Positions 1-64,000 of a DNA stretch of 64,000 nucleotides are shown here, in pieces. The DNA lies in assembly GCA_001730015.1 (NCBI GenBank), contig MDLA01000168.1, forward strand, positions 35,741 to 99,740, written 5' to 3'. Position 1 is the first letter of the stretch, and each line of letters opens with the position of its first letter. The DNA is from Chromatiales bacterium (ex Bugula neritina AB1) (lineage in GTDB: Bacteria; Pseudomonadota; Gammaproteobacteria; Granulosicoccales; Granulosicoccaceae). The translations under genes were made by a program, and so were the position numbers. The notes beneath the pieces are model-generated. The model was not told where the DNA came from, did no database searches, and was given only the letters and a program-made list of their open reading frames with translations.

Positions 1-2142
1 ATCTGACGCTATAACCGCGCGATCATTTTCCAGATTAACCGGTGAATAGCGGTGGCCTGCCGCACGACTCTCGTAGGTCCAGTTTGGACTTTCGACGAAA
101 GCAGAAGCATCTGCGTCTATTTCCAGCGTATATAACATATTCGAAGTCCAGTCCGACCAGGCCGTCGGGCTTGATGACTCTACGTTTTCATCGTGCAGTG
201 AGAGCGGGATCGCCATACGTGCATTACGGGTACCGTTCGACGGCAACCAGGCAAACGCATGGTGATTTGCCAACGCCGGAGAATGGGTTCCGCGCTTACC
301 AACAACGATACTTTGCGCAACAAACGGGTTCGAGGCGTCCGATACATCAAACAGCGCCAGCTTAACGCCCTGATACCAGGCACCACGACCGTCTCCCCAG
401 CTGCTACCATCATCGGCAATAGCGTCTTTTCCTAGACCAAGCAATAGCGAATCATTCACCGCATGCAGGTAATCGGAATAGCCCGGCAATTCAAGTTCCC
501 CTGCTATGGAAGGATCGCGGGGATTAGATAAATCCAGCACATATAACGGATCAGTTAACCGAAACGTCACCAGATAAGCGCGATCACCAATAAATCGACT
601 CGCATACAAACTCTCACCCGGTTTTCCTATTGGATCCGGCCTGCGGTCATTCGGCAAGGTAGACACAGTACTAAGCCGCGAGGTACCGCTTTCGCCCAGT
701 ACGCTTAGAGTTACAGGTGAACCGGACCGACTCTCATCAAACGAGACAATACGCAGATTGCCGTCCTTCTCACTCATGCGAAAAGGCTTGCGTTTCGGGT
801 TCCATCCCAGATGCCCGCTTACTGATCCCGTGCCCTTGAACAAGGGAGCGCCATTATTACTAAAACTGAATTTGTGCACTTCCGTTGTAATTTCCGGTTG
901 TGAATAGCGAATAAGTGGCTCACCACGTGAATCGGTGGTCACTGAATAACTGTATTCGGTTGTAGCCAGGTACAAGGCATTCTGCGATACATAGATAGTT
1001 TCTGTATCTCCAACAAAGCACGCGTTATTCGTCTGAACATTGCGTGTATTCAGGTCAATTGTCACTATAGAAATAACGCTGGGGTAGCGGTAATACGGTG
1101 TCAGCTGACTCTCGTCGCTTTGCGAAGTTTCGGCAACAGAAGGGCCACTCTTATAACAGCGATTGTCAGCTATAATAGAGGCTGCGCTGCCATCATCCAC
1201 CGTATAGGTTGGTAGAAACTCGGCGTCATCTGCCCTTTCAATTAATTCCCGGTTACGCTGAATATCATCTTCACTCACCGGGTAGGTAATAATATCCCTG
1301 ATTTGCGGATGGTATCGGGTAACCAGTACCAGGCGGTTATCTATTTTTCTACTGGAAATCAATTGCCCGTCAATATCAACCGAGCGGGTTATCGACATAT
1401 TGCCGGCGTCACTGGCATCAACCCAGGAGATACGCGTCTGCAACCCGGCCCATTGAGATGCGGAACGCCAGTATTCCCAACTGTTAAACGAACTACGGGA
1501 TAACAACACCAAATCGCGAGAGCCACCATTTCTGTGCAGATACATACCTTCCGTTGTCCGACCTTCGCCTGTAAGTTTCAACCGCGACAGCACCGCAGAA
1601 TTGTTCTTATCCATGCGATAGGCGCTCAGCGTCTCCTCAGGTGGCGTATTGGGTACAATCGGCAGCGAGCTGCTCTCTAATTCATCGTTGAGAATCACCG
1701 GAAAAACGCCAAAGTAGCGGGAGTCAGGGGTTTCCAGTGCAAACAAGGTACTGCCATCAATTTTGATGCGATCCGACTCGTCAACCCCGGCTTCCTGTAC
1801 ATTGGTATCGCTGAAACGGACAGCAGTCGACGGGCTCGTCGAAGCGACGTCTGCCCCGGAATTCTCTGCTAAAGCAACTGAATCAACAGCCAGCACTCCG
1901 TTTTGACTACTAACATTTCTGGTGTAGTGATCAAGCATCGAACTACGTATCAGCGTATCGGCCTGGTCGGCAGCGAGTACCGGAACCGCCGGGTTGATTG
2001 TCTCATCGGTACTTCCGATCGTACCGCCACCGGAACCGCCGCAGGCCACTACAGTACAACCCGCAGCGACCACTGCGACTGCACGGGCAGCAACTCTCCA
2101 GATAGCTGGCATTTCATCACTCAAATTTGATTGGAAAAACAT
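1..2142 (-). CDS. beta-propeller domain lipoprotein (Beta_propel/PF09826-like); C-terminal end runs off the left edge of the window
   Basis: It is absent from the ORF track because it has no in-window stop. My reverse-strand translation from ATG 2142 stays open for all 714 codons down to position 1. The N-terminus MFFQSNLSDEMPAIWRVAARAVAVVAAGCTVVACGGSGGG is a signal peptide plus lipobox. The internal block RFIGDRAYLVTFRLTDPLYVLDLSNPRDPSIAGELELPGYSDYLHAV is the hallmark of this family as I recall it. An alternative start is ATG 2112. Confidence 0.7.
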   Translation of the reverse strand, partial: MFFQSNLSDEMPAIWRVAARAVAVVAAGCTVVACGGSGGGTIGSTDETINPAVPVLAADQADTLIRSSMLDHYTRNVSSQNGVLAVDSVALAENSGADVASTSPSTAVRFSDTNVQEAGVDESDRIKIDGSTLFALETPDSRYFGVFPVILNDELESSSLPIVPNTPPEETLSAYRMDKNNSAVLSRLKLTGEGRTTEGMYLHRNGGSRDLVLLSRSSFNSWEYWRSASQWAGLQTRISWVDASDAGNMSITRSVDIDGQLISSRKIDNRLVLVTRYHPQIRDIITYPVSEDDIQRNRELIERADDAEFLPTYTVDDGSAASIIADNRCYKSGPSVAETSQSDESQLTPYYRYPSVISIVTIDLNTRNVQTNNACFVGDTETIYVSQNALYLATTEYSYSVTTDSRGEPLIRYSQPEITTEVHKFSFSNNGAPLFKGTGSVSGHLGWNPKRKPFRMSEKDGNLRIVSFDESRSGSPVTLSVLGESGTSRLSTVSTLPNDRRPDPIGKPGESLYASRFIGDRAYLVTFRLTDPLYVLDLSNPRDPSIAGELELPGYSDYLHAVNDSLLLGLGKDAIADDGSSWGDGRGAWYQGVKLALFDVSDASNPFVAQSIVVGKRGTHSPALANHHAFAWLPSNGTRNARMAIPLSLHDENVESSSPTAWSDWTSNMLYTLEIDADASAFVESPNWTYESRAAGHRYSPVNLENDRAVIASD

Positions 2143-2346
2143 ATGTATTCCTCAAGATTACTTTCAATTAACAGTCACTGCCTGGGTGGACAGCAGAAAA
2201 TCACATTGCATACAAGTTTTCACAAACCTCTTTCAATGGGATTTATTTCCCAAATATAACCTTATATTTCGGCCAGTCAAGCCGAATATTAATATTATGG
2301 GATATTTTTCCCATAATATTGATGAATTCGGTGTAGTATTAGCTCC

Positions 2347-3177
2347 ATGAACAACCCGCCTGATAATCCCTTGTCCACTGCGGTTCGCAGAATGTTGCGG
2401 CCATTAGTTCGACTACTGCTGCGAAACGGTGTGGCCTATGCAGATTTCATTCACTATGTGAAAAAAATGTTTATTGAAGTGGCCGATGAAGATTTTAGTC
2501 TGCCGGGGCGCAACCAATCGGTATCGCGAATTGCGGTAGTCACCGGGATCAACCGCAAGGAGGTCAAACGCGTACTTGACGAAGGTTGCCAGGACAGCGA
2601 TCGACCGGAAAGCAACCGCGCAGCCCGCGTGGTTAAGGGTTGGATTCGCGATGAAGCCTATCGCGATCAAAACGGCAAGCCACGCGCGCTATGCTGGGGA
2701 GCCGGTGACAACGAAAACAGTTTTGAAGATCTTGTAAAGAAATACAGCGGAGATATACCAGCGCGATCAATACTTGACGAAATGATCCGCCTAGGCGCGG
2801 CTATATTGACACAAGACAACCAGGTTCAGCTGGCATCGAGCGGCTACGTTCCAGCCAGCAATAAAGAAGAATTGCTGCGCCTCTCAGGCGAGAGTGTCGG
2901 TGACTTACTTTCAACAATAGACCACAACCTGGCCGGCACCGACACGACAACTCGATTGCAGATGAGTGTAGCCTACGATGATGTGAGTACTGAAGGGGTT
3001 GAGTTATTTCAAAAACTGAGCAGAGACAAATCGCTTGAGTTACTACATTACCTCGACGGTTTTCTGTCAACTCACGACCGCACAATTAACCCGGCGGCAG
3101 CGGGCACGGGACGACATCGCACCGGCATTGGCATCTATTTCTTTGAAGAGGCCCTGGATGAACATACGGGTGAGTAA
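2347..3177 (+). CDS. hypothetical protein (possibly DUF6502-like)
   Basis: This is a 276-aa ORF transcribed divergently from the beta-propeller gene. The N-terminal LSTAVRRMLRPLVRLLLRNGVAYADFIHYVKKMFIEVA resembles DUF6502-type proteins from memory only. Its stop (3175-3177) overlaps a possible GTG start (3170) of the next ORF. Confidence 0.55.
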   Translation: MNNPPDNPLSTAVRRMLRPLVRLLLRNGVAYADFIHYVKKMFIEVADEDFSLPGRNQSVSRIAVVTGINRKEVKRVLDEGCQDSDRPESNRAARVVKGWIRDEAYRDQNGKPRALCWGAGDNENSFEDLVKKYSGDIPARSILDEMIRLGAAILTQDNQVQLASSGYVPASNKEELLRLSGESVGDLLSTIDHNLAGTDTTTRLQMSVAYDDVSTEGVELFQKLSRDKSLELLHYLDGFLSTHDRTINPAAAGTGRHRTGIGIYFFEEALDEHTGE

Positions 3178-3187
3178 ACGACTAATA

Positions 3188-4591
3188 ATGATGCTAAGCC
3201 ATATTGATCTACGAAAGAAGCGCAAGATTCTAAACGCCCGTATTTTTGTGCTACTAATATGCACCACACTAGTAGCATGCGACGGTGGTATATCAGGCAC
3301 TGGTGACGGCGGACCGATCGTAATAACACCCAACGGTGGCAACACCAATATGACGACAGATCTGGCAAGTAATGAGCAGGCCCAGACACCTTATGGCCTT
3401 CTGAATACTTTGCCATCTCAAGTTTTAACAGAGTTACCGGATCCTCTCATTTCAATACCAGCTACCTCAGTGACCTCATCTTTTGCTGCTCCATTTAATC
3501 AGCAACTCCAGACACTGGTTATCGCCGGCATACAAGTGCAAACCGAGCTGGCGTTGATTGAATCTGTGCTTGAAGAGACATTGCAACAATGCGCTATTCA
3601 GCAACGATGCAGCAGCATTCCAGCCACACTTCAGATTCCATACACACAAGATATCGCCAGTATCGAGCAACAACAATTACAACGGCTATTGTTCACGGCA
3701 TCACGTCAGTCCGGCCAGGTCATCACGCTCAACAACCTGCAGTTTGAATCATCACTCGCCGGGTACTACGATCAGAGAATAAGCTATGTACGCACAGACC
3801 GCAGCATAGTTTCGATCAAATGGACTTCGGATCGCAGGATTGTTTCGCTTCTGATCGACGATGCACGCACAGTCACACAAACATTGCTGTCTATAGACGG
3901 AACAAAAAACCGCATAAGCTTCCGACAGGCTGACAAAGACGGAGCAACCAGCCAGCCACAAATACTAAGCGCAGTTCTGGAGTCAGATTTCACTCGCGCA
4001 GAATTTCCAGGCGTCACTATCGAAGCAAACTGGCACACAGGAAAACAGTTTTATATACGCGGGCTCAGCAACACGAACACCGCCGTTTTTCTACAGCAAC
4101 CAGCACTCGATATTACTGAAAACCCACAACGCGAAATTGCAAATCGTGTCGGCGAAATTATAAACATTCAGACGTGTACAACTGGTATCGACTGCACTGA
4201 CTGGACAACATTTTTTTCCACTGATGCACTGCCGGACGAGCGGATCAACTCCCTTTACACAGATTTTGAAACCGGATTCGGTGATTCGTCTATAACCACA
4301 ACTGCGGCAATCGACATTCGCGGCGTGAGTACGGATGTCAACACAATTGTATTGTCGCCCGGCGACAGCCTGTCCGGTGGTCCGGAAGCTACAGATCCGG
4401 TGTGCTCAGGACAACGAGTGAGAGGCAGATTTTCAAACAACTTCACCGGCACTCTAAAAATTATCTGCTGGCAACCTCTTCCACTACAGGAGGAGGTATC
4501 AGTATATGAGGAATCTATACAAGGCAGTACAATTCTCTATCGCCTGATTACCAATACAACTATAGAAGTCACACCACAACCAATACACTAA
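3188..4591 (+). CDS. putative lipoprotein, unknown function
   Basis: The track ORF 3035..4591 overlaps the upstream gene. The internal ATG 3188 (or GTG 3170) gives MMLSHIDLRKKRKILNARIFVLLICTTLVAC-DGG, a signal peptide plus lipobox. I recognise no family for the remainder. Confidence 0.55.
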   Translation: MMLSHIDLRKKRKILNARIFVLLICTTLVACDGGISGTGDGGPIVITPNGGNTNMTTDLASNEQAQTPYGLLNTLPSQVLTELPDPLISIPATSVTSSFAAPFNQQLQTLVIAGIQVQTELALIESVLEETLQQCAIQQRCSSIPATLQIPYTQDIASIEQQQLQRLLFTASRQSGQVITLNNLQFESSLAGYYDQRISYVRTDRSIVSIKWTSDRRIVSLLIDDARTVTQTLLSIDGTKNRISFRQADKDGATSQPQILSAVLESDFTRAEFPGVTIEANWHTGKQFYIRGLSNTNTAVFLQQPALDITENPQREIANRVGEIINIQTCTTGIDCTDWTTFFSTDALPDERINSLYTDFETGFGDSSITTTAAIDIRGVSTDVNTIVLSPGDSLSGGPEATDPVCSGQRVRGRFSNNFTGTLKIICWQPLPLQEEVSVYEESIQGSTILYRLITNTTIEVTPQPIH

Positions 4592-5301
4592 GGTGAGCAA
4601 TAGCCCGCCGCCAGCATCGGGCCATTGTTTTTTTCCTGCAGAAAAACGGCGCAGCCACTATTTTCCTGCGCTAGCGCTGGTACAGTCACTGTGGTGGTAT
4701 AGCTACTGTCAAAAAGATCTGCCAATGGCGTTAGCTCTCTAACGACATGATGATTGCGCATTACCTTACCCTGGTTTTCACCATTTTTCACATCGGTGAT
4801 CTGCAAGCGATCAAACACAGCCATCCACAGCCTGGCATCGGAACGACTGCCATCGATAGATATAGTCACATCGTTACCGGATTGCTTCGCTTGTATTTCC
4901 AGTGGCGGCACCGCTACATGCAACGCTTTTTTAATCGCTCCACTACTGGTGCCGACCTGAGCAGTATGACCATTTATAATGATCTGAGGAGTATAGACTC
5001 CGCGCTTGCCTTTTAACGCTCTGGCATTGTAATTTCGCTGTCGTTGTGAATATTCTGCATTCGAGAAGGGATCCTTCCAGATACCCGCAGCTCCATAGTT
5101 TAAATCGTCCCAGTAATCGACATGAAACTCCAGGGCGACAAGATCGGGGTTTTCCGATATCAACTGAGCCAGATATTTATCAGCGGGTGGACAGGAATAG
5201 CACCCTTGTGAGGTGTACAACTCAACTATTGGTGCTGCGAATGAGGTGGCAGCCGATCCGGATAACAAAGCCGCACATATCGTTAACATTGCCGGTCGCA
5301 T
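4588..5301 (-). CDS. DUF1223 domain-containing (thioredoxin-like) secreted protein
   Basis: The motifs ELYTSQGCYSCPPADKYLAQL and EFHVDYWDDLNYG are typical of DUF1223. The start was moved to ATG 5301 (MRPAMLTICAALLSGSAATSFA signal peptide) rather than the track start at 5364. Confidence 0.8.
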   Translation of the reverse strand: MRPAMLTICAALLSGSAATSFAAPIVELYTSQGCYSCPPADKYLAQLISENPDLVALEFHVDYWDDLNYGAAGIWKDPFSNAEYSQRQRNYNARALKGKRGVYTPQIIINGHTAQVGTSSGAIKKALHVAVPPLEIQAKQSGNDVTISIDGSRSDARLWMAVFDRLQITDVKNGENQGKVMRNHHVVRELTPLADLFDSSYTTTVTVPALAQENSGCAVFLQEKNNGPMLAAGYCSP

Positions 5302-5470
5302 GATAGTTTCTCCAAAGTAAATGCAGTCGAGGCGCCAGAGTAATGGCAAACAGGGTGCTCGCAATCGGCTGATGCCGGGTTAACTTGACTACCGGCGCGA
5401 GCGCTGTAATTCTTGACAGCCCGTTTTTACCGAAGTTCGCAAATCACTACCTCAAGCGCACAGTGGTTGA

Positions 5471-6853
5471 TCATCTGCCCGGCATCTGCAAATATTCATT
5501 TGCATAACGCTGGCCCAGTTGCCGCAGCCCCTCGGCTGAGAAATGGGAGCCATAGGGGTCATCCGCGCGCTTTGGCAAATCCGTAGCAGCAACACAACCG
5601 GTCAATGGATCTGAATCTGAATTAAGCGCCATTAAACGCCTGTTAACACCCACTGCTCGTCGCGTTTCGCCACAGATAAACGCAGTATCCGATCGCCCCC
5701 ACAACTCATTACGTATATTTTTAATCAAAGCGTTTAGTTTGATTGCGTAATAATTGCGATACTCATCGGAATCTTTAGATGTGTATCCTGTGGCACCGGC
5801 ATCAGCTGTCCCTTCGTACAACCAGTCATTCTCGCCCTGTTGCCACAACACTGCATCAACACTGTACTTGTGTGGCAAATGCTTAAGCGCACGCTCTACC
5901 TTGTTACCTAGAATTCTATAAAAGTCGGAATTGTAGTCCCAGTGTGCGATGCCTTTGCCAGAGGCTGCTGCCACAATGATAGCTGGCACCCGGTTGGATC
6001 TGGAACGCGCCAGCGATTTTCCGAAATGAAACGCAAAACTGTTGTTGGGCTCACGATCGGGAGTTGTCGTGGAGAAATTTCCAGGCGCTCCGTGAAGGTC
6101 CCACGCCTGGTGTAGATCGGCAATCTGCCAGCCGTTATCAGTAAACGCAAACACCCGCTCATGGGGCTGATCCAGTTTTGCATCGAAGCTGGTCCGCGCT
6201 GCAGCCACATTAGACTGACCGGTCACCAGAATAACATCGGTTATATCTTCAAGGGTCAGCTCATCACCCTTCTTTTTTCCCGTCACTACCACGCAGGTAT
6301 TGCCGTTTTCCCAACCATAGCCATCACCATCCGGGTCACTGCCAATTAAGCTGCAATCAGGAAACTCAGTAGTGCGCTGCACAATACAGATACGTTCGTT
6401 CTCAATTCCGAAACCGTCACCATCCGGATCTGTAATCCCTGGAGAACACAGCGGATGATCCTTCCGGGTACCGTCAGCGATGCAAGTCTTGTTGTCTTCC
6501 CAGCCATATCCGTCACCATCGGGATCACTCGTATCATGGACGCAAGGCGGATGTCCATCTGTTTTGGTAAGTACTACCAGGCAGGTTTGATTATTTTCCC
6601 AGCCATACCCATCGCCGTCGGGGTCACTGCGCCTGGACTCACAATCCGGATAGTTGAGTGGTTCCCGATCGTGCTCCGAGCCCTGAACGAGGCATGTTTG
6701 ATTATTTTCCCAACCCCATCCATCCGAATTGGTGTCCGAATCGGTGAATTGACAATAGGGATAAACCGGCTCGGCATGGGCACGGCAGACCAGCGCAAAA
6801 CAAACACACACAACTACATAGAAAAAAAGCCCAGAGACATGACCAGCAGACAA
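5471..6853 (-). CDS. secreted SASA/DUF303-type (sialate O-acetylesterase-like, SGNH-fold) carbohydrate esterase with five N-terminal Cys-bracketed repeats
   Basis: A signal peptide MSAGHVSGLFFYVVVCVCFALVCRAHA is followed by 5 x C-x19-C repeats. The catalytic part carries VILVTGQSN and WQQGENDW, the GQSN and QGE blocks of the SASA family. Confidence 0.75.
   Translation of the reverse strand: MSAGHVSGLFFYVVVCVCFALVCRAHAEPVYPYCQFTDSDTNSDGWGWENNQTCLVQGSEHDREPLNYPDCESRRSDPDGDGYGWENNQTCLVVLTKTDGHPPCVHDTSDPDGDGYGWEDNKTCIADGTRKDHPLCSPGITDPDGDGFGIENERICIVQRTTEFPDCSLIGSDPDGDGYGWENGNTCVVVTGKKKGDELTLEDITDVILVTGQSNVAAARTSFDAKLDQPHERVFAFTDNGWQIADLHQAWDLHGAPGNFSTTTPDREPNNSFAFHFGKSLARSRSNRVPAIIVAAASGKGIAHWDYNSDFYRILGNKVERALKHLPHKYSVDAVLWQQGENDWLYEGTADAGATGYTSKDSDEYRNYYAIKLNALIKNIRNELWGRSDTAFICGETRRAVGVNRRLMALNSDSDPLTGCVAATDLPKRADDPYGSHFSAEGLRQLGQRYANEYLQMPGR
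6293..6754 (-). repeat. five tandem coding repeats (31-37 aa period): C-x6-7-D(P/S)DGDG(Y/W/F)G(W/I)E(N/D)-x3-C
   Basis: The repeats run Cys34-Cys54, Cys71-Cys91, Cys104-Cys124, Cys136-Cys156 and Cys167-Cys187 of the 460-aa ORF. Examples are SDPDGDGYGWENNQTC, SDPDGDGYGWEDNKTC, TDPDGDGFGIENERIC and SDPDGDGYGWENGNTC. Confidence 0.85.
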
Positions 6854-6997
6854 AATAGCTCCTTAGAGAATCATCCAAACACTAGCCTATAGACTATATT
6901 TTTTGATTCTTCTTTCAGTACAGGCTGTTCTGCTACCGTATTAACAAGCTGTCATCTGATTTATCGATAACGGCATACTGAAATTAAGCGGCAATCT

Positions 6998-7834
6998 TCA
7001 CTCAGTCATTTGCAGGTACTTTGTAGCGTATCGGGTACCCAGCGTTCTCAGACCTTCTGCAGAAAAATGCAAGTTATCGAGTATGGTCGATAAACCATCC
7101 GACTCCACACATCCCGTCCAGCGGTCGTTGTCTGAATTTAACGCCATCAATCTGCGATTTACTGGTGCTTCTACCGTTTCACCGCAAATAAAGGGTTTGT
7201 TGAATCCGTACCAACTTTCTGATCGAAAGTTACTGATCAATGTTGACAGTTTATTGCTGTAGTAGTCATTGTCAGCCCAATCTGATTCGCCCTGGTGCCA
7301 GAGAATACCGTCAATTGACGATTTACTCGGAAGTTCATTAAGCGCTGCGCTGACGCGATCGGTTATCTTCAAGAAAAACTCCCCGCCGCCATCCCAGTGG
7401 TCAATTGCTTCACCAGGCGCTGTGACCAATATAAAACCAACAACCTTCTCAGGTCTTCGCAGCGCTACTTTCCTGGCAAAGTGGAATGCAAAATTATTGG
7501 ACGGATCAGTCGCCGGATCATTTCTAGGGTGCCAGTTGAGATCCCATATCTGATTGAGATCGGCTATCTGCCAGCCCTCACTGGTATAGGCATACGCCCT
7601 GTCCACCGGCGTATCGATGGCTGCATCATAGCCGGTATCAGCACCGAGCGCGTTGGATTGCCCGGTGACTAATACTACGTCGGTGATATCTGCCATCGTA
7701 GCCGGGTTTCCGGACGAATTGGTGGTGGTATCCGGGCTGCTATTCATACCACTGTTATCAGTACCATCTCCACCGCCCTGACAGGCGGCAAGAGAAAAAA
7801 CAGCAGCTCCGAAAACACACGAATTCAACAACAT
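6998..7834 (-). CDS. SASA/DUF303-type esterase lipoprotein (paralog of 5471..6853 without the repeats)
   Basis: The blocks VVLVTGQSNALGADT and ILWHQGESDW and the C-terminal LHFSAEGLRTLGTRYATKYLQM run parallel to the neighbour's SHFSAEGLRQLGQRYANEYLQM. ATG 7834 gives MLLNSCVFGAAVFSLAAC-QGGG, a lipobox. Confidence 0.75.
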   Translation of the reverse strand: MLLNSCVFGAAVFSLAACQGGGDGTDNSGMNSSPDTTTNSSGNPATMADITDVVLVTGQSNALGADTGYDAAIDTPVDRAYAYTSEGWQIADLNQIWDLNWHPRNDPATDPSNNFAFHFARKVALRRPEKVVGFILVTAPGEAIDHWDGGGEFFLKITDRVSAALNELPSKSSIDGILWHQGESDWADNDYYSNKLSTLISNFRSESWYGFNKPFICGETVEAPVNRRLMALNSDNDRWTGCVESDGLSTILDNLHFSAEGLRTLGTRYATKYLQMTE

Positions 7835-8022
7835 ACGCAGTTTCGATAAGGCAAGTATCGAATTGAGACTGGCACGCCCGCAGGCGGGAAATCCATAGAA
7901 ATTATTTAGTCTGGGCATAGTGAAAGGAATTCTGCGGCGGGTTAAATCAGCACGACGGCTTTCCCACGATTATACCGCATTCATTCCGCACCAAAGATAT
8001 AACAAATGATACAAATGCCGGG

Positions 8023-9480
8023 CTATTGAGTTTCAAGCCAATGCTGGTGCGCAAGATCAATTCCGATACGCGCACTGGCGAACAATTCGTCAATCTGCGC
8101 CTCACTGATAGTCAGTGGCGGTGACAGGATCATCGCATCATCGACAGCACGCATAATCAAACCATTTTCCATACACCGATCACGACAAAAACTGCCAATC
8201 GAGCCATCTGTGCCAAACTGTTGATTACCCGGTTTTTCCGGTACCAGTTGCATTGCTCCAAGCAAGCCGACGCCACGGATTTGACCAACGAACGGGTGCT
8301 CAGCAAGTTCCTGTAGCCGACTTTGAAAGTAGGGAGCGATGCGTTCACCCGCAATTTCAACGATACGTTCACGCTGCATCAGTTCAATATTGGCAATTGC
8401 CGCCGCCGCACAGGCCGGGTGCCCGGAATAGGTGTAGCCATGATTAAAATCTCCACCCTGCTCCAGCCCCTCGACGATGCGATCACCGACCACTACCGCG
8501 CCGATCGGCAGATAGCCGGAGGACAATCCTTTGGCGATTGCCATCAGATCGGCTGTAATTTCGAACTGATCAGAGCCGAACCATTTTCCGGTACGTCCGA
8601 ACCCGCAAATCACTTCATCTGCAACCAGCAGAACATCGTGCCGGGTACAAATCTCCTGGATCAACGGCCAGTAGGTTGATGGCGGAACAATAACACCACC
8701 CGCCCCTTGCACAGGCTCGGCAATAAAAGCTGCGACATTCCCCGCACCCAACTCGATTATTTTTTCTTCGAGCGCATTCGCCGCCCGCACTCCAAACGCT
8801 TCAGGCGATGAATCATATCCGAGCGCAAACCAATGCGGCTGCATTATATGTTCGATATCCGCTATCGGCAGCCCGCCCTGCTTATGCATGGGCTTCATTC
8901 CTCCCAGACTTGCACCGGCCATAGTACTGCCGTGGTAGGCATTCTCTCGGCTGATAATGACTTTTTTCTCAGGTTTTCCAACGGCCGACCAATAGTGCCG
9001 TACCATTCTAACAACCGTGTCATTGGCCTCTGAACCCGAACTGCAGAAAAATACCCGGTTCAGGTGTTCCGGAGTCAGTTCCGCCACTCGCGCAGCCAAC
9101 TCGATAACCGGTGGGTGGCTGGTCTGAAAAAAGGTGTTGTAATACGGTAATTGTTGCATCTGCTGATACACAGCATCAAGGATCTCGCGTCTGCCGTAAC
9201 CGGCATTTACACACCAGAGACCGGCCATACCATCGAGAAATCTATTGCCCTCGGTGTCCCACAGATAGACACCTTCGGCGCGCTCGATTATACGAGCGCC
9301 TTTCTGGTTTAAGGCTTTTGTATCGGTGAACGGATGCAGATGATGCATCGCATCCAGCTGCTGCAGTGTATCGGTCGATGTATTATGCAAACCTTCCAAT
9401 TGATCTCTCCGGGCGAAAACAAATTTACGGTGGCGGTTTAAAAGTGAGGATCGCAGCGGGAATAGGCAATTCTGAGTCAC
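8023..9480 (-). CDS. class III (omega) aminotransferase, SpuC / beta-alanine-pyruvate transaminase-like
   Basis: The region LDAMHHLHPFTDTKALNQKGARIIERAEGVYLWDTEGNRFLDGMAGLWCVNAGYGR and the blocks DEVICGFGRTGKWFG and AKGLSSGYLPIGA (PLP lysine region) fit this class. The true start may lie downstream of 9480. Confidence 0.85.
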   Translation of the reverse strand: MTQNCLFPLRSSLLNRHRKFVFARRDQLEGLHNTSTDTLQQLDAMHHLHPFTDTKALNQKGARIIERAEGVYLWDTEGNRFLDGMAGLWCVNAGYGRREILDAVYQQMQQLPYYNTFFQTSHPPVIELAARVAELTPEHLNRVFFCSSGSEANDTVVRMVRHYWSAVGKPEKKVIISRENAYHGSTMAGASLGGMKPMHKQGGLPIADIEHIMQPHWFALGYDSSPEAFGVRAANALEEKIIELGAGNVAAFIAEPVQGAGGVIVPPSTYWPLIQEICTRHDVLLVADEVICGFGRTGKWFGSDQFEITADLMAIAKGLSSGYLPIGAVVVGDRIVEGLEQGGDFNHGYTYSGHPACAAAAIANIELMQRERIVEIAGERIAPYFQSRLQELAEHPFVGQIRGVGLLGAMQLVPEKPGNQQFGTDGSIGSFCRDRCMENGLIMRAVDDAMILSPPLTISEAQIDELFASARIGIDLAHQHWLETQ

Positions 9481-9663
9481 TTAGTGCGATCGATTTGGCC
9501 GAATAGTAACTCGGATTCAATTTAAATCGATCACATAGCTGACCAGTACAGCGCCTCCGCCGCAGATCATTCTTTCTCAGACCACCTCAGGGGAAACGAA
9601 CCTTAGAGTCCGCTATTGAGAATGGAAAGCGTTGTTACCATTCAATACAAGCAATCGGTAATA

Positions 9664-10344
9664 TTAATCCAGTCGCGCTAATTTCTTATAGGAAATTGCG
9701 TCATGTAACGATAATTCTGTGGATTGCGAGCCGATAAGCCCTGCCACATCATCTGAAAACTCGGCAACTACCTGACTGTAGGCAGCAACCATCGAAGAAT
9801 AACTGGATTCTCTAACCGGCTGGCGGTACTCGGTAATGCGGGTGTCGATCAGTTTCGGTTTTTTGTCACCGGACAGCAACTGCCAGCGCACCTGTAGAAA
9901 AACATCAGTTTCTATCGATCCGATCATTTGCAATACGTCGATACGAACCTGTAAATCGATCTGACTACCTAACCAGGGATAGGCATAGAGTTTATTTATT
10001 CCCAGGCGCCCGGCAATATTGGTAATCACCACTCGAGACAGGTTCTCCCGCAGTGGCTCACTCCAGCGATGATACTCAGCCACTTCAAGCTGATTACTGT
10101 CGAGCGGGGTGACTATATTCGGGCGATTAAGGGTTTCCGGTATGGTGATCGGACCAATGCCCACGGCCAGATTTGCAAGTTTTTCCTGGTAGACAGATGA
10201 ACCAGGCTGCAGAGGTATTTCAGCGCGTTCAGGGGTGAGCACATAATAATCCGGCAATGGTGTGTTAATGCAACCTGAAACCGTTAACGCCAGAAATAAT
10301 CCGGTTATTAAAAGCAGACCTGGTTTCGTTGTCATTTTACTCAT
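9664..10344 (-). CDS. pqiC: PqiC-like ABC-type transport auxiliary lipoprotein (DUF330)
   Basis: The N-terminus MSKMTTKPGLLLITGLFLALTVSGC is a lipobox. The gene lies immediately downstream of pqiA/pqiB homologs, and its size and position match PqiC. Confidence 0.75.
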   Translation of the reverse strand: MSKMTTKPGLLLITGLFLALTVSGCINTPLPDYYVLTPERAEIPLQPGSSVYQEKLANLAVGIGPITIPETLNRPNIVTPLDSNQLEVAEYHRWSEPLRENLSRVVITNIAGRLGINKLYAYPWLGSQIDLQVRIDVLQMIGSIETDVFLQVRWQLLSGDKKPKLIDTRITEYRQPVRESSYSSMVAAYSQVVAEFSDDVAGLIGSQSTELSLHDAISYKKLARLD

Positions 10345-10442
10345 CGTTTTTTACACACCCGGGCAATACAACTATAGTAGCTCGTGTCGAGCACATCATC
10401 GACCGGTTCTATCCACAACACAATGGGCAACACCGTGGCGAG

Positions 10443-12161
10443 TTACTTGCCGAACAGGAATTCCTCCGGCTTTTTCTCAACCGACTCTGATACTGCGAGT
10501 ACCGCCCGCGCAGCCGCCTGAATATCTTTCAAAGTATTGAGAAGGTTGTAATAGAGCGGTGAATCGGGAGCAATACCTGCCATGGAGGAATCAGCTGTGT
10601 CAGCGAACTCGCGCATTTGCGAGGCCAGTGCAGTTAATTCATCCTGCATACTTTTACCGAGTTTTGTGTACTCAGCAAGCGCGGAATCGGCAGAGCCAAT
10701 TGTGTTATCCAGCCGCTTAGGCAATGCCAGCTGCTCAAATTGCCCCAACAGCACATTAGCCCGGCTGACCGCCGAATTGGCATTCTCAACAAGCTCCTGT
10801 ATCGGCAAGGCATTAACTTTGGCAAGCACCTCCTGCACCCCTTTAGTAACCTGATTCAGATCAGAACCCACACTAGGCATAATCGATACGCCTTTAGAAT
10901 TTTTTGCTAATGGGCCAGTCTGCTCTGCGTCATAGACATCAAGCGAGATAAACAGTTGCCCGGTCACCAGACTACCGGTCTGCAATTTAGCCCTGAGACC
11001 ATTAGCTATATTTTGATTGAAGAACTCGCGATCACTGCCGCTTACCGCCTGGAAATCTCGCACTCTTTCCGGTTGCACAACGATATAAACCGGCACAGCG
11101 ACCGATTGACTGGCGGCATCGTAAGTGAGCTTAATATCGGTTACCCGCCCGATTTGCACCCCCTTAAATTCAACCGGCGCGTCGCGCGCCAGACCACGGA
11201 CCGATTCATCAAAATAAATAACGTAGCGGTACCCGTCACTGACATCCTGAATCATCGTTTCATTGGCGGATTCTTTGGAGTCGTGCAGGATAAAGACATG
11301 GCCATCTTTTACACTCCTCGGAAATTCAAATTCTTCAATAAGATCGAATGACACCCCACCCTGGGCCAGACCTTCAAGCGATGGACTACGCACTTTAAAG
11401 CCCCTTGAGTTCACTGTTAGATCAACCCCGCTGACATTCCAGAATTTCGTCGTATTGCGGATTATCTTGTGGTGCGGTGCTTCAATGAATATTGTGAACT
11501 CCACTCCGTCGTAGTTATCCTGAAATCGCTGAGCTTCAATCTGCCCGACCTTTACCTGCCTGAAATAGACTGGCGATCCGACACCAACGTATCCCGCCCG
11601 TTTGGCCCGTAACTTCAGGCGCAGACCCGGTGCATCTTCATCGGTTAGCGGGGGCTCCTCAAGGCCTGAAAATGAATATTCCGCTTCCCCGCCCAATATA
11701 GAATTCACCTGAATATACGCACCGGACAGCAACGTACCCAGCCCGGAAACACCACTGGTTCCAACTCGTGGCCGCACTACCCAGAAACGTGCATGCTCAT
11801 TGAGATAGCGTTTTGAATCCACCGTCATCCTGGCGGTCACGATCACCGACTCCAGATTGCTGCTCAGGCGTATTTCCTCCACTACACCGATATTGACATC
11901 ACGATAACGAATAGGCGTCTTACCAGCTACCAGTCCCTCAGCACTTGCAAACTGTATTTCGATCTCTGGCCCTTGCTTCTGATAGAAAGTGAACACCAGA
12001 TACAAACCCAATAGTGCTGCCAGCAACGGTGCCAGCCAGAACAGAGAGATAGTTTGCCGTCGTTTAGGGAGCTCAATCCTGGGGGCGGCCGCTTCCACAT
12101 CGTAACTGCGCTGACGCATGCCTGGCGATGCATGTCTCGATCGTCTGAAACGTTCAGTCAC
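10443..12161 (-). CDS. pqiB: PqiB-like intermembrane transport protein (multiple MCE domains)
   Basis: The 572-aa protein has an N-terminal TM segment (ISLFWLAPLLAALLGLYLVF). Repeated MCE-type blocks include GLVAGKTPIRYRDVNIGVVEEI, GVGSPVYFRQVKVGQIEA and APVEFKGVQIGRVTDI. It follows two pqiA-type genes. Confidence 0.85.
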   Translation of the reverse strand: MTERFRRSRHASPGMRQRSYDVEAAAPRIELPKRRQTISLFWLAPLLAALLGLYLVFTFYQKQGPEIEIQFASAEGLVAGKTPIRYRDVNIGVVEEIRLSSNLESVIVTARMTVDSKRYLNEHARFWVVRPRVGTSGVSGLGTLLSGAYIQVNSILGGEAEYSFSGLEEPPLTDEDAPGLRLKLRAKRAGYVGVGSPVYFRQVKVGQIEAQRFQDNYDGVEFTIFIEAPHHKIIRNTTKFWNVSGVDLTVNSRGFKVRSPSLEGLAQGGVSFDLIEEFEFPRSVKDGHVFILHDSKESANETMIQDVSDGYRYVIYFDESVRGLARDAPVEFKGVQIGRVTDIKLTYDAASQSVAVPVYIVVQPERVRDFQAVSGSDREFFNQNIANGLRAKLQTGSLVTGQLFISLDVYDAEQTGPLAKNSKGVSIMPSVGSDLNQVTKGVQEVLAKVNALPIQELVENANSAVSRANVLLGQFEQLALPKRLDNTIGSADSALAEYTKLGKSMQDELTALASQMREFADTADSSMAGIAPDSPLYYNLLNTLKDIQAAARAVLAVSESVEKKPEEFLFGK

Positions 12162-12166
12162 CTTAT

Positions 12167-12772
12167 TCAGTCCCAGATCAAACGTGAGTCGAGCGAGATG
12201 GCGGAGATCATGGTGAAAATAACAGCAGCACCAAATGCTGTGGCACCGACCCCGGGTTCAATCTGAGCCACGGATCCTATTTGCACCAGCGCAGCCAGGA
12301 TCGCCACCACAAAAACATCAATCATCGACCAACGACCAATGAACTCGGTCAGGCGAAACAAGCGGGCACGATCGTATTGTCTGTGTCGATATTTACCCTG
12401 TATTGAAATCAATAAATAGCCAACCGCAAAAAATTTTAAAACAGGTACCACCACACTCGCGACAAAAACAACTATCGCGACGGGATACGACTCAAGCTCC
12501 AGTAACACCAGAATTCCCCCGATAATGGTGTTTGGTTCTGACGACCCGAACACCGAGGTATACATAATCGGATAAATATTCGCCGGAATATAAGCCAGTA
12601 ATCCAGCCAACAACCATGCCCATGAACGCTGCAGACTCATCGGTTTACGGGAATGCAATCGCGCATAGCACAATTGGCAACGAGGCGGAGCCTTCAGCCC
12701 TTCGGCAGACAGCCGCGTTATTGTGCCGCAAGCGGGGCATGCCACCAGACCACATTCAGCCGCTGTCTTCAT
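12167..12772 (-). CDS. pqiA: paraquat-inducible protein A family membrane protein (second half-size PqiA)
   Basis: An N-terminal CxxC...CxxC zinc-ribbon-like motif (CPACGT...CQLCYARL) is followed by four TM segments. Its start overlaps the stop of the upstream pqiA-like ORF in an ATGA overlap. Confidence 0.8.
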   Translation of the reverse strand: MKTAAECGLVACPACGTITRLSAEGLKAPPRCQLCYARLHSRKPMSLQRSWAWLLAGLLAYIPANIYPIMYTSVFGSSEPNTIIGGILVLLELESYPVAIVVFVASVVVPVLKFFAVGYLLISIQGKYRHRQYDRARLFRLTEFIGRWSMIDVFVVAILAALVQIGSVAQIEPGVGATAFGAAVIFTMISAISLDSRLIWD

Positions 12773-13482
12773 GATCGACCACGATCAACCGGACCATTGC
12801 TATCTGCACTCAATATCGCCAGCCTGCCACCTCGAGAGTGGCTGATAAACTCCCACAGCGAGTGGCTATCGACCATCTGCGCTGCTAAAGCGGCAAGAAT
12901 GTTGAGCAGCGCGAACGCCCAGAACGATAGACCAAGAACTATGTTTGCCATCGACGCCAGCTTCACTAATGCCACTATCGCGCCGAGTAAATAGATTTCC
13001 ATCATGCTCCACGGTGACAGGGTCACAATACCGCGGAATACCAGCTCCAGCCCGGGCAGACGTTTATCGAATCGCAGCGGCACCAGCAGGTACATCAAAC
13101 CAACCAAACGCAGCAGTGGAATAAGAATAATAAAACAGAAGCACAGTATGCCAAGCACCCACATGCCTTCATCTGACAAAGCAAACACAGCAGAAATTAT
13201 CGAGATACTCTGCGCATTGCCAGACACTGAAATAGTCAGAAAAGGAAAAGAGTTCGCCACGACAAACATGATCAGCGCTGCAACACTCACTGCCAGCGCA
13301 CGATCAATGCTGTTTTGCCTGTTGGAATATAAAAACGCATTGCACCGAACACACCGCGCCACGGAACCGACACCCAAGGCACGCTTTTCATGCAGCAAGT
13401 CACACTCGTGACAGGCGACAAGCGATAACAACAGGGTGTCAACTTGCCTGCGCGCAGTCGCCGGTTGGGATGAATCAGACAT
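12769..13482 (-). CDS. pqiA: paraquat-inducible protein A family membrane protein (first half-size PqiA)
   Basis: The motif CHECDLL...CVRCNAFLY is followed by TM segments. It is the first gene of a pqiA-pqiA'-pqiB-pqiC operon arrangement. Confidence 0.8.
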   Translation of the reverse strand: MSDSSQPATARRQVDTLLLSLVACHECDLLHEKRALGVGSVARCVRCNAFLYSNRQNSIDRALAVSVAALIMFVVANSFPFLTISVSGNAQSISIISAVFALSDEGMWVLGILCFCFIILIPLLRLVGLMYLLVPLRFDKRLPGLELVFRGIVTLSPWSMMEIYLLGAIVALVKLASMANIVLGLSFWAFALLNILAALAAQMVDSHSLWEFISHSRGGRLAILSADSNGPVDRGRS

Positions 13483-13592
13483 TGTCGAGCATGTTGACGG
13501 GATAAATGCACTTTACGTGAGCATGAATTTCAAGCCGGGTTTTTCTCACACACAACAGCAAACCGGATTTAGATATCAGGGATAAAATCCAC

Positions 13593-13617
13593 CGATTTCA
13601 CAAAAGTGGCAAGAACG
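13593..13617 (-). terminator. possible intrinsic terminator after trmB
   Basis: The stem AAAGTGGC / GCCACTTT (8 bp, 9-nt loop) lies about 100 nt downstream of the trmB stop. On the minus strand it is followed by TTTTGTG. Confidence 0.35.
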
Positions 13618-13721
13618 CGGCCACTTTCCTGTCGTCTGCCCCTCAGTTTACGTTGTGAGTTGCTGAACACACACCACTGCATACCTGCTGAAGACCAGAA
13701 AATCAGCGTCCGGTTTGTCAG

Positions 13722-14408
13722 TTACGCTTTTATGTACGCCAGATCAAATACCTCGTGCCCCAGTCGGCGGCCACGCTGTTCGAACTTAGTGGTTGGCCTG
13801 CTGGCGGTGATGCTTGAAAGCTGAGGCTCATCAACAATCTGCCTGAAGCCATTACACAGCGATAATGCCTGTTCCATATGATGCGCATAAGAATGCCAGT
13901 CAGTCGCCATATGCAAAATACCGTCATCAGCCAGCAACGGATACAGGTGGCCCAGAAATTCGGCATTCACAATGCGCCGTTTATGATGACGTTTCTTGTG
14001 CCAGGGGTCCGGGAAAAACAATGACAGACGATCAATGCTGGCTGCTTCGATATACTTTTCTAGTAGTTCCAGCGCGTCATAGCGAATCAGACGGACATTC
14101 GTCAGCTCGCGCTCGACAATTTCGACAAGTGCGTGTCCCACGCCGGGCAAATGCACCTCAACACCGAGAAAATTAATTTCAGGTTGTGCCTGTGCCATCT
14201 GGGCGAGGGCTTCGCCATTGCCGAAGCCGATTTCCATCCAGACAGGCGCCGTACGCGAAAAGCAGCTCGACAGATCGAATTTGCTTTTTCCAACGTCCAG
14301 TCCGAATTTGCTCCAGTGCAAATCCAGACTCCGCTGCTGTCCTTCGGTCAACCTGCCCTGGCGCAGAACGAAGGTTCGAATAGAACGTGTACTAAGTGTG
14401 ATTCCCAT
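13722..14408 (-). CDS. trmB: tRNA (guanine46-N7)-methyltransferase
   Basis: The blocks EIGFGNGE, FFPDPWHKKRHHKRR and the C-terminal TKFEQRGRRLGH are canonical TrmB motifs. Confidence 0.9.
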   Translation of the reverse strand: MGITLSTRSIRTFVLRQGRLTEGQQRSLDLHWSKFGLDVGKSKFDLSSCFSRTAPVWMEIGFGNGEALAQMAQAQPEINFLGVEVHLPGVGHALVEIVERELTNVRLIRYDALELLEKYIEAASIDRLSLFFPDPWHKKRHHKRRIVNAEFLGHLYPLLADDGILHMATDWHSYAHHMEQALSLCNGFRQIVDEPQLSSITASRPTTKFEQRGRRLGHEVFDLAYIKA

Positions 14409-14945
14409 AGAGCGCGTGCTGGTAACGAAGTCGGTTTATACGGTATCTGTTGCAGTTTACGTGGAAGTCCGGTGCACTTAAACGGTTTCGTTAATTACTG
14501 ATAATACTCTGCCCGGCACCGCGGCCCGGACAGAGCTTAACGCAGGAGCAATTAGTTTTCTTTCTGCAACAATGCAGATATGGCGATAACCCCTGATCAA
14601 CTATATACTGGTCTCAGTGCAGGTATAAATGTCCCTCGACAATCTCTTCCCGCCAGTTTTACATCTCCGATTTACACTTAAAACGATTAATTGATCAGTT
14701 TAATGTGAATCGATTTTTGCACCACAGTTATATCCAGCTCCAAAGTCATTACATTGGCACCGCAGCTCCTGCCGGAGACTAACGCCTGCCTTTGCTTACA
14801 GAAGAGCGCACCAGTCAGAAACACAACAGGTAAATTTTCCCACGTTTATCTGTTGTACACCGTGGCAATGCCGTTGCTCGATACACAGAAATCGGTTCTG
14901 GAATCGAACGGGCAGAAAACAACGAGGTCAGATAGCCCGAACACT

Positions 14946-16808
14946 ATGAATGAAGCCAGCACACTCACCTCGGAAATTATACTTGTGTTGGGCTTGCTTT
15001 CATTTACCGTCTATCTGTTTGTTTCTGAAATTGTCCGGATCGATGTAGCCGCCGTCACTATCATGGTGTTGCTCGGTCTGACCACCATGATCCCCGGCCT
15101 CGATCCGGTCATTAACTCCACCGAATTATTCGACGGATTCTCAAGTAACGCGGTGATGTCAATCATTGCAGTCATGATTATTGGCGCGGGGCTCGATAAA
15201 ACCGGCATCATGAGCCGGGTAGCGAACTGGATTTTAAAAAAAGGGGGCTCGACTGAAGCACGTGTTACCCCGTTAATTTCGGGAACCGTGGGCATCATTT
15301 CCAGCTTCATGCAGAACGTCGGCGCAGCTGCACTGTTTTTACCTGTTGTTAGCCGGATCAGCCGTCGCACCAGCATTCCCATGTCTCGAATGCTGATGCC
15401 GATGGGATTTTGTGCGATTCTCGGCGGCACAGTTACCATGGTCGGCTCAAGCCCGCTCATTCTTTTAAACGATCTACTGCTATCGTCAAATAAAGCGCTG
15501 CCGAAAGAATATCAGATGGACACATTCGGTCTGTTTGATGTCACGCCCATTGGACTCACACTGATGGTCACCGGCATCTTGTACTTTGTACTATTTGGAC
15601 GCTGGATACTGCCCAATATCAAGGGCGAAAAGCAAAAAGAAACTACCACGCGAACAGCCGATTACTTTCAGCGTGTCTATGGTATTACCGGTGAGCTATT
15701 CGAGCTCCAGGCCACCATTGACAGCCCGCTGGTCGGCATGACTATCATGCAGATTGAGCGCACGCTGGAAAACGTGCCTTTTGTGCTGGCCGTACGTAAC
15801 GCTGATGATGTAACTGTTGTGCCGGACGGTAAAGAAGTTATCTGGGTGAACAGCTATATTGGGGTACTCAGCAACAAGCGCCAGCTGGTAAAATTCGCCC
15901 GGCAATACAAGCTGCGTATCGTGAAAAGTGAAAACCACTTTTCCAGTGTGATGAATGCGCAGGAAACCGGTATCGCCGAAATCGTCATTCCTCCCGGCTC
16001 AAGTCTGGTCGGGCAAAGTCTCAACGATCTGCAGCTTCGCCGCAACGACGGTCTCCATATTCTGCGTATTTATCGAGCTGGCTATACCCTCGACAAATCA
16101 ATCCGCGATGAGCCCCTGCAGGGTGGTGATACGCTCGTTGTGCATACTTCGTGGAGGAATCTGAAAAAACTCCGCAACAATGAAAATTATGCCGTTGTTA
16201 CCGACCATGTCGACGAAGAACTGCGACCGAATAAAATCCGCCCGGCACTGATTTTCTTCGCAATAGCGCTGTCACTGGTGCTGTTCTCCGAACTGCGTCT
16301 ATCTGTGTCGCTGCTGGTTGGTGCGGTGGGAATGATACTGACCGGCGTGCTGACAATGGACGAGGCGTATCGCGCAGTCAGCTGGAAAACTGTCTTTCTG
16401 CTGGCCAGCCTGATCCCCCTTGGCCTGGCCGTTGAAAAATCCGGCGCCGCAGCATGGATTGCAGCACAGACTCTATTAGTTCTGGGAGATGTTCCAATAT
16501 GGCTGCTGCAAACGGTAATAGCTGTGCTGTCGACCATGTTCACGCTGGTAATGTCGAATATCGGCGCCACGGTTCTACTCGTGCCACTGGCGGTTAATAT
16601 AGCTGTCGGCGCTGGCGCTGATCCAGCCATCTTTGCCCTGACAGTCGCAATCGCTACTTCTAACTCGTTTATTATTCCAACCCATCAGGTCAATGCGCTG
16701 ATCATGGGGCCGGCGGGTTATCGTGTGATCGATTTCATGCGCGCCGGCACCTTTATGACAATTCTATTCCTGATTGTCAGTCTGTTTATGATCAACCTGG
16801 TCTTCTAG
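14946..16808 (+). CDS. SLC13/DASS-family anion permease with two central TrkA-C (RCK_C) domains
   Basis: About 10 TM segments flank two RCK_C-like blocks (SPLVGMTIMQIE...AVRNADDVTVVPDGKEVI and SSLVGQSLNDLQLRRNDGLHILRIYR...PLQGGDTLVVH). The start was set at ATG 14946 (MNEASTLTSEIILVLGLL); the track start at 14754 looks too long. Confidence 0.8.
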   Translation: MNEASTLTSEIILVLGLLSFTVYLFVSEIVRIDVAAVTIMVLLGLTTMIPGLDPVINSTELFDGFSSNAVMSIIAVMIIGAGLDKTGIMSRVANWILKKGGSTEARVTPLISGTVGIISSFMQNVGAAALFLPVVSRISRRTSIPMSRMLMPMGFCAILGGTVTMVGSSPLILLNDLLLSSNKALPKEYQMDTFGLFDVTPIGLTLMVTGILYFVLFGRWILPNIKGEKQKETTTRTADYFQRVYGITGELFELQATIDSPLVGMTIMQIERTLENVPFVLAVRNADDVTVVPDGKEVIWVNSYIGVLSNKRQLVKFARQYKLRIVKSENHFSSVMNAQETGIAEIVIPPGSSLVGQSLNDLQLRRNDGLHILRIYRAGYTLDKSIRDEPLQGGDTLVVHTSWRNLKKLRNNENYAVVTDHVDEELRPNKIRPALIFFAIALSLVLFSELRLSVSLLVGAVGMILTGVLTMDEAYRAVSWKTVFLLASLIPLGLAVEKSGAAAWIAAQTLLVLGDVPIWLLQTVIAVLSTMFTLVMSNIGATVLLVPLAVNIAVGAGADPAIFALTVAIATSNSFIIPTHQVNALIMGPAGYRVIDFMRAGTFMTILFLIVSLFMINLVF

Positions 16809-16880
16809 GCTTGCTTCGACCGTCATTCCCGGACAAACTCCTGGTCAAAGATTGAATCTATACCCTGCAGCAGATAATTC

Positions 16881-17924
16881 ATGCAATACAGGCAACTTGG
16901 AAACAGCCCTTTAAAGGTAAGCCAGATCTGCCTGGGCACCATGACATTCGGTTCCCGGAATACAGAGGCACAAGCCCATAGCCAGCTCGATCTGGCAACT
17001 GAGCGTGGTGTGAACTTTATAGATACCGCCGAACTCTACCCGGCACCGGCCAGTGCTGAAACCTGGAGCCGCACTGAAACCATCATAGGAAACTGGTTAC
17101 AGCATAAGAATCGTGATTCGATAATTCTCGGCAGCAAAGTGGTTGGTCCGGCTCCGAGAAAATGGATCGGCTATATACGCAACGGCCCGCAACTGAATCG
17201 CAACCAGATTGAACAGGCGCTCAATGACAGCCTGCGCCGTTTGCAAACTGACTATCTCGATCTGTATCAAATCCACTGGCCGGCCCGACACACGAATTAC
17301 TTTGGCAAACTGGGCTACGAGTATGGAAAGGACAAGCACGACTCTCCGATAGAAGAGACGGTTGAAATACTATCGAAACTTATAGCAAGCGGAAAGATCC
17401 GCTACGCTGGTGTATCGAATGAGACTCCCTGGGGTGTTCATACCTACCTGAGCGCCGCAGAGCGATTATCTGCACCAGCAATATCCAGTGTGCAGAATCC
17501 GTATTGCCTACTGAATCGCAGCTACGAAATAGGACTTGCAGAATTTGCCCACCGATCCGGACTGGGCCTGCTGGCCTACTCACCGCTGGCCGGCGGGTCG
17601 CTCACGGGCAAGTATCTCAGTGAAACACCGCCCGCCAACGCCAGACTGACCCTGCACCGGAATTATTTCTATCGATACACAACCGAACGCGCTGTTGCAG
17701 CAATTAAGGAATACGTAGCTGTCGCTGCAAATCACCATATAGATCCAGCGACGATGGCACTGGCTTTTGTCAATCAACAGCCTTTTGTCACATCGACCAT
17801 TGTAGGCGCCACTACACTAGAGCAACTTCAATCAAATATCGACAGTGTGACAACCGTTCTCGATGATGCATTAATCAAGGAGATAAACGAAGTCCATCAA
17901 CGCTACCCCAACCCGTGCCCGTGA
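16881..17924 (+). CDS. tas: NADP(H)-dependent aldo/keto reductase, Tas-like
   Basis: The protein is near-colinear with E. coli Tas as I recall it. Shared blocks are MQYRQLGNSPLKVSQICLGTMTFG, LQTDYLDLYQIHWP, GKIRYAGVSNET and QNPYCLLNRSYEIGLAE. Confidence 0.9.
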   Translation: MQYRQLGNSPLKVSQICLGTMTFGSRNTEAQAHSQLDLATERGVNFIDTAELYPAPASAETWSRTETIIGNWLQHKNRDSIILGSKVVGPAPRKWIGYIRNGPQLNRNQIEQALNDSLRRLQTDYLDLYQIHWPARHTNYFGKLGYEYGKDKHDSPIEETVEILSKLIASGKIRYAGVSNETPWGVHTYLSAAERLSAPAISSVQNPYCLLNRSYEIGLAEFAHRSGLGLLAYSPLAGGSLTGKYLSETPPANARLTLHRNYFYRYTTERAVAAIKEYVAVAANHHIDPATMALAFVNQQPFVTSTIVGATTLEQLQSNIDSVTTVLDDALIKEINEVHQRYPNPCP

Positions 17925-18694
17925 TTTCGCTCATCGATACGCACGTGCATTTCGACAGCAATCGTTTCGATCACGACCGCGACACCATATACCAGCGCGC
18001 AAAGGCGAACGGCATTGACATGATGATTGTGCCCGCAATAAGCAGAGCACAATGGCCTGGCGTAACCACTGTAGCGCGCAATTACCCCGGTGTTTTCGCC
18101 TGTTACGGCCTGCACCCGATGTTCACTCGCGAGCACACGACAACGGATCTGACTCTACTTGAAGAGAAAATTTCTCAAAACCCGTGCGTTGCCATTGGTG
18201 AATGCGGACTGGACGGATCATCCGATCAGGCAGCAATGAATCAGCAGCTTTTCTATTTCAGCGCACAGTTGCAAATTGCCAGAGACTACAACTTACCTGT
18301 AATCGTACACGCCAGAGCTGCTGTTGAAGCCGTCATTCTAGAACTGCGCAAAAACGGACCCGACAAAGGCGTAGTACACAGTTACAATGGTAGCCTGCAG
18401 CAGGCACACCGACTGATCGATCTCGGGTACTACCTGAGCTTCGGCGGGCCGATCACCTATAACCGTGCGAGCAAACTACACACATTGATCAGGCAATTAC
18501 CTCTGGATCGGATAATGATTGAAACCGATGCTCCGGATCAGGTCGGTTCGGCGCATTATGGCAATCGCAATGAACCCTGCTATCTTCCCGAAGTGCTTAC
18601 TGCGGTTGCGAATCTTCGCAATGAGAATGAAGTAACGATAGCCCGGGCCAGTAATCGAAACGCGTGTGAATTATTCGGATTACCCGACATATAG
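17915..18694 (+). CDS. TatD-family metal-dependent hydrolase
   Basis: The blocks LIDTHVHF, IGECGLD, PVIVHARAA, VVHSY and ETDAP are TatD/YjjV metal-ligand motifs. The GTG start (17915 or 17921) overlaps the tas stop. Confidence 0.85.
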   Translation: MPVISLIDTHVHFDSNRFDHDRDTIYQRAKANGIDMMIVPAISRAQWPGVTTVARNYPGVFACYGLHPMFTREHTTTDLTLLEEKISQNPCVAIGECGLDGSSDQAAMNQQLFYFSAQLQIARDYNLPVIVHARAAVEAVILELRKNGPDKGVVHSYNGSLQQAHRLIDLGYYLSFGGPITYNRASKLHTLIRQLPLDRIMIETDAPDQVGSAHYGNRNEPCYLPEVLTAVANLRNENEVTIARASNRNACELFGLPDI

Positions 18695-18735
18695 ACGGTA
18701 AACGTAAAAGACCGTGAAACAACTGCGGATACGCG

Positions 18736-19488
18736 CTAATAAGGAAACCGGTCTGGCACATACAAGCTTTCCATTTCCTTTTCAATCCACGCGCTGGCTT
18801 CCTGCAGCACTTCTTCCGCGTCTCTACCTGCTGTTTTAATCGGAGGACCGATTGAAATAGTTATTGTACCCGGCCATTTAAGAAAACTGTGTCGCGGCCA
18901 GAACTCCCCGGCATTATGTGCCACCGGAAGTACCGGTGTACCGGTTTTGACAGCGATCACCGCACCGCCTTTTTTATAAGCAGGTGCTGCACCCAGAGCG
19001 GTTCGTGTACCTTCGGGAAAAATAGTAATTGAAAAACCGTTTGCTACCTTTTTGCGTGCCTGGTCGATCAATTGCGCCATTACCCGTCGGCCTGCTGATC
19101 GATTGATATAAATGTAGTCGAGCGCGGCAAACGCCCAGCCGAAACAGGGGATCCAGAGGAGTTCGCGCTTTGCTACGTAAACCGAATGGGGGAAAAACAG
19201 TTTCAAGGCAAACGTTTCCCAGGTCGATTGATGCTTGGCAAAGATTATTGCAGGCTCTAAGGCCGCATGCTCCCCGCCCTTAACCTCATAGTCCATTTTG
19301 CAGGTAACCTTCAGCCACCAGATTATAAATCGCACCCAGAGATTCACAATGTCGTAGCGTTTGCGCAAAGGCAGCACCACCGATAACAATACCGGCAACC
19401 AGTAAACCCCTATTGACAACGCAAAAACAATCCAGAACAACAACGAACGCAGGTACAGCACCGGGCGTGGCGGTAGTGTGTTTGTCAT
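18736..19488 (-). CDS. plsC: 1-acyl-sn-glycerol-3-phosphate (lysophospholipid) acyltransferase
   Basis: FAKHQSTWETF (the HX4E/D acyltransferase block) and FPEGTR are present. Its position next to gmhB-glyS-glyQ matches Pseudomonas. ATG 19488 is preferred over the GTG at 19542. Confidence 0.8.
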   Translation of the reverse strand: MTNTLPPRPVLYLRSLLFWIVFALSIGVYWLPVLLSVVLPLRKRYDIVNLWVRFIIWWLKVTCKMDYEVKGGEHAALEPAIIFAKHQSTWETFALKLFFPHSVYVAKRELLWIPCFGWAFAALDYIYINRSAGRRVMAQLIDQARKKVANGFSITIFPEGTRTALGAAPAYKKGGAVIAVKTGTPVLPVAHNAGEFWPRHSFLKWPGTITISIGPPIKTAGRDAEEVLQEASAWIEKEMESLYVPDRFPY

Positions 19489-19794
19489 TGGGTCACTTAA
19501 GGGAACTTTGGAAGTGTCTAATATTTTCAAGAGCCTGATCACATGACAAACGCATCTGGTTTCTACGGCAACGGTTCAACTGCAATGCCCGGTTTTGTTT
19601 CTGCTCGAAAGCGGAGCACAGGTATCGGAAGGTTTACCAGCGTAAAACGTTATGAGGTTTCAGTTTGTCGCAGAGAAATGTAATTGAGAAATGCAATAGT
19701 TTGCGAAACTATAAGCTAAAAACGATGGCAGAAGGATCAAAGGTCTCCTGAGCTTTCGTGTTGGTATAAGTGCATGACTCAATCAGTTTGTTTT

Positions 19795-20337
19795 TCAATC
19801 GCTGTCAGCCAGCAGTTCATCGACGAACGACGCCAGATCGTCATGTACCTCAATGTTCTCAAGGTGCCTGTTTTCCTCCAGCGTGCGGCTACCATGGCCG
19901 GTTCGAACCAGAACCGGTGTCGCTCCAACCACCATGGCAGACTGCACATCCCGCAGGGAATCACCAACTAGCGGTACTCCGGCAAGTTCGATATCCAGCC
20001 GCTGCATCACACTGTGCAACATACCAGGGCGGGGTTTCCGGCAATTGCAGTCGTCATCGGGTTTGTGCGGGCAAATAAACACAGCGTCAATGCGGCCGCC
20101 GCTTGCCGCCACCGCCTGATGCATGCGTTCATGAATGGCATGTAGTTCCTCAAGCGTTACCAGACCACGTGCGATTCCGCTTTGATTTGTTACCACCACA
20201 ACTCGATAGTCCGCCTGACACAATCGAGCGATAGCATCAATGCTGCCTTCTATCGGCAGCCATTCAGCTTCGGAACGGATATATCCATCCGATTCCTCGT
20301 TGATGACACCGTCTCTGTCAAGCAACACCAGTTTCAT
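19795..20337 (-). CDS. gmhB: D-glycero-beta-D-manno-heptose-1,7-bisphosphate 7-phosphatase
   Basis: The HAD motif LDRDGVIN, the Zn-binding CPHKPDDDCNCRKPRPGM and the block VGDSLRD are present. Confidence 0.9.
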   Translation of the reverse strand: MKLVLLDRDGVINEESDGYIRSEAEWLPIEGSIDAIARLCQADYRVVVVTNQSGIARGLVTLEELHAIHERMHQAVAASGGRIDAVFICPHKPDDDCNCRKPRPGMLHSVMQRLDIELAGVPLVGDSLRDVQSAMVVGATPVLVRTGHGSRTLEENRHLENIEVHDDLASFVDELLADSD

Positions 20338-20409
20338 CAGTTAGTCACACCTGCTCTGATCGTTCATCTCTGCCCAATTGATTCTATATTGCGCCCGCGC
20401 TGCTAAATA

Positions 20410-22485
20410 TCAGGATTGCAAACCACCCAATTCGGCAACATGCGAAAAGATTCCCCGCAGTTCAGACAGCACTGCCAGCCGGTTATCGCGAACCGCCGGG
20501 TCATCAGCCATCACCATAACCTCTTCAAAGTATACGTCAACCGGCTCCCTTAACGCGGCCAGTGATAACAATGCCCTGGTATAGTCGCCCGTCGCAAACA
20601 TCGGTTCTACCAGTGCCTTGCGTTCTAGTACCATCGCATGCAGCTTACGCTCGGTTTCATTTTCGAACAGCGCTTCATCAATTGGTGCTAAACTCGATAC
20701 CTTGTTTTTCTTTAAGATATTGGAAATACGCTTATTAGCTGCCGCCAGGCTTTGCGCCTCCGGCAGGTTAGAGAAGGCGACTACGGCCTTGATACGCTGA
20801 TCAAAATCGCTTGGAGATGTTGGCCGAACCGACGCTACTGCTTCAAATATCTGAGGGGTCACTCCCTGCGCACTGTAGTAGCCACGCAAGCGTTCGAGCA
20901 TGAAGTCAAACACTTCACTGACAACACTACCTGCATCTGCTTTGTCATTCAGACCATCGGCAGCCTGCTTCAACAGAACTTCCAGATCCAATTCAAGATC
21001 ACGTTCTATGAGCGTGCGCAAAACAGCCAATGCCAGCCGCCTTAAAGCAAACGGATCTTTTACTCCGGTCGGCTTCTGACCGATCGCAAAGATTCCCACC
21101 AGGGTATCAAGGCGATCAGCGATAGCCAGAGACTGGCCAACGCCGGTAGCGGGTAAATGATCGTCTGCATTACGCGGCAGATATTGCTCACTCAACGCAC
21201 GACTCACGGCCTCCGGTTCTTTTTCCAGTGTTGCGTAGTACTCACCCATGATTCCCTGAACCGAAGGGAACTCACCGACCATCTCGGTCATTAAATCGCA
21301 CTTCGACAATTCAGCAGCTCGTCTGATCGCCGCAGCATCAGCGCCTATCTGCGCGGCAATTGTACGTGCCAGATTGCCCACCCGCACGGTCTTATCGTAG
21401 ACACTGCCAAGCCGTGTTTGAAAAACAACATTTTTCAGCGCTTCAATATGGCTTTGCAACGGTTTTTTTCGATCCTGCTGCCAAAAGAACATGGCATCCG
21501 CCAGACGCGGTCGTATAACCACTTCGTTGCCTATGCGAACTTTATCGGGGTTGGTACTCTCGATATTCGATATGGTGATAAACAGCGGCATTAGCTTTTG
21601 CTCAGAATCGAACAAAGGAAAATACTTCTGGTTATCTTTCATGGTTGTGATCAGCACTTCAGAGGGTATATCGAGATATTTTGCTTCGAACTCACCTGCC
21701 ACTGGCACCGGCCATTCAACCAGCGCAGTTACTTCGTCGAGTAACGCTTCATCGACCAGTGCTTCACCATCCAGAGTTTTCGCAGTGGCTTCTATACCCT
21801 GTGCAATAATCTGGCGCCGCTCTTTGAAATCAGCGATAACCTTGCCCTGCTCTTTCAGAGCCGATCGGTAGAGTGACGGATTACCGATGGAAATCTCACC
21901 CGAGTGGTGAAACCGATGCCCGCGGGTGGTGCGGCCGGATTCCAGACCGAGCACAGTCGCCGGAACTACATTCTCTCCGAGCAACATCAGCAACCAATGC
22001 ACAGGCCTTACAAATTCTATATCGCTGTCACCCCAGCGCATACGTTTTGGAATCGGCAGTGCAGCAAGAGAGGCCGCAACGATATCTGGCAGCAGCTGCA
22101 CTGAGTCAGCACCCTCCTGCTCTATATTGCACACCAGCCATTCACCCTTGTCAGTCTTCATTCGATCAAGGTCGGCCACCTCCACGCCGCAAGAGCGAGC
22201 AAAGCCCATAGCAGCTTTACTAGGCTCACCTTTGTCATCAAAGGCGGCAGCTATTGCCGGCCCGCGTTTTTGCAGTTTGCTATCTGCCTGTCGCGTTGGC
22301 ACATCGGCAATTTGTACGGCCAGCCGCCGGGGCGAGGCGTAGACGTGCGTGTCTGCACCATCAATCTTCGCCTCCTGCAGTCCTTTGTTTATGCCTTCTG
22401 CGAATGCGCTAGCGAGTGTTTGCAAAGCCTTCGGCGGCAGCTCTTCAGTACCCAGCTCAACCAGGAAATCTGCTCGATCAGCCAT
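20410..22485 (-). CDS. glyS: glycine--tRNA ligase beta subunit
   Basis: DFLVELGTEELPPKAL and the RPRLADAMFFW region are conserved GlyS sequence. The start was set at ATG 22485 (MADRADFLVELG), immediately after the glyQ stop. Confidence 0.95.
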   Translation of the reverse strand: MADRADFLVELGTEELPPKALQTLASAFAEGINKGLQEAKIDGADTHVYASPRRLAVQIADVPTRQADSKLQKRGPAIAAAFDDKGEPSKAAMGFARSCGVEVADLDRMKTDKGEWLVCNIEQEGADSVQLLPDIVAASLAALPIPKRMRWGDSDIEFVRPVHWLLMLLGENVVPATVLGLESGRTTRGHRFHHSGEISIGNPSLYRSALKEQGKVIADFKERRQIIAQGIEATAKTLDGEALVDEALLDEVTALVEWPVPVAGEFEAKYLDIPSEVLITTMKDNQKYFPLFDSEQKLMPLFITISNIESTNPDKVRIGNEVVIRPRLADAMFFWQQDRKKPLQSHIEALKNVVFQTRLGSVYDKTVRVGNLARTIAAQIGADAAAIRRAAELSKCDLMTEMVGEFPSVQGIMGEYYATLEKEPEAVSRALSEQYLPRNADDHLPATGVGQSLAIADRLDTLVGIFAIGQKPTGVKDPFALRRLALAVLRTLIERDLELDLEVLLKQAADGLNDKADAGSVVSEVFDFMLERLRGYYSAQGVTPQIFEAVASVRPTSPSDFDQRIKAVVAFSNLPEAQSLAAANKRISNILKKNKVSSLAPIDEALFENETERKLHAMVLERKALVEPMFATGDYTRALLSLAALREPVDVYFEEVMVMADDPAVRDNRLAVLSELRGIFSHVAELGGLQS

Positions 22486-22486
22486 G

Positions 22487-23407
22487 CTATGCCACCCTTT
22501 CTTCAGTTGCATTATCATCTATCAAGGGAAAACCGCGTTTTTCGCGGGTGGCAAAATAGGCCTCTGCCACGCCTCTTGCCTGCTGACGAATTCGCAGAAT
22601 AAAACGCTGTCGTTCAGTAACCGATATAGCATGTCGCGCATCGAGCATATTGAACGCATGTGATGCCTTCAACACCTGCTCATAGGCCGGTAGTGGCAAT
22701 TCAAGTTCAGACAATCGCTGCGCCTCCGCCTCATGGTTATCAAACATTGAAAACAATGCTTCTACGTTGGCATGCTCGAAGTTATAGGCTGATTGCTCTA
22801 TTTCATTTTGCAGATAGACGTCTCCGTAGGTAACAGTCGAGTTGCCATGTTGCGACCACACGAGATCATAAACGCTGTCGACACCTTGTATATACATAGC
22901 CAATCGCTCCAGACCATAGGCGATCTCGCCCATAACCGGCCGGCATTCCAATCCACCTACTTGCTGGAAATAGGTAAACTGGGTAACTTCCATACCATTC
23001 AGCCAGACTTCCCAGCCTAATCCCCAGGCACCCAGCGTGGGTGATTCCCAGTTGTCTTCTACAAAACGGATATCGTGGACCAGCGGATCAAAGCCAAGCG
23101 CTTTCAATGAGCCAAGATACAGCTCCTGAAAATGAACGGGGGAAGGCTTCATGACTACCTGAAACTGGAAATAGTGCTGCAGGCGATTGGGGTTTTCACC
23201 GTAGCGGCCATCAGTCGGTCTGCGCGAGCCCTGAACGTGACAGGCACTCCAGGGCTCCGGCCCTATCGCACGCAGAAAGGTTGATGAATGAAATGTGCCG
23301 GCGCCCACTTCCATATCGTAAGGCTGCTGTACCGTACAACCCTGCTCACTCCAGTAGTGCTGCAATGCAGCAATAAGCCCCTGGAATGTAGTCAATTCAT
23401 ATTGCAA
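22487..23407 (-). CDS. glyQ: glycine--tRNA ligase alpha subunit
   Basis: [40 protein letters not shown] and [13 protein letters not shown] are highly conserved GlyQ blocks. The apparent start codon is TTG. Confidence 0.95.
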
Positions 23408-23602
23408 AAGGAAACTCCCGTTTCAAATAAGGTAGCGGAGACCTGCCAGCCTGCCTGAGTTCGAGTGATCATGAGTAGTAAATCGGCAACCCTCTATTGT
23501 AGCGTGAGCCGACAAGCAAAAAACAGCACACCAGGCCTCGTTTGAGCCATTTCTAACGAACTCGTGTACACTCAGACAACTTGTTTCATTACCAGCTTTT
23601 CA

Positions 23603-23619
23603 CGCACCATATAAGTGCA
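23603..23619. promoter_or_regulatory. candidate NtrC (NRI) binding site upstream of glnA
   Basis: cGCACCATATAaGTGCA matches 10 of the 12 specified bases of the TGCACC-N5-GGTGCA consensus. It lies about 85 bp upstream of the sigma-54 promoter element. Confidence 0.4.
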
Positions 23620-23701
23620 AAGCGAAATGCTATCGCCCCAAAACTGTGCGTTTTTTAATGGAAAACGGGCATATTTGCCCGAATTTACACCATAATTTTT
23701 C

Positions 23702-23717
23702 TGGCATACCAATTGCT
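23702..23717 (+). promoter_or_regulatory. sigma-54 (-24/-12) promoter of glnA
   Basis: TGGCATACCAATTGCT has GG and GC at the canonical spacing of TGGCAC-N5-TTGCW. It lies 85 bp upstream of the glnA ATG. Confidence 0.6.
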
Positions 23718-23801
23718 AAAAGCAAAAGACCTGCCGGAAATCAAAGTCCGTATACCAGATAAATTCGACACCTACTTTTAACCAATTGACTGAGGATTCT
23801 T

Positions 23802-25211
23802 ATGAGCGCTAATGACGTTTTAAATATGATGAAGGAAAACGCAGTAACCTTCGTTGACTTTCGATTTACCGACACACGCGGTAAAGAACAGCACGTTTCC
23901 GTACCCAGCCATCAGGTAGAGGAAGATACCTTCGAAGAAGGCAAAATGTTCGATGGCTCTTCTATCGCCGGCTGGAAAGGTATCGATGCGTCCGACATGA
24001 TCCTGATGCCAGATGCATCTACTGCAGTACTTGATCCGTTCACCGAAGAAGCAACCCTCAATATTCGCTGCGATATCATTGAACCTGACACCATGCTGGG
24101 GTACGAGCGTGATCCGCGTTCCGTTGCGCGACGCGCCGAAGCCTACATGCAATCACAAAATATTGCCGATACCGCCTACTTCGGCCCAGAGCCTGAATTT
24201 TTCATCTTTGACGATGTGCGCTGGGGCACCGAAATGGGCAGCACCTATTTTCACATCGATTCCGAGGAAGCTGCCTGGAACACCGGGAAAGAAATACCCG
24301 GCGGCAATACTGGCCATCGGCCCGGCGTCAAGGGCGGCTACTTTCCAGTACCTCCGGTCGATTCACTGCACGATATTCGAGCAGAAATGTGTGTAGTCAT
24401 GGAGCAAATGGGTCTGACTGTCGAAGTGCATCACCACGAAGTTGGCACCGCTGGCCAGTGCGAAATAGGCACCCTGTTTAATACTCTGGTGAAACGCGCC
24501 GACGAAGTACAGATCCTCAAGTACGTGGTACAAAACGTTGCTCATTTACACGGCAAAACAGCGACATTTATGCCCAAGCCTCTCGTTGGCGATAACGGTA
24601 GCGGCATGCACGTGCATCAGTCACTTGCCAAAGGTGGCGAAAACCTGTTCGCCGGTGACGAATACGGCGGGTTGTCGGAAACCGCGCTTCACTACATTGG
24701 CGGCACTATCAAGCATGCCAAAGCAATCAACGCTTTTGCAAACGCCTCTACCAACAGCTACAAGCGATTAGTTCCAGGATTTGAAGCACCGGTAATGCTG
24801 GCTTACTCTGCCCGCAATCGCTCGGCTTCCGTGCGGATTCCGCATGTATCAAGCCCCAAGGCTCGACGAATCGAAGTACGGTTCCCTGACCCGACCGGCA
24901 ACCCGTACTTAACTTTCACCGCTTTGCTTATGGCCGGACTCGACGGAATAAAGAACAAAATTCATCCGGGCGATGCCATGGATAAAGATCTTTACGACCT
25001 GCCTCCTGAAGAAGCCAAACAGATTCCTCAAGTTGCACACTCTCTGGACCAGGCCCTCGACGCACTTGATTCTGATCGCGCTTTCCTGACCGCAGGCGGC
25101 GTTATGACCGACGATATGATCGATGCCTACATTGCGCTCAAGATGGAAGAAGTCACCCGCCTGCGCATGGCGACTCATCCGGTGGAGTTTGACCAGTACT
25201 ACAGCCTCTAG
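23802..25211 (+). CDS. glnA: type I glutamine synthetase
   Basis: The protein is 469 aa. [26 protein letters not shown] and the adenylylation-site region [11 protein letters not shown] are present. Confidence 0.97.
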
Positions 25212-25221
25212 CACTCTTGCT

Positions 25222-25253
25222 CTTGCGGCAGGAAAACACTGCCCTGCCGCAAG
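25222..25253 (+). terminator. hairpin / partial terminator after glnA
   Basis: An 11-bp perfect stem CTTGCGGCAGG / CCTGCCGCAAG with a 10-nt loop sits 10 nt after the glnA stop. It is followed by AATTTGTG, a weak U-tract. Confidence 0.5.
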
Positions 25254-25341
25254 AATTTGTGCAAAAGGTTATCCCTTCCAAAGATACGGGCCTGATTATT
25301 GTCTTGCGATAACCAGAGTCAACTTTTTGGAGCACCTGCGT

Positions 25342-25911
25342 GTGAGGGATTTTGCTACCCCCCTGTTATTCGCTACTGTCCTGCTGGCCGCGACCAACGT
25401 TTCCACCGCCGGCATCTATAAATACATCGATGAAAACGGCCAGGTCGCCTACAGCGACAAGCAAATCGATGGGGCGGAAAAAATGAATATCAAACACCTG
25501 TCCCGCAGACTGGACCCGGGCTCAGTTACCGAAACCGACCACCACTCTGAAACCGGCAGTGAGACGAAACCGGAAGACTCTGATATATCCTACCAGTCAC
25601 TTGAAATTCTAACGCCGAAGAATGATCGCGTTGTGGCAGATCGCTCTGGCACTGTTGAAGTTATAGTCTTGCCAACACCAAGACTGGGTGCAAGCCACGA
25701 ACTGGTTATCGTTGTCGATGGCAAAGACATCAGCCGCGGCCGCAGCGCAAACATCACGCTGTCACAGGTGCCTCGGGGTTCACACAACGTCGGAGCGAGA
25801 ATACTCGACGCAAACGGCCAAACACTAATCACTGCAACAGAAGCGACCTTTCATATCAAACGACCAATTATTGATCGACAAAGCCCACTCGCTTTTGACA
25901 GCACAAATTAA
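25342..25911 (+). CDS. DUF4124 domain-containing exported protein
   Basis: AGIYKYIDENGQVAYSDKQ is the DUF4124 signature. GTG 25342 is preceded by GGAG (25329-25332) and gives a signal-like VRDFATPLLFATVLLAATNVSTA. The track start at 25123 would overlap glnA. Confidence 0.7.
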   Translation: MRDFATPLLFATVLLAATNVSTAGIYKYIDENGQVAYSDKQIDGAEKMNIKHLSRRLDPGSVTETDHHSETGSETKPEDSDISYQSLEILTPKNDRVVADRSGTVEVIVLPTPRLGASHELVIVVDGKDISRGRSANITLSQVPRGSHNVGARILDANGQTLITATEATFHIKRPIIDRQSPLAFDSTN

Positions 25912-26251
25912 ACTGTCAAAGCTCACCTAACCCGGTTTGTTCACGAAATCGACGGCATACCACTTGATCCTTGATTCCACAGCAAATTTTTTCTCTTGCA
26001 GATATCAAAAAGTATTCGACGCGACAAGAAAATCCACAGTGAAATAAATTCTTTGCGCGCTATGCTCGCCGCTTCATTAATAATCCGGGTTAACACACCG
26101 CAGATATAACCGATAACAGCAATCTGCCGCCAGAATCAGCACTCAGCGCGCGTGCAACAGCGCCCTTCACGCATGAACACTGTGAAGGGTTATCACCTGA
26201 CCGAACCGCAAGTGTTAGAATAGCCAATCCTGAATTTATACCGGCGCCGGA

Positions 26252-27325
26252 TTGAATCCCAACGACAATCTGATAAACAGCACCAGCGTTGCCATAGTAT
26301 CACTGGACGACACCCAGCGTATATTGTGGATGAACGTTTCTGCCGAGGCGATGTTAAGCTGCAGCCAGCGAGTGGCCAGCGGACAGAAAATCTATAAGCT
26401 CTTTGCCCTGCCCGATCAGCTTGTGGCACAAATAAAAGAAACACTGCAAACAGGGCAGATACTGATCAACCGCAAGCTGGAAATCCCTACCCGCCTGCGC
26501 GAAACAGTGCTCGTAGACTGCATTGCAACCCCCATTGATCTAAGCAGCAAAAACCCGAAAGTACTGCTGGAATTAATGAACATTGACCGGCAACATAAAA
26601 TAGCCACCGAGCAGGCACTACTTGAGCAACAGGAGCGGTCACAGAACATTCTGCGCGGTGTAGCACACGAAGTGCTCAACCCACTGGGCGGAATTCGTGG
26701 TGCAGCGCAGCTTCTGGAACAGGAACTTAGCGGGTCATCGCTAACTGAATACACTCAGTTACTGATCAAGGAAGCTGATCGTCTTCGCGATCTGCTGCAA
26801 CGAATGCTTGGATCAAACAGCCGGCCTGAAAAAGGCGCTAATAATATCCACGAAATTCTTGGCTACGTTCGATATCTGCTACTTAATGCCTCACCCGAGC
26901 AAGCGCATGTAACGCTCGATTACGACCCCAGCATCCCGGACTTGTCTTGTGATCGGGGCAAACTGGTGCAGGTGTTTATAAATTTGATCAGCAATGCCAT
27001 GCACGCTGTAAGAGGACAGACAAATCCGGCCATAACATTAAAAACACGGGTTGAAAGAAATTTCACTATTCGCGGCAAGCTCATAAAACTGGTGTGTAAA
27101 ATACAGGTAATAGACAACGGCAAAGGGGTCGACCCCAACCTGGTCGAAACTCTGTTTGATCCCCTGGTTACCGGCAGATCCGGAGGCACGGGCCTCGGAT
27201 TATCAATCGCGCAGTCACTGGTTATGCAGCACGGTGGATTAATCGACTACTACTCAAAAGAGCAGCAAACCGTATTCGAAGTTACGCTCCCCATCGAGGA
27301 CTATGTAGCACGTGCGAGTTTTTAG
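26252..27325 (+). CDS. glnL: nitrogen regulation sensor histidine kinase NtrB (NRII)
   Basis: The H-box GVAHEVLNPLGGIRGAAQLL, the N-box FINLISNAMHA and the G-boxes DNGKGV and GGTGLGLSIA are present. The N-terminus is colinear with E. coli NtrB. The apparent start codon is TTG. Confidence 0.9.
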   Translation: MNPNDNLINSTSVAIVSLDDTQRILWMNVSAEAMLSCSQRVASGQKIYKLFALPDQLVAQIKETLQTGQILINRKLEIPTRLRETVLVDCIATPIDLSSKNPKVLLELMNIDRQHKIATEQALLEQQERSQNILRGVAHEVLNPLGGIRGAAQLLEQELSGSSLTEYTQLLIKEADRLRDLLQRMLGSNSRPEKGANNIHEILGYVRYLLLNASPEQAHVTLDYDPSIPDLSCDRGKLVQVFINLISNAMHAVRGQTNPAITLKTRVERNFTIRGKLIKLVCKIQVIDNGKGVDPNLVETLFDPLVTGRSGGTGLGLSIAQSLVMQHGGLIDYYSKEQQTVFEVTLPIEDYVARASF

Positions 27326-27349
27326 AATGTCATTCAACGGAGCATTTAT

Positions 27350-28753
27350 ATGACACGCAACTGCGTATGGATCGTTGACGACGACCAGTCTATACGCTGG
27401 GTATTGCAACGAGCCTTTCAGCAGGCCGAAATTAGCGTAGACAGTTTCGAAAGTGCTGAAGCTGCGTTCGACGCGCTGCAAAGGCACGCACGAGCACCAG
27501 ATGCAATTGTCAGTGATGTCCGCATGAGCGGCATGAGCGGCCTTGAGCTGCTAACCGCACTGCGCGAAACCGGACAGTCTGCTCCACCGGTAATTATCAT
27601 CACCGCACATGCCGATCTTGACACGGCTGTATCAGCCTATGAAGGTGGCGCATTCGAGTATGTACCCAAACCGTTTGACGTCGACGAAGTAATAGAGATT
27701 ACGCGACGCGCGTTCAGCAACACCACGCGCACAGCGAATCTAATTACAAGAGCACCGAAAGATCAATCCGGGTTGGTGGGTGAGTCTGCACCAATGCAAC
27801 AGCTATATCGCACTATCGGCAGACTCGCCAGATCTCACGCCACCGTTTTAATCAATGGTGAAACCGGCTCAGGCAAGGAATTGATCGCCAAAGCATTGCA
27901 TCAGCACAGCCCGAGATCGGAAGAACCATTCATCGCTTTAAATATGGCCGCTATCTCGCAAGATCTGATGGAAGCCGAATTATTCGGTCACGAAAAAGGC
28001 GCTTTTACCGGAGCTAACGAGCAACGAAAGGGACGATTTGAACAAGCAGACAATGGCACACTGTTTCTCGATGAAATCGGCGATATGCCTGCACAACTGC
28101 AAACTCGTCTATTGCGTGTACTTTCAGAGAACCAGTTCTTCCGGGTTGGAGGACGCACGGCAATTAGCGTCGATGTACGTATCATTGCCGCAACTCACCA
28201 GAACCTTGAAGCAATGGTAGAAAAAAACCTGTTCAGGGAAGACCTTTTCCACCGCCTTAACGTAATACGTATTAACGCTCCGGCGTTGCGTGAGCGACCC
28301 GCAGATATTCCTTTGCTACTGAAGTTTTTTCTGCATCGTGCAGCGGATGAACTGGGAAATATAGAAAAACTGGCCGCACCCGAGCTCATTCAACATCTGC
28401 AGCAACTCAGCTGGCCGGGGAATGTCCGGCAACTGGAAAACCTCGCTCGCTGGCTAACCGTGATGGCGGCCGGACAAGAGCTTCAGATTCACGATTTACC
28501 GCCGGACCTTGCTACCCCCCACAACAATCAAAACATCTCCGGCAGCTGGACGGATTCACTACAAACCTGGGTATTCAACGCTATACAGAACAAAGAACCC
28601 GAAATAGGTAAATTAGCGAGCGAAAAACTTGAAAAAATACTGATTGCCAGCGCCCTTCAGAGCACTGGCAACCGTAAACAGGAAGCGGCACTCATTCTCG
28701 GCTGGGGTCGAAATACACTAACCCGCAAGATGAAGGAGTACGGCATTAAATAG
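27350..28753 (+). CDS. glnG: sigma-54-dependent response regulator NtrC (NRI)
   Basis: It has a receiver domain (WIVDDDQSIRWVL...DVRMSGMSG), an AAA+ domain (GETGSGKELIAKALH, GAFTGA, LFLDEIGDM) and a C-terminal Fis-type HTH (EAALILGWGRNTLTRKMKEYGI). Confidence 0.95.
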   Translation: MTRNCVWIVDDDQSIRWVLQRAFQQAEISVDSFESAEAAFDALQRHARAPDAIVSDVRMSGMSGLELLTALRETGQSAPPVIIITAHADLDTAVSAYEGGAFEYVPKPFDVDEVIEITRRAFSNTTRTANLITRAPKDQSGLVGESAPMQQLYRTIGRLARSHATVLINGETGSGKELIAKALHQHSPRSEEPFIALNMAAISQDLMEAELFGHEKGAFTGANEQRKGRFEQADNGTLFLDEIGDMPAQLQTRLLRVLSENQFFRVGGRTAISVDVRIIAATHQNLEAMVEKNLFREDLFHRLNVIRINAPALRERPADIPLLLKFFLHRAADELGNIEKLAAPELIQHLQQLSWPGNVRQLENLARWLTVMAAGQELQIHDLPPDLATPHNNQNISGSWTDSLQTWVFNAIQNKEPEIGKLASEKLEKILIASALQSTGNRKQEAALILGWGRNTLTRKMKEYGIK

Positions 28754-28756
28754 ACG

Positions 28757-29410
28757 CTACAGCGGCAAGGTAAGTACACCGGCACAGTCGCCAATCTCGC
28801 CTACAACATTCCACTCATTTTCAGCTACACAATCACCATATTCGTCCCCGGCAAACGCTCGCAATCGACCTGTAACCGGACTGCCATCATCTATTTTCAG
28901 ATCCAGTTCATACAGCACCGCTACCGGAATACCCCCTCCAGTAGTCAGCTCATGAGCGGCTGCTGTTCGACCCGTGGCATTTAGTGAGTAGCCGATTTTA
29001 TAAAACCCATTGAACGGATTGCTCGGACAGGTAGCAACCGCGCAAGCGGTGTCTGCTCGACTGGCTACAGCCGCACCATCAAAGCTACCGCTGATAAAAC
29101 CCGCACTCGACAAATGCTGCCAGACAGCACCGGCTTCAGCTTCACTGTCAACAAGCGCATTTGCGTCGCCATTAGCACTACCAGCGGCAATATGAGTGGC
29201 GGCGGTGCCAAAATCTCCCGGCAACGAACGGTATCTGTCTTGAAATGAAATCCAGGCCGTCTCAATTCCGGTTAGATCATTAGCAATGCTTCTGACTCTT
29301 GCGCTGTTAATCATCGATTGCCCTTTCATCACACCACCGAGCAGAAGCCCGATGATCAACAAGACAATAGCGATTTCTATCAATGTAAAACCTTGCTGCT
29401 TTCTACTCAT
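28757..29410 (-). CDS. prepilin-type N-terminal cleavage/methylation protein (candidate major subunit of the local type IV filament module)
   Basis: MSRKQQG|FTLIEIAIVLLIIGLLLGG has Gly-1, Phe+1 and Glu+5. It has its own RBS (AAGAGG) after a 116-nt gap. Its stop lies 3 nt from the ntrC stop, and the two genes converge. Confidence 0.8.
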   Translation of the reverse strand: MSRKQQGFTLIEIAIVLLIIGLLLGGVMKGQSMINSARVRSIANDLTGIETAWISFQDRYRSLPGDFGTAATHIAAGSANGDANALVDSEAEAGAVWQHLSSAGFISGSFDGAAVASRADTACAVATCPSNPFNGFYKIGYSLNATGRTAAAHELTTGGGIPVAVLYELDLKIDDGSPVTGRLRAFAGDEYGDCVAENEWNVVGEIGDCAGVLTLPL

Positions 29411-29526
29411 TACTAATACCTCTTAACTACGTTGGTGAAATATATAATCAGCGGGGTGTAACCACTGATCACGTAAAATCCAGAGTTCGATCAAACATCG
29501 TGAACGGCTTCCGCACTTAAGCAGAC

Positions 29527-30225
29527 CTAAGGCAACACAGCAGCCTTTACGAGCTCCGTATAAAGAATATTCTCCGACAACCAAACAACAAGATCATCGT
29601 ATTGATCATCACCGGACGTATCAAAATCCCTGCTGACGAACCGGTTATCTGAGTCCCGGTTTTCAAGCTCATCGGCAGAACCGGTTGAACGCATCGCACC
29701 TTCTGAAACAAGTACTACAGGTATCTGGTTGGCACGGAGCTGCCGACAGGAAGTTGATTCATCGCAAATTTCAAACTGAGGGGCCAGAAACTGCAACCCT
29801 ACATCAGCCATCTCGCCAGCTGTTGTAAAGTCCGGCACACCATCGCCATCAGCATCTGCGCCACTCACACTGTATTTGAGCGGTACGCCCCAGGCATCGA
29901 GCAGCAAGCCATCACTGTTATAACGCCCTGAGACTCCGAGCAACGCTGCGGGCACAAACCCATGCTCGAGCGTGCAATCACCTTCGGGCTGGTCGCCTGT
30001 GATAACCGGACACGGAAGCCGATGACGCGTAATAGCAAAGCCTAATAGTGCATCACGAATGTCATAGAGTTGTGCTACCGATGCTTTTCTTTTTTTCTCT
30101 ATGAAGCTCGCGCCGAACGGTTCCAGCACAGAACCCAGTAGCGCGCCCATGATTACCAATACCATAGCTATCTCCAGCAAGCTAAACCCCTGCTGGCGAT
30201 CGCGGAATACCTTTGAAACCGCCAT
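29527..30225 (-). CDS. prepilin-type N-terminal cleavage/methylation protein (minor pilin-like)
   Basis: MAVSKVFRDRQQG|FSLLEIAMVLVIMGALLG is a class III signal with Glu+5. Its ATG overlaps the upstream stop as TAATG. Confidence 0.8.
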   Translation of the reverse strand: MAVSKVFRDRQQGFSLLEIAMVLVIMGALLGSVLEPFGASFIEKKRKASVAQLYDIRDALLGFAITRHRLPCPVITGDQPEGDCTLEHGFVPAALLGVSGRYNSDGLLLDAWGVPLKYSVSGADADGDGVPDFTTAGEMADVGLQFLAPQFEICDESTSCRQLRANQIPVVLVSEGAMRSTGSADELENRDSDNRFVSRDFDTSGDDQYDDLVVWLSENILYTELVKAAVLP

Positions 30226-31448
30226 TACTCGATCACCAGAAACTGATCATTCGACAGCTCAGACAACCGCGGAAAAGAATAAGCAGAATCTCCGTCGAGC
30301 AGACTTTCAGAATCAAGGTAATGTACCAACGCACCTGGATCATTACTTCTTTCCTGCATTGAACCGGACGGTATAGTTACAATAGGAGCGCCAGCACTGA
30401 CCAGCAATACCTCTACCGGGTTACCTTCAACTGTTAGAGCATGTGGCGGATCATTTACACCGTCACATAGACCAGGGGCGGCTCCGCCAACACAGTGCTC
30501 GTCAACCCGATAATATATAAACGATGGCCAGTCTGATGTTGCAAACCAGATTTCGTTCAGCAACCGCGACCGCGGCACCACTGCACTGGAAAATTCGCCA
30601 AAAGCCAGTTCAACGCATGCACCTTGCTGCATAGCCAGCGCACCACTAAGCAAACCAGACTGGCAATCACCCGACTCATCTCCGAACATTGCAGCATAGG
30701 GATAAAACCCGAACTCGCGCTTGTATTCTATTAACCAGTCTCTGGCATATCCTAAAACACGCCGCTCAATCAACGGCATTATTTCCGACCTCCTGATTGG
30801 CAGCACCTGATCATTACCCGCGTGCCCGCTGAAAACGGTATCGCCATCGGCGTTTTCCGCTTCAAGGTAATTTACGACTGACACGGGAATTGTTGCCCTG
30901 TCCTGCTGATTCACCGGATTACCCGGGGCGATGAGAACGGCAACAATATCATCAATCGCATCGACAGCAAGAAGCTGATCTGTTGATGTCGAATTCAGCT
31001 GATTAAAAGACGGGTTGTAGCGATGCTCGGACGATACCGCATACCAGAAGTCGCGACCTAGAAATCGCTCCAGATAATCTATCTCGATTCGCTTACCTGA
31101 TCTATTCCAGACTGTCGGCAGATAGCCAATTGAATTACCACTACAACTTAAACCCGGAGAACCGTGTCTGGTTCGCGACGGACAGGGCAATCGCCCGACA
31201 CCACCCCTGATATTATGCCCGTAGTGATCAACATAGTTTACCGAGTAAGCAATCAATGCCGCTTTGGCAGCAGCCATCGCCCGCGCCTGCTCCTTATTTT
31301 GCTCGATCCCATTACCACGTGAGTTTCCCGAACCCATGAGAAATAGAGCCGTTCCACCGAGCAGCGCCATCATCAACACAAGCAATACCACTCCGGACTG
31401 ACAATTACCTGATGGTCGGGTAAATTGCTGCCGCGGAGAGGGCTTCAC
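30225..31448 (-). CDS. large pilin-like protein without Glu5 (GspK/PilX-like by position and N-terminus; inferred)
   Basis: The 407-aa protein has the N-terminus ...NCQSGVVLLVLMMALLGGTALFLMG, a hydrophobic pilin-like helix with no FTLIE motif. Its GTG start overlaps the upstream stop as GTGA. Confidence 0.5.
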   Translation of the reverse strand: MKPSPRQQFTRPSGNCQSGVVLLVLMMALLGGTALFLMGSGNSRGNGIEQNKEQARAMAAAKAALIAYSVNYVDHYGHNIRGGVGRLPCPSRTRHGSPGLSCSGNSIGYLPTVWNRSGKRIEIDYLERFLGRDFWYAVSSEHRYNPSFNQLNSTSTDQLLAVDAIDDIVAVLIAPGNPVNQQDRATIPVSVVNYLEAENADGDTVFSGHAGNDQVLPIRRSEIMPLIERRVLGYARDWLIEYKREFGFYPYAAMFGDESGDCQSGLLSGALAMQQGACVELAFGEFSSAVVPRSRLLNEIWFATSDWPSFIYYRVDEHCVGGAAPGLCDGVNDPPHALTVEGNPVEVLLVSAGAPIVTIPSGSMQERSNDPGALVHYLDSESLLDGDSAYSFPRLSELSNDQFLVIE

Positions 31449-31939
31449 TGATCCGACCCCGAGTGCTGCACATTCATGGTGAAGGATCCACCGGGAGATA
31501 CACGGTATGAGCCACCGGAACCTTGAAATACAGCCGCACCATCAGTATCTGTCGAGTGTAATTCTATGGCGTTATCTTCACCGCTTATATAGCGCTTGCC
31601 GTCAACCCAGATGTATTTTTTGCCAGCTGTAAACACTATACCGTTATAGCGATATTCAACACGACTACTTCGAATCACCGGATCTTTGAGCGGTTTCCCA
31701 TCGGAATCAATAGTGACCACAGAAATATCAGCTACCGGTTTCACAGGCTCCACCAGTTTCCTTCTGGCTTCCCGAGCCAAATTTCGTTCTTCTGAAGACA
31801 TGAACAACCGACTATCACCGATCATTGGAATCGCATCACCAGCGTATACACTGGTTATAACAATGCAACTCGCGATAAGTAAAACGGTAAACAGGAAACC
31901 AGATATCACTGCCACCCGGCTTTTAACCACATTATTCAT
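31445..31939 (-). CDS. small exported protein / possible lipoprotein (PilP-like position; inferred)
   Basis: The 164-aa protein begins MNNVVKSRVAVISGFLFTVLLIASC, a lipobox-like IASC. Its ATG directly abuts the upstream stop as TAGATG. Confidence 0.5.
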   Translation of the reverse strand: MNNVVKSRVAVISGFLFTVLLIASCIVITSVYAGDAIPMIGDSRLFMSSEERNLAREARRKLVEPVKPVADISVVTIDSDGKPLKDPVIRSSRVEYRYNGIVFTAGKKYIWVDGKRYISGEDNAIELHSTDTDGAAVFQGSGGSYRVSPGGSFTMNVQHSGSDQ

Positions 31940-32614
31940 CTAGGAATTCACCGATTGCTTTTTGACTGGCAGCGTCACGATATACCAATGAATTTCACAG
32001 ATCGCACTGATATTCCATTGTGGATTTCCGGGTTCAGTTGTCGAATCAGCATTCGCATCTACCGGTGTACTGACCGGATCCAGCAAGTTCACCTTCAATT
32101 CGGAAACGATAAATGTCGCCTTCACGTTCTTATACAGTTTCTCAAAGAATTGGTATAAGTCTGCATCGTGCGTAAACGCAAGATTGAGATTTATACGGAC
32201 CAGACTAACGCTGGAATTATTTCCACCATCTCCGGCATTTGCTCTAATCAGATGACTATCACCTGGCGACAATAGCTCCACCGGCATCATTTCATATTCG
32301 ATATGAAAGTCACTCATTCCAGCATGAATTTCCTCGAAGGCATCAATCCATACCAGCCTATCGCCGGCTCCTATTTTTCCAGCGATTTTTAGTCGCTGAT
32401 AGTCGGACCAGTCATTTTCAAGAAAATCTACTTGTTTTATATCCCTGTCTACACGCAGCCCGGTCTCGCGAAGTAAGGACTTCGCCATACTATAGGATGC
32501 CATGGAGTCCTTAATCTGTATCCAGCAGAAGTACACGCCGACGCCAGCGATAGCAGCTGAAGCCAGGGTAAACAGCAATGCCTTACGGACCTGAGCACTA
32601 ATAGCCACGCTCAA
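31940..32614 (-). CDS. bitopic membrane protein (GspM/PilO-like position; inferred)
   Basis: The 224-aa protein has a single N-terminal TM segment (ALLFTLASAAIAGVGVYFCWI). Its start overlaps the upstream stop by 4 nt. Confidence 0.45.
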   Translation of the reverse strand: MSVAISAQVRKALLFTLASAAIAGVGVYFCWIQIKDSMASYSMAKSLLRETGLRVDRDIKQVDFLENDWSDYQRLKIAGKIGAGDRLVWIDAFEEIHAGMSDFHIEYEMMPVELLSPGDSHLIRANAGDGGNNSSVSLVRINLNLAFTHDADLYQFFEKLYKNVKATFIVSELKVNLLDPVSTPVDANADSTTEPGNPQWNISAICEIHWYIVTLPVKKQSVNS

Positions 32615-34131
32615 TTGCTCCCGACAATTGTAAGCTCGATCATAAAACGGGCATTGCCCGCAACTCCGTCAAACCCGTTACCCATAGTCACCCTGTTGCC
32701 GGAAAGGCTATAGGGCGATTCAAGCACTACCACCTGCTGATAAACGCCACTGTTACTCAAGCTCGAGACAAACCTCTGAAAGACTCCCAGGGCGGCAGAG
32801 ATTTCTTCACCATCTCCTTTCAATGACCCCGAGACTGTGACATGACCAGTCATAACAGTGTCACTACCTTGCGTTAACCCGGTTGCTGTCGGACTGGTCT
32901 GAACACTATTGCTACCATAGGGCTGTGTCCAGTTAATCGATTCAATTTTGACCATCGGGAACGGAGCAAGATCAGCTGCAAATGCCGACATGAAATGGAA
33001 CGGTGTGTAGCGAGCGTTCGCTTCGAGAATCCGCGCGATCCTCACCGACTCACGGACTGCATCCACCGGTTGATTTTCGACGTAGATTTTTCTGGATAAA
33101 CCAGTGTCTACTTTGCTTGAGATATTGCTGAATCGATTAGCCGAGTCAGCCAGAGCCTGGTACTCATGATTTATATGTGCAGTAGCTACGGTGGAAACAA
33201 CCGCCGACAACAATAGACAGATACCACTGGCATACAGCCCGTGAGTCACTCGCTTACGGAGGTAAAAGCGACGATGCTGCTTTTTCGAGAGATCAGCTTT
33301 GCGCGCCGGACGCCCCCTTAGCAGCGTTGCAAACAAACCATCTGCATAGGAAACCGGCAATAGTTTCGACAGATTTAATACACCAGCAGCCTGATCGAGA
33401 TCAAGCACGCGGGAGTGTTCGACCTGCCCGACAACCTGCTCGATCTGCTCTTTGGTAAAGTTACCAACTACAATCGTTTCGACTACCACATCGGGCATTC
33501 CTACCTGCCTAGCCAGATAAGACAGGGTTTGCTGAATTTCCTCAGTCAGTGTGTCTATCTTGTTGCCGGGAATGCTTACCCGACGACTGATCAAGGGCAA
33601 ATTGTCGTGATATGCACACAGCCTGTAATCTGACTGCGTTAACTGTATAGCGACAAGCTTATATACGGCGCTTACTCCCAGAGCCTCACACAGCCCGGAC
33701 CCAAGCAGCGACAATGAGCACACATTAGCGACTACCGTACGCGCCTCTCGCAAAACCTCAAACCACGATTCACACTCGCTGTTAGAGACGATTCCAGCAA
33801 CAGTAACATCCAGCTCACGCTTACCATTCTGCTTGTTCGCGCGTGTGCGAACACACGATAATTTACTTCCGGGAAAACTCCGCTGCTGCATACGCGCCAG
33901 AATACTACGCCGATCAGTGCCACGAACGAAAGGGATGGTTTTCCGATGAAGCTCTTCCTCTGTAAAATCAACTAACACGGTAAATACGGACAGACGCCGC
34001 TCATGGAGATACCGCGCCAGATTTTTCCGACCCCCAGGGCTATTATCAAATTGAACAGCCTGCCCGAAACCGTGCCGACCAACAGCATAAGCCCTGGCGG
34101 AGGCATTTTGCAGCATCAAGAGGTAGCGCAT
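32611..34131 (-). CDS. bitopic assembly protein (GspL or PilM-PilN fusion-like; inferred)
   Basis: ATG 34131 overlaps the platform-gene stop as TGATG. A cytoplasmic region of about 310 aa is followed by a TM segment (GLYASGICLLLSAVVSTVATAHI) and a periplasmic region of about 170 aa, which is GspL/PilMN topology. Confidence 0.5.
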   Translation of the reverse strand: MRYLLMLQNASARAYAVGRHGFGQAVQFDNSPGGRKNLARYLHERRLSVFTVLVDFTEEELHRKTIPFVRGTDRRSILARMQQRSFPGSKLSCVRTRANKQNGKRELDVTVAGIVSNSECESWFEVLREARTVVANVCSLSLLGSGLCEALGVSAVYKLVAIQLTQSDYRLCAYHDNLPLISRRVSIPGNKIDTLTEEIQQTLSYLARQVGMPDVVVETIVVGNFTKEQIEQVVGQVEHSRVLDLDQAAGVLNLSKLLPVSYADGLFATLLRGRPARKADLSKKQHRRFYLRKRVTHGLYASGICLLLSAVVSTVATAHINHEYQALADSANRFSNISSKVDTGLSRKIYVENQPVDAVRESVRIARILEANARYTPFHFMSAFAADLAPFPMVKIESINWTQPYGSNSVQTSPTATGLTQGSDTVMTGHVTVSGSLKGDGEEISAALGVFQRFVSSLSNSGVYQQVVVLESPYSLSGNRVTMGNGFDGVAGNARFMIELTIVGSN

Positions 34132-35339
34132 CAGAAGCCCCCTTGCATGCTGAAAACCATGTCGTAGATCGGGCCTATAACAGAAATTACCACCCACATC
34201 ATCACCATACCAACAACAACGATCATCAACGGGCCAATAGACTGTTCAAGCTTTTCTATAGATTCACGAGACTGGCGATCATAATAATAGGCGGCTTGCA
34301 AAAATGCCCTGTCCATGGCACCGGTCGACTCGCCGATTTTCACAACACGGGCCAGTGTCATCGGAAATACCTGCGAGCTCTCGAAACTTTCAAACACAGT
34401 CGCGCCATCAATAATTTTTTGCCTCACTTCCCGCAAAGCCAGTGCTATTACTTCATTCCCGACAACCTGTTCAGAGAGTTTCAGCGTATCTACCAGACCA
34501 ATTCCAGCGCCGTACATCAGTGAAGAACAACGGGCAAACCGTGCGAGCTTTATACGAAACAATACAGCCCCTAACAACGGCATTCGCAATAGCAGGCCAT
34601 GCCATAGTTCGAGAAAACTATAGCTTCGTGCCAGCGCAAACCGGATTGCGATAGACAGCAGGACGATGCAAAGCAGAATCCCCCACCAGAAGCCACTAAC
34701 GACAGCAGAGGTGGCAATCAGCGTCTGGGTATGCCATGGCAATTCAGCACCGGTGGAGGTGACGAATGACATCAGCCCGGGTACCAGCCAGGTCATAACA
34801 AAAACAATTACCACAACAAGCACCGCCGCGACAAATGCCGGATACATCATTACCCGCTGTATTCGTGAAAGCGTTTCATCCTGCCACTTTAATAGCAGCC
34901 CCAGGTCGGTTAATACCTCAACGAGCTTGCCGCTTTGCTCTCCAACCTCCAGCATACTGAGGTACATCTGTGGAAACGTTTTTGGATGCTGGCCACACGC
35001 TGCGGAAAACAATTGCCCGGCATCAACGGCCTCAACCAACTGTGATGCTATTGATTGCATATGCGGTTTGCCAGAAGAATCGCGGAATTCTTCGAGGGTT
35101 TCACGTAGCGGTACTCCAGCGCCCAGCAATTGCTCCAGATGAAAAGTGAAGTCAATTAATTCTTTACGTGAAAAGTTTTTATCGCCCGCAAACCTTGCCA
35201 ACAGAGGACGTCGGCAATTGATCAACTCAAGTCCCGCTTGCTTCAAACGGGTTTCCAGGTCATCAATATTTGCAGCAGCCAGTGCGCCGTGCTGAATAGC
35301 ACCGTTACCGTTAACTGCTCTGAATGAATAATACTGCAT
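34131..35339 (-). CDS. GspF/PilC-family inner-membrane platform protein
   Basis: The 402-aa protein has two T2SSF repeats. Recognisable blocks include LEQLLGAGVPL, SMLEVGEQSGKL, LMYGAGIGLVDTL and VKIGESTGAMD, with three TM segments. Confidence 0.9.
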   Translation of the reverse strand: MQYYSFRAVNGNGAIQHGALAAANIDDLETRLKQAGLELINCRRPLLARFAGDKNFSRKELIDFTFHLEQLLGAGVPLRETLEEFRDSSGKPHMQSIASQLVEAVDAGQLFSAACGQHPKTFPQMYLSMLEVGEQSGKLVEVLTDLGLLLKWQDETLSRIQRVMMYPAFVAAVLVVVIVFVMTWLVPGLMSFVTSTGAELPWHTQTLIATSAVVSGFWWGILLCIVLLSIAIRFALARSYSFLELWHGLLLRMPLLGAVLFRIKLARFARCSSLMYGAGIGLVDTLKLSEQVVGNEVIALALREVRQKIIDGATVFESFESSQVFPMTLARVVKIGESTGAMDRAFLQAAYYYDRQSRESIEKLEQSIGPLMIVVVGMVMMWVVISVIGPIYDMVFSMQGGF

Positions 35340-35395
35340 ACCACGAACTTCCGTTTACCGCTTACAACCCGACTGGCATCTAAACTTTAAATCAA

Positions 35396-37096
35396 TCACA
35401 AGACCTGATTTGTGATATCGATCACACGAGACACCTCTTCAAGCGAAGTAGCCCCTTCATTAACGCGCCTGACAGCATCATCGAGCAACGTTCTATAACC
35501 TTCTTCCCGTGCTGCCATCAACAGCTGCGATGGTGCTGCATTAGCCAGAATTAAATCTTCTAAAACCGGACTAATCCGAAGCACCTCCATTAGAGCCAGG
35601 CGACCGCGATAGCCCTGATGGTCGCATTGCTGGCATCCCTCTTCCTCATAAACATAAGCACTTAAAGCTGCAGCCAACCCGCTATAACGTTCATCTGGCA
35701 CTACCATTTTTCTACAGTTTTTACAGAGTTTTCTCACCAGCCTTTGCCCGACAACACCAACCAGATTCGCAGAGATCGAACTGCTATCCACTCCTAGATT
35801 GGCAAGCCTCTGCAATGCTCCGATCGCTGTGTTGGCATGCAGCGTGGAATACACCTGATGACCGGTCATTGAAGCCCGAACTGCCATCTCAGCGGTTTCT
35901 CCATCACGGATTTCACCCACTAGAATTACATCGGGATCCTGTCGCAATATAGCCCTTATGCCAGCAGCAAAATCGAGCTTCACCTTGCCGTTAACCGATG
36001 TTTGACGCATTAGAGGCACCGGATATTCAACAGGATCTTCCATCGTCATAATGTTCAGTCGCTCGTCGCTGATCTGATTAAGCATCGAGTACAGAGTGGT
36101 TGTTTTACCGCTACCTGTGGGACCGGTAACCAGTATCAGCCCTTCAGGGCACTTCATCATCAGATGCAGCGTGGACAATGGTTGCTGGCCCATATCCAGA
36201 TTCTGCAAGGGCACAATACCCTTATGGTGATCCAGAATTCTTAAAACGATGTTTTCACCATGGAGTGTCGGCAGAATGGACACTCGAAATTCTATAGGCG
36301 CATTAGCTACCGCATAAGATATCCGGCCATCCTGCGGTGCTCTGGTTTCTGCAATATTCAGCTCCGCCAGAACTTTCAAACGAACGGTAATCGCAGACCA
36401 GTAATCGATGTGAAGGCTCCGCACTTGCCGCATCACGCCATCGATCCGATAACGAATTCGTACAAAGCCGGCTTCTGGCTCAAAATGAATATCAGAGGCT
36501 GAACGCTTCACTGCGTCAGACAGAATTGCCTCGACCAGCCGAACCACGGGCTGGCTGTATTCTGATTCCGGAGCACCCAATGCTACGGCGATATCGGGTT
36601 CCGCAGCGGTTTCAATTTCGTGCAGAATGCCATCTATCGATAACTCAAAACCGTAGTACCGATCAATCGCCTGCAGCAGCCCGCTTTCAGTGGCTAATGC
36701 GGTTTTGAGCGTTGTGTCGGGGGCCAGGTGAGCCCGTAGTCGATCCCGGGCCTGCAGGTCAAACGGGTCGACCATAGCGACCAGCAGTATAGATTCAGCG
36801 CTATCGAGCGACACCGGCAACAACTTGTGCCGCCGCGCCAGATGCTCCGGAATCAACTCCAGGGCAGCTAGATCAGGCAATGCGTTGTCCAGATCAACTA
36901 CATGGCCACCGGTTGCTTCACTTTGAGCATCCCGCAACAGAGCTTCACTGACGAAACCCAGCTCCAGCAGAATTTTTTCGACCGGTTTATCGGTTTTCTT
37001 TGATTCCAACAGGCCAATCTGCAACTGATCAGCGCTGAGCAAACCATTTTGAACCAGCTCTTGAACAAGAGCGCTACTGCGTACAACAACTTCCAT
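35396..37096 (-). CDS. GspE/PilB-family type IV filament assembly ATPase
   Basis: It has an N-terminal T2SSE_N-type domain, Walker A GPTGSGKTTT, Walker B/Asp box DPDVILVGEIRD, a His box TGHQVYSTLH, and a tetracysteine CKNC...CQQC. ATG 37096 is preferred; TTG 37132 is possible. Confidence 0.9.
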   Translation of the reverse strand: MEVVVRSSALVQELVQNGLLSADQLQIGLLESKKTDKPVEKILLELGFVSEALLRDAQSEATGGHVVDLDNALPDLAALELIPEHLARRHKLLPVSLDSAESILLVAMVDPFDLQARDRLRAHLAPDTTLKTALATESGLLQAIDRYYGFELSIDGILHEIETAAEPDIAVALGAPESEYSQPVVRLVEAILSDAVKRSASDIHFEPEAGFVRIRYRIDGVMRQVRSLHIDYWSAITVRLKVLAELNIAETRAPQDGRISYAVANAPIEFRVSILPTLHGENIVLRILDHHKGIVPLQNLDMGQQPLSTLHLMMKCPEGLILVTGPTGSGKTTTLYSMLNQISDERLNIMTMEDPVEYPVPLMRQTSVNGKVKLDFAAGIRAILRQDPDVILVGEIRDGETAEMAVRASMTGHQVYSTLHANTAIGALQRLANLGVDSSSISANLVGVVGQRLVRKLCKNCRKMVVPDERYSGLAAALSAYVYEEEGCQQCDHQGYRGRLALMEVLRISPVLEDLILANAAPSQLLMAAREEGYRTLLDDAVRRVNEGATSLEEVSRVIDITNQVL

Positions 37097-37220
37097 GGAC
37101 AAACTATAGCGGAGAAAATTGTCACCGCGCAAAGTGTATTTTACGCTTCGCCTGATTAAATGCGTGACTTGAGAATCAGCTAGTTATCAACGGAATACAG
37201 GTTCGCTGTTTAAATACGCC

Positions 37221-38354
37221 CTACTTCAACGCATTTACTCTAGCCAGCAGTGTATTGGTATCGCTACCTAGAAAATTCACATGAGCCATTTTTCGACCCA
37301 GCCGAGCCTCTGCTTTACCATACACATGTAAATGGCAATCAGATTGATTACATAGATCTCGCCAGCTGAAATCACTGCGTAAAACGGTATCCCCCATAAT
37401 GTTCAGCATCACCGCCGGACTGTGCAGATCTATAGCGGCCGCTGGCAAACCACATAACGTTCTCACTTGCTGGTCGAACTGCGAGTACGAGGTTGCATCG
37501 AGCGAGAAGTGACCACTGTTGTGTGGTCGCGGTGCTATTTCGTTTAATAAAAGCTGCTCGCCGCAGACAAACATTTCCACAGCCAACACCCCGACGTAAT
37601 CAATCGCATCGGCAAGTAGCGTGGCTAATTCCAGTGCGCGGATTGAAATTAACTCACTAACACGTGCCGGCACCACGCAGGTATCGAGAATACCGTTGTG
37701 ATGATTATTTTCAATTAGCGGAAACGTTTCTACGCGACCGGATACATCACGTGCCAACACCACCGATACTTCTTTATCGAATGGAACAAAATCTTCGACG
37801 ATGCATTCAATAGAACCGAACTGCTCAAAGGATGCAATAGCTTCTGCAGCTGATTCACAGACACGCTGGCCTTTGCCATCGTAACCAAACCGGGTGGTTT
37901 TTATAACCGCCTTACCACTCATCTTAGAGAACGCTGATTCGATCTGCGTCACATTGGTAATTTCTTCAAATGCGTTGGTCGGCAGATTATGCTTCTGGAA
38001 AAAACGTTTTTCGCGTAAACGATTCTGAGCTATTTCCACCGCTGCCGGCCCCGGCGATACCACAATACTCTGTTCTACAAAACGCAGGCTATCAGCGGGT
38101 ACATTTTCGAACTCTGTGGTGACGGCATCACACAGCTCAACCAGTTTCGCAAGACCCGCCTGATCATCGTATGCATACTGAAGGTGAGTAGTGGCAACTT
38201 CTGCTGCCGGCCCCTGCTCAGCCGGATCAAGCACGACGACGCGATACCCCATTTGCGTTGCCGCGTGAGAGAACATGCGTCCTAATTGCCCGCCTCCCAG
38301 CACACCGAGAGTTGCACCCGGCAACAACGGGTTTCCATGCCGGCCCGTATTCAT
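37221..38354 (-). CDS. purK: 5-(carboxyamino)imidazole ribonucleotide synthase
   Basis: The ATP-grasp protein begins [12 protein letters not shown]. It lies directly downstream of purE, with an overlapping stop and start. Confidence 0.9.
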
Positions 38355-38839
38355 AGCGGAAGCTCAGCCTGCTCAGCCTTAACACGCTGGTGCTGGCGAA
38401 AGTCGTTAAGTCTGGCCGCCACAGAGATATCATTCACCGCCAGCATGGCTGCTGCAAACAAAGCGGCGTTCGCTGCACCGGCATCTCCAATTGCAAACGT
38501 TGCTACCGGTATTCCGCGAGGCATTTGCACAATAGACAGCAGCGAATCATTGCCGTTTAAATGCCGGGACGGTACCGGTACACCGAGCACCGGCAGAATC
38601 GTTTTTGCCGCCAGCATACCCGGTAAATGCGCCGCGCCACCGGCACCAGCTATGATCGCCTGCAGGCCGCGATTGCTTGCTGTTTCGGCATAGTTGAACA
38701 TCAAATCCGGGGTGCGATGGGCAGATACCACCTTGCATTCGTGAGGAATTTCGAGGGCTTCCAATAAATTGTGCGCGTTGCTCATCACGCTCCAGTCGCT
38801 GTCGCTGCCCATTACCACGCCCACTAAAGGATCCTGCAT
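38351..38839 (-). CDS. purE: 5-(carboxyamino)imidazole ribonucleotide mutase
   Basis: [19 protein letters not shown] and [10 protein letters not shown] are canonical PurE blocks. The start was set at ATG 38839 rather than the track start at 38917. Confidence 0.95.
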
Positions 38840-38934
38840 CTGCTGTAGCCATTCGTTAAAATGGTTATGGTGACTAAATTTGTCACGTAACGCCACTGCT
38901 ATCACACACCGAGACACTCACCGGGACACCTGTA

Positions 38935-39822
38935 TTGGCCAGCACAACCAGCACAACCACAATCCGCTCGCTGCCGCTACTGCACCAGGGCAAGGTCAGG
39001 GATATCTACGCCGTTGGCGAAGACCATCTTTTGATGATTGCTACCGACCGGCTGTCCGCGTTCGATGTGATTTTCCCCGACCCATTGCCGGGCAAGGGCA
39101 TATTACTGACGAAAATGGCCGAATTCTGGTTTCAGCAAATGCACGATCTGGTGCCAAATCACCTGTGCCACGACATTACCCTCGAGGACATCCTGACCGA
39201 CAGGGACGAACTCAGACAGGCGCGCGACCGCAGCATGATAGTCAATCGGCTCACTGGTTTTCCAATCGAAGCAATCGTACGCGGCTACCTCATCGGTTCA
39301 GGCTGGAAAGACTACCAGAGCACAGGCTCTCTTTGCGGGATAACACTGGAGGAAAATCTGCAGCTGGCCCAGCAGTTTCATACGCCTCTCTATACACCGG
39401 CCACCAAAGCCGACGTGGGTGATCACGACGAAAATATTTCCTACGCGGAAACCGAGAGCCTTATTGGTGTGGACCATGCCAGAGAGGTGAAAGAAATTAG
39501 CCTGGCTATTTATCAGAGAGCCGCTGAATTCGCAGGCAAACGAGGATTGATACTGGCTGATACAAAATTCGAGTTCGGACTCGACAAGCAAGGCCGGGTC
39601 ACTTTGATGGATGAAATTCTTACACCCGACAGCTCACGCTACTGGGATGCGGCTAGCTGGCAACCCGGTGAGAATCCTCAAAGCTATGATAAGCAGTTTG
39701 TCAGGGATTACCTGGAAACACTCGACTGGAACAAAACCGCTCCCGGCCCTGGCCTGCCCGCAGATATTTTGAAAAAAACTCTGCAGCGATATCAGACAGC
39801 ACTGGAAATTCTGACTGCCTGA
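38935..39822 (+). CDS. purC: phosphoribosylaminoimidazole-succinocarboxamide synthase (long form)
   Basis: The blocks LLHQGKVRDIYAVGEDHLLMIATDRLSAFDV, ADTKFEFG and DEILTPDSSRYW are present. The apparent start codon is TTG. Confidence 0.93.
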   Translation: MASTTSTTTIRSLPLLHQGKVRDIYAVGEDHLLMIATDRLSAFDVIFPDPLPGKGILLTKMAEFWFQQMHDLVPNHLCHDITLEDILTDRDELRQARDRSMIVNRLTGFPIEAIVRGYLIGSGWKDYQSTGSLCGITLEENLQLAQQFHTPLYTPATKADVGDHDENISYAETESLIGVDHAREVKEISLAIYQRAAEFAGKRGLILADTKFEFGLDKQGRVTLMDEILTPDSSRYWDAASWQPGENPQSYDKQFVRDYLETLDWNKTAPGPGLPADILKKTLQRYQTALEILTA

Positions 39823-39844
39823 CAGAATCAGCCGGAACAATTCA

Positions 39845-39866
39845 GACCGGAGCAATGACTCCGGTC
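39845..39866. terminator. shared (bidirectional) hairpin between convergent purC and fbaB
   Basis: The stem GACCGGAG / CTCCGGTC (8 bp, 6-nt loop) is flanked by A/T-rich sequence on both sides. Confidence 0.5.
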
Positions 39867-39880
39867 GAATTTAGAATTAT

Positions 39881-40930
39881 CTAGGCAATAGTAATATCAC
39901 GATCGAGATAAACATCCTGAATTGAATTCAGTAGTTTGACTCCATCGTTCATGGGCTTCTGGAAAGCCTTGCGACCGGAAATCAGGCCCATACCACCCGC
40001 ACGTTTATTTATAACTGCGGTTCGCACAGCCTGGCCGTAATCATCAGAGCCGGAAGCACCGCCTGAATTAATCAAGCCCGCCCGCCCCATATAGCAGTTG
40101 GCCACCTGATAACGCACCAGATCAATCGGGTTCTCGGAACTCAGTTTATCGTAGACCAGATCATTGGTGTGGCCAAAACCTATAGCCCTGTAACCGCCAT
40201 TATTCTCAGCCTGTTTCTGCTTTACGATATCAGCTTTCAAGGTCGCCGCTAAATGGTTAGCCTGGCCGGTTAAATCGGCTGAAGAGTGGTAATCGGTACC
40301 ATCTTTTTTGAATTCAGAATTACGCAGGTATGCCCATAAAACAGTTGTCATTCCCAGCTCATGCGCCAGTTCAAACGCTTCGCTTACTTCCTGAATCTGT
40401 CTGCGGCAATCCTGCGAGCCGTAATAGATTGTGGTGCCTACCGCCACACAGCCCATATCAAACGCCTGTCGAACCGATGCAAACATGGTTTGCTCGTACA
40501 TGGCCGGATGCGTCAGCGCTTCATTGTGATTAAGCTTCAGCATAAAGGGTATTTTATGAGCGTAACTACGCGCAACTGAAGAAAGCACTCCAAGTGTCGA
40601 CGCCACACAGTTGCAGCCGCCTTCAATGGCTAGTTCAACAATATTTTTCGGGTCAAAGTAGATCGGGTTCGGTGCAAACGATGCAGCACCGGAATGCTCG
40701 ATCCCCTGATCAACCGGAAGAATCGATACATAACCTGTTCCCGCCATACGTCCCGAGTTAAATATATTGCTCATTGCACGCATCACTGCCGGTGATCTGT
40801 CACTCTGTGACACCACACGATCAATATAATCCGGCCCTGGTAAATAGAGCGAAGATTTATCTATAGTTTTACATTCATGGGACAACAAAGAGTCGGCGTC
40901 AGCGCCGAGCAAAGCCTGGATGTCAGTCAT
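39881..40930 (-). CDS. fbaB: class I fructose-bisphosphate aldolase (FbaB type)
   Basis: The protein is colinear over its full length with E. coli FbaB as I recall it. Shared blocks are [65 protein letters not shown] and [18 protein letters not shown]. Confidence 0.9.
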
Positions 40931-41142
40931 ATTTCAGTATCCGATTGAGACGAGAGATTCTTTTTCGGATGCGCTGCAACCATTATGCAGAATCCTGCAC
41001 AATGCTTAGCGGGCATCTCCTGCACGACAAAGAATATAGGAACTCGTTGCAATAGTTGATTGCAAATTCGATGTGAATCCAACCACTGAGCGATTTTTAT
41101 GCCGACTACCGTTGCGGTAGTCGACACTGACAACCTGACGCT

Positions 41143-42597
41143 TTATTCAGCAGCGAGCACAGGTCCGTTGATCCAGTCGCCAACCCGTACAATTTTCATT
41201 GAGTTCGTGCCACTGGCCACACCGAACATATCGCCTTTGGTAATGATCACGAGATCGCCATCTTCAACGCGCTGCTGCTCAACAAGCTTCTTGACGACAA
41301 TTTGATTTGCCTCATAGGACGACTCAAGCCGAACATCAAACGGCACCGGATACACCCCGCGATACAACGTAACACGGGTCTGGGTATCGGCGTTCATGGT
41401 CACGGCGTATATAGGAATACTGGAACTGATACGCGACATCCATAGCGCTGTCGAACCGGTTTCTGTTAGTGCGCCAATTGCCTTGACGTCCAGATGATTC
41501 GCCGCGTACATACTGGCCATAGCGATAGATTCGTCTATATGATCAAAGTGAGTGTGCAGTCGATGCTGCGACTCCATTGCTCTGGGCTGCTTTTCGGCCT
41601 CTTCGCAAATACGGCTCATGGCAGTTACTGCCCGGTCCGGAAACTTACCCACCGCCGTTTCCGCCGATAGCATCACGGCATCGGTTCCATCCAGAACCGC
41701 ATTCGCCACATCAAAAACTTCGGCGCGGGTGGGAATTGGGCTGGTGACCATAGACTCCATCATCTGAGTTGCCGTAATCACCACTTTGTTGGCGGTACGC
41801 GCCTTGTTGATCAACTCTTTTTGCACTGCGGGCAACTGCGGGTCGCCTATTTCTACACCCAGATCTCCACGCGCGACCATGATCACATCGGTTACCTCAA
41901 GAATCTCGTCGATAGCCGCTACCGCTTCCGCGCGCTCGATTTTGGCCACAATACCGGCATTACTGCCGTGATCATTCAGCAGTTTGCGTGCATGGTTAAG
42001 ATCCGCGGCATCCCTTGGAAACGACACACCCAGGTAGTCGATATCGAGTTCTACCGCGAGCTTGAGGTCTTCCCGATCCTTTTCTGTAATCGCCGCGGCA
42101 GACAAACCGCCACCACGCAAATTGATCCCCTTACGATTGGACAGTTTACCGCCAACCAGTACTTTGGTGTGTATCTTCCCACCATCAATTTCTGTGGTCT
42201 CAAGCACGATGCGGCCGTCGTCAAGCACAAGAACACTTCCAACGCTAATGTCGTTGGGCAATTCCCGATAGGTGCAGCCAACGGCGTTCTGATCACCGGC
42301 ATTTTCATCGAGATCAATATCGAGGGTAAACGCATCGCCTTTTTTCAGCTCGATGGCATCATTTACAAAATTGGAGACACGAATCTTCGGCCCCTGCAGA
42401 TCACCGAGAATTCCGATAACCCGGTTTTCCTGCGCCGCCACTTTTCGAAGACTGTTGACGCTTTTGCGATGATCATCTGCACTACCGTGGGAGAAGTTGA
42501 TCCGTACAACGTTCACGCCCGCCCTGATCAACTCGCGCATGGACTGTTCGCTACTGGTTGCGGGCCCCAGCGTGGCAACAATTTTTGTTCTTCGCAT
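41143..42597 (-). CDS. pykA: pyruvate kinase (PykA type)
   Basis: The blocks MRRTKIVATLGPAT, NVVRINFSHG, LGDLQGPKIR and MVARGDLGVEI are present. Confidence 0.95.
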   Translation of the reverse strand: MRRTKIVATLGPATSSEQSMRELIRAGVNVVRINFSHGSADDHRKSVNSLRKVAAQENRVIGILGDLQGPKIRVSNFVNDAIELKKGDAFTLDIDLDENAGDQNAVGCTYRELPNDISVGSVLVLDDGRIVLETTEIDGGKIHTKVLVGGKLSNRKGINLRGGGLSAAAITEKDREDLKLAVELDIDYLGVSFPRDAADLNHARKLLNDHGSNAGIVAKIERAEAVAAIDEILEVTDVIMVARGDLGVEIGDPQLPAVQKELINKARTANKVVITATQMMESMVTSPIPTRAEVFDVANAVLDGTDAVMLSAETAVGKFPDRAVTAMSRICEEAEKQPRAMESQHRLHTHFDHIDESIAMASMYAANHLDVKAIGALTETGSTALWMSRISSSIPIYAVTMNADTQTRVTLYRGVYPVPFDVRLESSYEANQIVVKKLVEQQRVEDGDLVIITKGDMFGVASGTNSMKIVRVGDWINGPVLAAE

Positions 42598-42757
42598 AAT
42601 TCGTCAATTATTCAACTTGGATAACCGCGCATTGTAATTGGTTTTACTCACGCATGTCGTATTTTGAATAAAGGCGAATAGGCTTAGCCTCCGTGATGCT
42701 GAAGCTCCTACCGTTAAGAGTTGATCGCTACTCCATTTAAAAATCTACCAGTGGTGA

Positions 42758-43933
42758 TCAGGAAGAACTGCGCGCTTCCAGTATTGCTACAGCAGGCAGG
42801 GTTTTGCCCTCCAGAAATTCCAGAAAAGCACCACCTCCTGTGGAGATATAGCTGATGTTGTCGGTTAAGCCGAACTGATCAACAGCCGCCAGGGTATCAC
42901 CGCCACCGGCAATCGAGAAGGCAGTCGACTCGGCAATGGCTTCACCCACCACGCGTGTGCCATCGGCAAATTGCGCAAACTCAAAGACGCCAACCGGTCC
43001 ATTCCAGACAATCGTGCCAGCGTTTTTCAGTATTTCTGCATACTGCAATGCGGTCTTCGGGCCGACATCAAAAATCATTTCGCCGGCGCTAACATCGGAA
43101 ACTTCCTTAGTGCTGGCTGGAGTGGTCTCAGAAAATTCCTGCCCACACACAACATCTACCGGCACCGGTATGTCCCCGCCTTTAGAAATGGCCGCACTGC
43201 GAAGCCTTTTGGCCTCGTCGATGAGGTCGTCTTCATACAGGGAATCACCAATATTATGCCCTTCGGCTGCAATAAAGGTATTAGCGATGCCGCCACCAAC
43301 AATTAACTGATCGACTATGCCAGACAGCGAATCAAGAACGGTGAGTTTGGTTGAAACCTTGGACCCGCCCACGACGGCGACCAATGGTCGTGCCGGATTG
43401 TGCAACGCCTTGCCCAGTGCTTTCAGCTCACCTGACAGTAGTGGCCCAGCGCAAGCTTGCTTTGCATACTTTGCAACACCATGCGTCGATGCCTGTGCCC
43501 GGTGCGCCGTTCCGAATGCATCCATCACAAACACATCACACAGGGCTGCATACTTTCTCGACAACGTTTCGTCGTCGGATTTTTCTCCGGCATTAAAACG
43601 CACGTTTTCAAGTAGCGTCACAGAGCCTGCGGCAACTTCGATTTCTTCATCAAGATAATCGCTAAGCAAAGAAACCGGTTTATCGAGCAATTCACCCAGC
43701 CGCGTGGCCACGGGCTGCAGAGAATAAACAGCTTCCGGACTACCTTCGGTCGGTCGTCCAAGGTGTGACATCACCATCACGGCTGCACCCTTTTCCAACG
43801 CCATTTTGATGGTTGGTACTGACGCCACAATTCTTAAATCAGAACTGACCACACCGTCTTTCACCGGCACATTCAGATCAGCTCGAATGAGTACACGCTG
43901 GCCCGCTAAGTCCAGTTCGCTAAGCATTTTCAT
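42758..43933 (-). CDS. pgk: phosphoglycerate kinase
   Basis: The blocks [29 protein letters not shown] and [14 protein letters not shown] are present. Confidence 0.97.
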
Positions 43934-43974
43934 AAGATGGTATCCGTTGCTGCCGGTATCGGTTTATTCAGCTA

Positions 43975-44002
43975 AACAAAAAATGCCGCCCGAAGGCGGC
44001 AA
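43975..44002 (-). terminator. rho-independent terminator after gap
   Basis: On the minus strand the sequence reads TTGCCGCC-TTCG-GGCGGCA followed by TTTTTTG. It lies about 30 nt after the gap stop. Confidence 0.7.
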
Positions 44003-44032
44003 TTTACAGAATGCTGAAAATATCTGGTGCTG

Positions 44033-45034
44033 TTACTTAGCGTTCATCAACGCCACGGTAGTATCGAGCATCCGGTTGGAGAAGCCCCATTCATTGTCAT
44101 ACCACGAGCACACCTTAACGAGGCTGCCGCCACTGACGCGAGTCATGCCTGAATCAAAGTTAGACGTTGTACTGGTATGATTAAAATCTACAGATACCAA
44201 TGGCGCATCGGTATAAGCCAGTACTTTGCCATCTGCAGCTGACTTCATGATGTCATTTATTTCATCTACGGTGGTGTCGCGAGCCGCCTGAAAAGTCAGG
44301 TCGACAAGCGAAACATTAATTGTAGGTACTCGTATCGCAAAGCCATCCAGTTTGCCGTTCAGTTCCGGCAAAACCAAACCAACCGCTGCCGCAGCACCCG
44401 TGTTGGTTGGAATCATAGACATGGTCGCCGACCGGGCGCGTCGCAGGTCAGAATGGTATACATCGGTCAGAACCTGGTCATTGGTATAGGCGTGGATTGT
44501 TGTCATCAGGCCGCTGAGTACACCGATTTTTTCGTGCAGCGGTTTAACCATAGGCGCGAGGCAATTGGTGGTACAGCTGGCATTTGAAATAACCGTATCT
44601 GATGCCTTCAGCACATCTTCGTTTACTCCGTAAACTATCGTAGCATCCACACCTTTCCCAGGAGCCGATATCACTACCTTTTTCGCTCCCCCGGCAATGT
44701 GCGCCCCGGCAGTTTCCTTGGTGGTAAAAAAACCGGTGCACTCAAGAACTACATCAACACCCAATTCGCCCCAGGGCAGTTTGGCCGGATCACGCTCAGC
44801 AAAAACCTTTATGCGATCACCATTGACAATGATGTCATCGCCATCAACCGTTACTTCACCGGGAAAACGACCGTGCGCAGTGTCGTATTGAGTCAGGTGG
44901 GCATTGGTCCTGGAGTCGCCTAGATCATTTATCGCGACAACATCGAATTCTTTGTTACGGCCTGACTCGAAAAGTGCACGCAGTACGTTACGACCGATGC
45001 GTCCGTACCCGTTTATCGCCAGCTTTATCGCCAT
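44033..45034 (-). CDS. gap: type I glyceraldehyde-3-phosphate dehydrogenase (gap/epd position of the tkt cluster)
   Basis: [14 protein letters not shown], the active site SNASCTTNC and [14 protein letters not shown] are present. Confidence 0.93.
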
Positions 45035-45086
45035 ATCGTGATCTCCAGAGAATCTATTAATTGAGGCTGATTGTAAATTGAATGAA

Positions 45087-47075
45087 CTATAGTAGCTTTT
45101 TAACCGATGCGACTACGTTAGCAACCGTAAAGCCAAAATGCTCAAAGACCTGCTCCGCCGGACCTGACTCACCAAAGGTATCGAGGCAAACCATGGCGCT
45201 GTTACTTCCAGCGTATTTATACCAGCCACCAGATACACCGGCTTCGACCACAACGCGAGCGCTCACGGACGCCGGTAGTACTGAATCTCTGTAACTTTGT
45301 GGCTGACGGTCAAACACATTGCTCGATGGCATCGATACCACCCTGCAGTTAATACCCTCTGCGGCCAGTTTGGCGCAGGCTTCAACCGCCAGCCCGACTT
45401 CCGAGCCACAACTAATAAGAATTGCCTGCGGCTTATCGCAATCGACCAGCACGTAGCCCCCCTTTTCGATATTTTCAATCTGTTCATCGGTTCGAGGCTG
45501 GTGGGCCAGACCCTGTCGACTGAACAACAAGCTGGTCGGTCCATCGGTTCGCTCAAGCGCACATTTCCAGCTCACCGCTGACTCCACCGCATCGCAGGCT
45601 CGCCAGACATCCATATTTGGAATTAGTCGCAATGTAGCTGCCTGCTCAACTGGCTGATGTGTCGGCCCGTCTTCACCAAGGCCGATTGAATCATGAGTAA
45701 AGACCTGGATAGTTGGAATTTTCATCAATGCCGACATGCGCAACGCGTTGCGGGCATACTCGGAGAACATTAAAAAGGTAGCGCCATAAGCCTTGAAACC
45801 ACCATGCAGCACCAAGCCGTTTAGAATAGCCGCCATGCCAAATTCACGAACACCAAAATAGATATAATTACCATCGGCTGATTCCTCGATACCGCGGCTG
45901 CCCGACCAGATAGTCAGATTGGAACCAGCCAGATCAGCCGAACCGCCAATGAGTTCCGCCAGCGCTGGTCCAAACGCATTTAATGTATTTTGCGAAGCCT
46001 TGCGCGAGGCAACCTTTTCCGCGGCCGCATCGACCTCTTTAATATACTGACTGGCAACCGAGGCCCAGTCGGCCGGCAGTTCACCCGCCATACGCCGATC
46101 AAATTCAGCCGCATCCGCCGGATACCTTTCGCGGTACTGAGCCATTTTGTCAGCCCATTCTGACTCCGCGGCTGCCCCACCGGACTTTGCATCCCAGCCG
46201 GCATAGACGTCGTCAGGTATTTCAAACGGTGCATGCGGCCAGTTCAGTTCTTTACGCACCAGTTCAATTTCATCCGGGCCCAGAGGCGCGCCGTGGGACG
46301 ATTCCTTGCCGCCTTTGTTGGGTGAGCCATAACCGATGACCGTCTGGCAACAAATCAGGGTAGGTTTCGTTGTTTCAGCCTGCGCTGCCTCAATTGCCGC
46401 TTTGATTGCAGCACGATCATGCCCGTCGACAGGTGCTATAACGTGCCAGCCATAGGCCGCGAACCGGGCAGGAGTGTCGTCGCTAAACCAGCCCTCGACT
46501 TCACCATCGATGGAGATACCATTGTCATCATAAAAGGCAATCAGTTTGCCCAGCCCCAGTGTTCCGGCCAGCGAGCATACCTCATGGGAGATACCTTCCA
46601 TTAAGCAACCATCGCCGAGAAAGGTATAGGTGTGGTGATCGACGATCTCTGCATCAGGCTTGTTGAACTGAGCCGCCAGTGTGCGCTCGGCAATTGCCAT
46701 ACCCACCGCATTGGCAAGGCCCTGACCCAGAGGACCGGTCGTTGTTTCAACGCCAGGCGCGTAGCCGTATTCCGGATGGCCCGGCGTCTTTGAATGCAGC
46801 TGGCGGAAATTTTTCAGCTCGCCGATGTCGAGATCGTAGCCACTTAAATGCAGCAGCGAATACAGCAGCATCGAGCCATGCCCGTTCGACAGCACAAAGC
46901 GATCACGATCCGGCCATTGCGGGTTTGCCGGGTTATGCCTGAGGAAATCACTCCAGAGCGTTTCCGCTATATCAGCCATACCCATCGGCGCACCGGGGTG
47001 GCCGGATTTCGCTTGTTGTACCGCATCCATGCTCAGGGCGCGTACGGCATTCGCCAGAGTTCTATGATCAACCAT
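45087..47075 (-). CDS. tkt: transketolase
   Basis: The 662-aa protein carries [31 protein letters not shown], the TPP motif [10 protein letters not shown], and [16 protein letters not shown]. Confidence 0.97.
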
Positions 47076-47515
47076 AGGATGAAGATTCCGTTTGAGTTAT
47101 TTAGTGATTCCGCCCGATTCAACGACCACCCGATTTACCGGAATCCGTGTCGGTAATATCAGCAATTGATAGTTAAAATCGCAGCAAAGTGCCGCCAATA
47201 TCTTTATCAGGAAACAATATGGCGTACGACTGATTACGTGGTAACAGCAGCAAGTAAACCGCCAATAATACCATTTGTGATGCAGTGCTGAAACTCTGGC
47301 CCCGGTATTCACATGGAATTTACACAAAATTGGCCGATTAAACGCATGAATTCAATCAAAAACTTGATTAATTGCTCATAGAGCACTATTTCTCACCACC
47401 ACCGCAATAAACACTCTCAGGCGTAGACAAGAATCTGCGATTTCGCTAAACTGGTGGTTTGGCTTTCTATAAGGTGTAATCGTACGTGAATGCTCGACCC
47501 GCGCGTAAAACATCA

Positions 47516-49348
47516 ATGGACCAGAATCAGCAATCCCGAATCAAGGAGCTGATTGCCAAGGGTAAGGAACAGGGTTACCTGACTTACGCCGAAGTCAATG
47601 ACCATCTGCCCGATGGTATTGTTGATCCAGAGCAGGTTGAAGAAATTATCGCCATGATCAATGACATGGGGATAACCGTCCACGAGGCGGCGCCTGACTC
47701 AGATACATTAATTCTTTCAGACTCCAGCACCCTCAGCCCGGACGATGACGCTGCCGATGAAGCAGCAGCAGCCCTGGCCAGTGTCGATGGTGAGTTCGGC
47801 CGCACCACTGACCCCGTTCGCATGTATATGCGTGAAATGGGCACCGTGGAGCTGCTCACACGTGAGGGCGAAATAGAAATCGCCAAACGCATTGAGGAAG
47901 GCCTAGGGCAAGTCCAGGCGGCACTGGCAAGTTTCCCCTCCACGGTACAGAAGATTCTTGAGCGCTACGCCCGCGTTGCTGCGGAAGAAGCCCGGATGAG
48001 TGATCTGTTGGTTGGTTTCATCGACCCCAACGCCCCGGATGAAATTCCAACTCCGGCACAGCAGCAGGCGAATCGCGAAAAAGCCGCCGCCGAAGCAGAA
48101 GAAAACGACGAAGAAGAAGTAGTCGATACCGGCCCCGATCCGGAAGAAGTGCGCGAGCGCATGGTTGCACTGGAAGAAGCGCACCGCAAAGCCATGGCTC
48201 TTATCGGCAAGATCAAAGACGGCAGCTCCAGTGACTTACTCGCGGCGACGGAAAAAACCACCGCCATGATCATGGAACTGAAGATGTCGCCGAACTTTAT
48301 CGACGAGCTGACCCGTGATCTTCGCGCGCGCGTATACCGCATTCGCACACAGGAAAAATCAATTCGCGATACCTGCGTCATCCGCTGCGACATGCCGCGC
48401 AAAGAGTTCATTGCGACATTCCCGGGCAACGAAATAGATCCCGAATGGCTGCAAAGCCACCTCGATAGCGGCAAGCCATACGCTGCTCGCCTGGCCGACA
48501 ATGCCGACGATATCCGACGCTACCAGCGCCGCATGGCAGTCATCGAAGAAGAAACCACTCTTACAGTCGGCCAGATCAAAGAGATCAGCCGCCGTATGTC
48601 GATCGGCGAAGCCAAAGCACGCCGCGCCAAAAAGGAAATGGTCGAAGCCAACCTCAGGCTGGTAATCTCTATCGCTAAGAAATACACCAACCGGGGCTTG
48701 CAGTTCCTCGACCTGATTCAGGAAGGCAATATCGGCCTGATGAAAGCGGTTGATAAATTCGAATACCGTCGCGGCTACAAATTTTCGACTTACGCCACCT
48801 GGTGGATCCGGCAAGCGATCACCCGCTCTATTGCGGATCAGGCGCGCACCATCCGAATTCCGGTACATATGATTGAGACCATAAATAAGCTCAATCGGAT
48901 ATCCCGTCAAATGCTGCAATCCATGGGTCGGGAAGCGACACCGGAAGAGCTTGCAGAAAAGATGGAAATGCCGGAAGACAAGATCCGCAAAGTACTGAAA
49001 ATCGCCAAAGAGCCGATCTCAATGGAAACCCCCATCGGCGACGATGAAGATTCCCACCTGGGTGACTTTATCGAAGATCAGAATATTTTGTCTCCGGTCG
49101 ATTCCGCAACTTCCGGTGGCCTGGGCGAAACCACTCACGAAGTCCTCGCAAGCCTCACACCACGTGAAGCAAAAGTTCTGCGCATGCGTTTCGGCATTGA
49201 TATGAATACCGACCACACGCTGGAAGAAGTCGGCAAGCAGTTTGACGTAACACGAGAGCGAATTCGCCAGATTGAAGCGAAAGCACTCAGAAAGTTGCGC
49301 CACCCTACCCGCTCAGAGCAACTGCGAAGTTTTCTCGACGGGGAATAG
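47516..49348 (+). CDS. rpoD: RNA polymerase sigma-70 factor RpoD
   Basis: The protein has an acidic region 1 and the rpoD box [39 protein letters not shown]. Region 4 contains [33 protein letters not shown] 47516 ([13 protein letters not shown]) is preferred. Confidence 0.97.
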
Positions 49349-49364
49349 TAAGAGCCAAAACAAG

Positions 49365-49398
49365 ATGCTTTGCCACAAATGCCGGTGGCAAAGCATCT
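49365..49398 (+). terminator. terminator hairpin after rpoD
   Basis: A 13-bp perfect stem GATGCTTTGCCAC / GTGGCAAAGCATC with an 8-nt loop sits 17 nt after the rpoD stop. The U-tract is weak (TATCAAAT). Confidence 0.55.
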
Positions 49399-49487
49399 AT
49401 CAAATGAATTCTCGTTAAATTGACCAAATAATGTGATTCAAAATGACAAGACCTGTCAGATCACATGATGTATAATTAGTACCTCGT

Positions 49488-49813
49488 GGGCCTGTAGCTC
49501 AGTTGGTTAGAGCAGTGGACTCATCAAAATGGTGCGTCTATATTGTAAAATATAGAATGAACGGGATGAATTCAGGGAAACCTTAACAGTCAGGCTGAAG
49601 GCAATCCTGAGCCAAGCCAAAGGTACACCTTTGGAAGGTGCAGAGACTACCTGGGAACTACAGTGTTCTTAATAACAGGCTAGAGCGTCCCGCACCCCAC
49701 CAGCCACAAAGCACACATTGTTGCTGAGGGTGATGAGATAGTCCGCTCCGTACTGAAAAGTTCGGGCAAAGTGAATCCATTGGTCGTAGGTTCAAATCCT
49801 ACCGGGCCCACCA
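49488..49813 (+). tRNA. ileX: tRNA with anticodon CAU (most likely lysidine-dependent tRNA-Ile2, ileX-like), interrupted by a 249-nt intron after anticodon position 36
   Basis: Exon 1 (49488-49524, GGGCCTGTAGCTCAGTTGGTTAGAGCAGTGGACTCAT) joined to exon 2 (49774-49813, AATCCATTGGTCGTAGGTTCAAATCCTACCGGGCCCACCA) folds into a perfect 77-nt cloverleaf with an encoded CCA. The C4:G69 and C5:G68 pairs, the UGGUC variable loop and the location downstream of rpoD match E. coli ileX. Elongator tRNA-Met is not excluded. Confidence 0.85.
49525..49773 (+). ncRNA. group I (IC3-like) self-splicing intron in the tRNA anticodon loop; no ORF
   Basis: Core blocks align with the Azoarcus pre-tRNA-Ile ribozyme as I recall it. 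They are GGGAAACC, the P4 pairing TTCAGGG / TCCTGAG, GAGCCAAGCC, the hairpin CCAAAGG-TACA-CCTTTGG, and AAGGTGCAGAGACTA. A P2-like hairpin TCTATAT / ATATAGA is also present. The insert ends in G (49773), and a 5' GGTG/ATGG segment can pair with the exon CAU. Confidence 0.8.
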
Positions 49814-49849
49814 CATCTAATTTACCACCACTCAAACCTCTCCTAACAC
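49808..49849 (+). repeat. left direct repeat (attL-like), starting in the tRNA 3' end
   Basis: CCACCACATCTAATTTACCACCACTCAAACCTCTCCTAACAC recurs at 58443-58485. The two copies differ by two substitutions and one extra T. Confidence 0.8.
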
Positions 49850-50141
49850 GCTGAATATCGACATACTTTCCGAACACTGCGTCGACAAACTGATCATTGA
49901 GAGTGACCACAATAACACGCAACTCAAAGGCACTTATGCCGAATTATCCGCACGATAAGTGAACATGACAACAGGCAGCCAAGCCTGCATGCACGCAACC
50001 TGACGTCACTCGGCCTTTCGCTACCGGAATCGTAAGTCGAGTACCTGACCCGTCAGTTACGGGCTTCCCGGCGACACACTTGGCTTAGCACTGGCGTATG
50101 CGTAAGCTAGGCCTTGAAGAACGACAGATAGGTTAGACCCG

Positions 50142-50726
50142 ATGTACCAGGCACAGCCAAAGTCGCCAGATTTCGAACAGCTCTACCGTGAGCTGGAAGC
50201 ACTCCCCGAAAATCAGGTCGGCGAAATAATCAACGGAACGCTGCACGCGAGCCCTCGCCCCTCTGGACCGCACGGACGAGCAGCTTCAGTGATGGGTATG
50301 GACATCGGCACCCCATATGACCGAGGCAGGGGTGGCCCCGGCGGCTGGTGGATCATTTTTGAACCGGAGCTTCACCTGACCGAACAGGTTCTGGTTCCCG
50401 ATATTGCAGGCTGGCACCACGAAACCCTGCCCGAGATCCCGCAAAGCCATCGTTTTACCGTAGCGCCGGACTGGGTCTGTGAAATGCTGTCTCCTTCCAC
50501 CGGTAGAACTGATCGAATCGAGAAGATGCCTATCTATGCCAACGAGGGCGTGAGCCACCTTTGGCTGGTTGACCCGCTGGCACATACACTTGAGACGTTT
50601 GCGCTGCAAAACGGCCGATGGTCTCTGGCAGGCAGTTTCAAAGACAATGATGCTGTATCCATCGCTCCATTCGATGCAATCACACTGGAGCTGACGACGC
50701 TATGGCAAACCAGCGTAAGCAACTAG
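50142..50726 (+). CDS. Uma2-family (DUF820, PD-(D/E)XK-like) endonuclease
   Basis: The 194-aa protein carries ...GEIINGTLHASPRP..., VPDIAGW, APDWVCEMLSPST...DRIEKMPIYANEGVSHLWLVDP and LETF. This layout is typical of Uma2. Confidence 0.75.
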   Translation: MYQAQPKSPDFEQLYRELEALPENQVGEIINGTLHASPRPSGPHGRAASVMGMDIGTPYDRGRGGPGGWWIIFEPELHLTEQVLVPDIAGWHHETLPEIPQSHRFTVAPDWVCEMLSPSTGRTDRIEKMPIYANEGVSHLWLVDPLAHTLETFALQNGRWSLAGSFKDNDAVSIAPFDAITLELTTLWQTSVSN

Positions 50727-50751
50727 ACAGCTAAGCCAAGTCAATTACGCT

Positions 50752-50964
50752 TTATTGATGCAACTGATACCAACCTGACTCACTCAACACGTTAACAATC
50801 AAATCGACATCGTCGGTAAAACGGACCTGCTGCCGACTGAATTCGTCAGTCACCAACAACCCCGTTGTACAGCCACCGACAAACGCAATGTCGTCCAGCA
50901 GTGTTAAACCCAATGCAGAGGCAACACGCGTCAGCATGGAAACGGCAAAATCCAGTGCAGACAC
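50752..50964 (-). pseudogene. N-terminal stump of a nucleotidyltransferase (AbiEii/MNT-like) gene, preceded by the 3' stump of a partner gene
   Basis: Only 70 aa remain, ending prematurely: ...DDIAFVGGCTTGLLVTDEFSRQQVRFTDDVDLIVNV, a GG...D.D NTase-like block. Its GTG start overlaps the stop (TAGTG) of an upstream start-less reading frame ending ...REKKLAAKELRLLLELD (about 50965-51100). Confidence 0.4.
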
Positions 50965-51159
50965 TAATCAAGCTCCAACAGCAATCGCAGCTCTTTGGCC
51001 GCCAGCTTCTTTTCGCGTGAATTGCCGAGTCTTATTGCATCTGCCGGAGCCAACGCAGCGTACAATGTGTCGTCTGTAGCGATAGCCTGCGGAACGGTTT
51101 TATAGAGCGTTTATCTGGTCTAGTTATCCGGCCTATACAAATCAGGCAGCAGCGCCGGA

Positions 51160-51678
51160 TTGGCGAACCCGCGAAATGACCTATCGTATGTTAGGGCAAC
51201 GAAACCGCTACGCGGGTTATCGAGTCTATGTGGCACAGGAAGTGAGGAAGAGTTCCTGCAGTTTTACAGCAAAGGAAATCTGGCTGGGATACTAGGAGGG
51301 AAAACGTTCCGCGATGATATAAAAGAAAGGGAAGATGAGCTACGGGTGTCAGGCGACCTGTCTGAGGAATTGTCGGAACGACCAGACTTGAAGTCAATAG
51401 TCTCAGCAGTAGCCAAAGTATTTAAAACGACACAAGTCGAAATAGTAAAAAATGAACGAGGGCGGAATCCACAAGTGACAATTGCACGGCAACTCGCGGT
51501 CTACTGCTGCCAGCAACTCGGGGATCTGTCCTTGCGTGAAATAGCAGAGAATTTCAATTTCACCAATCAGGGCAGTGTATCAGGAGCGATAACAGCGACG
51601 AAACGACGTCTGGAGAACGGGGAATTAACCAGCGACTATAGGAAGCTGGAAAAATTGTTTGATAAGGCATCTAAATAG
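51160..51678 (+). pseudogene. C-terminal part of an IS200/Y1-transposase-like protein with a DnaA_C-type HTH (N-terminal catalytic domain missing)
   Basis: ERPDLKSIVSAVAKVFKTTQVEIVKNERGRNPQVTIARQLAVYCCQQLGDLSLREIAENFNFTNQGSVSGAI matches the Bac_DnaA_C-like tail of REP-associated or IS200-like transposase-family proteins. No Y1 domain lies upstream. Confidence 0.45.
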
Positions 51679-52330
51679 CGTAATAGGATTGACCCCTTAT
51701 ACATTTTCCAAAAATATCTCTAATACTGTAATTTATTCCATGCTCACCAAATGAATCACGTTCACTATTGAGTAGCCTAACACTTGGGAAACGAACTCCA
51801 GAGAACCCGGCTTCTTGCGCATCCATGCCTAGAGCATCGGTATAAGAATTTCCCCCAGAAGCCGCACTTAATAAGAAACGAAATAGAGATATATGATCAA
51901 TATCATGATGAAAATCGATTTGAAGACTACCTCTTGAAAGAATTTGATAGAGTGTTGGTCCGAACGTAAAATCACATAATCCAGAGTGTTCAATATCACA
52001 ACTTAGTAATATTTTATCGTCCCATACTGAGAGGGATTCGTTTTCAGTAGGTAGTTCCTTTCGGTCGGAGTCATAGTAACAAATTTCTGCTATCGCGCCA
52101 TCAACCGTATTTGAAAAGAAAAATCCCGAAAAACTTCCACGAGGTGCAAATCTATACTGCGCACTCCAAGTTCGATACGATTCGATAAAGTTCAGATAAA
52201 ACCGTTCTGGTGCGCTTTCAAAGTGTTGCGCACTATGAAATCGATAACGTTTATCTGTACTAGTGCATAATTTGGTATTTTTTTTGATTTTTTTTAGTTC
52301 ACTTGAGATCGGGCTATTATTGATTTTCAT
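51671..52330 (-). CDS. RES-domain protein (NAD+-targeting toxin family) without an adjacent Xre/ParS-type antitoxin
   Basis: YRFAPRGSFSGFFFSNTVDGAIAEICYY fits the R...G...Y/F.S....A..E block. GFSGVRFPSVR...GINYSI fits the G..G..(V/F)PS....N block. The coding sequence is AT-rich and its 3' end overlaps the convergent stump at 51160..51678 by 8 nt. Confidence 0.55.
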   Translation of the reverse strand: MKINNSPISSELKKIKKNTKLCTSTDKRYRFHSAQHFESAPERFYLNFIESYRTWSAQYRFAPRGSFSGFFFSNTVDGAIAEICYYDSDRKELPTENESLSVWDDKILLSCDIEHSGLCDFTFGPTLYQILSRGSLQIDFHHDIDHISLFRFLLSAASGGNSYTDALGMDAQEAGFSGVRFPSVRLLNSERDSFGEHGINYSIRDIFGKCIRGQSYYAI

Positions 52331-52615
52331 AATACGCTGAGCGCCATATACAATCTAAGTTTAATCCAAGTGCCACCGATATATGCTTGATCACACGGAT
52401 CTGCGTCAGATATTCGTGCGGCTAATGACTATTTCAAGATTCCTTTCACAGAACACAGAAAAACAGCGGATGAAAGCTGTCCTGTCACATTTAGCAAGAA
52501 ATATCTACTGATCTTGCTGATTCGCACTTCCTTGATTGTTGCAATGGAAATTAGTACAACCGGCACAATAGCAGACAGTGAACAGAATCCAAACAAAGTT
52601 CTGTCACGTTACACC

Positions 52616-52661
52616 CTAATCAGGCCACCGGTTTAAACCGAAAACGGGGCGGCCTGATTAG
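52616..52661. repeat. long inverted repeat / hairpin in a 720-bp ORF-free spacer
   Basis: CTAATCAGGCCACC and its partner GGCGGCCTGATTAG pair at 13 of 14 positions around an 18-nt loop. No adjacent U-tract is present on either strand. Confidence 0.6.
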
Positions 52662-53051
52662 CGTGAAAAGTGAGAATTAACATAGGTGCCAATCATTGTG
52701 GCGAAATGGTGCTGCATGAGATCGCAGATATCTCCGATATTCAAGCACTTGTCAATTGACCAACTGAGTATCAAGGTTAACGGATAGTAAAGAGTTGGCC
52801 CTTACGAATTCCCCTAGAAATCGGACGTTCCCAATAAAACAGAATATGGCAGCCTTTGGCCGAATCCTGCCGATAGTTGCCAGATTTTTCAGGTTTGTCA
52901 ATAACCCATGTGGGTGACTAGTCAATTGGGCGGCATTTCCGAACGTAGACCGGCAGGTGTGTGCCCATTGCGGACGGTCACCGATAAGCTCCAACCGTTC
53001 AATTTTAGTCTCAAGATTGAACAAATCCCTAAGAAATCGGTTAACAGTCCC

Positions 53052-53819
53052 CTACGTCTCAAGCTCCAAATCAGCCATGGAGAACTCTAATATATCTGTT
53101 GATTCCTTCTCTCCTAAGCTAGAGCGTCTGTCAGAGGCAACCAAGGTAAGAGTGTCATTCCCCAGCGCCCAGTCCACCATTCGTAAATAAAAAACCGTTC
53201 CTTGTCTGGCACCTAATATCAGGTCTTCAAGGTCTTCGTCTGAAAGAGAAGCAGAAGTAACAGCTTCAACTAATTGATCCCCATGTGGTAGTGTCTCATG
53301 TTGATGTAAAACAAGGAACTTAGTATTGTCACGATTCATAAAGTCGGCAGATAGAGCTTGTTTTACAGCGGGCTTTGCACACCCATCAGCTATATTTTCT
53401 AAAATCAAAGCAGCCCCTATTCGAATGAAGGGTCTTTCATCTACTACAGAATTAAAGTAGGCATGCCACAGGGAGACATCAAACGGCTCAGGTAATATTT
53501 CTAAATCTAAAGCTCGTAGATCAGAGGCAGCTACCAAGTAGTGTAGTTCTTCTTCATTCGCAAATGAGGTGAAGAATTTGCGTAACTTTCTTTTGCGAGC
53601 CAATTTTGGACTTGCGGCAACTCTGAAGAAGTACCTTTGCACACCCTTTGTCATATGGTACTGAAAAGTCAAATAGCGCTGATAAGATTCAATTTTTGGG
53701 GTATCAGATACCAGATAACCTTCAAGCTTGTCTTTGAACAATTCCTGAGCATTTGTTATCAGTGCCTCAATTTGATTCAAGTATGAATCTGAACTCCACT
53801 GTGTCTTGGCCAATTTCAC
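53052..53819 (-). CDS. heme-oxygenase-like fold protein (Haem_oxygenas_2/HDO-like putative diiron oxidase; inferred)
   Basis: The 255-aa protein looks all-helical. Candidate metal ligands are an ExxH motif (E90..H93 in NEEELHY), E141 (LILENIADG) and HQHETLPHGD (H172, H174, E175, H179, D181). It lies 22 nt downstream of the GNAT gene, which suggests an operon. Confidence 0.5.
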   Translation of the reverse strand: MKLAKTQWSSDSYLNQIEALITNAQELFKDKLEGYLVSDTPKIESYQRYLTFQYHMTKGVQRYFFRVAASPKLARKRKLRKFFTSFANEEELHYLVAASDLRALDLEILPEPFDVSLWHAYFNSVVDERPFIRIGAALILENIADGCAKPAVKQALSADFMNRDNTKFLVLHQHETLPHGDQLVEAVTSASLSDEDLEDLILGARQGTVFYLRMVDWALGNDTLTLVASDRRSSLGEKESTDILEFSMADLELET

Positions 53820-53841
53820 TGCCTCATTCTGAAATACAAGT

Positions 53842-54456
53842 CTAAAGGTATGGCGATCTTATCTGCCTTAGGTGTTCTTTGTCGAGCGCATCAAGGTATA
53901 GCAACACCTGCGGTCCTGCATACTGGTCATGGTACTCCTCAGCTATCTGTCTCCATCCGTATCTGATAAAAAGTGACCTCAACTTTGGCGAAGTATGAAT
54001 CAAACCGTAGGTCCACTCCCGTTTGACGCAATAGTCGAAGCAGAATCTAAAGATGTGTTGTATCGATTTAGCCCCATCCATACTACTACACCTTACGAGG
54101 CGAGACAGAATCACAATGCTGTCCTCGGATTTATCACAAGATGCTTTTTGGGAAACGAAGGCACTAAAATAATCAATGTTGTTTGCAATTGCGACTGGCG
54201 TCAAGCGAAGTGCTGAAAGCAAATTCCCATCTTCGGAAAAAGCTACTATGTGAACAGACTGTGCGTCAGCTTCATCAAACAAGAGTTGGTTGTCATGATC
54301 AGCTGTAGGATATTTCTTTCCTTGCTCTTGAACATATTGTTCGTATCTCAATTTGCCAACACTATCAGGCAATGACAATCCATTTATCACACTCACAGAA
54401 AATCTATTCAAAGCGAAACCCTCTCGACTCTCACAACGCTTATCATTGTCATACAT
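53842..54456 (-). CDS. LuxI/FeeM-like GNAT N-acyltransferase (N-acyl amino acid / acyl-homoserine-lactone synthase superfamily; inferred)
   Basis: The 204-aa protein carries LRYEQYVQEQGKKYP...LLFDEAD...VHIVAFSEDGNLLSALRL. Its C-terminal GLIHTSPKLRSLFIRYGWRQIAEEYHDQYAGPQVLLYLD follows the pattern of Acetyltransf_5/Autoind_synth-type enzymes. Confidence 0.55.
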   Translation of the reverse strand: MYDNDKRCESREGFALNRFSVSVINGLSLPDSVGKLRYEQYVQEQGKKYPTADHDNQLLFDEADAQSVHIVAFSEDGNLLSALRLTPVAIANNIDYFSAFVSQKASCDKSEDSIVILSRLVRCSSMDGAKSIQHIFRFCFDYCVKREWTYGLIHTSPKLRSLFIRYGWRQIAEEYHDQYAGPQVLLYLDALDKEHLRQIRSPYL

Positions 54457-54992
54457 TTAGAGCATCGCCCAAAATCAGCTCGACTGAACGTCTTTGAGAA
54501 AGAATCGGTATGTGCAGTGTCGCAGTGTCGTGGGGTTTTTGGCATGTACGGTAGAGTGGAGATTGCTCTGTTGATCAGACAATACTGCTAAAGATGACTT
54601 CATATACTCCGTTCCCTGGCAGTTCCTGCTCTTCATCTAAACGTAATTATACAGAACCGTGGCTTATCTACTTGTCTCTTACAACACGGTTTGAGAGTTA
54701 TTTCAAATGCACTCGATCACAAAACTCGAACGAGATTCTTCGCAATGCACCAACTGCTACTGTGGGAAACTCATATCTAAGTAATAAGTAACTAATTCCC
54801 ACAATATCCCAATGAGCGAACGACCGGTTTTGGCCGATTCCTGCCTGATTGTCTTGAGCCTAGCCTGACACTGTGCGTAGATTGCGGGCAGGTTTGACAT
54901 CTTATGTTGTAACATCTTCTGTGATCAATAGTAACTTTGTTTCCGTGCGGAATCTTCCACCTCGCTGCTATGCTGATAGGCAGTATTTGGCG

Positions 54993-57769
54993 TTAGTGGA
55001 AAGTGGGGCCGCTCCGTTTTCGTGATTGTTGGTGTTGTTGTGTCATCCATTCTGACCACAACGGTCCACGCAACTCGGTCGGCGCCATATAGAGTTGAGC
55101 ACGATGCTTGTGACGGGTCATGGAAACGTAGGCCAGATGTTTATCCATGGTTTTGGAGGCCAGCACAAATGTGTGATCGACGCTCGCCCCTTGGCTTTTG
55201 TGAATGGTGGTGGCGTATCCATGATCAAAATCAGCGTAGTGCCTCGGTGAAAAACTCACCAATCGCCCCTCAGCAGCGCCGTCGCTGTCGAGGCACAGTA
55301 ATCTCATCACCGATTGATTCCACCGAGCCAATCATGCCATTGCGAACGTTTAAATCACGATCGTTTTTTGTCAGCAGTAGTCGATCACCCACAGCAATAG
55401 AACGCAGCCCGTGAGCAGTGTTAACCCGATGTTCCTCTTCGAAGTCACCGCGTTGCTGTTTGCCCGAACGAATTGTTTGATTAATCTTGTGTACATCCAC
55501 CCGTCGGTGCGCCAACGCCAGCCGCCGGTGTCGGACGCCGCTCTCTCGTTCATCGGCCAAATAGTCACGAGCCAACGCTTCAATCGCCTGAGCTTGATCA
55601 TCACGACGGTGCACGTCACCATTGGTATCGTAAGCCGCCAGTGCCGCACTGATGTGACCGCGAGCCAGTTGAACAGAGGCTTGTCGTTGCCAGGATGATG
55701 ATTGCCGACGAATTTCACTAAGCTCGGCGGTGTTAACCAGTCGAGTCATATTACGTAGCGGAGTGCCCGCATTTATGGGTTGGAGTTGTTCTGGATCACC
55801 GACGAGCACTAGCTTTGCCCCCGCCGCTGTTACGTGATTGACTACTTCAACCATCTGGTGTGTACCGACCATGCCAGCTTCATCCAGCACCAGCACATCG
55901 CCAGCATTAAGTGTGTGCTTGCCGTTTTTCCAACTATACATCCAGGAAGCTAAGGTTCTGCTGTCAATTCCCGAGGCCGTTTGCAATCCGTCGGCTGCTT
56001 TTCCTGCGATGGCCGCACCGATAACTCGACAACCTTGTTTCGTCCACGCCTGATGAGCCGCTGCCAGCATCGTACTTTTACCCGCACCCGCCAACCCGAC
56101 CACCACACTCAACTGCTGCGCGCCCACAATGTGTCGAATGGCTTGATCTTGTTCATCACTTAGGGATGCACCAACCCGGTTCTGAAGTTGAGAGTTTTGA
56201 TGTGAGATCGCGTCATCAACATGGTGAGAGGCCACGCCGTGGCAGCTATTTCTGTCCATCGCTAGCACCTCTTCACGTAACTTGTCGCTGAGCGCCTGCA
56301 GAGTCCGAGTGGTATACCGAGGGTTTGCATCGTTGGTGACGAGTACCAATTCATCTGACTGCAGGGTTTGTTCTACGGCCTGCTGGAGGGCTACCGGGTA
56401 TTCAATGTAGTGGCCCAGTCTTCGCACAATATCGTTGCGGGTAAAGAACTCATTCTTGTCGCTAATCAACTCCAGAATGGTCTCTGGTGATTGTTGAATT
56501 GTTAGTCGAGCGGATACGGCTACTTCATCAACCGGTAGAATCAGCGGTTGCATCGGGTCGACTTGTAAACTGCGACCCACAGCGTGGTTGAGTGTTTTTT
56601 GCGTAAGTGCATGGCGAAAACGCATAGGTTCCGCCTGGGCCTGCAGAGTTCGGCGCTCGTATAACTGCCTCTGTATAAGGGTTTCTTGTTCTTCGCGATC
56701 TAATTCGTCGAGTTCATCCAGACGCTGCGCTCTTTGTTGCTTCCCAATTGTTTGAGCTTGTCCTGTTACGCGTTGCCACAACGCACGCAACCCATGAGGT
56801 TGATCTATGTCACTTTGTTCAAACGCCGCTGCGCGCCGCTGTTTTTGATTTGTATCAAGATCAGCACGTGCTGCTCGTTGCGCGGTGGCAAGTGTTTTTC
56901 TTTTGGTCTCGAATGCCGCCAAATCGAGATCGATTATCGTGTCGGCGTCCTTGCATTGTATTTGCAAATCATCGCTGGGCTGTGTGTGTAGTAGTGCAAC
57001 TGCCCCAGCCACATTAGGCAAGCTATCGGGCATACCCAAACGCGCCCGAACATCTTTGGCTTTTGCGCCCAGCCAGCGCGACAATGCGTAAACTTCTCCA
57101 AATCGGTCTACAGCAACATGACCACGTCGATCCCCTTTAGCCAGAATGAAACCTCGCTCTTTTAGAGCATGGGCAAACGCCGTTCGGGAATCTGAGGCCT
57201 CCCAGCAGCTACGAAATGACTTTTTTTAGCTCTTGTGGATTTTGCTTTACACGGACTGCCTGTTGTTTCTCACCTTGGCTGAAACTGAGCGGATCGCGTA
57301 AATTTTTATCCTAAAACCCTACTGGCATTTCCCAGCCGTGCTCCAGGTAGAGTTGGCGGGAGATGTCCCGCAGCTTCATCTTAAAGTGCGGAAGATTAAT
57401 GCTCTTCATCGTATCAGCGTCGATCCGTGACCAGACGCAATGCGCGTGGCGACGACCGTACTTTTCATGTAAAACCACCGCACGAGGCTGATCGCTTAGA
57501 CCCAGTTTGCTTTCGATACTCGAAAGGGTAGCTTTGAAAACATCTATTTGGACGTTAGCGCTCTCTGGCGGGTTCAGACTGAGTGAAAACAGAAATTGCT
57601 GACACTTAGTACCTCTCGATACTGCGTGCGCCTCTTTGAATGCGTCTGGAAGATTGTCGGAGACAAACCCGCGCAACTGGTGAACGGTCACATGATCATT
57701 GTCATCCGTATTGAGCAGATGACGGGCAAGCTGGCTGCCGCCACCACGCTGCGATCCTTTTAAGATCAT
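54993..57769 (-). pseudogene. relaxase (N-terminal nuclease domain) fused to a TraA/RecD-like P-loop helicase, disrupted at three sites
   Basis: The pieces are 57769-57311 (MILKGSQRGGG...HEKYGRRHAHCVWSRID), 57310-57085, 57084-55270 (VVGLAGAGKSTML...VLVLDEAGMV) and 55331-54993 (DHGYATTIHKSQGASVD...YVSMTRH). The lesions are an in-frame TAG at 57311-57313, a 1-nt frame change at the T7 run 57221-57227, and a 1-nt frame change near 55302. Confidence 0.8.
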
Positions 57770-58218
57770 GATAGGGAGGATTTGTCGCGCAGACCGACGG
57801 CGGTGACCAGTGTGACGCGCATCTCCTGTATGTAGCGATACGCCTCCTCAATCTGTTCCAGTACCTCGGTGTTGACAATCAACGTGCCGCAATTGGCGTG
57901 ATGTGCAAGTTGGTTGAGGTTGTTGGCGATACGCGTTTGACCGAGTGGGGCCAGTAATTTCGCAAAGGCTTGCTGGTCCGCTACAGGCTGGTACCTCGCG
58001 CGACTTCGTTTTGATCGCTGCGAGCCAAACAGGCATTCGCGAATGTAGGCACTGACAGGTTGACCGGCCGATAGCTTTTTCAGCTGAGCGCGTTCCTCGT
58101 CTGTCACACGTAGTGTGATCGGTGAGGAGGCAATCCTTCGGCGAGCCTGCGGCTTTACGCTTTCAGAAAATGTGGCGTGTAAGCTTGAGGATTGTGCCTT
58201 TTTCGTCTCGGAAGTCAC
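57766..58218 (-). CDS. mobC: MobC-family relaxosome accessory protein
   Basis: RVTDEERAQLKKLS (RHH-like) and IANNLNQLAHHAN (the MobC NLNQ block) are present. Its stop overlaps the relaxase start by 4 nt. Confidence 0.8.
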   Translation of the reverse strand: MTSETKKAQSSSLHATFSESVKPQARRRIASSPITLRVTDEERAQLKKLSAGQPVSAYIRECLFGSQRSKRSRARYQPVADQQAFAKLLAPLGQTRIANNLNQLAHHANCGTLIVNTEVLEQIEEAYRYIQEMRVTLVTAVGLRDKSSLS

Positions 58219-58442
58219 AGGGATGGCTCCCTGTTAAGAGTTCCGGCAGATGGGGATCCGTTCTTCGGTGTACTTGCCTCTATAGGTGAAGAAGAGGGCG
58301 AAACAGTCCGGAAACACTGTTCGGACGGTACAAATTTGTCTTCTTCAACCAAGTTGCCGATCTCAATTTCCTCGGCCTTGATATGGCGATTCCAGTCCTC
58401 TAGGATGGAGAAAAGAGAGTTCGAAGTTAATCCGCCAAACTC

Positions 58443-58485
58443 CACCACATCTAATTTTACCACCACACAAATCTCTCCTAACACC
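58443..58485 (+). repeat. right direct repeat (attR-like)
   Basis: CCACCACATCTAATTTTACCACCACACAAATCTCTCCTAACAC is the copy of 49808-49849. Confidence 0.8.
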
Positions 58486-58866
58486 CTGGAAGGTAACGAA
58501 GCTTCGGGTGTTCGAAAACCACAATCTGTACAGGCATGGCAACGCCAATTAAATCGCTCGCATACTGCGCCAAATATTTGCAACCACTAAATGTGACCCT
58601 CATCGTCCAGGTAGATTGGCTCACGACAATCTCCACCTGACGTAACATGATAGATCGCGCCAGCGAATTCAATTCGTAGGGATCTTGCCATTGATCGCGA
58701 TTACAATGTTAATCAAATTGCCGTAAGGAAAAACCTGACCCTCTATTTTTTGTGTCATGACGTACAAGTAGCCATCGACCAGCTCATGACGAACCTCCCC
58801 CTGACTTTCCCAATCCAGGTACTCGGCAGGAGTTAATTTTGGCAATGATTCCGGGGTTGCATACAT
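58478..58866 (-). pseudogene. Uma2-family endonuclease remnant (internal deletion and frame change)
   Basis: The N-terminal piece 58866-58669 (LTPAEYLDWESQGEVRHELVDGYLYVMT) is a typical Uma2 start. A C-terminal-like piece continues in another frame (58672-58478). The central catalytic region is missing. The 3' end runs into the right direct repeat. Confidence 0.5.
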
Positions 58867-59255
58867 CTCTGCGTTACTACTTTCGCAGTATTACACCCAG
58901 CATATGCTTCAGCTGCCCTGAGACAATGGCCCGGCTACTGGTAGAATTCTCGTCAACTCTATCAAGGTGGACGTTATGGTCAAAATACCGGGCAAATTGA
59001 AGAGATTGATGAAACTTTACTACGCAGTCGTACAGAAGGACTACGATTCTTCCTTCGCCTGCTTCTTCTGATCTCAATGGCTGTATCTTAGAAAGGTCAA
59101 TGGACTAGTAAACAAGTATGATGGCTCAACAAGAAACTGGTGGAACCTCTCAGGCCACACTGGCGTTGCAGACACGGCCAGTTACATAGAATAAGGAGCT
59201 GTTCATTGGTATGAATGCGAATGCAATTGTGCAGATTCGAATTTGAACTTAAATT

Positions 59256-59474
59256 ATGGTTAGATTAAAAGTAAAGTGTATTTGTATAAATCCATATCTG
59301 GAAGAGCAGCCAAATAGCAGTCTGGTAGAAGGCCAGTTTGAGGGTAAAATGATAAGTCTAACTTTGAATAAGATTTATAATGCAACTGCAGAAGGGGGAT
59401 ATTTCAGAGTCATAGACAATACCGATGAAGACTACCTCTACCCGCAATGCATGTTCGAAATTGTCGATGAATGA
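59256..59474 (+). CDS. small hypothetical protein
   Basis: The 72-aa ORF has a C-terminal GGYFRVIDNTDEDYLYPQCMFEIVDE. This resembles a recurrent small-protein family (...RVIDESGEDYLYP...) that I recall only loosely. Confidence 0.4.
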   Translation: MVRLKVKCICINPYLEEQPNSSLVEGQFEGKMISLTLNKIYNATAEGGYFRVIDNTDEDYLYPQCMFEIVDE

Positions 59475-59613
59475 CTCAACCTTGTAAGAGTCCAAGGTCT
59501 GATTTTTCGGGATACATTAGCCATTCTTTCACTGCTTGCAGTCGCTGTTGCCGACTGGTAATTTCTGCGCCGGTAACCCCCCAGTTACATCAAAAATTCG
59601 TAATCACCCCGAT

Positions 59614-61815
59614 TTACACCAGCGGCAAACTGCGTCTGCGCTTACCATCGACTACCGCAAGCGCATTACACAGTGCGGGCGCTAAAGGCGGTACACCAAT
59701 CTCACCCACACCACCAATTGAGCTATCGCTTTGAATCAACACCACTTCAATCGACGGTGCTTCTGCCATACCCACAATTCTATAATCATGAAAGTTACTC
59801 TGCACAACACCACCGTCTTTCAGATCACACTTACCATAGAGCGCAGCTGACAACGCATAGTTAACTGCCCCCTGCACTTGCGCCTCAATCGCCTGCGGAT
59901 TTACGGGTACACCACAATCCACCGCACACCAAACCCGGAGCGCTCTGGGGCCGGTTGGCGTAAGCGTTGCCTCTACCACTTGCGCTACGGTCGAACCAAA
60001 ACTCTGCACCATCGCCACCCCCATCGCCCTGCCTCGATTATCGACGGCATTGCGCCAGCCAGACATTTCTGCAACCTTTTGCAGTACTCGTGCTGCGGGA
60101 GATTTTTCATCCAGCAGATCTAAACGATACTGCAAGGGATCAACATCTGCTGCCAGCGCCAGCTCATCGATAAAACTCTCGACAAAAAAACCGTGCTGCG
60201 AGTGCTCGACACTTCGCCAGAAACCAATTGGAACAGGATGGTCCTGGTCTGCATATTTCACGTCTATATTGGCTATTTGATATGGAGGTGCGACGGCCTT
60301 TATATTCATTTCTTTTCCGAAACTGCGCGAGCGCCACAGCGCGGGCTTTCCGTTACTAGACAATCCACCTTCAAACTGAGCTACCACCATCGGCCTATAT
60401 ACATCATTGCGGGTATCGGTTTCGCGGGACCAGGTGGCTTTAACTGGTTTATCTGTATCCACAGCGATGCGCACTGCCTGCACCAGCCAGTTCAACGGCT
60501 CATCTCCACTCATGCTATAGGCTACGCGCCTGCCAAATCCCCCGCCCATTTGGCGCGGATGCAGTATCACATCATCCAGGTTCAAGCCTGCCTCCTTTGC
60601 CGCACGCGATTTAGCCAGCAATGGATTTTGTACGCCGGCGATAATATGCAACTTGCCATCCTGCTGCCAGACTGTTGCATTCATCGGCTCAAGGGTCGCA
60701 TGCGCCAAATAGGGGACAATGTACTCTGCAGTCAAGGTCGCATCTATATTGTTCGGAGCACCGACATTCAGACCATCGACAAGCTTAGCTGCCAGCGCGG
60801 CACGCTGATTTGCGATTAGCAATTCAGTGCTGAGGTTTTCGTTCTTGTGGGCTTCGCGCGTGAACTTTACGCTGCGCACTGCTTTTTCTGCGCGCCAGGG
60901 ATTATCGGCTATCACCGCTACCCCTTCAGGTACAAGCAATACATCACTCACGCCGCGATTACGCTTCACTTCGGCTGCATTGTCTATCGATTTGACCTGT
61001 GCACCAAACACACCGCTGCCAGCAATCGCGGCGTACTGCATTCCGGGTACATCGGCATCGATGCCGTAATCGGCGTTGGCTATCACCTTTGCAGGCACGT
61101 CGATGCGTTCAACCGACTGCCCGATATAGCGATATTGCTGTGGCGATTTAAATGGTACGTCGCTCGGGGGTTGCCTTTTCGCTGCAATCTTCGCGAGCTC
61201 TCCATAAGTCCAGGTCCGACCAGACTCTGTATGGACGACGCGACCGGCCTCTGTCGACAGTGATTGTGCAGACAGCGCGAACTTTTCTGCTGCAACGTCA
61301 ATCAACATCTGGCGGGTGGCGGCGGCAGCATTTCGCATTGCATCCCAACCAGTGAAACGTACTGCTGAACTACCACCGGTCATCTGCATTTTCATTAGAT
61401 CACCCAGACGATAAAACCCGTTTTCAAACAGCGCACTCACCCAGTCGGGTGGCGTTATCATCTCACGTACAAAACCTTCGAAAACTTTGCCGTTAGAGTA
61501 GGCAAGTTCTACCGGAGCCAGCTCTAATCGCATTTGCGACCAGTCAGCATCCATCTCATCGGCAACAATCTGCATCAGGCCTGTTGCACTACCCTGCCCC
61601 ATATCGGTATGTGGATTGACGACGACAATTTCATTTTGCGCCGTGATCCGCAACCACAAATTGATCTGCGATGAATCATCGCTCTGATGTGCAGCGCGTT
61701 GAACGTTAAGGCGGTTATGGAGGAGCAAGTGCCCGCCAATTCCACTTATGCCTAACAGCATTCCGCCGCCGACGGCGGCACCCGAAATCATAACCACGCG
61801 TCTGCTTAGGCCCAT
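59614..61815 (-). CDS. molybdopterin-binding subunit of a xanthine dehydrogenase-family oxidoreductase (IorB / aldehyde oxidoreductase-like)
   Basis: The 733-aa protein has a Tat-like N-terminus (SRRVVMISGAAVGGGMLLG). It carries typical IorB-type blocks (MGQGSATGLMQIVADE, GGGFGRR, GEIGVPPLAPALCNA) and overlaps the upstream 2Fe-2S subunit gene by 1 nt. Confidence 0.9.
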   Translation of the reverse strand: MGLSRRVVMISGAAVGGGMLLGISGIGGHLLLHNRLNVQRAAHQSDDSSQINLWLRITAQNEIVVVNPHTDMGQGSATGLMQIVADEMDADWSQMRLELAPVELAYSNGKVFEGFVREMITPPDWVSALFENGFYRLGDLMKMQMTGGSSAVRFTGWDAMRNAAAATRQMLIDVAAEKFALSAQSLSTEAGRVVHTESGRTWTYGELAKIAAKRQPPSDVPFKSPQQYRYIGQSVERIDVPAKVIANADYGIDADVPGMQYAAIAGSGVFGAQVKSIDNAAEVKRNRGVSDVLLVPEGVAVIADNPWRAEKAVRSVKFTREAHKNENLSTELLIANQRAALAAKLVDGLNVGAPNNIDATLTAEYIVPYLAHATLEPMNATVWQQDGKLHIIAGVQNPLLAKSRAAKEAGLNLDDVILHPRQMGGGFGRRVAYSMSGDEPLNWLVQAVRIAVDTDKPVKATWSRETDTRNDVYRPMVVAQFEGGLSSNGKPALWRSRSFGKEMNIKAVAPPYQIANIDVKYADQDHPVPIGFWRSVEHSQHGFFVESFIDELALAADVDPLQYRLDLLDEKSPAARVLQKVAEMSGWRNAVDNRGRAMGVAMVQSFGSTVAQVVEATLTPTGPRALRVWCAVDCGVPVNPQAIEAQVQGAVNYALSAALYGKCDLKDGGVVQSNFHDYRIVGMAEAPSIEVVLIQSDSSIGGVGEIGVPPLAPALCNALAVVDGKRRRSLPLV

Positions 61816-62270
61816 TATAGCATCGCCTTCGCAGCAGATTTAATAGCTGCTCGAATTCGATCGTAGGTACCGCAGCGACAGAGGTTGGTTATCGCGGTAT
61901 CAATGTCCGCATCAGTCGGTTTCGGATTGCTGCTCAATAAGGCAACCGCTGCCATCTGCATGCCCGACTGACAATAGCCGCATTGCGGCACCTGATGCTC
62001 GATCCAGGCGCGCTGCACCGCGTGTGGAGCATCTGCGCTGCCTATTGATTCAATGGTATTGATCTGCTTGCCCATAGCTGCACTGACCGGATAGGTGCAA
62101 GAGCGTACGGGAGCACCATCGATATGGACCGTACATGCCCCGCACAAGCCAAGCCCACAGCCAAATTTGGTACCACGCAGTCCGGTTTCCTCACGAATAG
62201 CCCATAGCAACGGCATGTCCGGTTCTATATCAAGCACGTGCTCAGCGCTGTTTATGGTGAGTTTGATCAT
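61815..62270 (-). CDS. (2Fe-2S)-binding small subunit of the oxidoreductase
   Basis: GCGLGLCGACTV and QCGYCQSG...LCRCGTY are the two [2Fe-2S] cluster motifs of the XDH/IorA family. Confidence 0.9.
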   Translation of the reverse strand: MIKLTINSAEHVLDIEPDMPLLWAIREETGLRGTKFGCGLGLCGACTVHIDGAPVRSCTYPVSAAMGKQINTIESIGSADAPHAVQRAWIEHQVPQCGYCQSGMQMAAVALLSSNPKPTDADIDTAITNLCRCGTYDRIRAAIKSAAKAML

Positions 62271-62570
62271 TGGTAATTCAAGCCGTTATGTGAGGTTATT
62301 GCGAATGCCTGGCGTTGCCGCCGTTACTATTTTGATCCGCTTTGAAATTTTATAGAATCATTGAGTCCTCTTTAGCTATTAAACTTCTGAGAGGCGATTA
62401 CAAGTGAGACTGACAGATTTAAAGCCAGATCAAGCTTTCTCAGCTGGTGAAAAAAAAGCAATGCTGGCGGTACTGATCCCCCGCCGGCCCGTGGTACAGG
62501 AGCTTACCCCTTACGCAGTTCCGCAACCGGTTTTCGGCTGGCTTAACGATCAAATAACTGATAGCCCCTA

Positions 62571-62610
62571 CTCTTACAGTAATAAAGTCACTCTTACAGT
62601 AATAAAGTCC
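62571..62610. repeat. perfect 20-bp tandem duplication
   Basis: ACTCTTACAGTAATAAAGTC occurs twice back to back (62571-62590 and 62591-62610) in a 640-bp region without a convincing ORF. Confidence 0.9.
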
Positions 62611-62911
62611 CGCCAAGCATGATTGAACTGTTTGAAGGTCACACATAAAGCCGCTATTGTTGAATACAGACCTATTATACGGTGGTTACAGGTTGCAAAT
62701 TATCAGGGCAAATTGCTCAACACAGGCCCCCGACATTTTTTCAATATCTCCTGCACGAAACCTTTTGGGAAGATATCAAAGCGATCACTCAGGCAAAATG
62801 TCTTTTTTTTAACAAACCCGGCAGCCAGATACACCCCATGAACTCACCAAATCCAAACATCCGGCTCAACGATAACCAGTATTGTGCTTTCAGCCAGCTA
62901 CGAGAGGCGAG

Positions 62912-63580
62912 ATGACTCATCGCCATCGACTACTACGAAGTGTCTCTATCGTGTTGATATTGATGCTGGTGCCAATTATTCCATTTGCCCTATTTGGCGT
63001 ACAAAGCGAAGACTGGTTTCAGCAAACCTTAATCGACAACAACGCACTTGCAGCTGGAGGTCCGGTCGCAGCCGCCATCATCATCACAGCACTGATTGCT
63101 GATATTCTGTTGCCCGTTCCTGCTGCCGGAGTGCTTGCGTTCTCGGGGGCAACCTATGGCCTGACAGTAAGCACACTGATTGGATGGTTCGCATTGAATG
63201 CGGGCAGCGCACTGGGACGCTGGCTGGGAATACACTTCGGCCTGCCACTCGCCAGGCGACTATGCGCAGAGGAGGAACTCGATACCAGCCGGCTATGGCT
63301 TGACCGTTTCGGCCCCTGGATGCTCGCTTGCACGCGTGGTCTTCCAGTATTGGCCGAGGCATCCGTCTTGTTGGCTGGCGTCTACCGCATGAGCGCCAAA
63401 CGATTCTGGCCTCCGGTACTGTTTGCCAATCTGGTGGTCGCGGCAGCGTATTCTGCGCTCGGACACTTCGCCAGCGAGCATGATCGGCTGGGCCTGGCAT
63501 TGCTAATATCGATAGTGGTGCCATTACTCTTACTGGCGATATGGCTCACCTTTAGCCGCAGCACAGCCGTTTCGCGATAA
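62912..63580 (+). CDS. VTT-domain (DedA/TVP38-TMEM64 family) membrane protein
   Basis: ATG 62912 is preceded by GAGG. The protein has multiple TM segments, with LLPVPAAGVLAFSGATYG and LACTRGLPVLAEASVLLAGVYRMSAKRF resembling the VTT core. Confidence 0.6.
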   Translation: MTHRHRLLRSVSIVLILMLVPIIPFALFGVQSEDWFQQTLIDNNALAAGGPVAAAIIITALIADILLPVPAAGVLAFSGATYGLTVSTLIGWFALNAGSALGRWLGIHFGLPLARRLCAEEELDTSRLWLDRFGPWMLACTRGLPVLAEASVLLAGVYRMSAKRFWPPVLFANLVVAAAYSALGHFASEHDRLGLALLISIVVPLLLLAIWLTFSRSTAVSR

Positions 63581-63836
63581 AACGATCGCCGAATGGTTCC
63601 AGACACTGCATACGCACCACAAGGCGTCTACAGAAAAAAGCTGAAGTATCATGCGGCAACCGTCTCTACATGCGATAAAATAGCAGGCTGGCTCGTGGAC
63701 AGCAGGTAACACTGCAACTTTCAATTAAGATCGGTCGCAGCGTTCTAATTGAGCTTAAACCAGCCCGCCCCCAATCCTCTTCTGCCAGCTAAATTCGCAA
63801 GCAAAAGAGACTATCACCCCTAACCAAAGTGCATTC

Positions 63837-64000
63837 TATGAACGTTTTGTGGATTATGGCCGACCAACTGCGCTGGGACTATCTGAGCTGCTACGGCGCT
63901 AGTCACTTGCAAACCCCTAACATTGACTGGCTTGCCAGCCGGGGAGTGCGGTTTAATCGGGCCTATGTGCAATCGCCTATCTGTGGACCGAGTCGAATGA
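63837..64000 (+). CDS. sulfatase (formylglycine-dependent), N-terminal fragment running off the right edge
   Basis: My own translation gives MNVLWIMADQLRWDYLSCYGASHLQTPNIDWLASRGVRFNRAYVQSPICGPSRM. It contains the C-x-P-S-R sulfatase signature. Confidence 0.8.

Follow-up and report, generated by a model that had tools for sequence, protein, structure and literature searches.

Does a block of eight minus-strand genes that looks like a type IV filament system, and yet carries neither a secretin nor a prepilin peptidase gene, represent a new kind of filament machine or a reduced form of a known one? The block lies at 28757-37132 of the window, the whole 64-kb stretch of DNA that was analyzed, and the original prediction had presented its gene content and order as a new architecture. 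In minus-strand order we refer to the genes as E (assembly ATPase), F (platform), M, O, and P (assembly proteins), K (pilin-like protein), p1, and p2 (prepilins).

A compact locus with overlapping genes

The ORF list and its translations show all eight ORFs present and intact, and their coordinates and family matches agree with the description of a compact, tightly packed type IV filament module. As predicted, every junction from the platform gene to the first prepilin is overlapping or abutting: F and M have base 34131 in common, M and O overlap at 32611-32614, O and P abut at 31940/31939, P and K overlap at 31445-31448, and K and p1 have base 30225 in common. The gaps left in the module are those between E and F (56 nt) and between p1 and p2 (116 nt). 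Upstream, purK (37221-38354, minus strand) is co-oriented and lies 127 nt from the ATPase start. Downstream, the sigma-54 response regulator gene ntrC (27350-28753, plus strand; identified from its translation) is convergent, and its stop (28751-28753) is 3 nt from that of p2 (28757-28759). This spacing had been read as leaving no room for a terminator. The spacing is correct, but a consensus scan found a terminator-like minus-strand hairpin of 17 pairs followed by a U-tract at 28632-28673, and the RNA fold of 28625-28760 reaches -45.4 kcal/mol (z = -3.6). Because the hairpin and U-tract sit within the 3' coding end of ntrC, the lack of intergenic space is not a problem.

The ATPase and platform are recognizable, but match no subtype model

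E (35396-37093, minus strand) is a PilB/GspE/MshE-type assembly ATPase (Pfam T2SSE 1.5e-126, MshEN 2.3e-16). Its ORF is open up to TTG 37132, but N-terminal alignment makes ATG 37093 (MEVVV...) the most likely start. Both the Walker A motif GPTGSGKTTT and the tetracysteine motif CKNC...CQQC that had been noted are found in the translation. Among NCBIfam models, E scores 486 bits for PilB and 481 bits for GspE, each under its cut-off, and its PDB sequence matches are likewise PilB and GspE. F (34131-35339, minus strand, 402 aa) is a GspF/PilC/MshG-type inner-membrane platform with two T2SSF repeats (Pfam 8e-44) that scores 273.6 bits for NCBIfam GspF, under the cut-off of 424.

The c-di-GMP motif of E reaches 34.2 bits, compared to an NCBIfam cut-off of 38. 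Scores range from 22.1 to 39.0 bits in the compact clade to which the module belongs, against 56.8-64.2 in the clade of full-length relatives described below and 76.2 in Aeromonas MshE. In the N-domain (MshEN) of the compact-clade ATPase, the Arg and Gly residues of both c-di-GMP-binding motifs are replaced, and judging from these sequences the enzyme may no longer bind c-di-GMP.

The assembly proteins belong to families without models

The proteins of 506, 224, 164, and 407 aa (M, O, P, and K) have no credible match in Pfam or NCBIfam, the sole line returned being TarH for the 407-aa protein (E 0.17; 12.3 bits, cut-off 25.2). To this extent the claim that the middle proteins match no recognizable family was correct. 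It had also been considered that they might be standard PilMNOP or GspLM proteins; by HMM they are not, but at the fold level the 506-aa protein is.

That protein, M (32611-34131, minus strand), is bitopic, and its AlphaFold2 model (pLDDT 89.0) has three parts: a cytoplasmic actin-like domain of the PilM/GspL type (approximately residues 1-280), a membrane-spanning helix with its coiled coil (284-349), and an alpha/beta domain in the periplasm. Foldseek matched the model in the PDB to PilM (5eoy and 2ych, E ~1e-10), to the EpsL/GspL cytoplasmic domain (1yf5 and 4pht, E 4e-8 to 1e-7), and also to FtsA. The modeled protein is built like MshI/GspL, or like PilM and PilN joined in one chain, in agreement with the GspL/PilM-N topology first proposed. 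The M family holds 1552 representative sequences (E <= 1e-3); Pfam GspL_C is matched weakly by 2 of 84 members, and M gives a weak colinear hhalign match to Aeromonas MshI.

O (31940-32614, minus strand; 224 aa) is bitopic: a membrane helix at the N terminus is followed by a periplasmic domain in which a Cys pair is conserved. No match was found in Pfam, NCBIfam, or PDB sequences, even using a 46-sequence profile. Its membrane helix and the region after it can be aligned, without any shift, to the corresponding stretch of M, from the membrane helix into the beginning of the periplasmic part (hhalign E 0.0011, probability 20%), and its position is kept in all related loci, which suggests that O may be an analogue of PilO, GspM, or MshJ.

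P (31445-31939, minus strand; 164 aa) carries a signal peptide for export to the periplasm, conserves the motif RLF..ER, and has a C-domain rich in beta structure. It had been described as a lipobox protein, but as a family feature this does not hold: only 5 of 62 members have something like a lipobox, the closest homologue has none, and the usual arrangement is a plain signal peptide with a conserved LGRLFTTPxER motif behind it. P has no significant family match. Weak colinear hhalign matches to the HR region of E. coli GspC (E 0.047) and to Aeromonas MshK (E 0.096), together with weak Pfam T2SSB matches for 2 of the 62 members, make P a possible counterpart of the homology-region (HR) domain of PilP/GspC/GspB, that is, a candidate connector facing the secretin; the near-invariant residues of the family are retained in the window's P. 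For O and P, similarity to PilO/GspM/MshJ and PilP/GspC/MshK was not significant (best E 1e-3 to 0.1, against single-sequence templates), and HMMs of M, O, and P did not detect Aeromonas MshI, MshJ, or MshK.

A pilin-like protein without Glu5 and two prepilins

K (30225-31448, minus strand) was predicted to be pilin-like at its N terminus but to lack Glu5, and several observations agree. Its leader reads ...QSG|VVLLVLMM, the family conserves a QxG|AALL leader together with G19 and Cys89/Cys102, and the N terminus aligns to that of E. coli GspK (E 7e-4 over 21 residues). The AlphaFold2 model (pLDDT 89.9, pTM 0.84) combines an N-terminal helix of 53 residues with a globular head rich in Cys, and it has no Foldseek match in the PDB (best E 0.74) or in BFVD. 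Few of the 173 K homologues come with a name from their source, and that name is "hypothetical protein" in every case but one, which is labeled pseudopilin PulG. We infer that K may serve as filament initiator or cap.

Both prepilins are bona fide, as first proposed, with a Pfam N_methyl match for each. The first, p1 (29527-30225, minus strand; 232 aa, QQG|FSLLEIAMV, N_methyl 2e-5), resembles GspG/GspH in NCBIfam at its N terminus only, is orthologous to the K-adjacent pilin of all relatives, and is probably a minor pilin. The second, p2 (28757-29410, minus strand; 217 aa, QQG|FTLIEIAIV, N_methyl 5e-8), has its own RBS (AAGAGG) downstream of the 116-nt gap, and its NCBIfam GspG/GspH matches are likewise N-terminal and under cut-offs. 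No other protein of the module is as conserved (67-81% identity within the compact clade, the first 50 residues being nearly identical), and p2, whose N-terminal segment is GspG-like, is probably the major subunit. Conservation this high fits a non-exposed pseudopilus better than a surface pilus and counts against the explanation that we favor below.

Related loci identify the module as a reduced sister clade

Distant full-length relatives were found in 23 metagenomic or MAG loci, namely those with enough upstream DNA to score a secretin, and these share the order (A22)-SEC-TPR-E-F-M-O-P-K-pilin; in some of them the AAA_22 gene is cut by the contig end, and each of the longer related loci that begin further downstream is itself cut by a contig end. 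In such relatives (e.g., L044, L006, and L005, the latter from an Ectothiorhodospiraceae MAG), the E-F-M-O-P-K-p1 series and p2 are the same and all eight proteins are homologous to those of the window. K has approximately 400 aa in L044, L059, and L070, as in the window, whereas in full-length relatives it often has 550-1200 aa. The c-di-GMP motifs of these relatives, unlike those of the compact clade, are intact. The L044 secretin passes the NCBIfam MshL equivalog cut-off (263 vs 250), while that of L006 scores 233. HMMs of the relatives' SEC, A22, TPR, E, and F matched the Aeromonas caviae MSHA locus at 5e-75, 3e-43, 5e-15, 3e-149, and 4e-85, respectively, and the genes matched there stand in the order L-M-N-E-G.

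Six loci, by comparison, are compact and hold the eight genes only: the window, L001/L002, L003, L004, L088, and L089. Four of them (the window, L004, L088, and L089) carry the module between purK and ntrC, with purE-purK upstream; ntrC also lies downstream in L001/L002, whose upstream side is cut off, and L003 has different upstream neighbors. Compared to full-length relatives, the compact clade is without A22-SEC-TPR upstream of E and without approximately 5 kb between p1 and p2. In most full-length relatives that interval spans 1-8 kb (2-8 kb in most loci) and holds accessory genes for a HATPase_c protein, an ABC-2 permease, and a cyclase. Because p2 is orthologous to the distal pilin at the far end of this interval, the compact clade has undergone an internal deletion.

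A neighbor-joining tree of E+F recovered the family and the compact clade as monophyletic, each in 100/100 bootstraps, with the family as sister to Aeromonas MshEG in 87/100, relative to three outgroups only, approximately 1.3 substitutions per site away. The tree sets the compact clade beside the sampled secretin-bearing clade, as its sister, and not inside it; gene loss is therefore read by parsimony from the outgroup gene order and not from topology. The module is a reduced sister clade of a large family and not a self-standing new architecture as originally claimed; the relatives have an MshM-like gene, an MshL-type secretin gene, and a TPR gene upstream of the same series.

Within the window, the predicted absence of secretin, prepilin peptidase, and retraction ATPase genes was confirmed. 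Local HMMs of the relatives' secretin, AAA_22, and TPR proteins found nothing in the six-frame translation of the 64 kb, and neither did searches seeded with E. coli GspD, GspO, and GspA. In L003, L004, L088, and L089, the 10 kb on either side of the module likewise hold no gene for a secretin, an MshM-like ATPase, or a TPR protein. The missing prepilin peptidase is not distinctive, because MSH loci as a rule have none (PMC6668835).

Probably a streamlined MSH-related system, possibly a periplasmic filament

Either a secretin is borrowed, or the filament must work inside the periplasm. On balance, we think that the module is probably a streamlined, vertically inherited derivative of a widespread, unnamed MSH-related type IV filament system, working with a peptidase, and probably a secretin, that are assumed to be encoded elsewhere; the analysis covered the 64 kb of the window and 10 kb on either side of the relatives' modules. 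Such a derivative would have lost the mshM-like AAA_22, MshL-type secretin, and TPR genes along with the accessory genes between p1 and p2, and would have retained the motor E, the platform F, the M/O/P assembly subcomplex of inner membrane and periplasm, K, the minor prepilin p1, and the major prepilin p2. A prepilin peptidase encoded elsewhere, a dependence normal for MSH systems, would process p1, p2, and perhaps K. With F and the cytoplasmic domain of M as its docking sites, E could then polymerize p2 onto a K/p1 initiation complex, and assembly would be free of c-di-GMP gating. The filament would exit, or cargo be delivered, via the secretin encoded elsewhere, to which P is the likely connector.

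The interesting alternative, though one that we consider rather unlikely, is a secretin-independent periplasmic filament (endopilus), in which a short, GspG-like, K-capped fiber might serve, for example, as a piston, scaffold, or sensor. On this reading, because the filament no longer crosses the outer membrane, c-di-GMP control would have been dropped along with the secretin and its assembly factors, which fits the joint loss of three genes that build or serve the secretin and their absence from the window and from the surroundings of four other compact loci. A retraction ATPase is not encoded in the module, and both the GspG-like N terminus of p2 and its identity, unusually high for a pilin, fit a subunit that is not surface exposed. 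Against this, the candidate secretin connector P is kept along with its family-wide conserved residues. Furthermore, fibers unable to exit are trapped in the periplasm of Neisseria pilQ mutants and are harmful unless retracted. Borrowing a secretin would also be the smaller step, since MSH systems already take PilD and PilT in trans (PMC6668835).

It is very improbable that the module is a functionless, decaying remnant of a once complete MSH-like locus, even though the mandatory MSH genes mshL and mshM are missing and the c-di-GMP motifs are degenerate. The six compact loci keep every one of the eight ORFs intact, at 21-81% protein identity and in genomes differing by 19-79% at the protein level, and the overlapping junctions are preserved. 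Values of dN for the eight ORFs (0.13-0.69) are far below a saturated dS, and all eight genes are under purifying selection. Approximately 55 K-family protein clusters, at 43-66% identity to the window's K, also speak against decay. Finally, a self-contained, categorically new subtype unrelated to T2SS, T4aP, MSH, or Tad is hardly credible. In its favor, neither Pfam nor NCBIfam has a model for M, O, P, or K, the fold of the K head is unmatched, and the ATPase and platform fall under every equivalog cut-off. It is already largely refuted by gene order and homology in the full-length relatives, where the same genes stand beside those for an MshL-type secretin, an MshM-like ATPase, and a TPR protein, and where a c-di-GMP motif of MshE type is present. 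E+F also group with Aeromonas MshEG, and M has the PilM/GspL fold.

Comparison with known filament systems

The T2SS (GspC-O) shares with the window a GspE/GspF-type motor and platform, with near-equal GspE and PilB model scores for the ATPase, as well as the GspL architecture of M, a GspG-like pilin N-terminal segment, a Glu5-less leader like that of GspK, and a highly conserved major subunit. The window differs in having no GspD, GspC, or GspO and no GspH/I/J set, and its proteins miss every Gsp equivalog cut-off. Mature pilins are approximately 140 aa in the T2SS compared to approximately 215 aa in the window, and the head of K is unrelated to GspK by HMM.

In T4aP, the comparison lies with PilM-PilN-PilO-PilP. 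PilM is the best structural match of M (5eoy, 2ych, and 3jc8), Myxococcus PilN gives a weak match (E 0.5) to M over the membrane helix plus coiled coil, the likeness of PilO to PilN has a counterpart in that of O to the C-terminal half of M, and the order M-(N)-O-P is kept. In the window, however, a single protein stands for PilM and PilN, P is no lipoprotein, PilQ and PilT/PilU are absent, and the genes are contiguous with those for the ATPase, platform, and pilins instead of forming a separate pilMNOPQ operon.

MSHA (Vibrio, Aeromonas, and Shewanella; mshH-Q) differs from the window in several respects. Genes corresponding to mshL, mshM, and mshN are all missing from the window's clade; its assembly genes, which precede mshL in MSHA, come after the mshG-like gene; M is one fused protein; and there are only three pilin-like genes, where MSHA has at least seven (mshB, A, C, D, O, P, and Q). 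K forms a family of its own, the compact-clade c-di-GMP motifs are degenerate, and the E+F distance to Aeromonas MshEG (approximately 1.3-1.4 substitutions per site) is as large as that to E. coli GspEF. Nevertheless, MSHA and the window share an ATPase with an MshEN N-domain and a whole system in a single locus without a prepilin peptidase, and the sizes and order of the window's assembly proteins (506, 224, and 164 aa) recall MshI, MshJ, and MshK. In the full-length relatives, genes for an MshL-type secretin, an MshM-like AAA_22 ATPase, and an MshN-like TPR protein adjoin the mshE- and mshG-like genes, with clear homology to the Aeromonas MSHA genes; canonical MSHA loci, too, have these three beside mshE.

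Organization of the eight-gene block

In the ORF map of the window, eight minus-strand ORFs follow one another in the interval bounded by the convergent ntrC (27350-28753, plus strand) and the co-oriented purK (37221-38354, minus strand). Reading from purK, these encode an ATPase (E, 35396-37132, 578 aa), a platform protein (F, 34131-35339, 402 aa), four proteins of 506 aa (M, 32611-34131), 224 aa (O, 31940-32614), 164 aa (P, 31445-31939), and 407 aa (K, 30225-31448), and two prepilins of 232 aa (p1, 29527-30225) and 217 aa (p2, 28757-29410). As originally predicted, the genes are tightly packed; all junctions from F to p1 overlap or abut, and only the E-F (56 nt) and p1-p2 (116 nt) junctions leave a gap. 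The block keeps an even GC content of 0.49-0.50 throughout.

The observation of an eight-gene block thus holds, subject to three corrections. ATG 37093 is the probable start codon of the ATPase, and the lipobox that had been ascribed to P is not conserved across the P family. The claim that no room was left for a terminator fails as well, since a minus-strand hairpin followed by a U-tract occurs at 28642-28673 within the 3' end of ntrC (fold z = -3.6) and can serve as a candidate terminator of the block. In relatives, a small minus-strand gene of 130-141 aa with no Pfam match lies between the last pilin gene and ntrC (L001 8178-8585, L004 12752-13168, L088 12740-13132, and L089 12775-13200). 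The window does not have this gene, and the pilin stop is therefore only 3 nt from that of ntrC. A sigma-54 promoter search of the window gave counts at chance level, with none of the matches listed falling in the p1-p2 gap, and a sigma-70 promoter scan was at or below chance.

Motor, platform, and prepilins

E is a PilB/GspE-family AAA+ assembly ATPase (Pfam T2SSE, 1.5e-126, plus an MshEN domain) with PDB matches to PilB and GspE at ~1e-109 to 1e-101, and F is a GspF/PilC polytopic platform protein with two repeats (Pfam T2SSF, 8e-44). The prepilins p1 and p2 score above the cut-offs of Pfam N_methyl and TIGR02532, each having a class III signal peptide with the N-methylation motif (G|F..xE). 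The NCBIfam equivalog cut-offs were higher than the scores obtained for E (PilB, 486 versus 676 bits; GspE, 481 versus 630 bits) and F (GspF, 274 versus 424 bits), and the GspG equivalog score for the prepilins was likewise below its cut-off (26 versus 89 bits).

M, O, and P as probable envelope assembly proteins

No credible Pfam or NCBIfam match was found for M, O, or P, and two-sequence profiles of these proteins and K gave nothing meaningful against the PDB. An AlphaFold2 model of M, built from an 84-sequence alignment (mean pLDDT 89), shows an alpha/beta domain (residues 1-280), a long helix holding the membrane segment (284-349), and C-terminal alpha/beta elements (356-504). Foldseek searches of this model against the PDB returned PilM (5eoy, 5eou, 2ych, and 3jc8; E ~1e-10, and 8e-11 at probability 1.0), FtsA, and the EpsL/GspL cytoplasmic domain (1yf5 and 4pht; TM-score 0.54-0.60, normalised to target). 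The modelled M accordingly has an actin-like (ASKHA) cytoplasmic domain of the PilM/GspL type, then a single membrane helix and a periplasmic alpha/beta (ferredoxin-like) domain. Pfam GspL_C weakly matches 2 of the 84 M-family members, and a weak match to Myxococcus PilN covers the membrane and coiled-coil part. The layout of the model and these PilM, GspL, and PilN matches make M a fusion of a PilM-like domain with a PilN/GspL-like part, an architecture shared with GspL and MshI.

When M was used in a word-indexed search, only three matches came back, among them one close homologue (54% identity) and one fragment, a result that would have implied that M is an orphan. This was ruled out by an exhaustive HMMER search of 1.84 billion representatives, which recovered 1552 proteins at E <= 1e-3 (1043 at E <= 1e-10), most of them ~500 aa long. 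One homologue placed at no locus, P0003, is a 404-aa high-GC protein that matches M only over its N-terminal 35%; its Arg/Ser/Pro-rich C terminus resembles a frameshifted translation. Exact-sequence look-ups of the window M and of P0003 yielded no contig.

O is bitopic, and hhalign puts it in register with the membrane helix of M and the beginning of its periplasmic part (E 0.0011, probability 20%), as expected of a PilN/PilO-type pair. P has a signal peptide and a mature N terminus with a conserved LGRLFTTPxER motif, and shows weak colinear matches to the E. coli GspC homology region, to Aeromonas MshK, and, in two members, to Pfam T2SSB. Deeper profiles of O and P (46 and 62 sequences) found no match by sequence, PDB included, and Pfam scans of the whole families returned noise only for O and those two weak T2SSB matches only for P. 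Comparison of M, O, and P with Aeromonas MshI, MshJ, and MshK by hhalign gave weak colinear matches only (E 0.0025, 0.08, and 0.096, respectively); locally built M, O, and P HMMs did not match these three proteins, and hhalign against single sequences of E. coli GspM, HofO, GspL, and HofP gave no signal. From topology, gene order, and weak sequence signals, we infer that O is PilO-like and that P resembles PilP and the GspC homology region.

K, a pilin-like protein with an unmatched head

Pfam and NCBIfam gave no credible match for K, the only line being TarH at E 0.17, far under its cut-off. The structural model of K (pLDDT 89.9, pTM 0.84) combines an N-terminal helix of 53 residues, like that of type IV pilins, with a globular head rich in Cys. 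The model is confident, yet Foldseek found no match in the PDB (best E 0.74) or BFVD. The leader QxG|AALL, which has no Glu5, is conserved across the family and aligns with the N terminus of E. coli GspK.

There are at least 173 K homologues, ranging from ~300 to ~1200 aa with the first ~260 residues in common; source names are given for only a few of them and read hypothetical protein, apart from one entry labelled pseudopilin PulG. Long homologues (650-1129 aa) contain no Pfam or NCBIfam domains, which leaves no basis for identifying them as MshQ or PilY1. K-derived peptide patterns proved too specific when run against GTDB genomes and recovered one MAG only. A lone K-family gene was seen in a Pseudomonadales MAG (L090 2351-3607; 30% identity over 96% of the window K), where it adjoins MazE/PemK and DUF899 genes and has no type IV filament genes upstream on its 8-kb contig.

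Full-length relatives and their relationship to MSHA

Eighty metagenomic loci were fetched with the K alignment, together with several contigs obtained by exact protein look-up, and their ORFs were classified by iterated local HMMs. Outside the clade of the window, every locus with enough upstream DNA (23 of 23) has the order (AAA_22)-secretin-TPR-E-F-M-O-P-K-pilin, although in some of them the contig stops short of the AAA_22 gene or cuts it off. This gene encodes a protein of the MshM/ExeA/PEP-CTERM-ATPase type. One of the secretins (L044) exceeds the NCBIfam MshL equivalog cut-off (TIGR02519; 263 versus 250 bits), and another (L006) scores 233 bits.

In the majority of the full-length loci, K and its adjacent pilin are followed by a divergent HATPase_c protein, ABC-2-type genes, a cyclase, and a second pilin. 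In an Ectothiorhodospiraceae MAG, this accessory block between the two pilin genes spans L005 12798-20583 and comprises a divergent HATPase_c protein of ~560 aa, an ABC-2-type permease, a ~245-aa protein, an adenylate/guanylate-cyclase-domain protein, and an ABC ATPase; equivalents occur in L006, L010, L024, L035, and others.

MSH systems occupy a single locus, and their defining genes are mshA, E, G, L, and M, which are mandatory in the TXSScan definition (Denise et al. 2019, PMC6668835). HMMs of the relatives' secretin, AAA_22, TPR, E, and F proteins match the MSHA genes of Aeromonas caviae (order L-M-N-E-G) at 5e-75, 3e-43, 5e-15, 3e-149, and 4e-85, respectively. In a neighbour-joining tree of concatenated E and F, with E. 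coli GspEF, E. coli HofBC, and Aeromonas MshEG as the only outgroups, the family is monophyletic (100/100 bootstraps) and sister to Aeromonas MshEG (87/100), at large distances of ~1.3 substitutions per site to both Msh and Gsp. The MSHA matches, the tree, and the MSH definition, taken with M, O, and P HMMs that miss MshI, MshJ, and MshK, argue that the family is a lineage related to MSH in which the assembly proteins and pilins take forms of their own.

A compact clade maintained at a fixed site

The window, L001/L002, L003, L004, L088, and L089 form a clade with 100/100 support that is sister to a secretin-bearing clade (99/100), and all six loci of this compact clade carry the eight genes only. 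L001 is the locus of the close M homologue and has the same eight genes with ntrC downstream; L002, a Granulosicoccaceae MAG, is the same organism. Because secretin, AAA_22, and TPR genes stand beside E in the MSHA outgroup as well as in the full clade, their absence from the compact clade is most simply read as loss. A second deletion, between p1 and p2, is evident from sequence orthology, since p1 is the orthologue of the K-adjacent pilin of full systems and p2 that of the distal pilin (E 1e-26 to 1e-55), which lies 1-8 kb further downstream there (2-8 kb in most loci).

The ATPases of the two clades also differ. In those of the full clade, the MshE-type c-di-GMP motif scores 57-64 bits (cut-off 38), and the MshEN motifs read RLGxxLVxxGV...ALTEQ and HLGKILVRLGF. 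The window E has an MshEN domain, but its NF053729 c-di-GMP motif scores 34.2 bits, below the same cut-off, and the key Arg and Gly are replaced. These residues are gone from both c-di-GMP-binding motifs in 6 of 6 compact-clade ATPases, with motif scores down to 22-39 bits.

In the window, L004, L088, and L089, the module lies between purE-purK and ntrC-ntrB-(DUF4124)-glnA. A mobile-element origin was ruled out by the flat GC and by the retention of this site in four loci, across relatives with K proteins only 44-49% identical to that of the window. In L004, purK and the ATPase gene are separated by an inserted DDE transposase gene (DDE_Tnp_1; 3132-4190, minus strand). All compact-clade ORFs are intact. 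Identity to the window is 21-54% for M, O, and P, 44-66% for K, 58-72% for E, and 67-81% for p2, and dN is 0.13-0.69 with dS saturated. Purifying selection maintains the reduced module, and its chromosomal site is fixed.

No other type IV filament component was found in a six-frame scan of the whole 64 kb with HMMs of the relatives' secretin, AAA_22, and TPR proteins and with E. coli GspD, GspO, and GspA as seeds, which upholds the original prediction on this point. Neither a secretin nor a prepilin peptidase was found in the window or within 10 kb of the module on either side in L003, L004, L088, and L089.

Other features of the window

A near-consensus sigma-54 promoter element (TGGCATACCAATTGCT, one mismatch; 23702-23717, plus strand) lies ~85 nt upstream of glnA (23802-25211), in keeping with the glnA-ntrBC context. 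A group I intron (Rfam RF00028, 49513-49765, 83.6 bits) interrupts the anticodon loop of a tRNA gene whose anticodon is CAU (49487-49830, plus strand; 5' half GGGCCTGTAGCTCAGTTGGTTAGAGCAGTGGACTCAT, 3' half AATCCATTGGTCGTAGGTTCAAATCCTACCGGGCCCACCA) and which is located 165 nt downstream of rpoD (47486-49348). The intron resembles the Azoarcus-type tRNA-Ile(CAU) intron; ARAGORN reported no tRNA in the window. A Uma2-family endonuclease ORF is found at 50142-50726. GC content dips to 0.42 at 52000-54500, a region that may be a small acquired island; its ORFs at 51671-52330 and 53052-53819 have no Pfam match and adjoin a FeeM-like N-acyl amino acid synthase gene (53842-54456).

How the reduced module may work

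The eight genes encode a complete inner-membrane assembly set, with a motor and a platform, one PilM/GspL-like protein and two other envelope proteins, and two prepilins besides an initiator-like pilin. We lean, by a modest degree, towards a working reduced machine that obtains its peptidase and secretin from elsewhere in the genome and assembles free of c-di-GMP control. The prepilins would be processed by a peptidase encoded elsewhere, and p2 would be polymerised by E, F, and M on a K/p1 primer, with O and P completing a periplasmic cradle. P, which keeps the residues conserved family-wide, would connect to a secretin encoded elsewhere, and c-di-GMP would no longer control assembly.

The main alternative would be a filament that is now confined to the periplasm and needs no secretin. 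This reading, which we hold to be rather unlikely, fits the disappearance of the secretin along with its two presumed helpers, as well as the pseudopilin-like N terminus and the exceptional conservation of p2. More doubtful still is its fullest form, in which a diderm marine gammaproteobacterial lineage would run a secretin-free machine of minimal motor, platform, and PilM/N/O/P-like cradle, uncoupled from the c-di-GMP control of its secretin-bearing relatives, to build a periplasmic GspG-like single-subunit fibre primed by K with its novel head fold. A search of the literature turned up no description of a diderm type IV filament that lacks a secretin. Decay of a former full locus is very improbable given the conservation of the module, and a wholly new filament class, which is contradicted by the full-length relatives, is just as improbable.

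With a full MSH-like set in one clade and eight genes in its sister clade, these loci constitute a natural reduction experiment. If the secretin of the reduced machine is borrowed, the known dependence of MSH pili on components supplied in trans (PilD and PilT) would extend to the outer-membrane pore; if none is needed, the module would be a rare secretin-independent type IV filament in a diderm. There is also an annotation gap, as M alone has more than 1500 representatives at 50% clustering and M, O, P, and K are without Pfam or NCBIfam models. The wider family appears to be undescribed at the level of these four proteins, and models for them would improve type IV filament detection.

Comparison with known filament systems

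In comparison with the type II secretion system, GspD and GspC were not found (no GspD ORF in the window, and no Pfam or NCBIfam match to GspC), and the GspE, GspF, and GspG equivalog cut-offs were all missed. The block differs from type IVa pili in that the PilB cut-off was missed, the window has no PilQ or PilT-like ORF and a single T2SSE-family ORF, and the PilM fold is present but fused to a PilN-like part. Among the TFF superfamily's components, the ATPase, the platform, and subunits with class III signal peptides are present, whereas a prepilin peptidase and a secretin were not found at the locus. MSH systems characteristically have no prepilin peptidase of their own and use one from another system (PMC6668835), so that the absence of a peptidase from the locus is normal for this class. 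The mandatory mshL (secretin) and mshM (AAA_22 ATPase) were not found in the window; both are present in the full-length relatives, and the ATPase of the block has an MshEN domain in which the c-di-GMP motif scores below its cut-off. The module is an MSH-related type IV filament system cut down to its inner-membrane core.

Follow-up and report, generated by a model that had tools for sequence, protein, structure and literature searches.

A tRNA gene interrupted downstream of rpoD

Downstream of rpoD, the window (the whole 64,000-nt stretch of DNA that was analysed) holds the two halves of a tRNA gene, separated by 249 nt. The features of this region are as follows.

47486..49348, plus strand: rpoD (NCBIfam PRK05658 RpoD, 889.8 bits), upstream neighbour of the tRNA gene
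49363..49398, plus strand: terminator-like inverted repeat of 14 pairs 3' of rpoD (assigned to the minus strand by the tool)
49471..49476, plus strand: TATAAT hexamer read by eye, a possible -10 element 12 nt 5' of the tRNA gene
49488..49524, plus strand: 5' exon of tRNA-Ile2, positions 1-36 including 20a, with the anticodon CAU at its 3' end (ARAGORN, joined exons)
49774..49813, plus strand: 3' exon of tRNA-Ile2, positions 37-76, CCA encoded (ARAGORN, joined exons)

The tRNA gene starts 140 nt downstream of rpoD. Because close homologues of RpoD are 610-611 aa long, the true start of rpoD is probably located ~9-10 codons downstream of the ORF start. The closest named matches of RpoD come from Granulosicoccaceae and Gammaproteobacteria MAGs (72-73%) and from a Woeseiaceae MAG (70%), and by the nearest of these the host looks gammaproteobacterial, as had been suggested in the initial annotation. 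A consensus promoter scan upstream of the tRNA gene found no good -35 element and did not call the TATAAT hexamer. Mobile-element genes adjoin the tRNA gene, and no repeat of the tRNA 3' end, the mark of an integrated island, was found within the window.

A normal ARAGORN run on the unedited 64-kb window returned zero tRNAs. When the exons 49488-49524 and 49774-49813 were joined, the same program reported a tRNA(cat) of 77 nt that folds into a standard cloverleaf and includes the wobble pairs U6.G67 and G27.U43. The intron mode of ARAGORN found the span of the gene and misplaced the intron, giving a tRNA-Phe(gaa) with a 232-nt intron; this placement was rejected because it conflicts with the intronless alleles described below and with the group I rules used here, by which a U precedes the 5' splice site and the intron ends in G.

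The identity of the tRNA was assessed in an alignment with E. coli ileX, a second CAT tRNA-Ile, metT and metU. The window tRNA has the pairs C4:G69, C5:G68 and G27.U43 and the variable region UUGGUC in common with ileX, whereas metT and metU differ. C4:G69 and C5:G68 are determinants recognized by TilS. The best E. coli match of the spliced sequence (84.4%, full length) is annotated by PGAP as a tRNA-Ile with a CAT anticodon. The ileX gene of E. coli K-12 is located 710 bp downstream of rpoD, and rpoD was found upstream of tRNA(CAU) in 12 related loci, the beta-proteobacterial L004 and L116 among them. Judged by these features, the interrupted gene is a lysidine-type, predicted AUA-reading tRNA-Ile2 orthologous to ileX, in line with the identity first proposed from the two TilS pairs and the position next to rpoD. 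The host gene could instead be an elongator tRNA-Met or an initiator with no part in AUA decoding, given that ARAGORN labels every CAU anticodon tRNA-Met and that classifiers sometimes confuse Met and Ile2. However, the elements in common with ileX, the full-length match to a tRNA-Ile and the location 3' of rpoD all argue against an elongator, and an initiator is excluded by G1-C72 and the anticodon stem. We therefore consider this alternative very improbable.

The group I intron and its splice sites

The Rfam family Intron_gpI (RF00028) matches 49513-49765 on the plus strand with 83.6 bits (E 8.5e-20), well above its gathering score of 50 bits. The match spans model positions 1-253 of 253, and RF00028 is the sole Rfam family that reaches threshold within the 64-kb window. 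No ORF of more than 45 aa lies inside the insert: the longest one wholly within it comprises 29 aa, the longest one overlapping it is a spurious antisense ORF of 80 aa, and the ORF scan found no homing endonuclease encoded in the intron.

Both splice sites (49525/49773) are fixed by two close relatives, since their intronless genes equal the predicted ligation product. At the corresponding rpoD-proximal locus, L122 (4891-4967) and L128 (4363-4439) carry an intronless tRNA(CAU) that matches the joined exons base for base. Precise excision restoring an intact host gene is thus seen at the DNA level only, in these two alleles. The insert ends with G (omega-G, 49773), and its 5' part contains the guide GGUGCG (49531-49536), which can pair with the exon CAU.

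The initial annotation had described a group I intron between positions 36 and 37 of a tRNA(CAU), ORF-less, 249 nt long against 205 nt in Azoarcus, with a terminal G, a 5' segment able to pair with the exon CAU, and a 77-nt cloverleaf after joining of the exons. All of this is borne out by the results above, and every sequence element it had named was found where it had been placed.

Intron structure and covariation

The structural elements were assigned as listed, with intron position 1 at 49525 of the window.

P1, 49520..49536, plus strand: exon CUCAU and intron C1 with the guide GGUGCG at 49531-49536 (G7-G12); Rfam alignment
P2, 49537..49556 (intron 13-32), plus strand: 8 bp, GUAA (GNRA) tetraloop; compensatory change in 8/8 pairs
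P3 5' strand, 49562..49568 (intron 38-44), plus strand: CGGGAUG, pairs with 49686-49692
P4, 49572-49577 / 49605-49610 (intron 48-53 / 81-86), plus strand: 100% paired; Rfam alignment
P5/P5a, 49581-49601 (intron 57-77), plus strand: 4 covarying pairs in P5
P6/P6a, 49611..49639 (intron 87-115), plus strand: GC/GU base, then CCAAAGG-UACA-CCUUUGG
P7 5' strand, 49643..49649 (intron 119-125), plus strand: G-A-GACUA with bulged A120, pairs with 49739-49744
Extra hairpin at the P7.1 position, 49650..49679 (intron 126-155), plus strand: between P7 and P3', an insertion relative to the Rfam model
P3 3' strand, 49686..49692 (intron 162-168), plus strand: CGUCCCG; covariation alignment
P8, 49693..49732 (intron 169-208), plus strand: extended 40-nt hairpin with internal loops, without the CCUAAG/UAUGG receptor motif
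P7 3' strand, 49739..49744 (intron 215-220), plus strand: UAGUCC, invariant
P9.0, 49745-49746 / 49771-49772 (intron 221-222 / 247-248), plus strand: covaries
P9, 49748-49765 (intron 224-241), plus strand: GAAA loop, one U-U mismatch, 6 covarying pairs
omega-G, 49773 (intron 249), plus strand: terminal G, invariant

Every helix of the P3-P8 and P4-P6 domains could be drawn together with the P3/P7 pseudoknot, and in the region 49572..49610 P4 encloses J4/5 and P5/P5a. When the insert was folded by itself, the MFE structure (z = -2.77) contained P2, P3, P4, P5, P6a, the extra hairpin and P8. P1 sits inside the anticodon stem of the tRNA, an arrangement that reportedly matters in the Anabaena tRNA intron.

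The model was evaluated on an alignment of 15 sequences, each comprising tRNA and intron, from the window and 14 loci with an intron of the same sequence type (window type). Under the P1-P9.0 model 95.6% of the cells are paired, compared with 36-44% when the partners are slid by 1-3 columns. Compensatory changes, in which both sides have changed, were observed in 41 of 100 pairs, and none of 500 shuffles attained the observed values. The covarying pairs are located in P2, P5, P6a, the distal part of the extra hairpin, P8, P9 and the tRNA stems. P6a (7 bp) is paired throughout, with compensatory change in 5 pairs, the basal 5 bp of P8 are 98.7% paired while its distal part varies in length, and a P9.0 pair appears as G.U, A-U or G-C in 6, 5 and 4 sequences, respectively. 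P3, P4, P7 and the U.G wobble never vary in the 15 sequences, apart from one U.G/C-G pair in P3, whose 7 bp are 100% paired and include 6 invariant pairs. The invariance of P3, P4 and P7 is consistent with the model and is neutral as covariation evidence.

The P1 wobble U36.G8 (49524 with 49532) marks the 5' splice site, and the U.G, A-U, C-G and C-G pairs of P1 are present in 15/15 homologues. P7, invariant in all 15, agrees with the Rfam consensus and with the Azoarcus ribozyme, and its 5' strand carries the predicted guanosine-binding site. Consistent P3/P7 pairing, on which the intron call was to be judged, is thus seen in all sequences aligned, and the hairpin first described as P2-like proved to be P2, covarying along its whole length and recovered by MFE folding.

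The extra hairpin consists of a CCUG/CAGG base and a GGAAC/GUUCU distal stem. Its distal stem covaries and is 100% paired, and its 3' internal loop, CUURAUNACAGG, is near-invariant. Because this loop hardly changes and L9 is a GAAA loop in every sequence of the alignment, a tertiary contact between the two may be guessed at.

Close relatives with and without the intron

Loci of close relatives were fetched from public assemblies on the basis of RpoD homologues with 84-96% identity.

L123, RpoD 96%: intron present, 93% identical to the window intron
L122, RpoD 95%: intronless tRNA gene
L124-L127, RpoD 91%: intron present, 277 nt
L128, RpoD 88%: intronless tRNA gene
L129/L130, RpoD 86%: tRNA absent 3' of rpoD

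The exons are identical at 77/77 positions in five lineages (window, L122, L123, L125 and L128), although the tkt-rpoD DNA differs by 18-27%, which indicates that the interrupted gene is constrained in the same way as the intact one. Among the close intron-bearing relatives the core is identical and P2 differs by paired compensatory changes (UCUAUAUU/AAUAUAGA, UCACUAUU/AAUAGUGA and UCACCAUU/GAUGGUGA); the remaining differences are found in L5, distal P8 and P9, and the U-U mismatch in P9 occurs in the clade of the window. Since close relatives carry intronless alleles, the lineage can do without the intron.

These data also bear on the possibility that the interrupted gene is a decaying pseudogene that does not splice, AUA being decoded from a gene elsewhere in the genome, either a further tRNA-Ile2 or a tRNA-Ile(UAU). 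The P9 mismatch and the intronless alleles of relatives would fit such decay, and the inspection for tRNA genes covered the window alone. However, decay would preserve neither the identity of the exons with functional-looking intronless genes nor the helices of the intron, whereas the exons are unchanged against the divergence of the neighbouring coding DNA, the catalytic-core positions are all invariant in 15 lineages, and compensatory changes keep the peripheral helices even between the closest relatives. We consider a pseudogene highly unlikely. Constrained exons together with maintained intron helices are what a splicing-competent intron predicts. We regard the intron as real and, very probably, functional.

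Proposed splicing and maturation of the tRNA

Taken together, our results make it very probable that 49488-49813 is a tRNA-Ile2 gene split at 36/37 by a 249-nt ORF-less group I intron, whose transcript would be spliced to a 77-nt tRNA. From the structure and the alleles we infer splicing, its autocatalytic nature and the following order of processing steps. The precursor would fold such that the anticodon CAU and adjacent exon bases pair with GGUGCG to form P1, including the U36.G wobble. A free guanosine bound in P7 would then attack after U36, whereupon P9.0 would place the terminal G (49773) in the guanosine site and the freed 3'-OH of U36 would attack after this G. Joining of the exons would give the 77-nt tRNA with the junction CUCAU/AAUCC (...GGACUCAU/AAUCCAUU...). 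P10 comprises at most 1 bp; a P10 this short is usual for tRNA introns, in which the anticodon stem aligns the exons. Lysidine formation by TilS would come last, because C34 is predicted to be buried in P1 until splicing has taken place.

By analogy with beta-proteobacterial genomes that seemingly have no Ile2, the interrupted gene is likely the single tRNA-Ile2 copy of the genome. As to essentiality, the most that can be said is that hosts whose one copy is the interrupted gene would depend on splicing.

Distribution of related introns

To one genome per species we applied the core pattern AGCCAAG N8-38 AAGGTGYAGAGACTA, which yielded at least 120 loci from many phyla. With the group I rules and strict filtering for an anticodon arm, a host gene could be assigned to 82 of these. 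Among the 82 loci, 31 are tRNA-Leu(UAA) genes interrupted at 34/35, about 20 are tRNA(CAU) genes interrupted at 36/37, and at least 5 are tRNA-Arg(CCU) genes; the others comprise Asn(GUU), Thr and further hosts.

Among the matches listed, three sequence types of tRNA(CAU) intron can be distinguished. The first is short and Azoarcus-like (204-223 nt) and is found in Polynucleobacter (L004), a beta-proteobacterial MAG (L098) and Neisseriaceae (L116), while the second is found in Burkholderiales/Comamonadaceae (L032, L041 and L045) and in Runella (L107). The third, the window type, is present at full length in at least 14 loci, all from genomes labelled as gammaproteobacteria or unclassified Proteobacteria. 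Its hosts include Woeseiaceae, Steroidobacteraceae (2), Lysobacter (2, one of them the isolate L. daejeonensis GH1-9), Rhodanobacteraceae, Azotimanducaceae, Pseudomonadales (2), the K189A clade and others. Over tRNA and intron, 14 window-type loci are 71-79% identical to the window, and most of those with checkable flanks are located downstream of rpoD.

The window-type intron is plainly common in public gammaproteobacterial genomes. The rarity implied by the initial annotation therefore does not hold, as at least 14 gammaproteobacterial or unclassified Proteobacteria genomes carry a matching intron in the matching gene. By its sequence, the window intron is assigned to a lineage common to many gammaproteobacteria.

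Gain, loss and transfer

In an NJ tree of tkt-rpoD DNA, the intron-bearing window and L123 group together (200/200) and are joined by the intronless L122 (198/200), while the intron-bearing L125 and the intronless L128 fall outside in an unresolved order. Since presence is patchy among relatives with identical exons, the intron has been gained or precisely lost over short evolutionary times. Across all lineages, intron and RpoD distances are correlated (r = 0.86, Mantel p about 0.002), whereas for the distant lineages alone the correlation is weak (r = 0.50, p about 0.09).

One explanation is that the intron arrived recently by horizontal transfer, through reverse splicing or recombination with a transferred allele, rather than being an old resident lost in relatives. 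The alternation of intron-bearing and intronless relatives would fit this, as would the intron distance between L123 and L124, which at 0.04 falls below what the RpoD distance of 0.10 would lead one to expect, and the mobile-element genes next to the tRNA. A further point in its favour is that psbA introns of viral contigs carry the exact P7-hairpin-P3' signature; at some point, therefore, the core has passed from one host gene to another. Against a recent arrival stand the like intron in the like gene 3' of rpoD across many distant gammaproteobacterial families, the overall correlation with RpoD, qualified by its lower value among distant lineages, and the absence of a homing endonuclease. 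In addition, with the intron-bearing distant families as outgroups, explaining the pattern by two precise losses takes no more steps than explaining it by repeated gains. Recent transfer is thus possible, yet we think it rather less probable than an old intron precisely lost in some relatives.

Annotation, known range and use of the intron

A 2014 review places tRNA group I introns only in cyanobacteria and in alpha- and beta-proteobacteria, and the statement that reports classically come from these groups agrees with the reviews, which name no others. The tRNAscan-SE 2.0 paper (PMC8450103) describes 36 genomes that seemingly have no tRNA-fMet or tRNA-Ile2 owing to group I introns. For Ile2, its File S5 lists Azoarcus, Acidovorax, Burkholderia, Polynucleobacter, Rhodoferax, Laribacter and other beta-proteobacteria, Desulforudis and two planctomycetes, and zero gammaproteobacteria. 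In the literature searched, no paper ties group I introns to Lysobacter, Woeseia, Steroidobacter or Xanthomonadales. The element is thus of a known kind, in a host class that is absent from the literature searched and yet common in its public genomes.

The finding leaves the understanding of group I introns unchanged and extends their known range, as the reviews and the tRNAscan-SE 2.0 list omit gammaproteobacteria although many of their genomes carry the intron. It is also relevant to annotation: tRNAscan-SE was not designed for group I introns (PMC8450103), and standard tRNA finders overlook the gene, so that such genomes seem to be without an AUA-decoding tRNA. For ribozyme research, alleles with and without the intron, identical exons and a conserved extra domain offer a comparative system beside the Azoarcus ribozyme, itself in heavy use.

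Comparison with known group I introns

The cyanobacterial and plastid tRNA-Leu(UAA) introns and the alpha-proteobacterial tRNA-Arg(CCU) introns resemble the window intron in being small, ORF-less and located in the anticodon loop, and they have the core AGCCAAG...AAGGUGYAGAGACUA in common with it. They reside in other host tRNAs, however, at 34/35 in the case of tRNA-Leu. Outside the core they show no similarity to the window, except that a few also match in the 5' exon, over about 35-37 nt.

The scan of viral contigs in IMG/VR gave at least 120 rows among the matches listed. Introns in psbA on these contigs contain the exact window-type P7-hairpin-P3' signature GAGACTACCTG...ACAGG...GCGTCCCGC. 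In contrast to the window intron, their host gene encodes a protein (D1), their similarity to the window is weak beyond a core of about 90 nt, and some reach about 800 nt, far more than the window intron. Introns in cyanophage psbA have been described (Zeng et al. 2009, as cited in PMC3984707).

The tRNA-Ile2 introns of Comamonadaceae/Burkholderiales occupy the same gene and site as the window intron, and the genes they interrupt likewise escape standard tRNA finders. Guide (GGUG), core blocks and L9 loop (GAAA) are common to both, and in L032, L041 and L045 the segment from P7 to P3' likewise forms a hairpin, with an asymmetric loop of the AAUAA type. The sequences of P2, P3, P6 and the hairpin are nevertheless unlike those of the window, and the BLAST matches are partial (130-140 nt).

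For the Azoarcus ribozyme, the sequence was taken from a paper as a 197-nt template without the first 8 nt of the 205-nt intron. Both this intron and the window intron are inserted at 36/37 of tRNA-Ile2 after CAU, which is read by a GUG guide. Their cores are homologous (AAUUCxGGxGAAAC in J3/4-P4-J4/5, GAGCCAAGC, GAAGGUGYAGAGACUA and AUAGUC), and both are ORF-less, have GAAA as their L9 loop and measure 29 nt in the stretch that follows P7' and ends with omega-G. They differ in total length (205 nt in Azoarcus, 249 nt in the window) and in the interval from P7 to P7' (38 and 89 nt, respectively), the latter because P8 is longer in the window intron, which in addition has the 30-nt hairpin (49650-49679). 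The view that the extra length lies mostly in P9 was therefore wrong, since the stretch after P7' is equally long in both. The hairpin between P7 and P3' is missing from Azoarcus, L116 and L004. Likewise, P8 is short and contains a tetraloop receptor in the Azoarcus type, whereas it measures 40 nt in the window intron, and the CCUAAG/UAUGG receptor motifs found in P5 and P8 of the Azoarcus type do not occur there.

A helix at the P7.1 position is listed among the features that distinguish intron classes, so that the IC3 label given in the initial annotation, as against an IA-like assignment under the Michel-Westhof or GISSD criteria, is at most tentative. As a tentative proposal, which we regard as rather doubtful, the window type could represent an undescribed subclass of tRNA-Ile2 introns, in which the CUURAUNACAGG loop of the hairpin at this position replaces the receptor contacts of Azoarcus; such a subclass would be shared with cyanophage psbA, widespread in gammaproteobacterial families, turned over without an endonuclease and the sole means by which its hosts decode AUA. 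The designation "Azoarcus-type" given in the initial annotation holds for the gene, the core and the 36/37 site in tRNA-Ile2. It does not hold for the periphery, in which the window intron has a helix between P7 and P3' and a longer P8 without CCUAAG/UAUGG, nor for the total length, which exceeds the ~205 nt of that type.

Surroundings of the tRNA-Ile2 gene

The content of the spacer between rpoD and the tRNA-Ile2 gene varies among relatives of the window, one of which carries an additional tRNA-Asp(GTC) gene in it (L123, 4875-4951). No tRNA was found 3' of rpoD in two other relatives, L129 (region 4355-4850) and L130. The rpoD product in the window is listed with 620 amino acids, versus 610-611 in its closest homologues, and an exact-sequence look-up of the 620-residue product returned no match. 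Therefore, the GTG start (region 47486-47515) of the listed ORF is probably placed too far 5'.

Immediately 3' of the tRNA gene, the window holds a set of genes (50142-58218) that includes the following:

Within 50142-58218, Uma2-family endonuclease
Within 50142-58218, DnaA_C helix-turn-helix protein
Within 50142-58218, FeeM-like acyltransferase
Within 50142-58218, NikA/MobC protein
55270-57084, TraA-like helicase ORF, apparent part of a relaxase
57311-57769, MobA/VirD2 N-domain ORF, apparent part of a relaxase

This region looks like the remnant of a mobilisable element, whose relaxase seems to be split over the last two ORFs. Neither an integrase nor a second copy (repeat) of the tRNA 3' end was found within the 64-kb window.

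In three IMG/VR viral contigs (L255, L256 and L259), the start of the predicted proviral region falls within a tRNA(CAU) intron of the window type, and these provirus calls therefore adjoin the tRNA-Ile2 gene of other bacteria, suggesting that this gene is an integration hotspot.

Related introns and their distribution

Three homologues (L104, 820-1191; L035, 2538-2908; L108, 518-910) carry an additional GC-rich insertion of 30-45 nt in the P1 loop, placed between the internal guide and the 5' splice site.

On the viral contig L252 (IMGVR_UViG_3300042987_001812), the psbA (D1) gene lies in at least seven pieces (6500-11200), with eight Rfam group I intron matches inside 4.4 kb shortly 3' of a PhotoRC-II motif. 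The psbA genes of the viral contigs L254, L257 and L258 contain two introns each, located approximately after residues 185 and 334. Some psbA introns of these four contigs also display the window-type signature of P7, extra hairpin and P3 3' strand.

Among the matches listed for the group I core pattern are archaea-labelled genomes (L012 and L043, Pacearchaeota; L069, Methanosarcinaceae) and, within L001-L120, many loci labelled as candidate-phyla (CPR) bacteria; the resolved hosts in these archaea- and CPR-labelled loci were frequently tRNA-Asn(GUU) or tRNAs ambiguous between Thr and Asn. Since the pattern matches both archaea- and CPR-labelled genomes, tRNA group I introns are spread far wider than in the classical lists.

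Follow-up and report, generated by a model that had tools for sequence, protein, structure and literature searches.

A conserved gene pair of a FeeM/LuxI-class acyltransferase and a heme-oxygenase-like putative dimetal oxidase as a candidate synthase of an oxidised N-acyl amide

What would a bacterium make with a GNAT acyltransferase and an all-helical putative metal oxidase, encoded side by side by two small genes on a low-GC island? The question arose from a first-pass annotation of the 64,000-nucleotide window (the whole stretch of DNA analysed here), which had described two intact, AT-rich minus-strand genes 22 nt apart, and both ORFs were found exactly where it had placed them (Table 1). 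The checks that it had suggested, as far as they were run, all favoured its interpretation. Their GC contents are 42.8% for the GNAT gene and 41.7% for the oxidase gene (GC3 43% and 37%), against 52-55% (GC3 50-60%) for rpoD, tkt and pgk nearby. Since both ORFs have strong homologues (E-values of 1e-87 for the GNAT and 5e-119 for the heme-oxygenase-like, or HO-like, oxidase) and low dN/dS values against the closest pair, at locus L001 (0.09 and 0.06, respectively), they are, judged from their sequences, genuine genes and not chance ORFs. The same dN/dS values indicate purifying selection on both genes, which reflects past selection. An identity as a defence system was set aside, as PADLOC gave no match for either protein.

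Table 1. Positions in the window of the cassette, the split tRNA gene and the degraded mobilisation module
Feature	Position	Strand	Basis or remark
tRNA(CAU) gene with a group I intron	49488..49813	+	Intron at 49525-49773; left edge of the low-GC island carrying the cassette
Heme-oxygenase-like putative dimetal oxidase gene	53052..53819	-	255 aa, GTG start; ORF, AF2 and Foldseek
Intergenic spacer, 22 nt	53820..53841	-	Read from sequence; GAGG Shine-Dalgarno 3 nt before the oxidase GTG
FeeM/LuxI-class GNAT acyltransferase gene	53842..54456	-	204 aa, ATG start; ORF and Pfam FeeM match
Degraded mobilisation module	54993..58218	-	Pfam Relaxase, AAA_30, TraI_hel_assoc_N, NikA-like and MobC matches
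Frameshifted C-terminal fragment	54993-55331	-	Part of the mobilisation module
TraA-type helicase fragment	55270-57084	-	Part of the mobilisation module
Relaxase N-terminal fragment	57311-57769	-	Part of the mobilisation module
NikA/MobC-like gene	57766-58218	-	Part of the mobilisation module

The GNAT had been credited with the sequence pattern of N-acyl amide synthases, and all of the motifs on which this was based (LRYEQYV, FDEAD, ALRL, GLIHTSPKLRSLFIRYGW and GPQVLLYLD) are present. In hmmscan the 204-aa protein matches the Pfam FeeM family PF21926 with 36.6 bits against a gathering cutoff of 27, over residues 33-188 (positions 2-157 of the 158 in the profile), and no aminoglycoside or ribosomal acetyltransferase family is among its matches, which bears the proposal out. 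Of the family profiles that the first-pass annotation had named, PF13444 reaches 20.5 bits on the GNAT, slightly below its cutoff of 22.4, the LuxI family PF00765 (Autoind_synth) has no match to it at E<=1, and PF14518, which concerns the oxidase, is matched by homologues only. The same division holds for the partner GNATs that are linked to oxidases elsewhere, 25 of 35 of which match FeeM while none of the 35 matches PF00765 at E<0.01. A word-indexed homology search for the GNAT returned only 2-4 proteins, profile searching included, and the partners were recovered from the DNA of the loci with local HMMs; the orthologues at L001, L004 and L002 are 72%, 56% and 47% identical to the window protein, and each lies directly upstream of an HO-like gene.

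When a profile of this GNAT family was compared with PDB sequences, the best matches were the AHL synthases RpaI (6WN0; E=3.8e-10), TofI (3P2F), BjaI (5W8A) and MesI (6WNS), and FeeM itself was not detected at E<=1. Alignment of the profile with RpaI and TofI matches the LRY..Y, D..D, R and SR motifs to their counterparts, so that R37, Y41, D61/D64, R84 and S118-R119 of the GNAT fall on RpaI/TofI residues; R37, D64, R84 and S118-R119 coincide with conserved LuxI-family positions. The conserved set of LuxI-type enzymes consists of an N-terminal Arg/Phe/Trp/Asp/Asp/Arg series plus Glu-x-Ser-Arg, and in the aligned GNAT columns the LuxI Trp has no equivalent, nor does the Glu before SR. An AF2 model of the GNAT, built on a 4-sequence alignment and of low confidence (pLDDT 57), has MesI as its first Foldseek match, with TofI, BjaI and FeeM also on top, all at TM <0.5. 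The window protein thus resembles FeeM (PDB 2G0B) in passing the family threshold and in its size of ~200 aa, and may, going by the Foldseek matches of the poor model, share its fold, but differs in that its family profile lacks a FeeM sequence match. By family assignment, we predict it to be a FeeM/LuxI-class acyltransferase.

For its neighbour, the AF2 model is all-helical (pLDDT 90.6, pTM 0.88) and is matched by Foldseek with a probability of 1.00 to 3dde, AetD, CADD, UndA and TenA, in keeping with the HO-like class proposed at first pass. The best structural match is 3dde (TM 0.67-0.78), the structural-genomics protein of unknown function Sden_3740 from Shewanella denitrificans, while CADD and UndA give TM values of 0.6-0.73 (on target), and TenA, PqqC and heme oxygenase are weaker, fold-level neighbours only (Foldseek E>=0.01). 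3dde is also the sole solved protein with significant sequence similarity to the oxidase family (E=4e-5 to 5e-6), at ~20% identity to the oxidase, and sequence-level similarity of the family to any characterised heme-oxygenase-like diiron oxidase (HDO) was not detectable. PF14518 (Haem_oxygenas_2) does not match the window oxidase at E<=1 in hmmscan; the L004 orthologue (74% identical) scores 21.7 bits, under the cutoff of 28.9, and precomputed PF14518 matches are present on many homologues at ~55% identity to the window protein. Neither PF03070 nor the heme-oxygenase family gave a match at E<=1.

The motifs E90/H93, E141 and H172-Q-H174-E175-T-L-P-H179-G-D181 reported earlier for this protein are all present, and E90, H93, E141, H172, H174, E175 and H179 are each retained in 52-56 of the 56-57 aligned sequences that cover the site, from ~8 phyla. 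The candidate ligands listed earlier (E90, H93, E141, H172 and H179) are all among these, with H174 as an additional candidate; the alpha3 carboxylate is E175 and not D181, which is not conserved. E90/H93/E141/H172/E175/H179 reproduce, on three helices (alpha1-alpha3), the E-H-E-H-E-H pattern of HDOs such as UndA, CADD, AetD, SznF and BesC (PF14518/PF03070), with alpha3 modelled at low confidence; about 85% of HDO groups are reported to have an E-H-X-H-D/E-H motif (PMC11363339). In the alignment with 3dde, the candidate ligand residues also fall on its EExxH, E and HxxxDxxH positions. The spacing on alpha3 is where the family departs from both, since it reads H-x-H-E-x3-H (i, i+3, i+7), with an invariant Pro, whereas the canonical spacing is i, i+4, i+7, found in 3dde as H-x3-D-x2-H; this ligand-bearing segment is the least confident part of the oxidase model (pLDDT ~66). 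Given its near-invariant candidate ligands, the protein is not a plain TenA thiaminase II, PqqC or canonical heme oxygenase. We therefore regard the 255-aa protein as having a heme-oxygenase-like fold, as modelled, and as a candidate dimetal oxidase of a compact new subfamily.

The conservation of the pair was surveyed at 56 non-redundant oxidase loci. The oxidase has a linked GNAT gene or domain at 44 of them, from more than 40 species and ~8 phyla, in line with the co-occurrence that the first-pass annotation had proposed surveying. The GNAT lies directly upstream at 34 loci, directly downstream at 2, within an upstream multidomain gene at 7 and nearby at 1; at the other 12 there is no linked GNAT. 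A 4-bp overlap of the two genes, or a gap of <100 bp, is seen in many relatives, and a further protein (P0132) carries both as one natural chain, a FeeM-GNAT::HO fusion. This conserved linkage and the fusion support a functional coupling of the GNAT and the oxidase. The oxidase with intact ligands also occurs without a GNAT, for example beside a methyltransferase at L047. The earlier statement that no described pathway pairs the two enzyme types is borne out in the literature searched for HDO-plus-NAS pairing, 3DDE and related topics, where such a pair was not described, and we know of no HDO with a conserved FeeM-type partner. Pirellulaceae are among the carriers of the pair; the stieleriacine (N-acyl-dehydrotyrosine) cluster of this family was considered and rejected, as it uses NAS enzymes and a TcdA-like dehydratase and contains no HO-like enzyme (PMC7293339).

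The genes around the pair bear on what its product may be for. A GerE/LuxR-HTH regulator of ~360-390 aa adjoins it at 13 loci, alphaproteobacterial wherever the record names the class; it is found beside the pair in Methylobacterium terricola 17Sr1-39, Chenggangzhangella methanolivorans CHL1 and Reyranella soli NBRC 108950, none being detected there in Dokdonella fugitiva or Fischerella PCC 9431, and none by tblastn within the window. The claim that no LuxR-type receptor is adjacent is thus true of the window, but does not extend to many of the homologous loci. The regulators of the related loci have the GerE HTH and, beyond it, only a weak similarity to PAS domains, with no recognisable autoinducer-binding domain (PF03472), so that ligand sensing by them is assumed. 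At other loci the GNAT itself is joined to second-messenger domains, as GNAT-cNMP-binding fusions in Elainella and Verrucomicrobiaceae and as a PilZ-GNAT-GAF-cyclase fusion at six Bdellovibrionota loci. The adjacent regulators and the fused domains both strengthen the reading of the product as a signal.

These regulators, taken with the solved relatives of the GNAT, are open to another explanation, namely that the GNAT is a divergent LuxI-type AHL synthase using SAM and acyl-CoA, that the HO-like enzyme makes or modifies an unusual acyl group or the AHL itself, and that the two, together with the LuxR-HTH protein, make up a quorum-sensing circuit of three components, as in the Mesorhizobium R1-I1-crotonase system. 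An AHL circuit with a third enzyme, and hence with three genes, has been described before (PMC10470506), and the best profile relatives are the CoA-dependent AHL synthases RpaI, BjaI and MesI, plus TofI, with MesI also first in Foldseek for the low-confidence model, FeeM unmatched by the profile and the LuxI-family positions aligned. The pair nevertheless departs from AHL systems on both sides: its GNATs match FeeM and not PF00765 and have no counterpart of the LuxI Trp and Glu columns, and its regulators, at 360-390 aa, are without PF03472. We consider an AHL circuit improbable. The GNAT fusions to cNMP-binding, PilZ, GAF and cyclase domains, seen in several phyla, would also suit a second-messenger-gated protein acyltransferase, comparable to the mycobacterial cAMP-regulated acetyltransferase, for which the HO-like protein would be target or partner and no small molecule would be made. 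Against this, the GNAT domain falls within the FeeM/LuxI clade, the characterised members of which acylate small amines, and its partner has a near-invariant candidate metal site that looks catalytic, because of which we regard the HO-like protein as an enzyme rather than a substrate; a protein acyltransferase seems to us a very slight prospect.

The reading we prefer, at about even confidence, is that the cassette encodes a two-enzyme synthase whose product, an N-acyl amine or amino acid with an oxidative modification, acts as a signal. Beyond what was observed (intact genes, assignments to families and a fold, conserved ligands, linkage and fusion), we infer substrates, order of steps, type of reaction and signalling role as follows. 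The two genes would be co-transcribed as a cassette for a small N-acyl amide, with the GNAT moving an acyl group from acyl-ACP or acyl-CoA to the amino group of an acceptor that resembles an amino acid. The HO-like enzyme would hold a putative dinuclear metal site (E90, H93, E141, H172, E175, H179), use O2 and act on the polar, amino-acid-derived head group, in an N-oxygenation, a desaturation, or an oxidative decarboxylation or fragmentation, with oxidation coming either before or after acylation. We favour the head group as its target because the oxidase is conserved far above the GNAT (~55% identity across Proteobacteria, against only 20-28% for the GNAT), because its other invariant residues (R48, R80, R133, R213, Y46, H55 and N142) are polar or charged, and because the oxidase also occurs without a GNAT. 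The product would most likely be a signalling molecule, since the pair in relatives adjoins a PAS-like/LuxR-HTH regulator or has its GNAT fused to cyclic-nucleotide or c-di-GMP sensing domains.

Chemical precedent for such tailoring exists in two pathways, both built differently. FeeG, from the fee cluster, carries out an oxidative decarboxylation of N-acyl-tyrosine but is a flavin-dependent oxidase and not HO-like (PMC11959600), and was accordingly dropped as an HO-like precedent. In the lipothrenin pathway, the dinuclear-iron oxygenase LitN, a diiron N-oxygenase, tailors an N-acyl-threonine into a hydroxamate; LitN, however, is AurF-like (ferritin fold), the amide bond does not come from a FeeM-type GNAT, and the genes belong to a large Streptomyces cluster (PMC10616846). 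There is also support for a product that is no signal at all, an oxidised lipoamino acid serving as surfactant, antimicrobial, membrane lipid or hydroxamate-type metal chelator, with the pair carried as island cargo: the known FeeM-type products are antibacterials or surfactants (PMC11959600; PMC7293339), the N-hydroxylated N-acyl-threonine is a siderophore (PMC10616846), and the copy in the window lacks a regulator and lies on a mobile island. Conversely, no transporter, ACP or fatty-acid-activating gene is conserved with the pair across ~56 loci, and its recurrent partners are transcription regulators and second-messenger domains, so we think a non-signal product unlikely.

As for the island, the description of the pair as lying among pseudogenes in a tRNA-linked island proved apt, with one refinement. 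The tRNA(CAU) gene, just downstream of rpoD and with the GC content falling beyond it, contains a group I intron (Rfam RF00028, 83.6 bits), and ARAGORN, which detects no intact tRNA in the unspliced window, calls a canonical 77-nt tRNA once the intron bases are removed. The neighbouring MobA/TraA-type relaxase-helicase is broken up, its pieces forming at least three ORFs that do not share a frame. A plasmid origin was rejected, as PLSDB holds no match to the island (megablast) or to the oxidase (tblastn), and so was an E. coli origin, the flanking core genes having no match in E. coli genomes. We infer that the cassette, which lacks a regulator, is orphan cargo of a mobilisable island that was inserted beside the tRNA(CAU) gene and is now decaying. 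No promoter-like site stands out in a scan upstream of the cassette, and neither a convincing promoter nor a convincing terminator flanks the pair; since the window also holds no regulator, its expression here is uncertain. One may ask whether the cassette is silent or decaying in the present genome, its function lost as the regulator and the mobilisation genes degraded around ORFs that are still intact. The fragmented relaxase, the missing regulator and the lack of a convincing promoter or terminator would all agree with this, but both ORFs are full length relative to their homologues with every conserved residue intact, and their dN/dS is low, which as a record of past selection is also compatible with recent silencing; on balance we think such a loss very unlikely.

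Returning to the preferred two-enzyme synthase of a signal, a broader form of it can be put forward only tentatively, and with clearly less confidence: the pair may be the synthase of an unrecognised, widespread class of signal, an oxidised N-acyl amine, read by the adjacent PAS-like/LuxR-HTH regulators in Alphaproteobacteria. In Bdellovibrionota, Cyanobacteria and Verrucomicrobiota, cAMP/cGMP or c-di-GMP would control the making of this signal by way of the cNMP-binding, PilZ and GAF-cyclase domains fused to the GNAT. If true, this would amount to new quorum-sensing-like chemistry with a new HDO reaction at its base. The HDO class of enzymes is growing fast, and to our knowledge every subfamily newly characterised so far has brought unusual O2 chemistry (N-N bond formation, C-C cleavage, nitrile or olefin formation). 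The analysis defines a cross-phylum, compact candidate HDO subfamily with an obligate-looking FeeM/LuxI-class partner, and this ~1.4 kb two-gene system, present also in cultured hosts open to genetics, lends itself to a direct search for a new N-acyl metabolite and possibly a new cell-cell signal.

The GNAT acyltransferase and the heme-oxygenase-like (HO-like) oxidase of the island form a conserved module. The three nearest metagenomic relatives of the oxidase, L001, L004 and L002 (76%, 74% and 65% identical to the window protein), all carry a GNAT orthologue directly upstream (72%, 56% and 47% identical, respectively). A pattern scan covering one genome per GTDB species yielded 51 further loci, and the resulting census comprised 56 non-redundant loci, window included, whose neighbouring GNATs were found by local ORF calling and GNAT HMMs, with Pfam as a supplement. 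The GNAT gene lies directly upstream of the oxidase gene in 34 of these 56 loci, often with a 4-bp overlap, directly downstream in two, and about 1 kb away in one; in seven it is a domain within an upstream multidomain gene, and in 12, two of them very short contigs, no GNAT was detected. The host genomes belong to Alpha-, Beta- and Gammaproteobacteria, Bdellovibrionota, Verrucomicrobiota, Cyanobacteria, Planctomycetota, Rubrobacter and Hydrogenedentes. The co-occurrence of the two genes in other genomes, raised in the first-pass annotation, is therefore widespread, and extends to a single-chain fusion (P0132, a 439-aa protein of the representative library) in which a FeeM-like GNAT occupies residues 5-129 or beyond and the oxidase residues 185-401. 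Every ligand residue is intact in this protein, whose N-terminus may be truncated, and by the Rosetta-stone argument the fusion suggests that both enzymes share a pathway.

The first-pass annotation had placed two AT-rich genes, with quoted motifs, among pseudogenes in a tRNA-linked island; its coordinates proved exact and all of its motifs are present in the ORFs, which are separated by a 22-nt spacer. GC content is 42.8% for the GNAT gene and 41.7% for the oxidase gene (GC3 43% and 37%), as against 52-55% (GC3 50-60%) for nearby rpoD, tkt and pgk, so that the cassette is foreign in composition. The low-GC stretch around it extends over about 10 kb (49.8-59.5 kb) and, besides the cassette, holds a Uma2-family gene, two ORFs, of which one has a DnaA_C-type HTH and the other weakly matches the RES domain, together with a NikA/MobC-like and a MobA/TraA relaxase-helicase gene. 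ARAGORN found no tRNA in the window as it stands, and a canonical 77-nt tRNA once the intron had been removed; the intron is similar to the well-known one in Azoarcus tRNA-Ile(CAU). Because the island starts directly behind this tRNA(CAU), the tRNA linkage holds; at the far island edge the 3' end of the tRNA is not repeated. The relaxase-helicase is broken into at least three frames, which makes this mobilisation gene a pseudogene and the description of the surroundings a fair one. The dN/dS values of the cassette genes against L001 are 0.09 (GNAT) and 0.06 (oxidase). We consider it very improbable that, like the broken mobilisation gene, the cassette is a silent relic in this genome. PADLOC matched neither cassette protein, PLSDB contained no match to the island DNA or to the oxidase protein, and the flanking core genes found no match in E. 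coli genomes. The DnaA_C-type and RES-type ORFs are convergent, and no partner antitoxin was identified for them.

Coordinates of the features discussed (window positions, or locus-internal where a locus is named)
Feature	Position	Strand	Remarks
tRNA(CAU) gene	49488-49813	+	anticodon loop split by 249-nt intron (49525-49773); just downstream of rpoD
Group I intron match (Rfam RF00028)	49513-49765		83.6 bits
Uma2-family putative restriction endonuclease gene	50142-50726	+	first island gene; PADLOC candidate family PDC-S03, E=7e-20
172-aa ORF	51160-51678	+	DnaA C-terminal-type HTH, PF08299, E=1e-10
219-aa ORF	51671-52330	-	weak RES-domain match, E=0.001, below cutoff
HO-like oxidase gene	53052-53819	-	255 aa; GTG start, GAGG before start
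GNAT gene	53842-54456	-	204 aa; ATG start
C-terminal helicase motif ORF	54993-55331	-	62-nt overlap with AAA_30 ORF; different frame
AAA_30 helicase core ORF	55270-57084	-	piece of split MobA/TraA-type relaxase-helicase
Relaxase domain ORF	57311-57769	-	piece of split MobA/TraA-type relaxase-helicase
Second HO-like paralogue	L001:1539-2210		directly 3' of pair
GNAT-cNMP-binding fusion	L050:815-1945
GNAT-cNMP-binding fusion	L038:6527-8263
Stand-alone cNMP-binding protein	L017:4311-4985		upstream
Bdellovibrionota multidomain gene	L046:1429-5031		example; overlaps oxidase start
Verrucomicrobiota-type locus without linked GNAT	L047:4269-4985 and 5730-6500		examples

The 204-aa GNAT scores 36.6 bits against Pfam FeeM (PF21926; curated cutoff 27), covering nearly the whole model, and falls slightly below the cutoff for Acetyltransf_5; the Pfam scan returned no other GNAT family, and NCBIfam only weak matches to an exosortase-associated acyltransferase and OlsB. 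A profile built from 35 oxidase-linked GNATs, searched against all PDB sequences, found the LuxI-type AHL synthases RpaI (E=3.8e-10), TofI, BjaI and MesI as its best matches, with the LRY..Y, D..D, R and SR motifs paired with counterparts in these enzymes, and did not reach FeeM itself. MesI, TofI, BjaI and FeeM were also the top Foldseek matches of the AlphaFold model, itself poor (pLDDT 57, four sequences). Taken together, the Pfam score and profile matches place the GNAT in the FeeM/LuxI clade of acyl-ACP/CoA-dependent small-amine N-acyltransferases, with that activity predicted, and sustain its initial reading as LuxI/FeeM-like. Although AHL synthases are the nearest solved sequences, none of the 35 GNATs matches Pfam Autoind_synth, whereas 25 match Pfam FeeM; judged by sequence, the window protein is a FeeM-family member by the Pfam criterion and, failing the LuxI HMM test, not a demonstrable LuxI-family member. 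That it is a genuine, divergent AHL synthase with the oxidase as an accessory is thus improbable.

For the oxidase, an AlphaFold model (53 sequences; pLDDT 90.6, pTM 0.88) is all-helical and, according to Foldseek, has the heme-oxygenase-like fold, with 3dde (Sden_3740 of Shewanella denitrificans) as best match (TM 0.67-0.78), followed by AetD, TenA proteins, CADD and UndA. The 3dde entry, a structural-genomics protein of unknown function, is the sole solved protein detectable by sequence, and its EExxH, E and H-x3-D-x2-H align with E(E)xxH, E141 and H172...H179 of the family. A six-residue metal motif is reported for about 85% of heme-oxygenase-like diiron oxidase/oxygenase (HDO) groups (PMC11363339). 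We aligned the oxidases of the 56 loci, the L001 paralogue and the P0132 fusion, from about eight phyla; among the 56 or 57 sequences covering each site, H93 is kept in 56, E90, E141, H172 and H174 in 55 each, H179 in 54 and E175 in 52, an E-H-E-H-E-H version of the HDO motif. Hence the proposed diiron ligands E90, H93, E141, H172 and H179 are near-invariant, whereas D181, also included in the proposed cluster, is not conserved. Invariant wherever aligned are Y46, R48, H55, R80, E89, E91, D100 and R133. The alpha3 carboxylate sits at i+3, as opposed to i+4 in canonical HDOs; this segment, with its invariant Pro, is modelled least confidently of all (pLDDT ~66). In HDOs without bound metal, alpha3 tends to be disordered.

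The window oxidase has no Pfam or NCBIfam match, so that the suggested PF14518 assignment fails at threshold, although many of its at least 264 homologues carry that domain and some bear the name "iron-containing redox enzyme family protein". No sequence similarity to any characterised HDO was detectable. The family is compact: of 1.84 billion cluster representatives searched exhaustively with a profile, only 242 reached E<=1e-3 and 55 reached E<=1e-30. With modelled fold and ligand motif both fitting the HDO class originally proposed, and PF14518 below threshold, we classify the oxidase as a new HDO subfamily. Several candidate ligands are lost in a few family members: L041 (E90D, H93K, H172Q, H179P), P0127 (H172N, H174D, H179S) and L033; L041 and L033 also have no linked GNAT. 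L001, the closest relative of the cassette, carries a second, diverged HO-like paralogue (~42% identity; E175N, H119K, R213Q), of which the window has no copy.

In 13 loci (all those with a recorded class are alphaproteobacterial) the pair adjoins a co-directional or divergent gene whose 360-390-aa product has a GerE/LuxR HTH at its C-terminus and, in its middle part, weak similarity of PAS type. Unlike these, the window holds no regulator remnant, in agreement with the observation that no LuxR-type receptor is adjacent. Elsewhere the GNAT is fused to a C-terminal cNMP-binding domain (L050, from a cyanobacterium of the genus Elainella, and L038, from a Verrucomicrobiaceae genome), and L017 carries a separate cNMP-binding protein at the corresponding place. 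In six Bdellovibrionota loci (L036, L037, L042, L046, L056 and L061) the GNAT is embedded in a ~1,180-1,200-aa protein in the order PilZ, GNAT, ~400 aa of unknown sequence, GAF and adenylate/guanylate cyclase, and its gene runs into the start of the oxidase gene. Such architectures would suit a second-messenger-gated protein acyltransferase, a reading that we rate, given the small-amine clade of the GNAT, as the least probable of all. An all-against-all neighbour comparison found no transporter, ACP or fatty-acid-activating gene conserved near the pair.

We propose that the GNAT would N-acylate an amino-acid-like amine from acyl-ACP or acyl-CoA, and that the oxidase, as a dinuclear-metal, O2-activating enzyme, would oxidise the polar head group, either before or after the acylation, by N-oxygenation, desaturation or oxidative decarboxylation/fragmentation. 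Head-group recognition is favoured because the oxidase is far more conserved than the GNAT across Proteobacteria (~55% versus 20-28% identity), because Arg, Tyr, His and Asn make up most of its invariant residues outside the ligand set, and because it also occurs with intact ligands in loci without a GNAT. Four of these, of Verrucomicrobiota type (L047, L045, L043 and L048), have after the oxidase a conserved protein of ~256-260 aa that matches nothing in Pfam, and in L047, which alone of the four was scanned, a SAM-methyltransferase gene lies upstream; they may represent an alternative pathway context. Precedents for oxidase tailoring of an N-acyl amino acid are FeeG and CndG, which decarboxylate such substrates oxidatively to eneamides and, in contrast to the HO-like oxidase, are flavoenzymes (PMC11959600), and the AurF-like LitN, which N-hydroxylates N-acyl-threonine (PMC10616846). 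The stieleriacine cluster was rejected as a precedent since its tailoring enzymes differ. That a signal synthase can need a linked third enzyme is illustrated by the Mesorhizobium R1-I1-crotonase circuit (PMC10470506).

We found no published description of an HO-like enzyme paired with FeeM, an NAS enzyme or an autoinducer synthase, as the first-pass annotation had supposed; the full-text coverage was incomplete, making this absence of evidence only. N-acyl amide synthases accompanied by an oxidative tailoring enzyme are a kind already known, of which we classify this pairing as a new variant, and it is rather doubtful that the pair amounts to a signalling system of a new class. A non-signal lipoamino acid (a surfactant, antimicrobial or chelator) would equally be an acylated, oxidised product, and is unlikely, since the regulators and second-messenger domains that accompany the pair point to a signal and not a bulk lipid. 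We thus put forward, as a reading about evenly balanced against all others, that the two enzymes constitute a cassette for an oxidised N-acyl amide, probably a signal.
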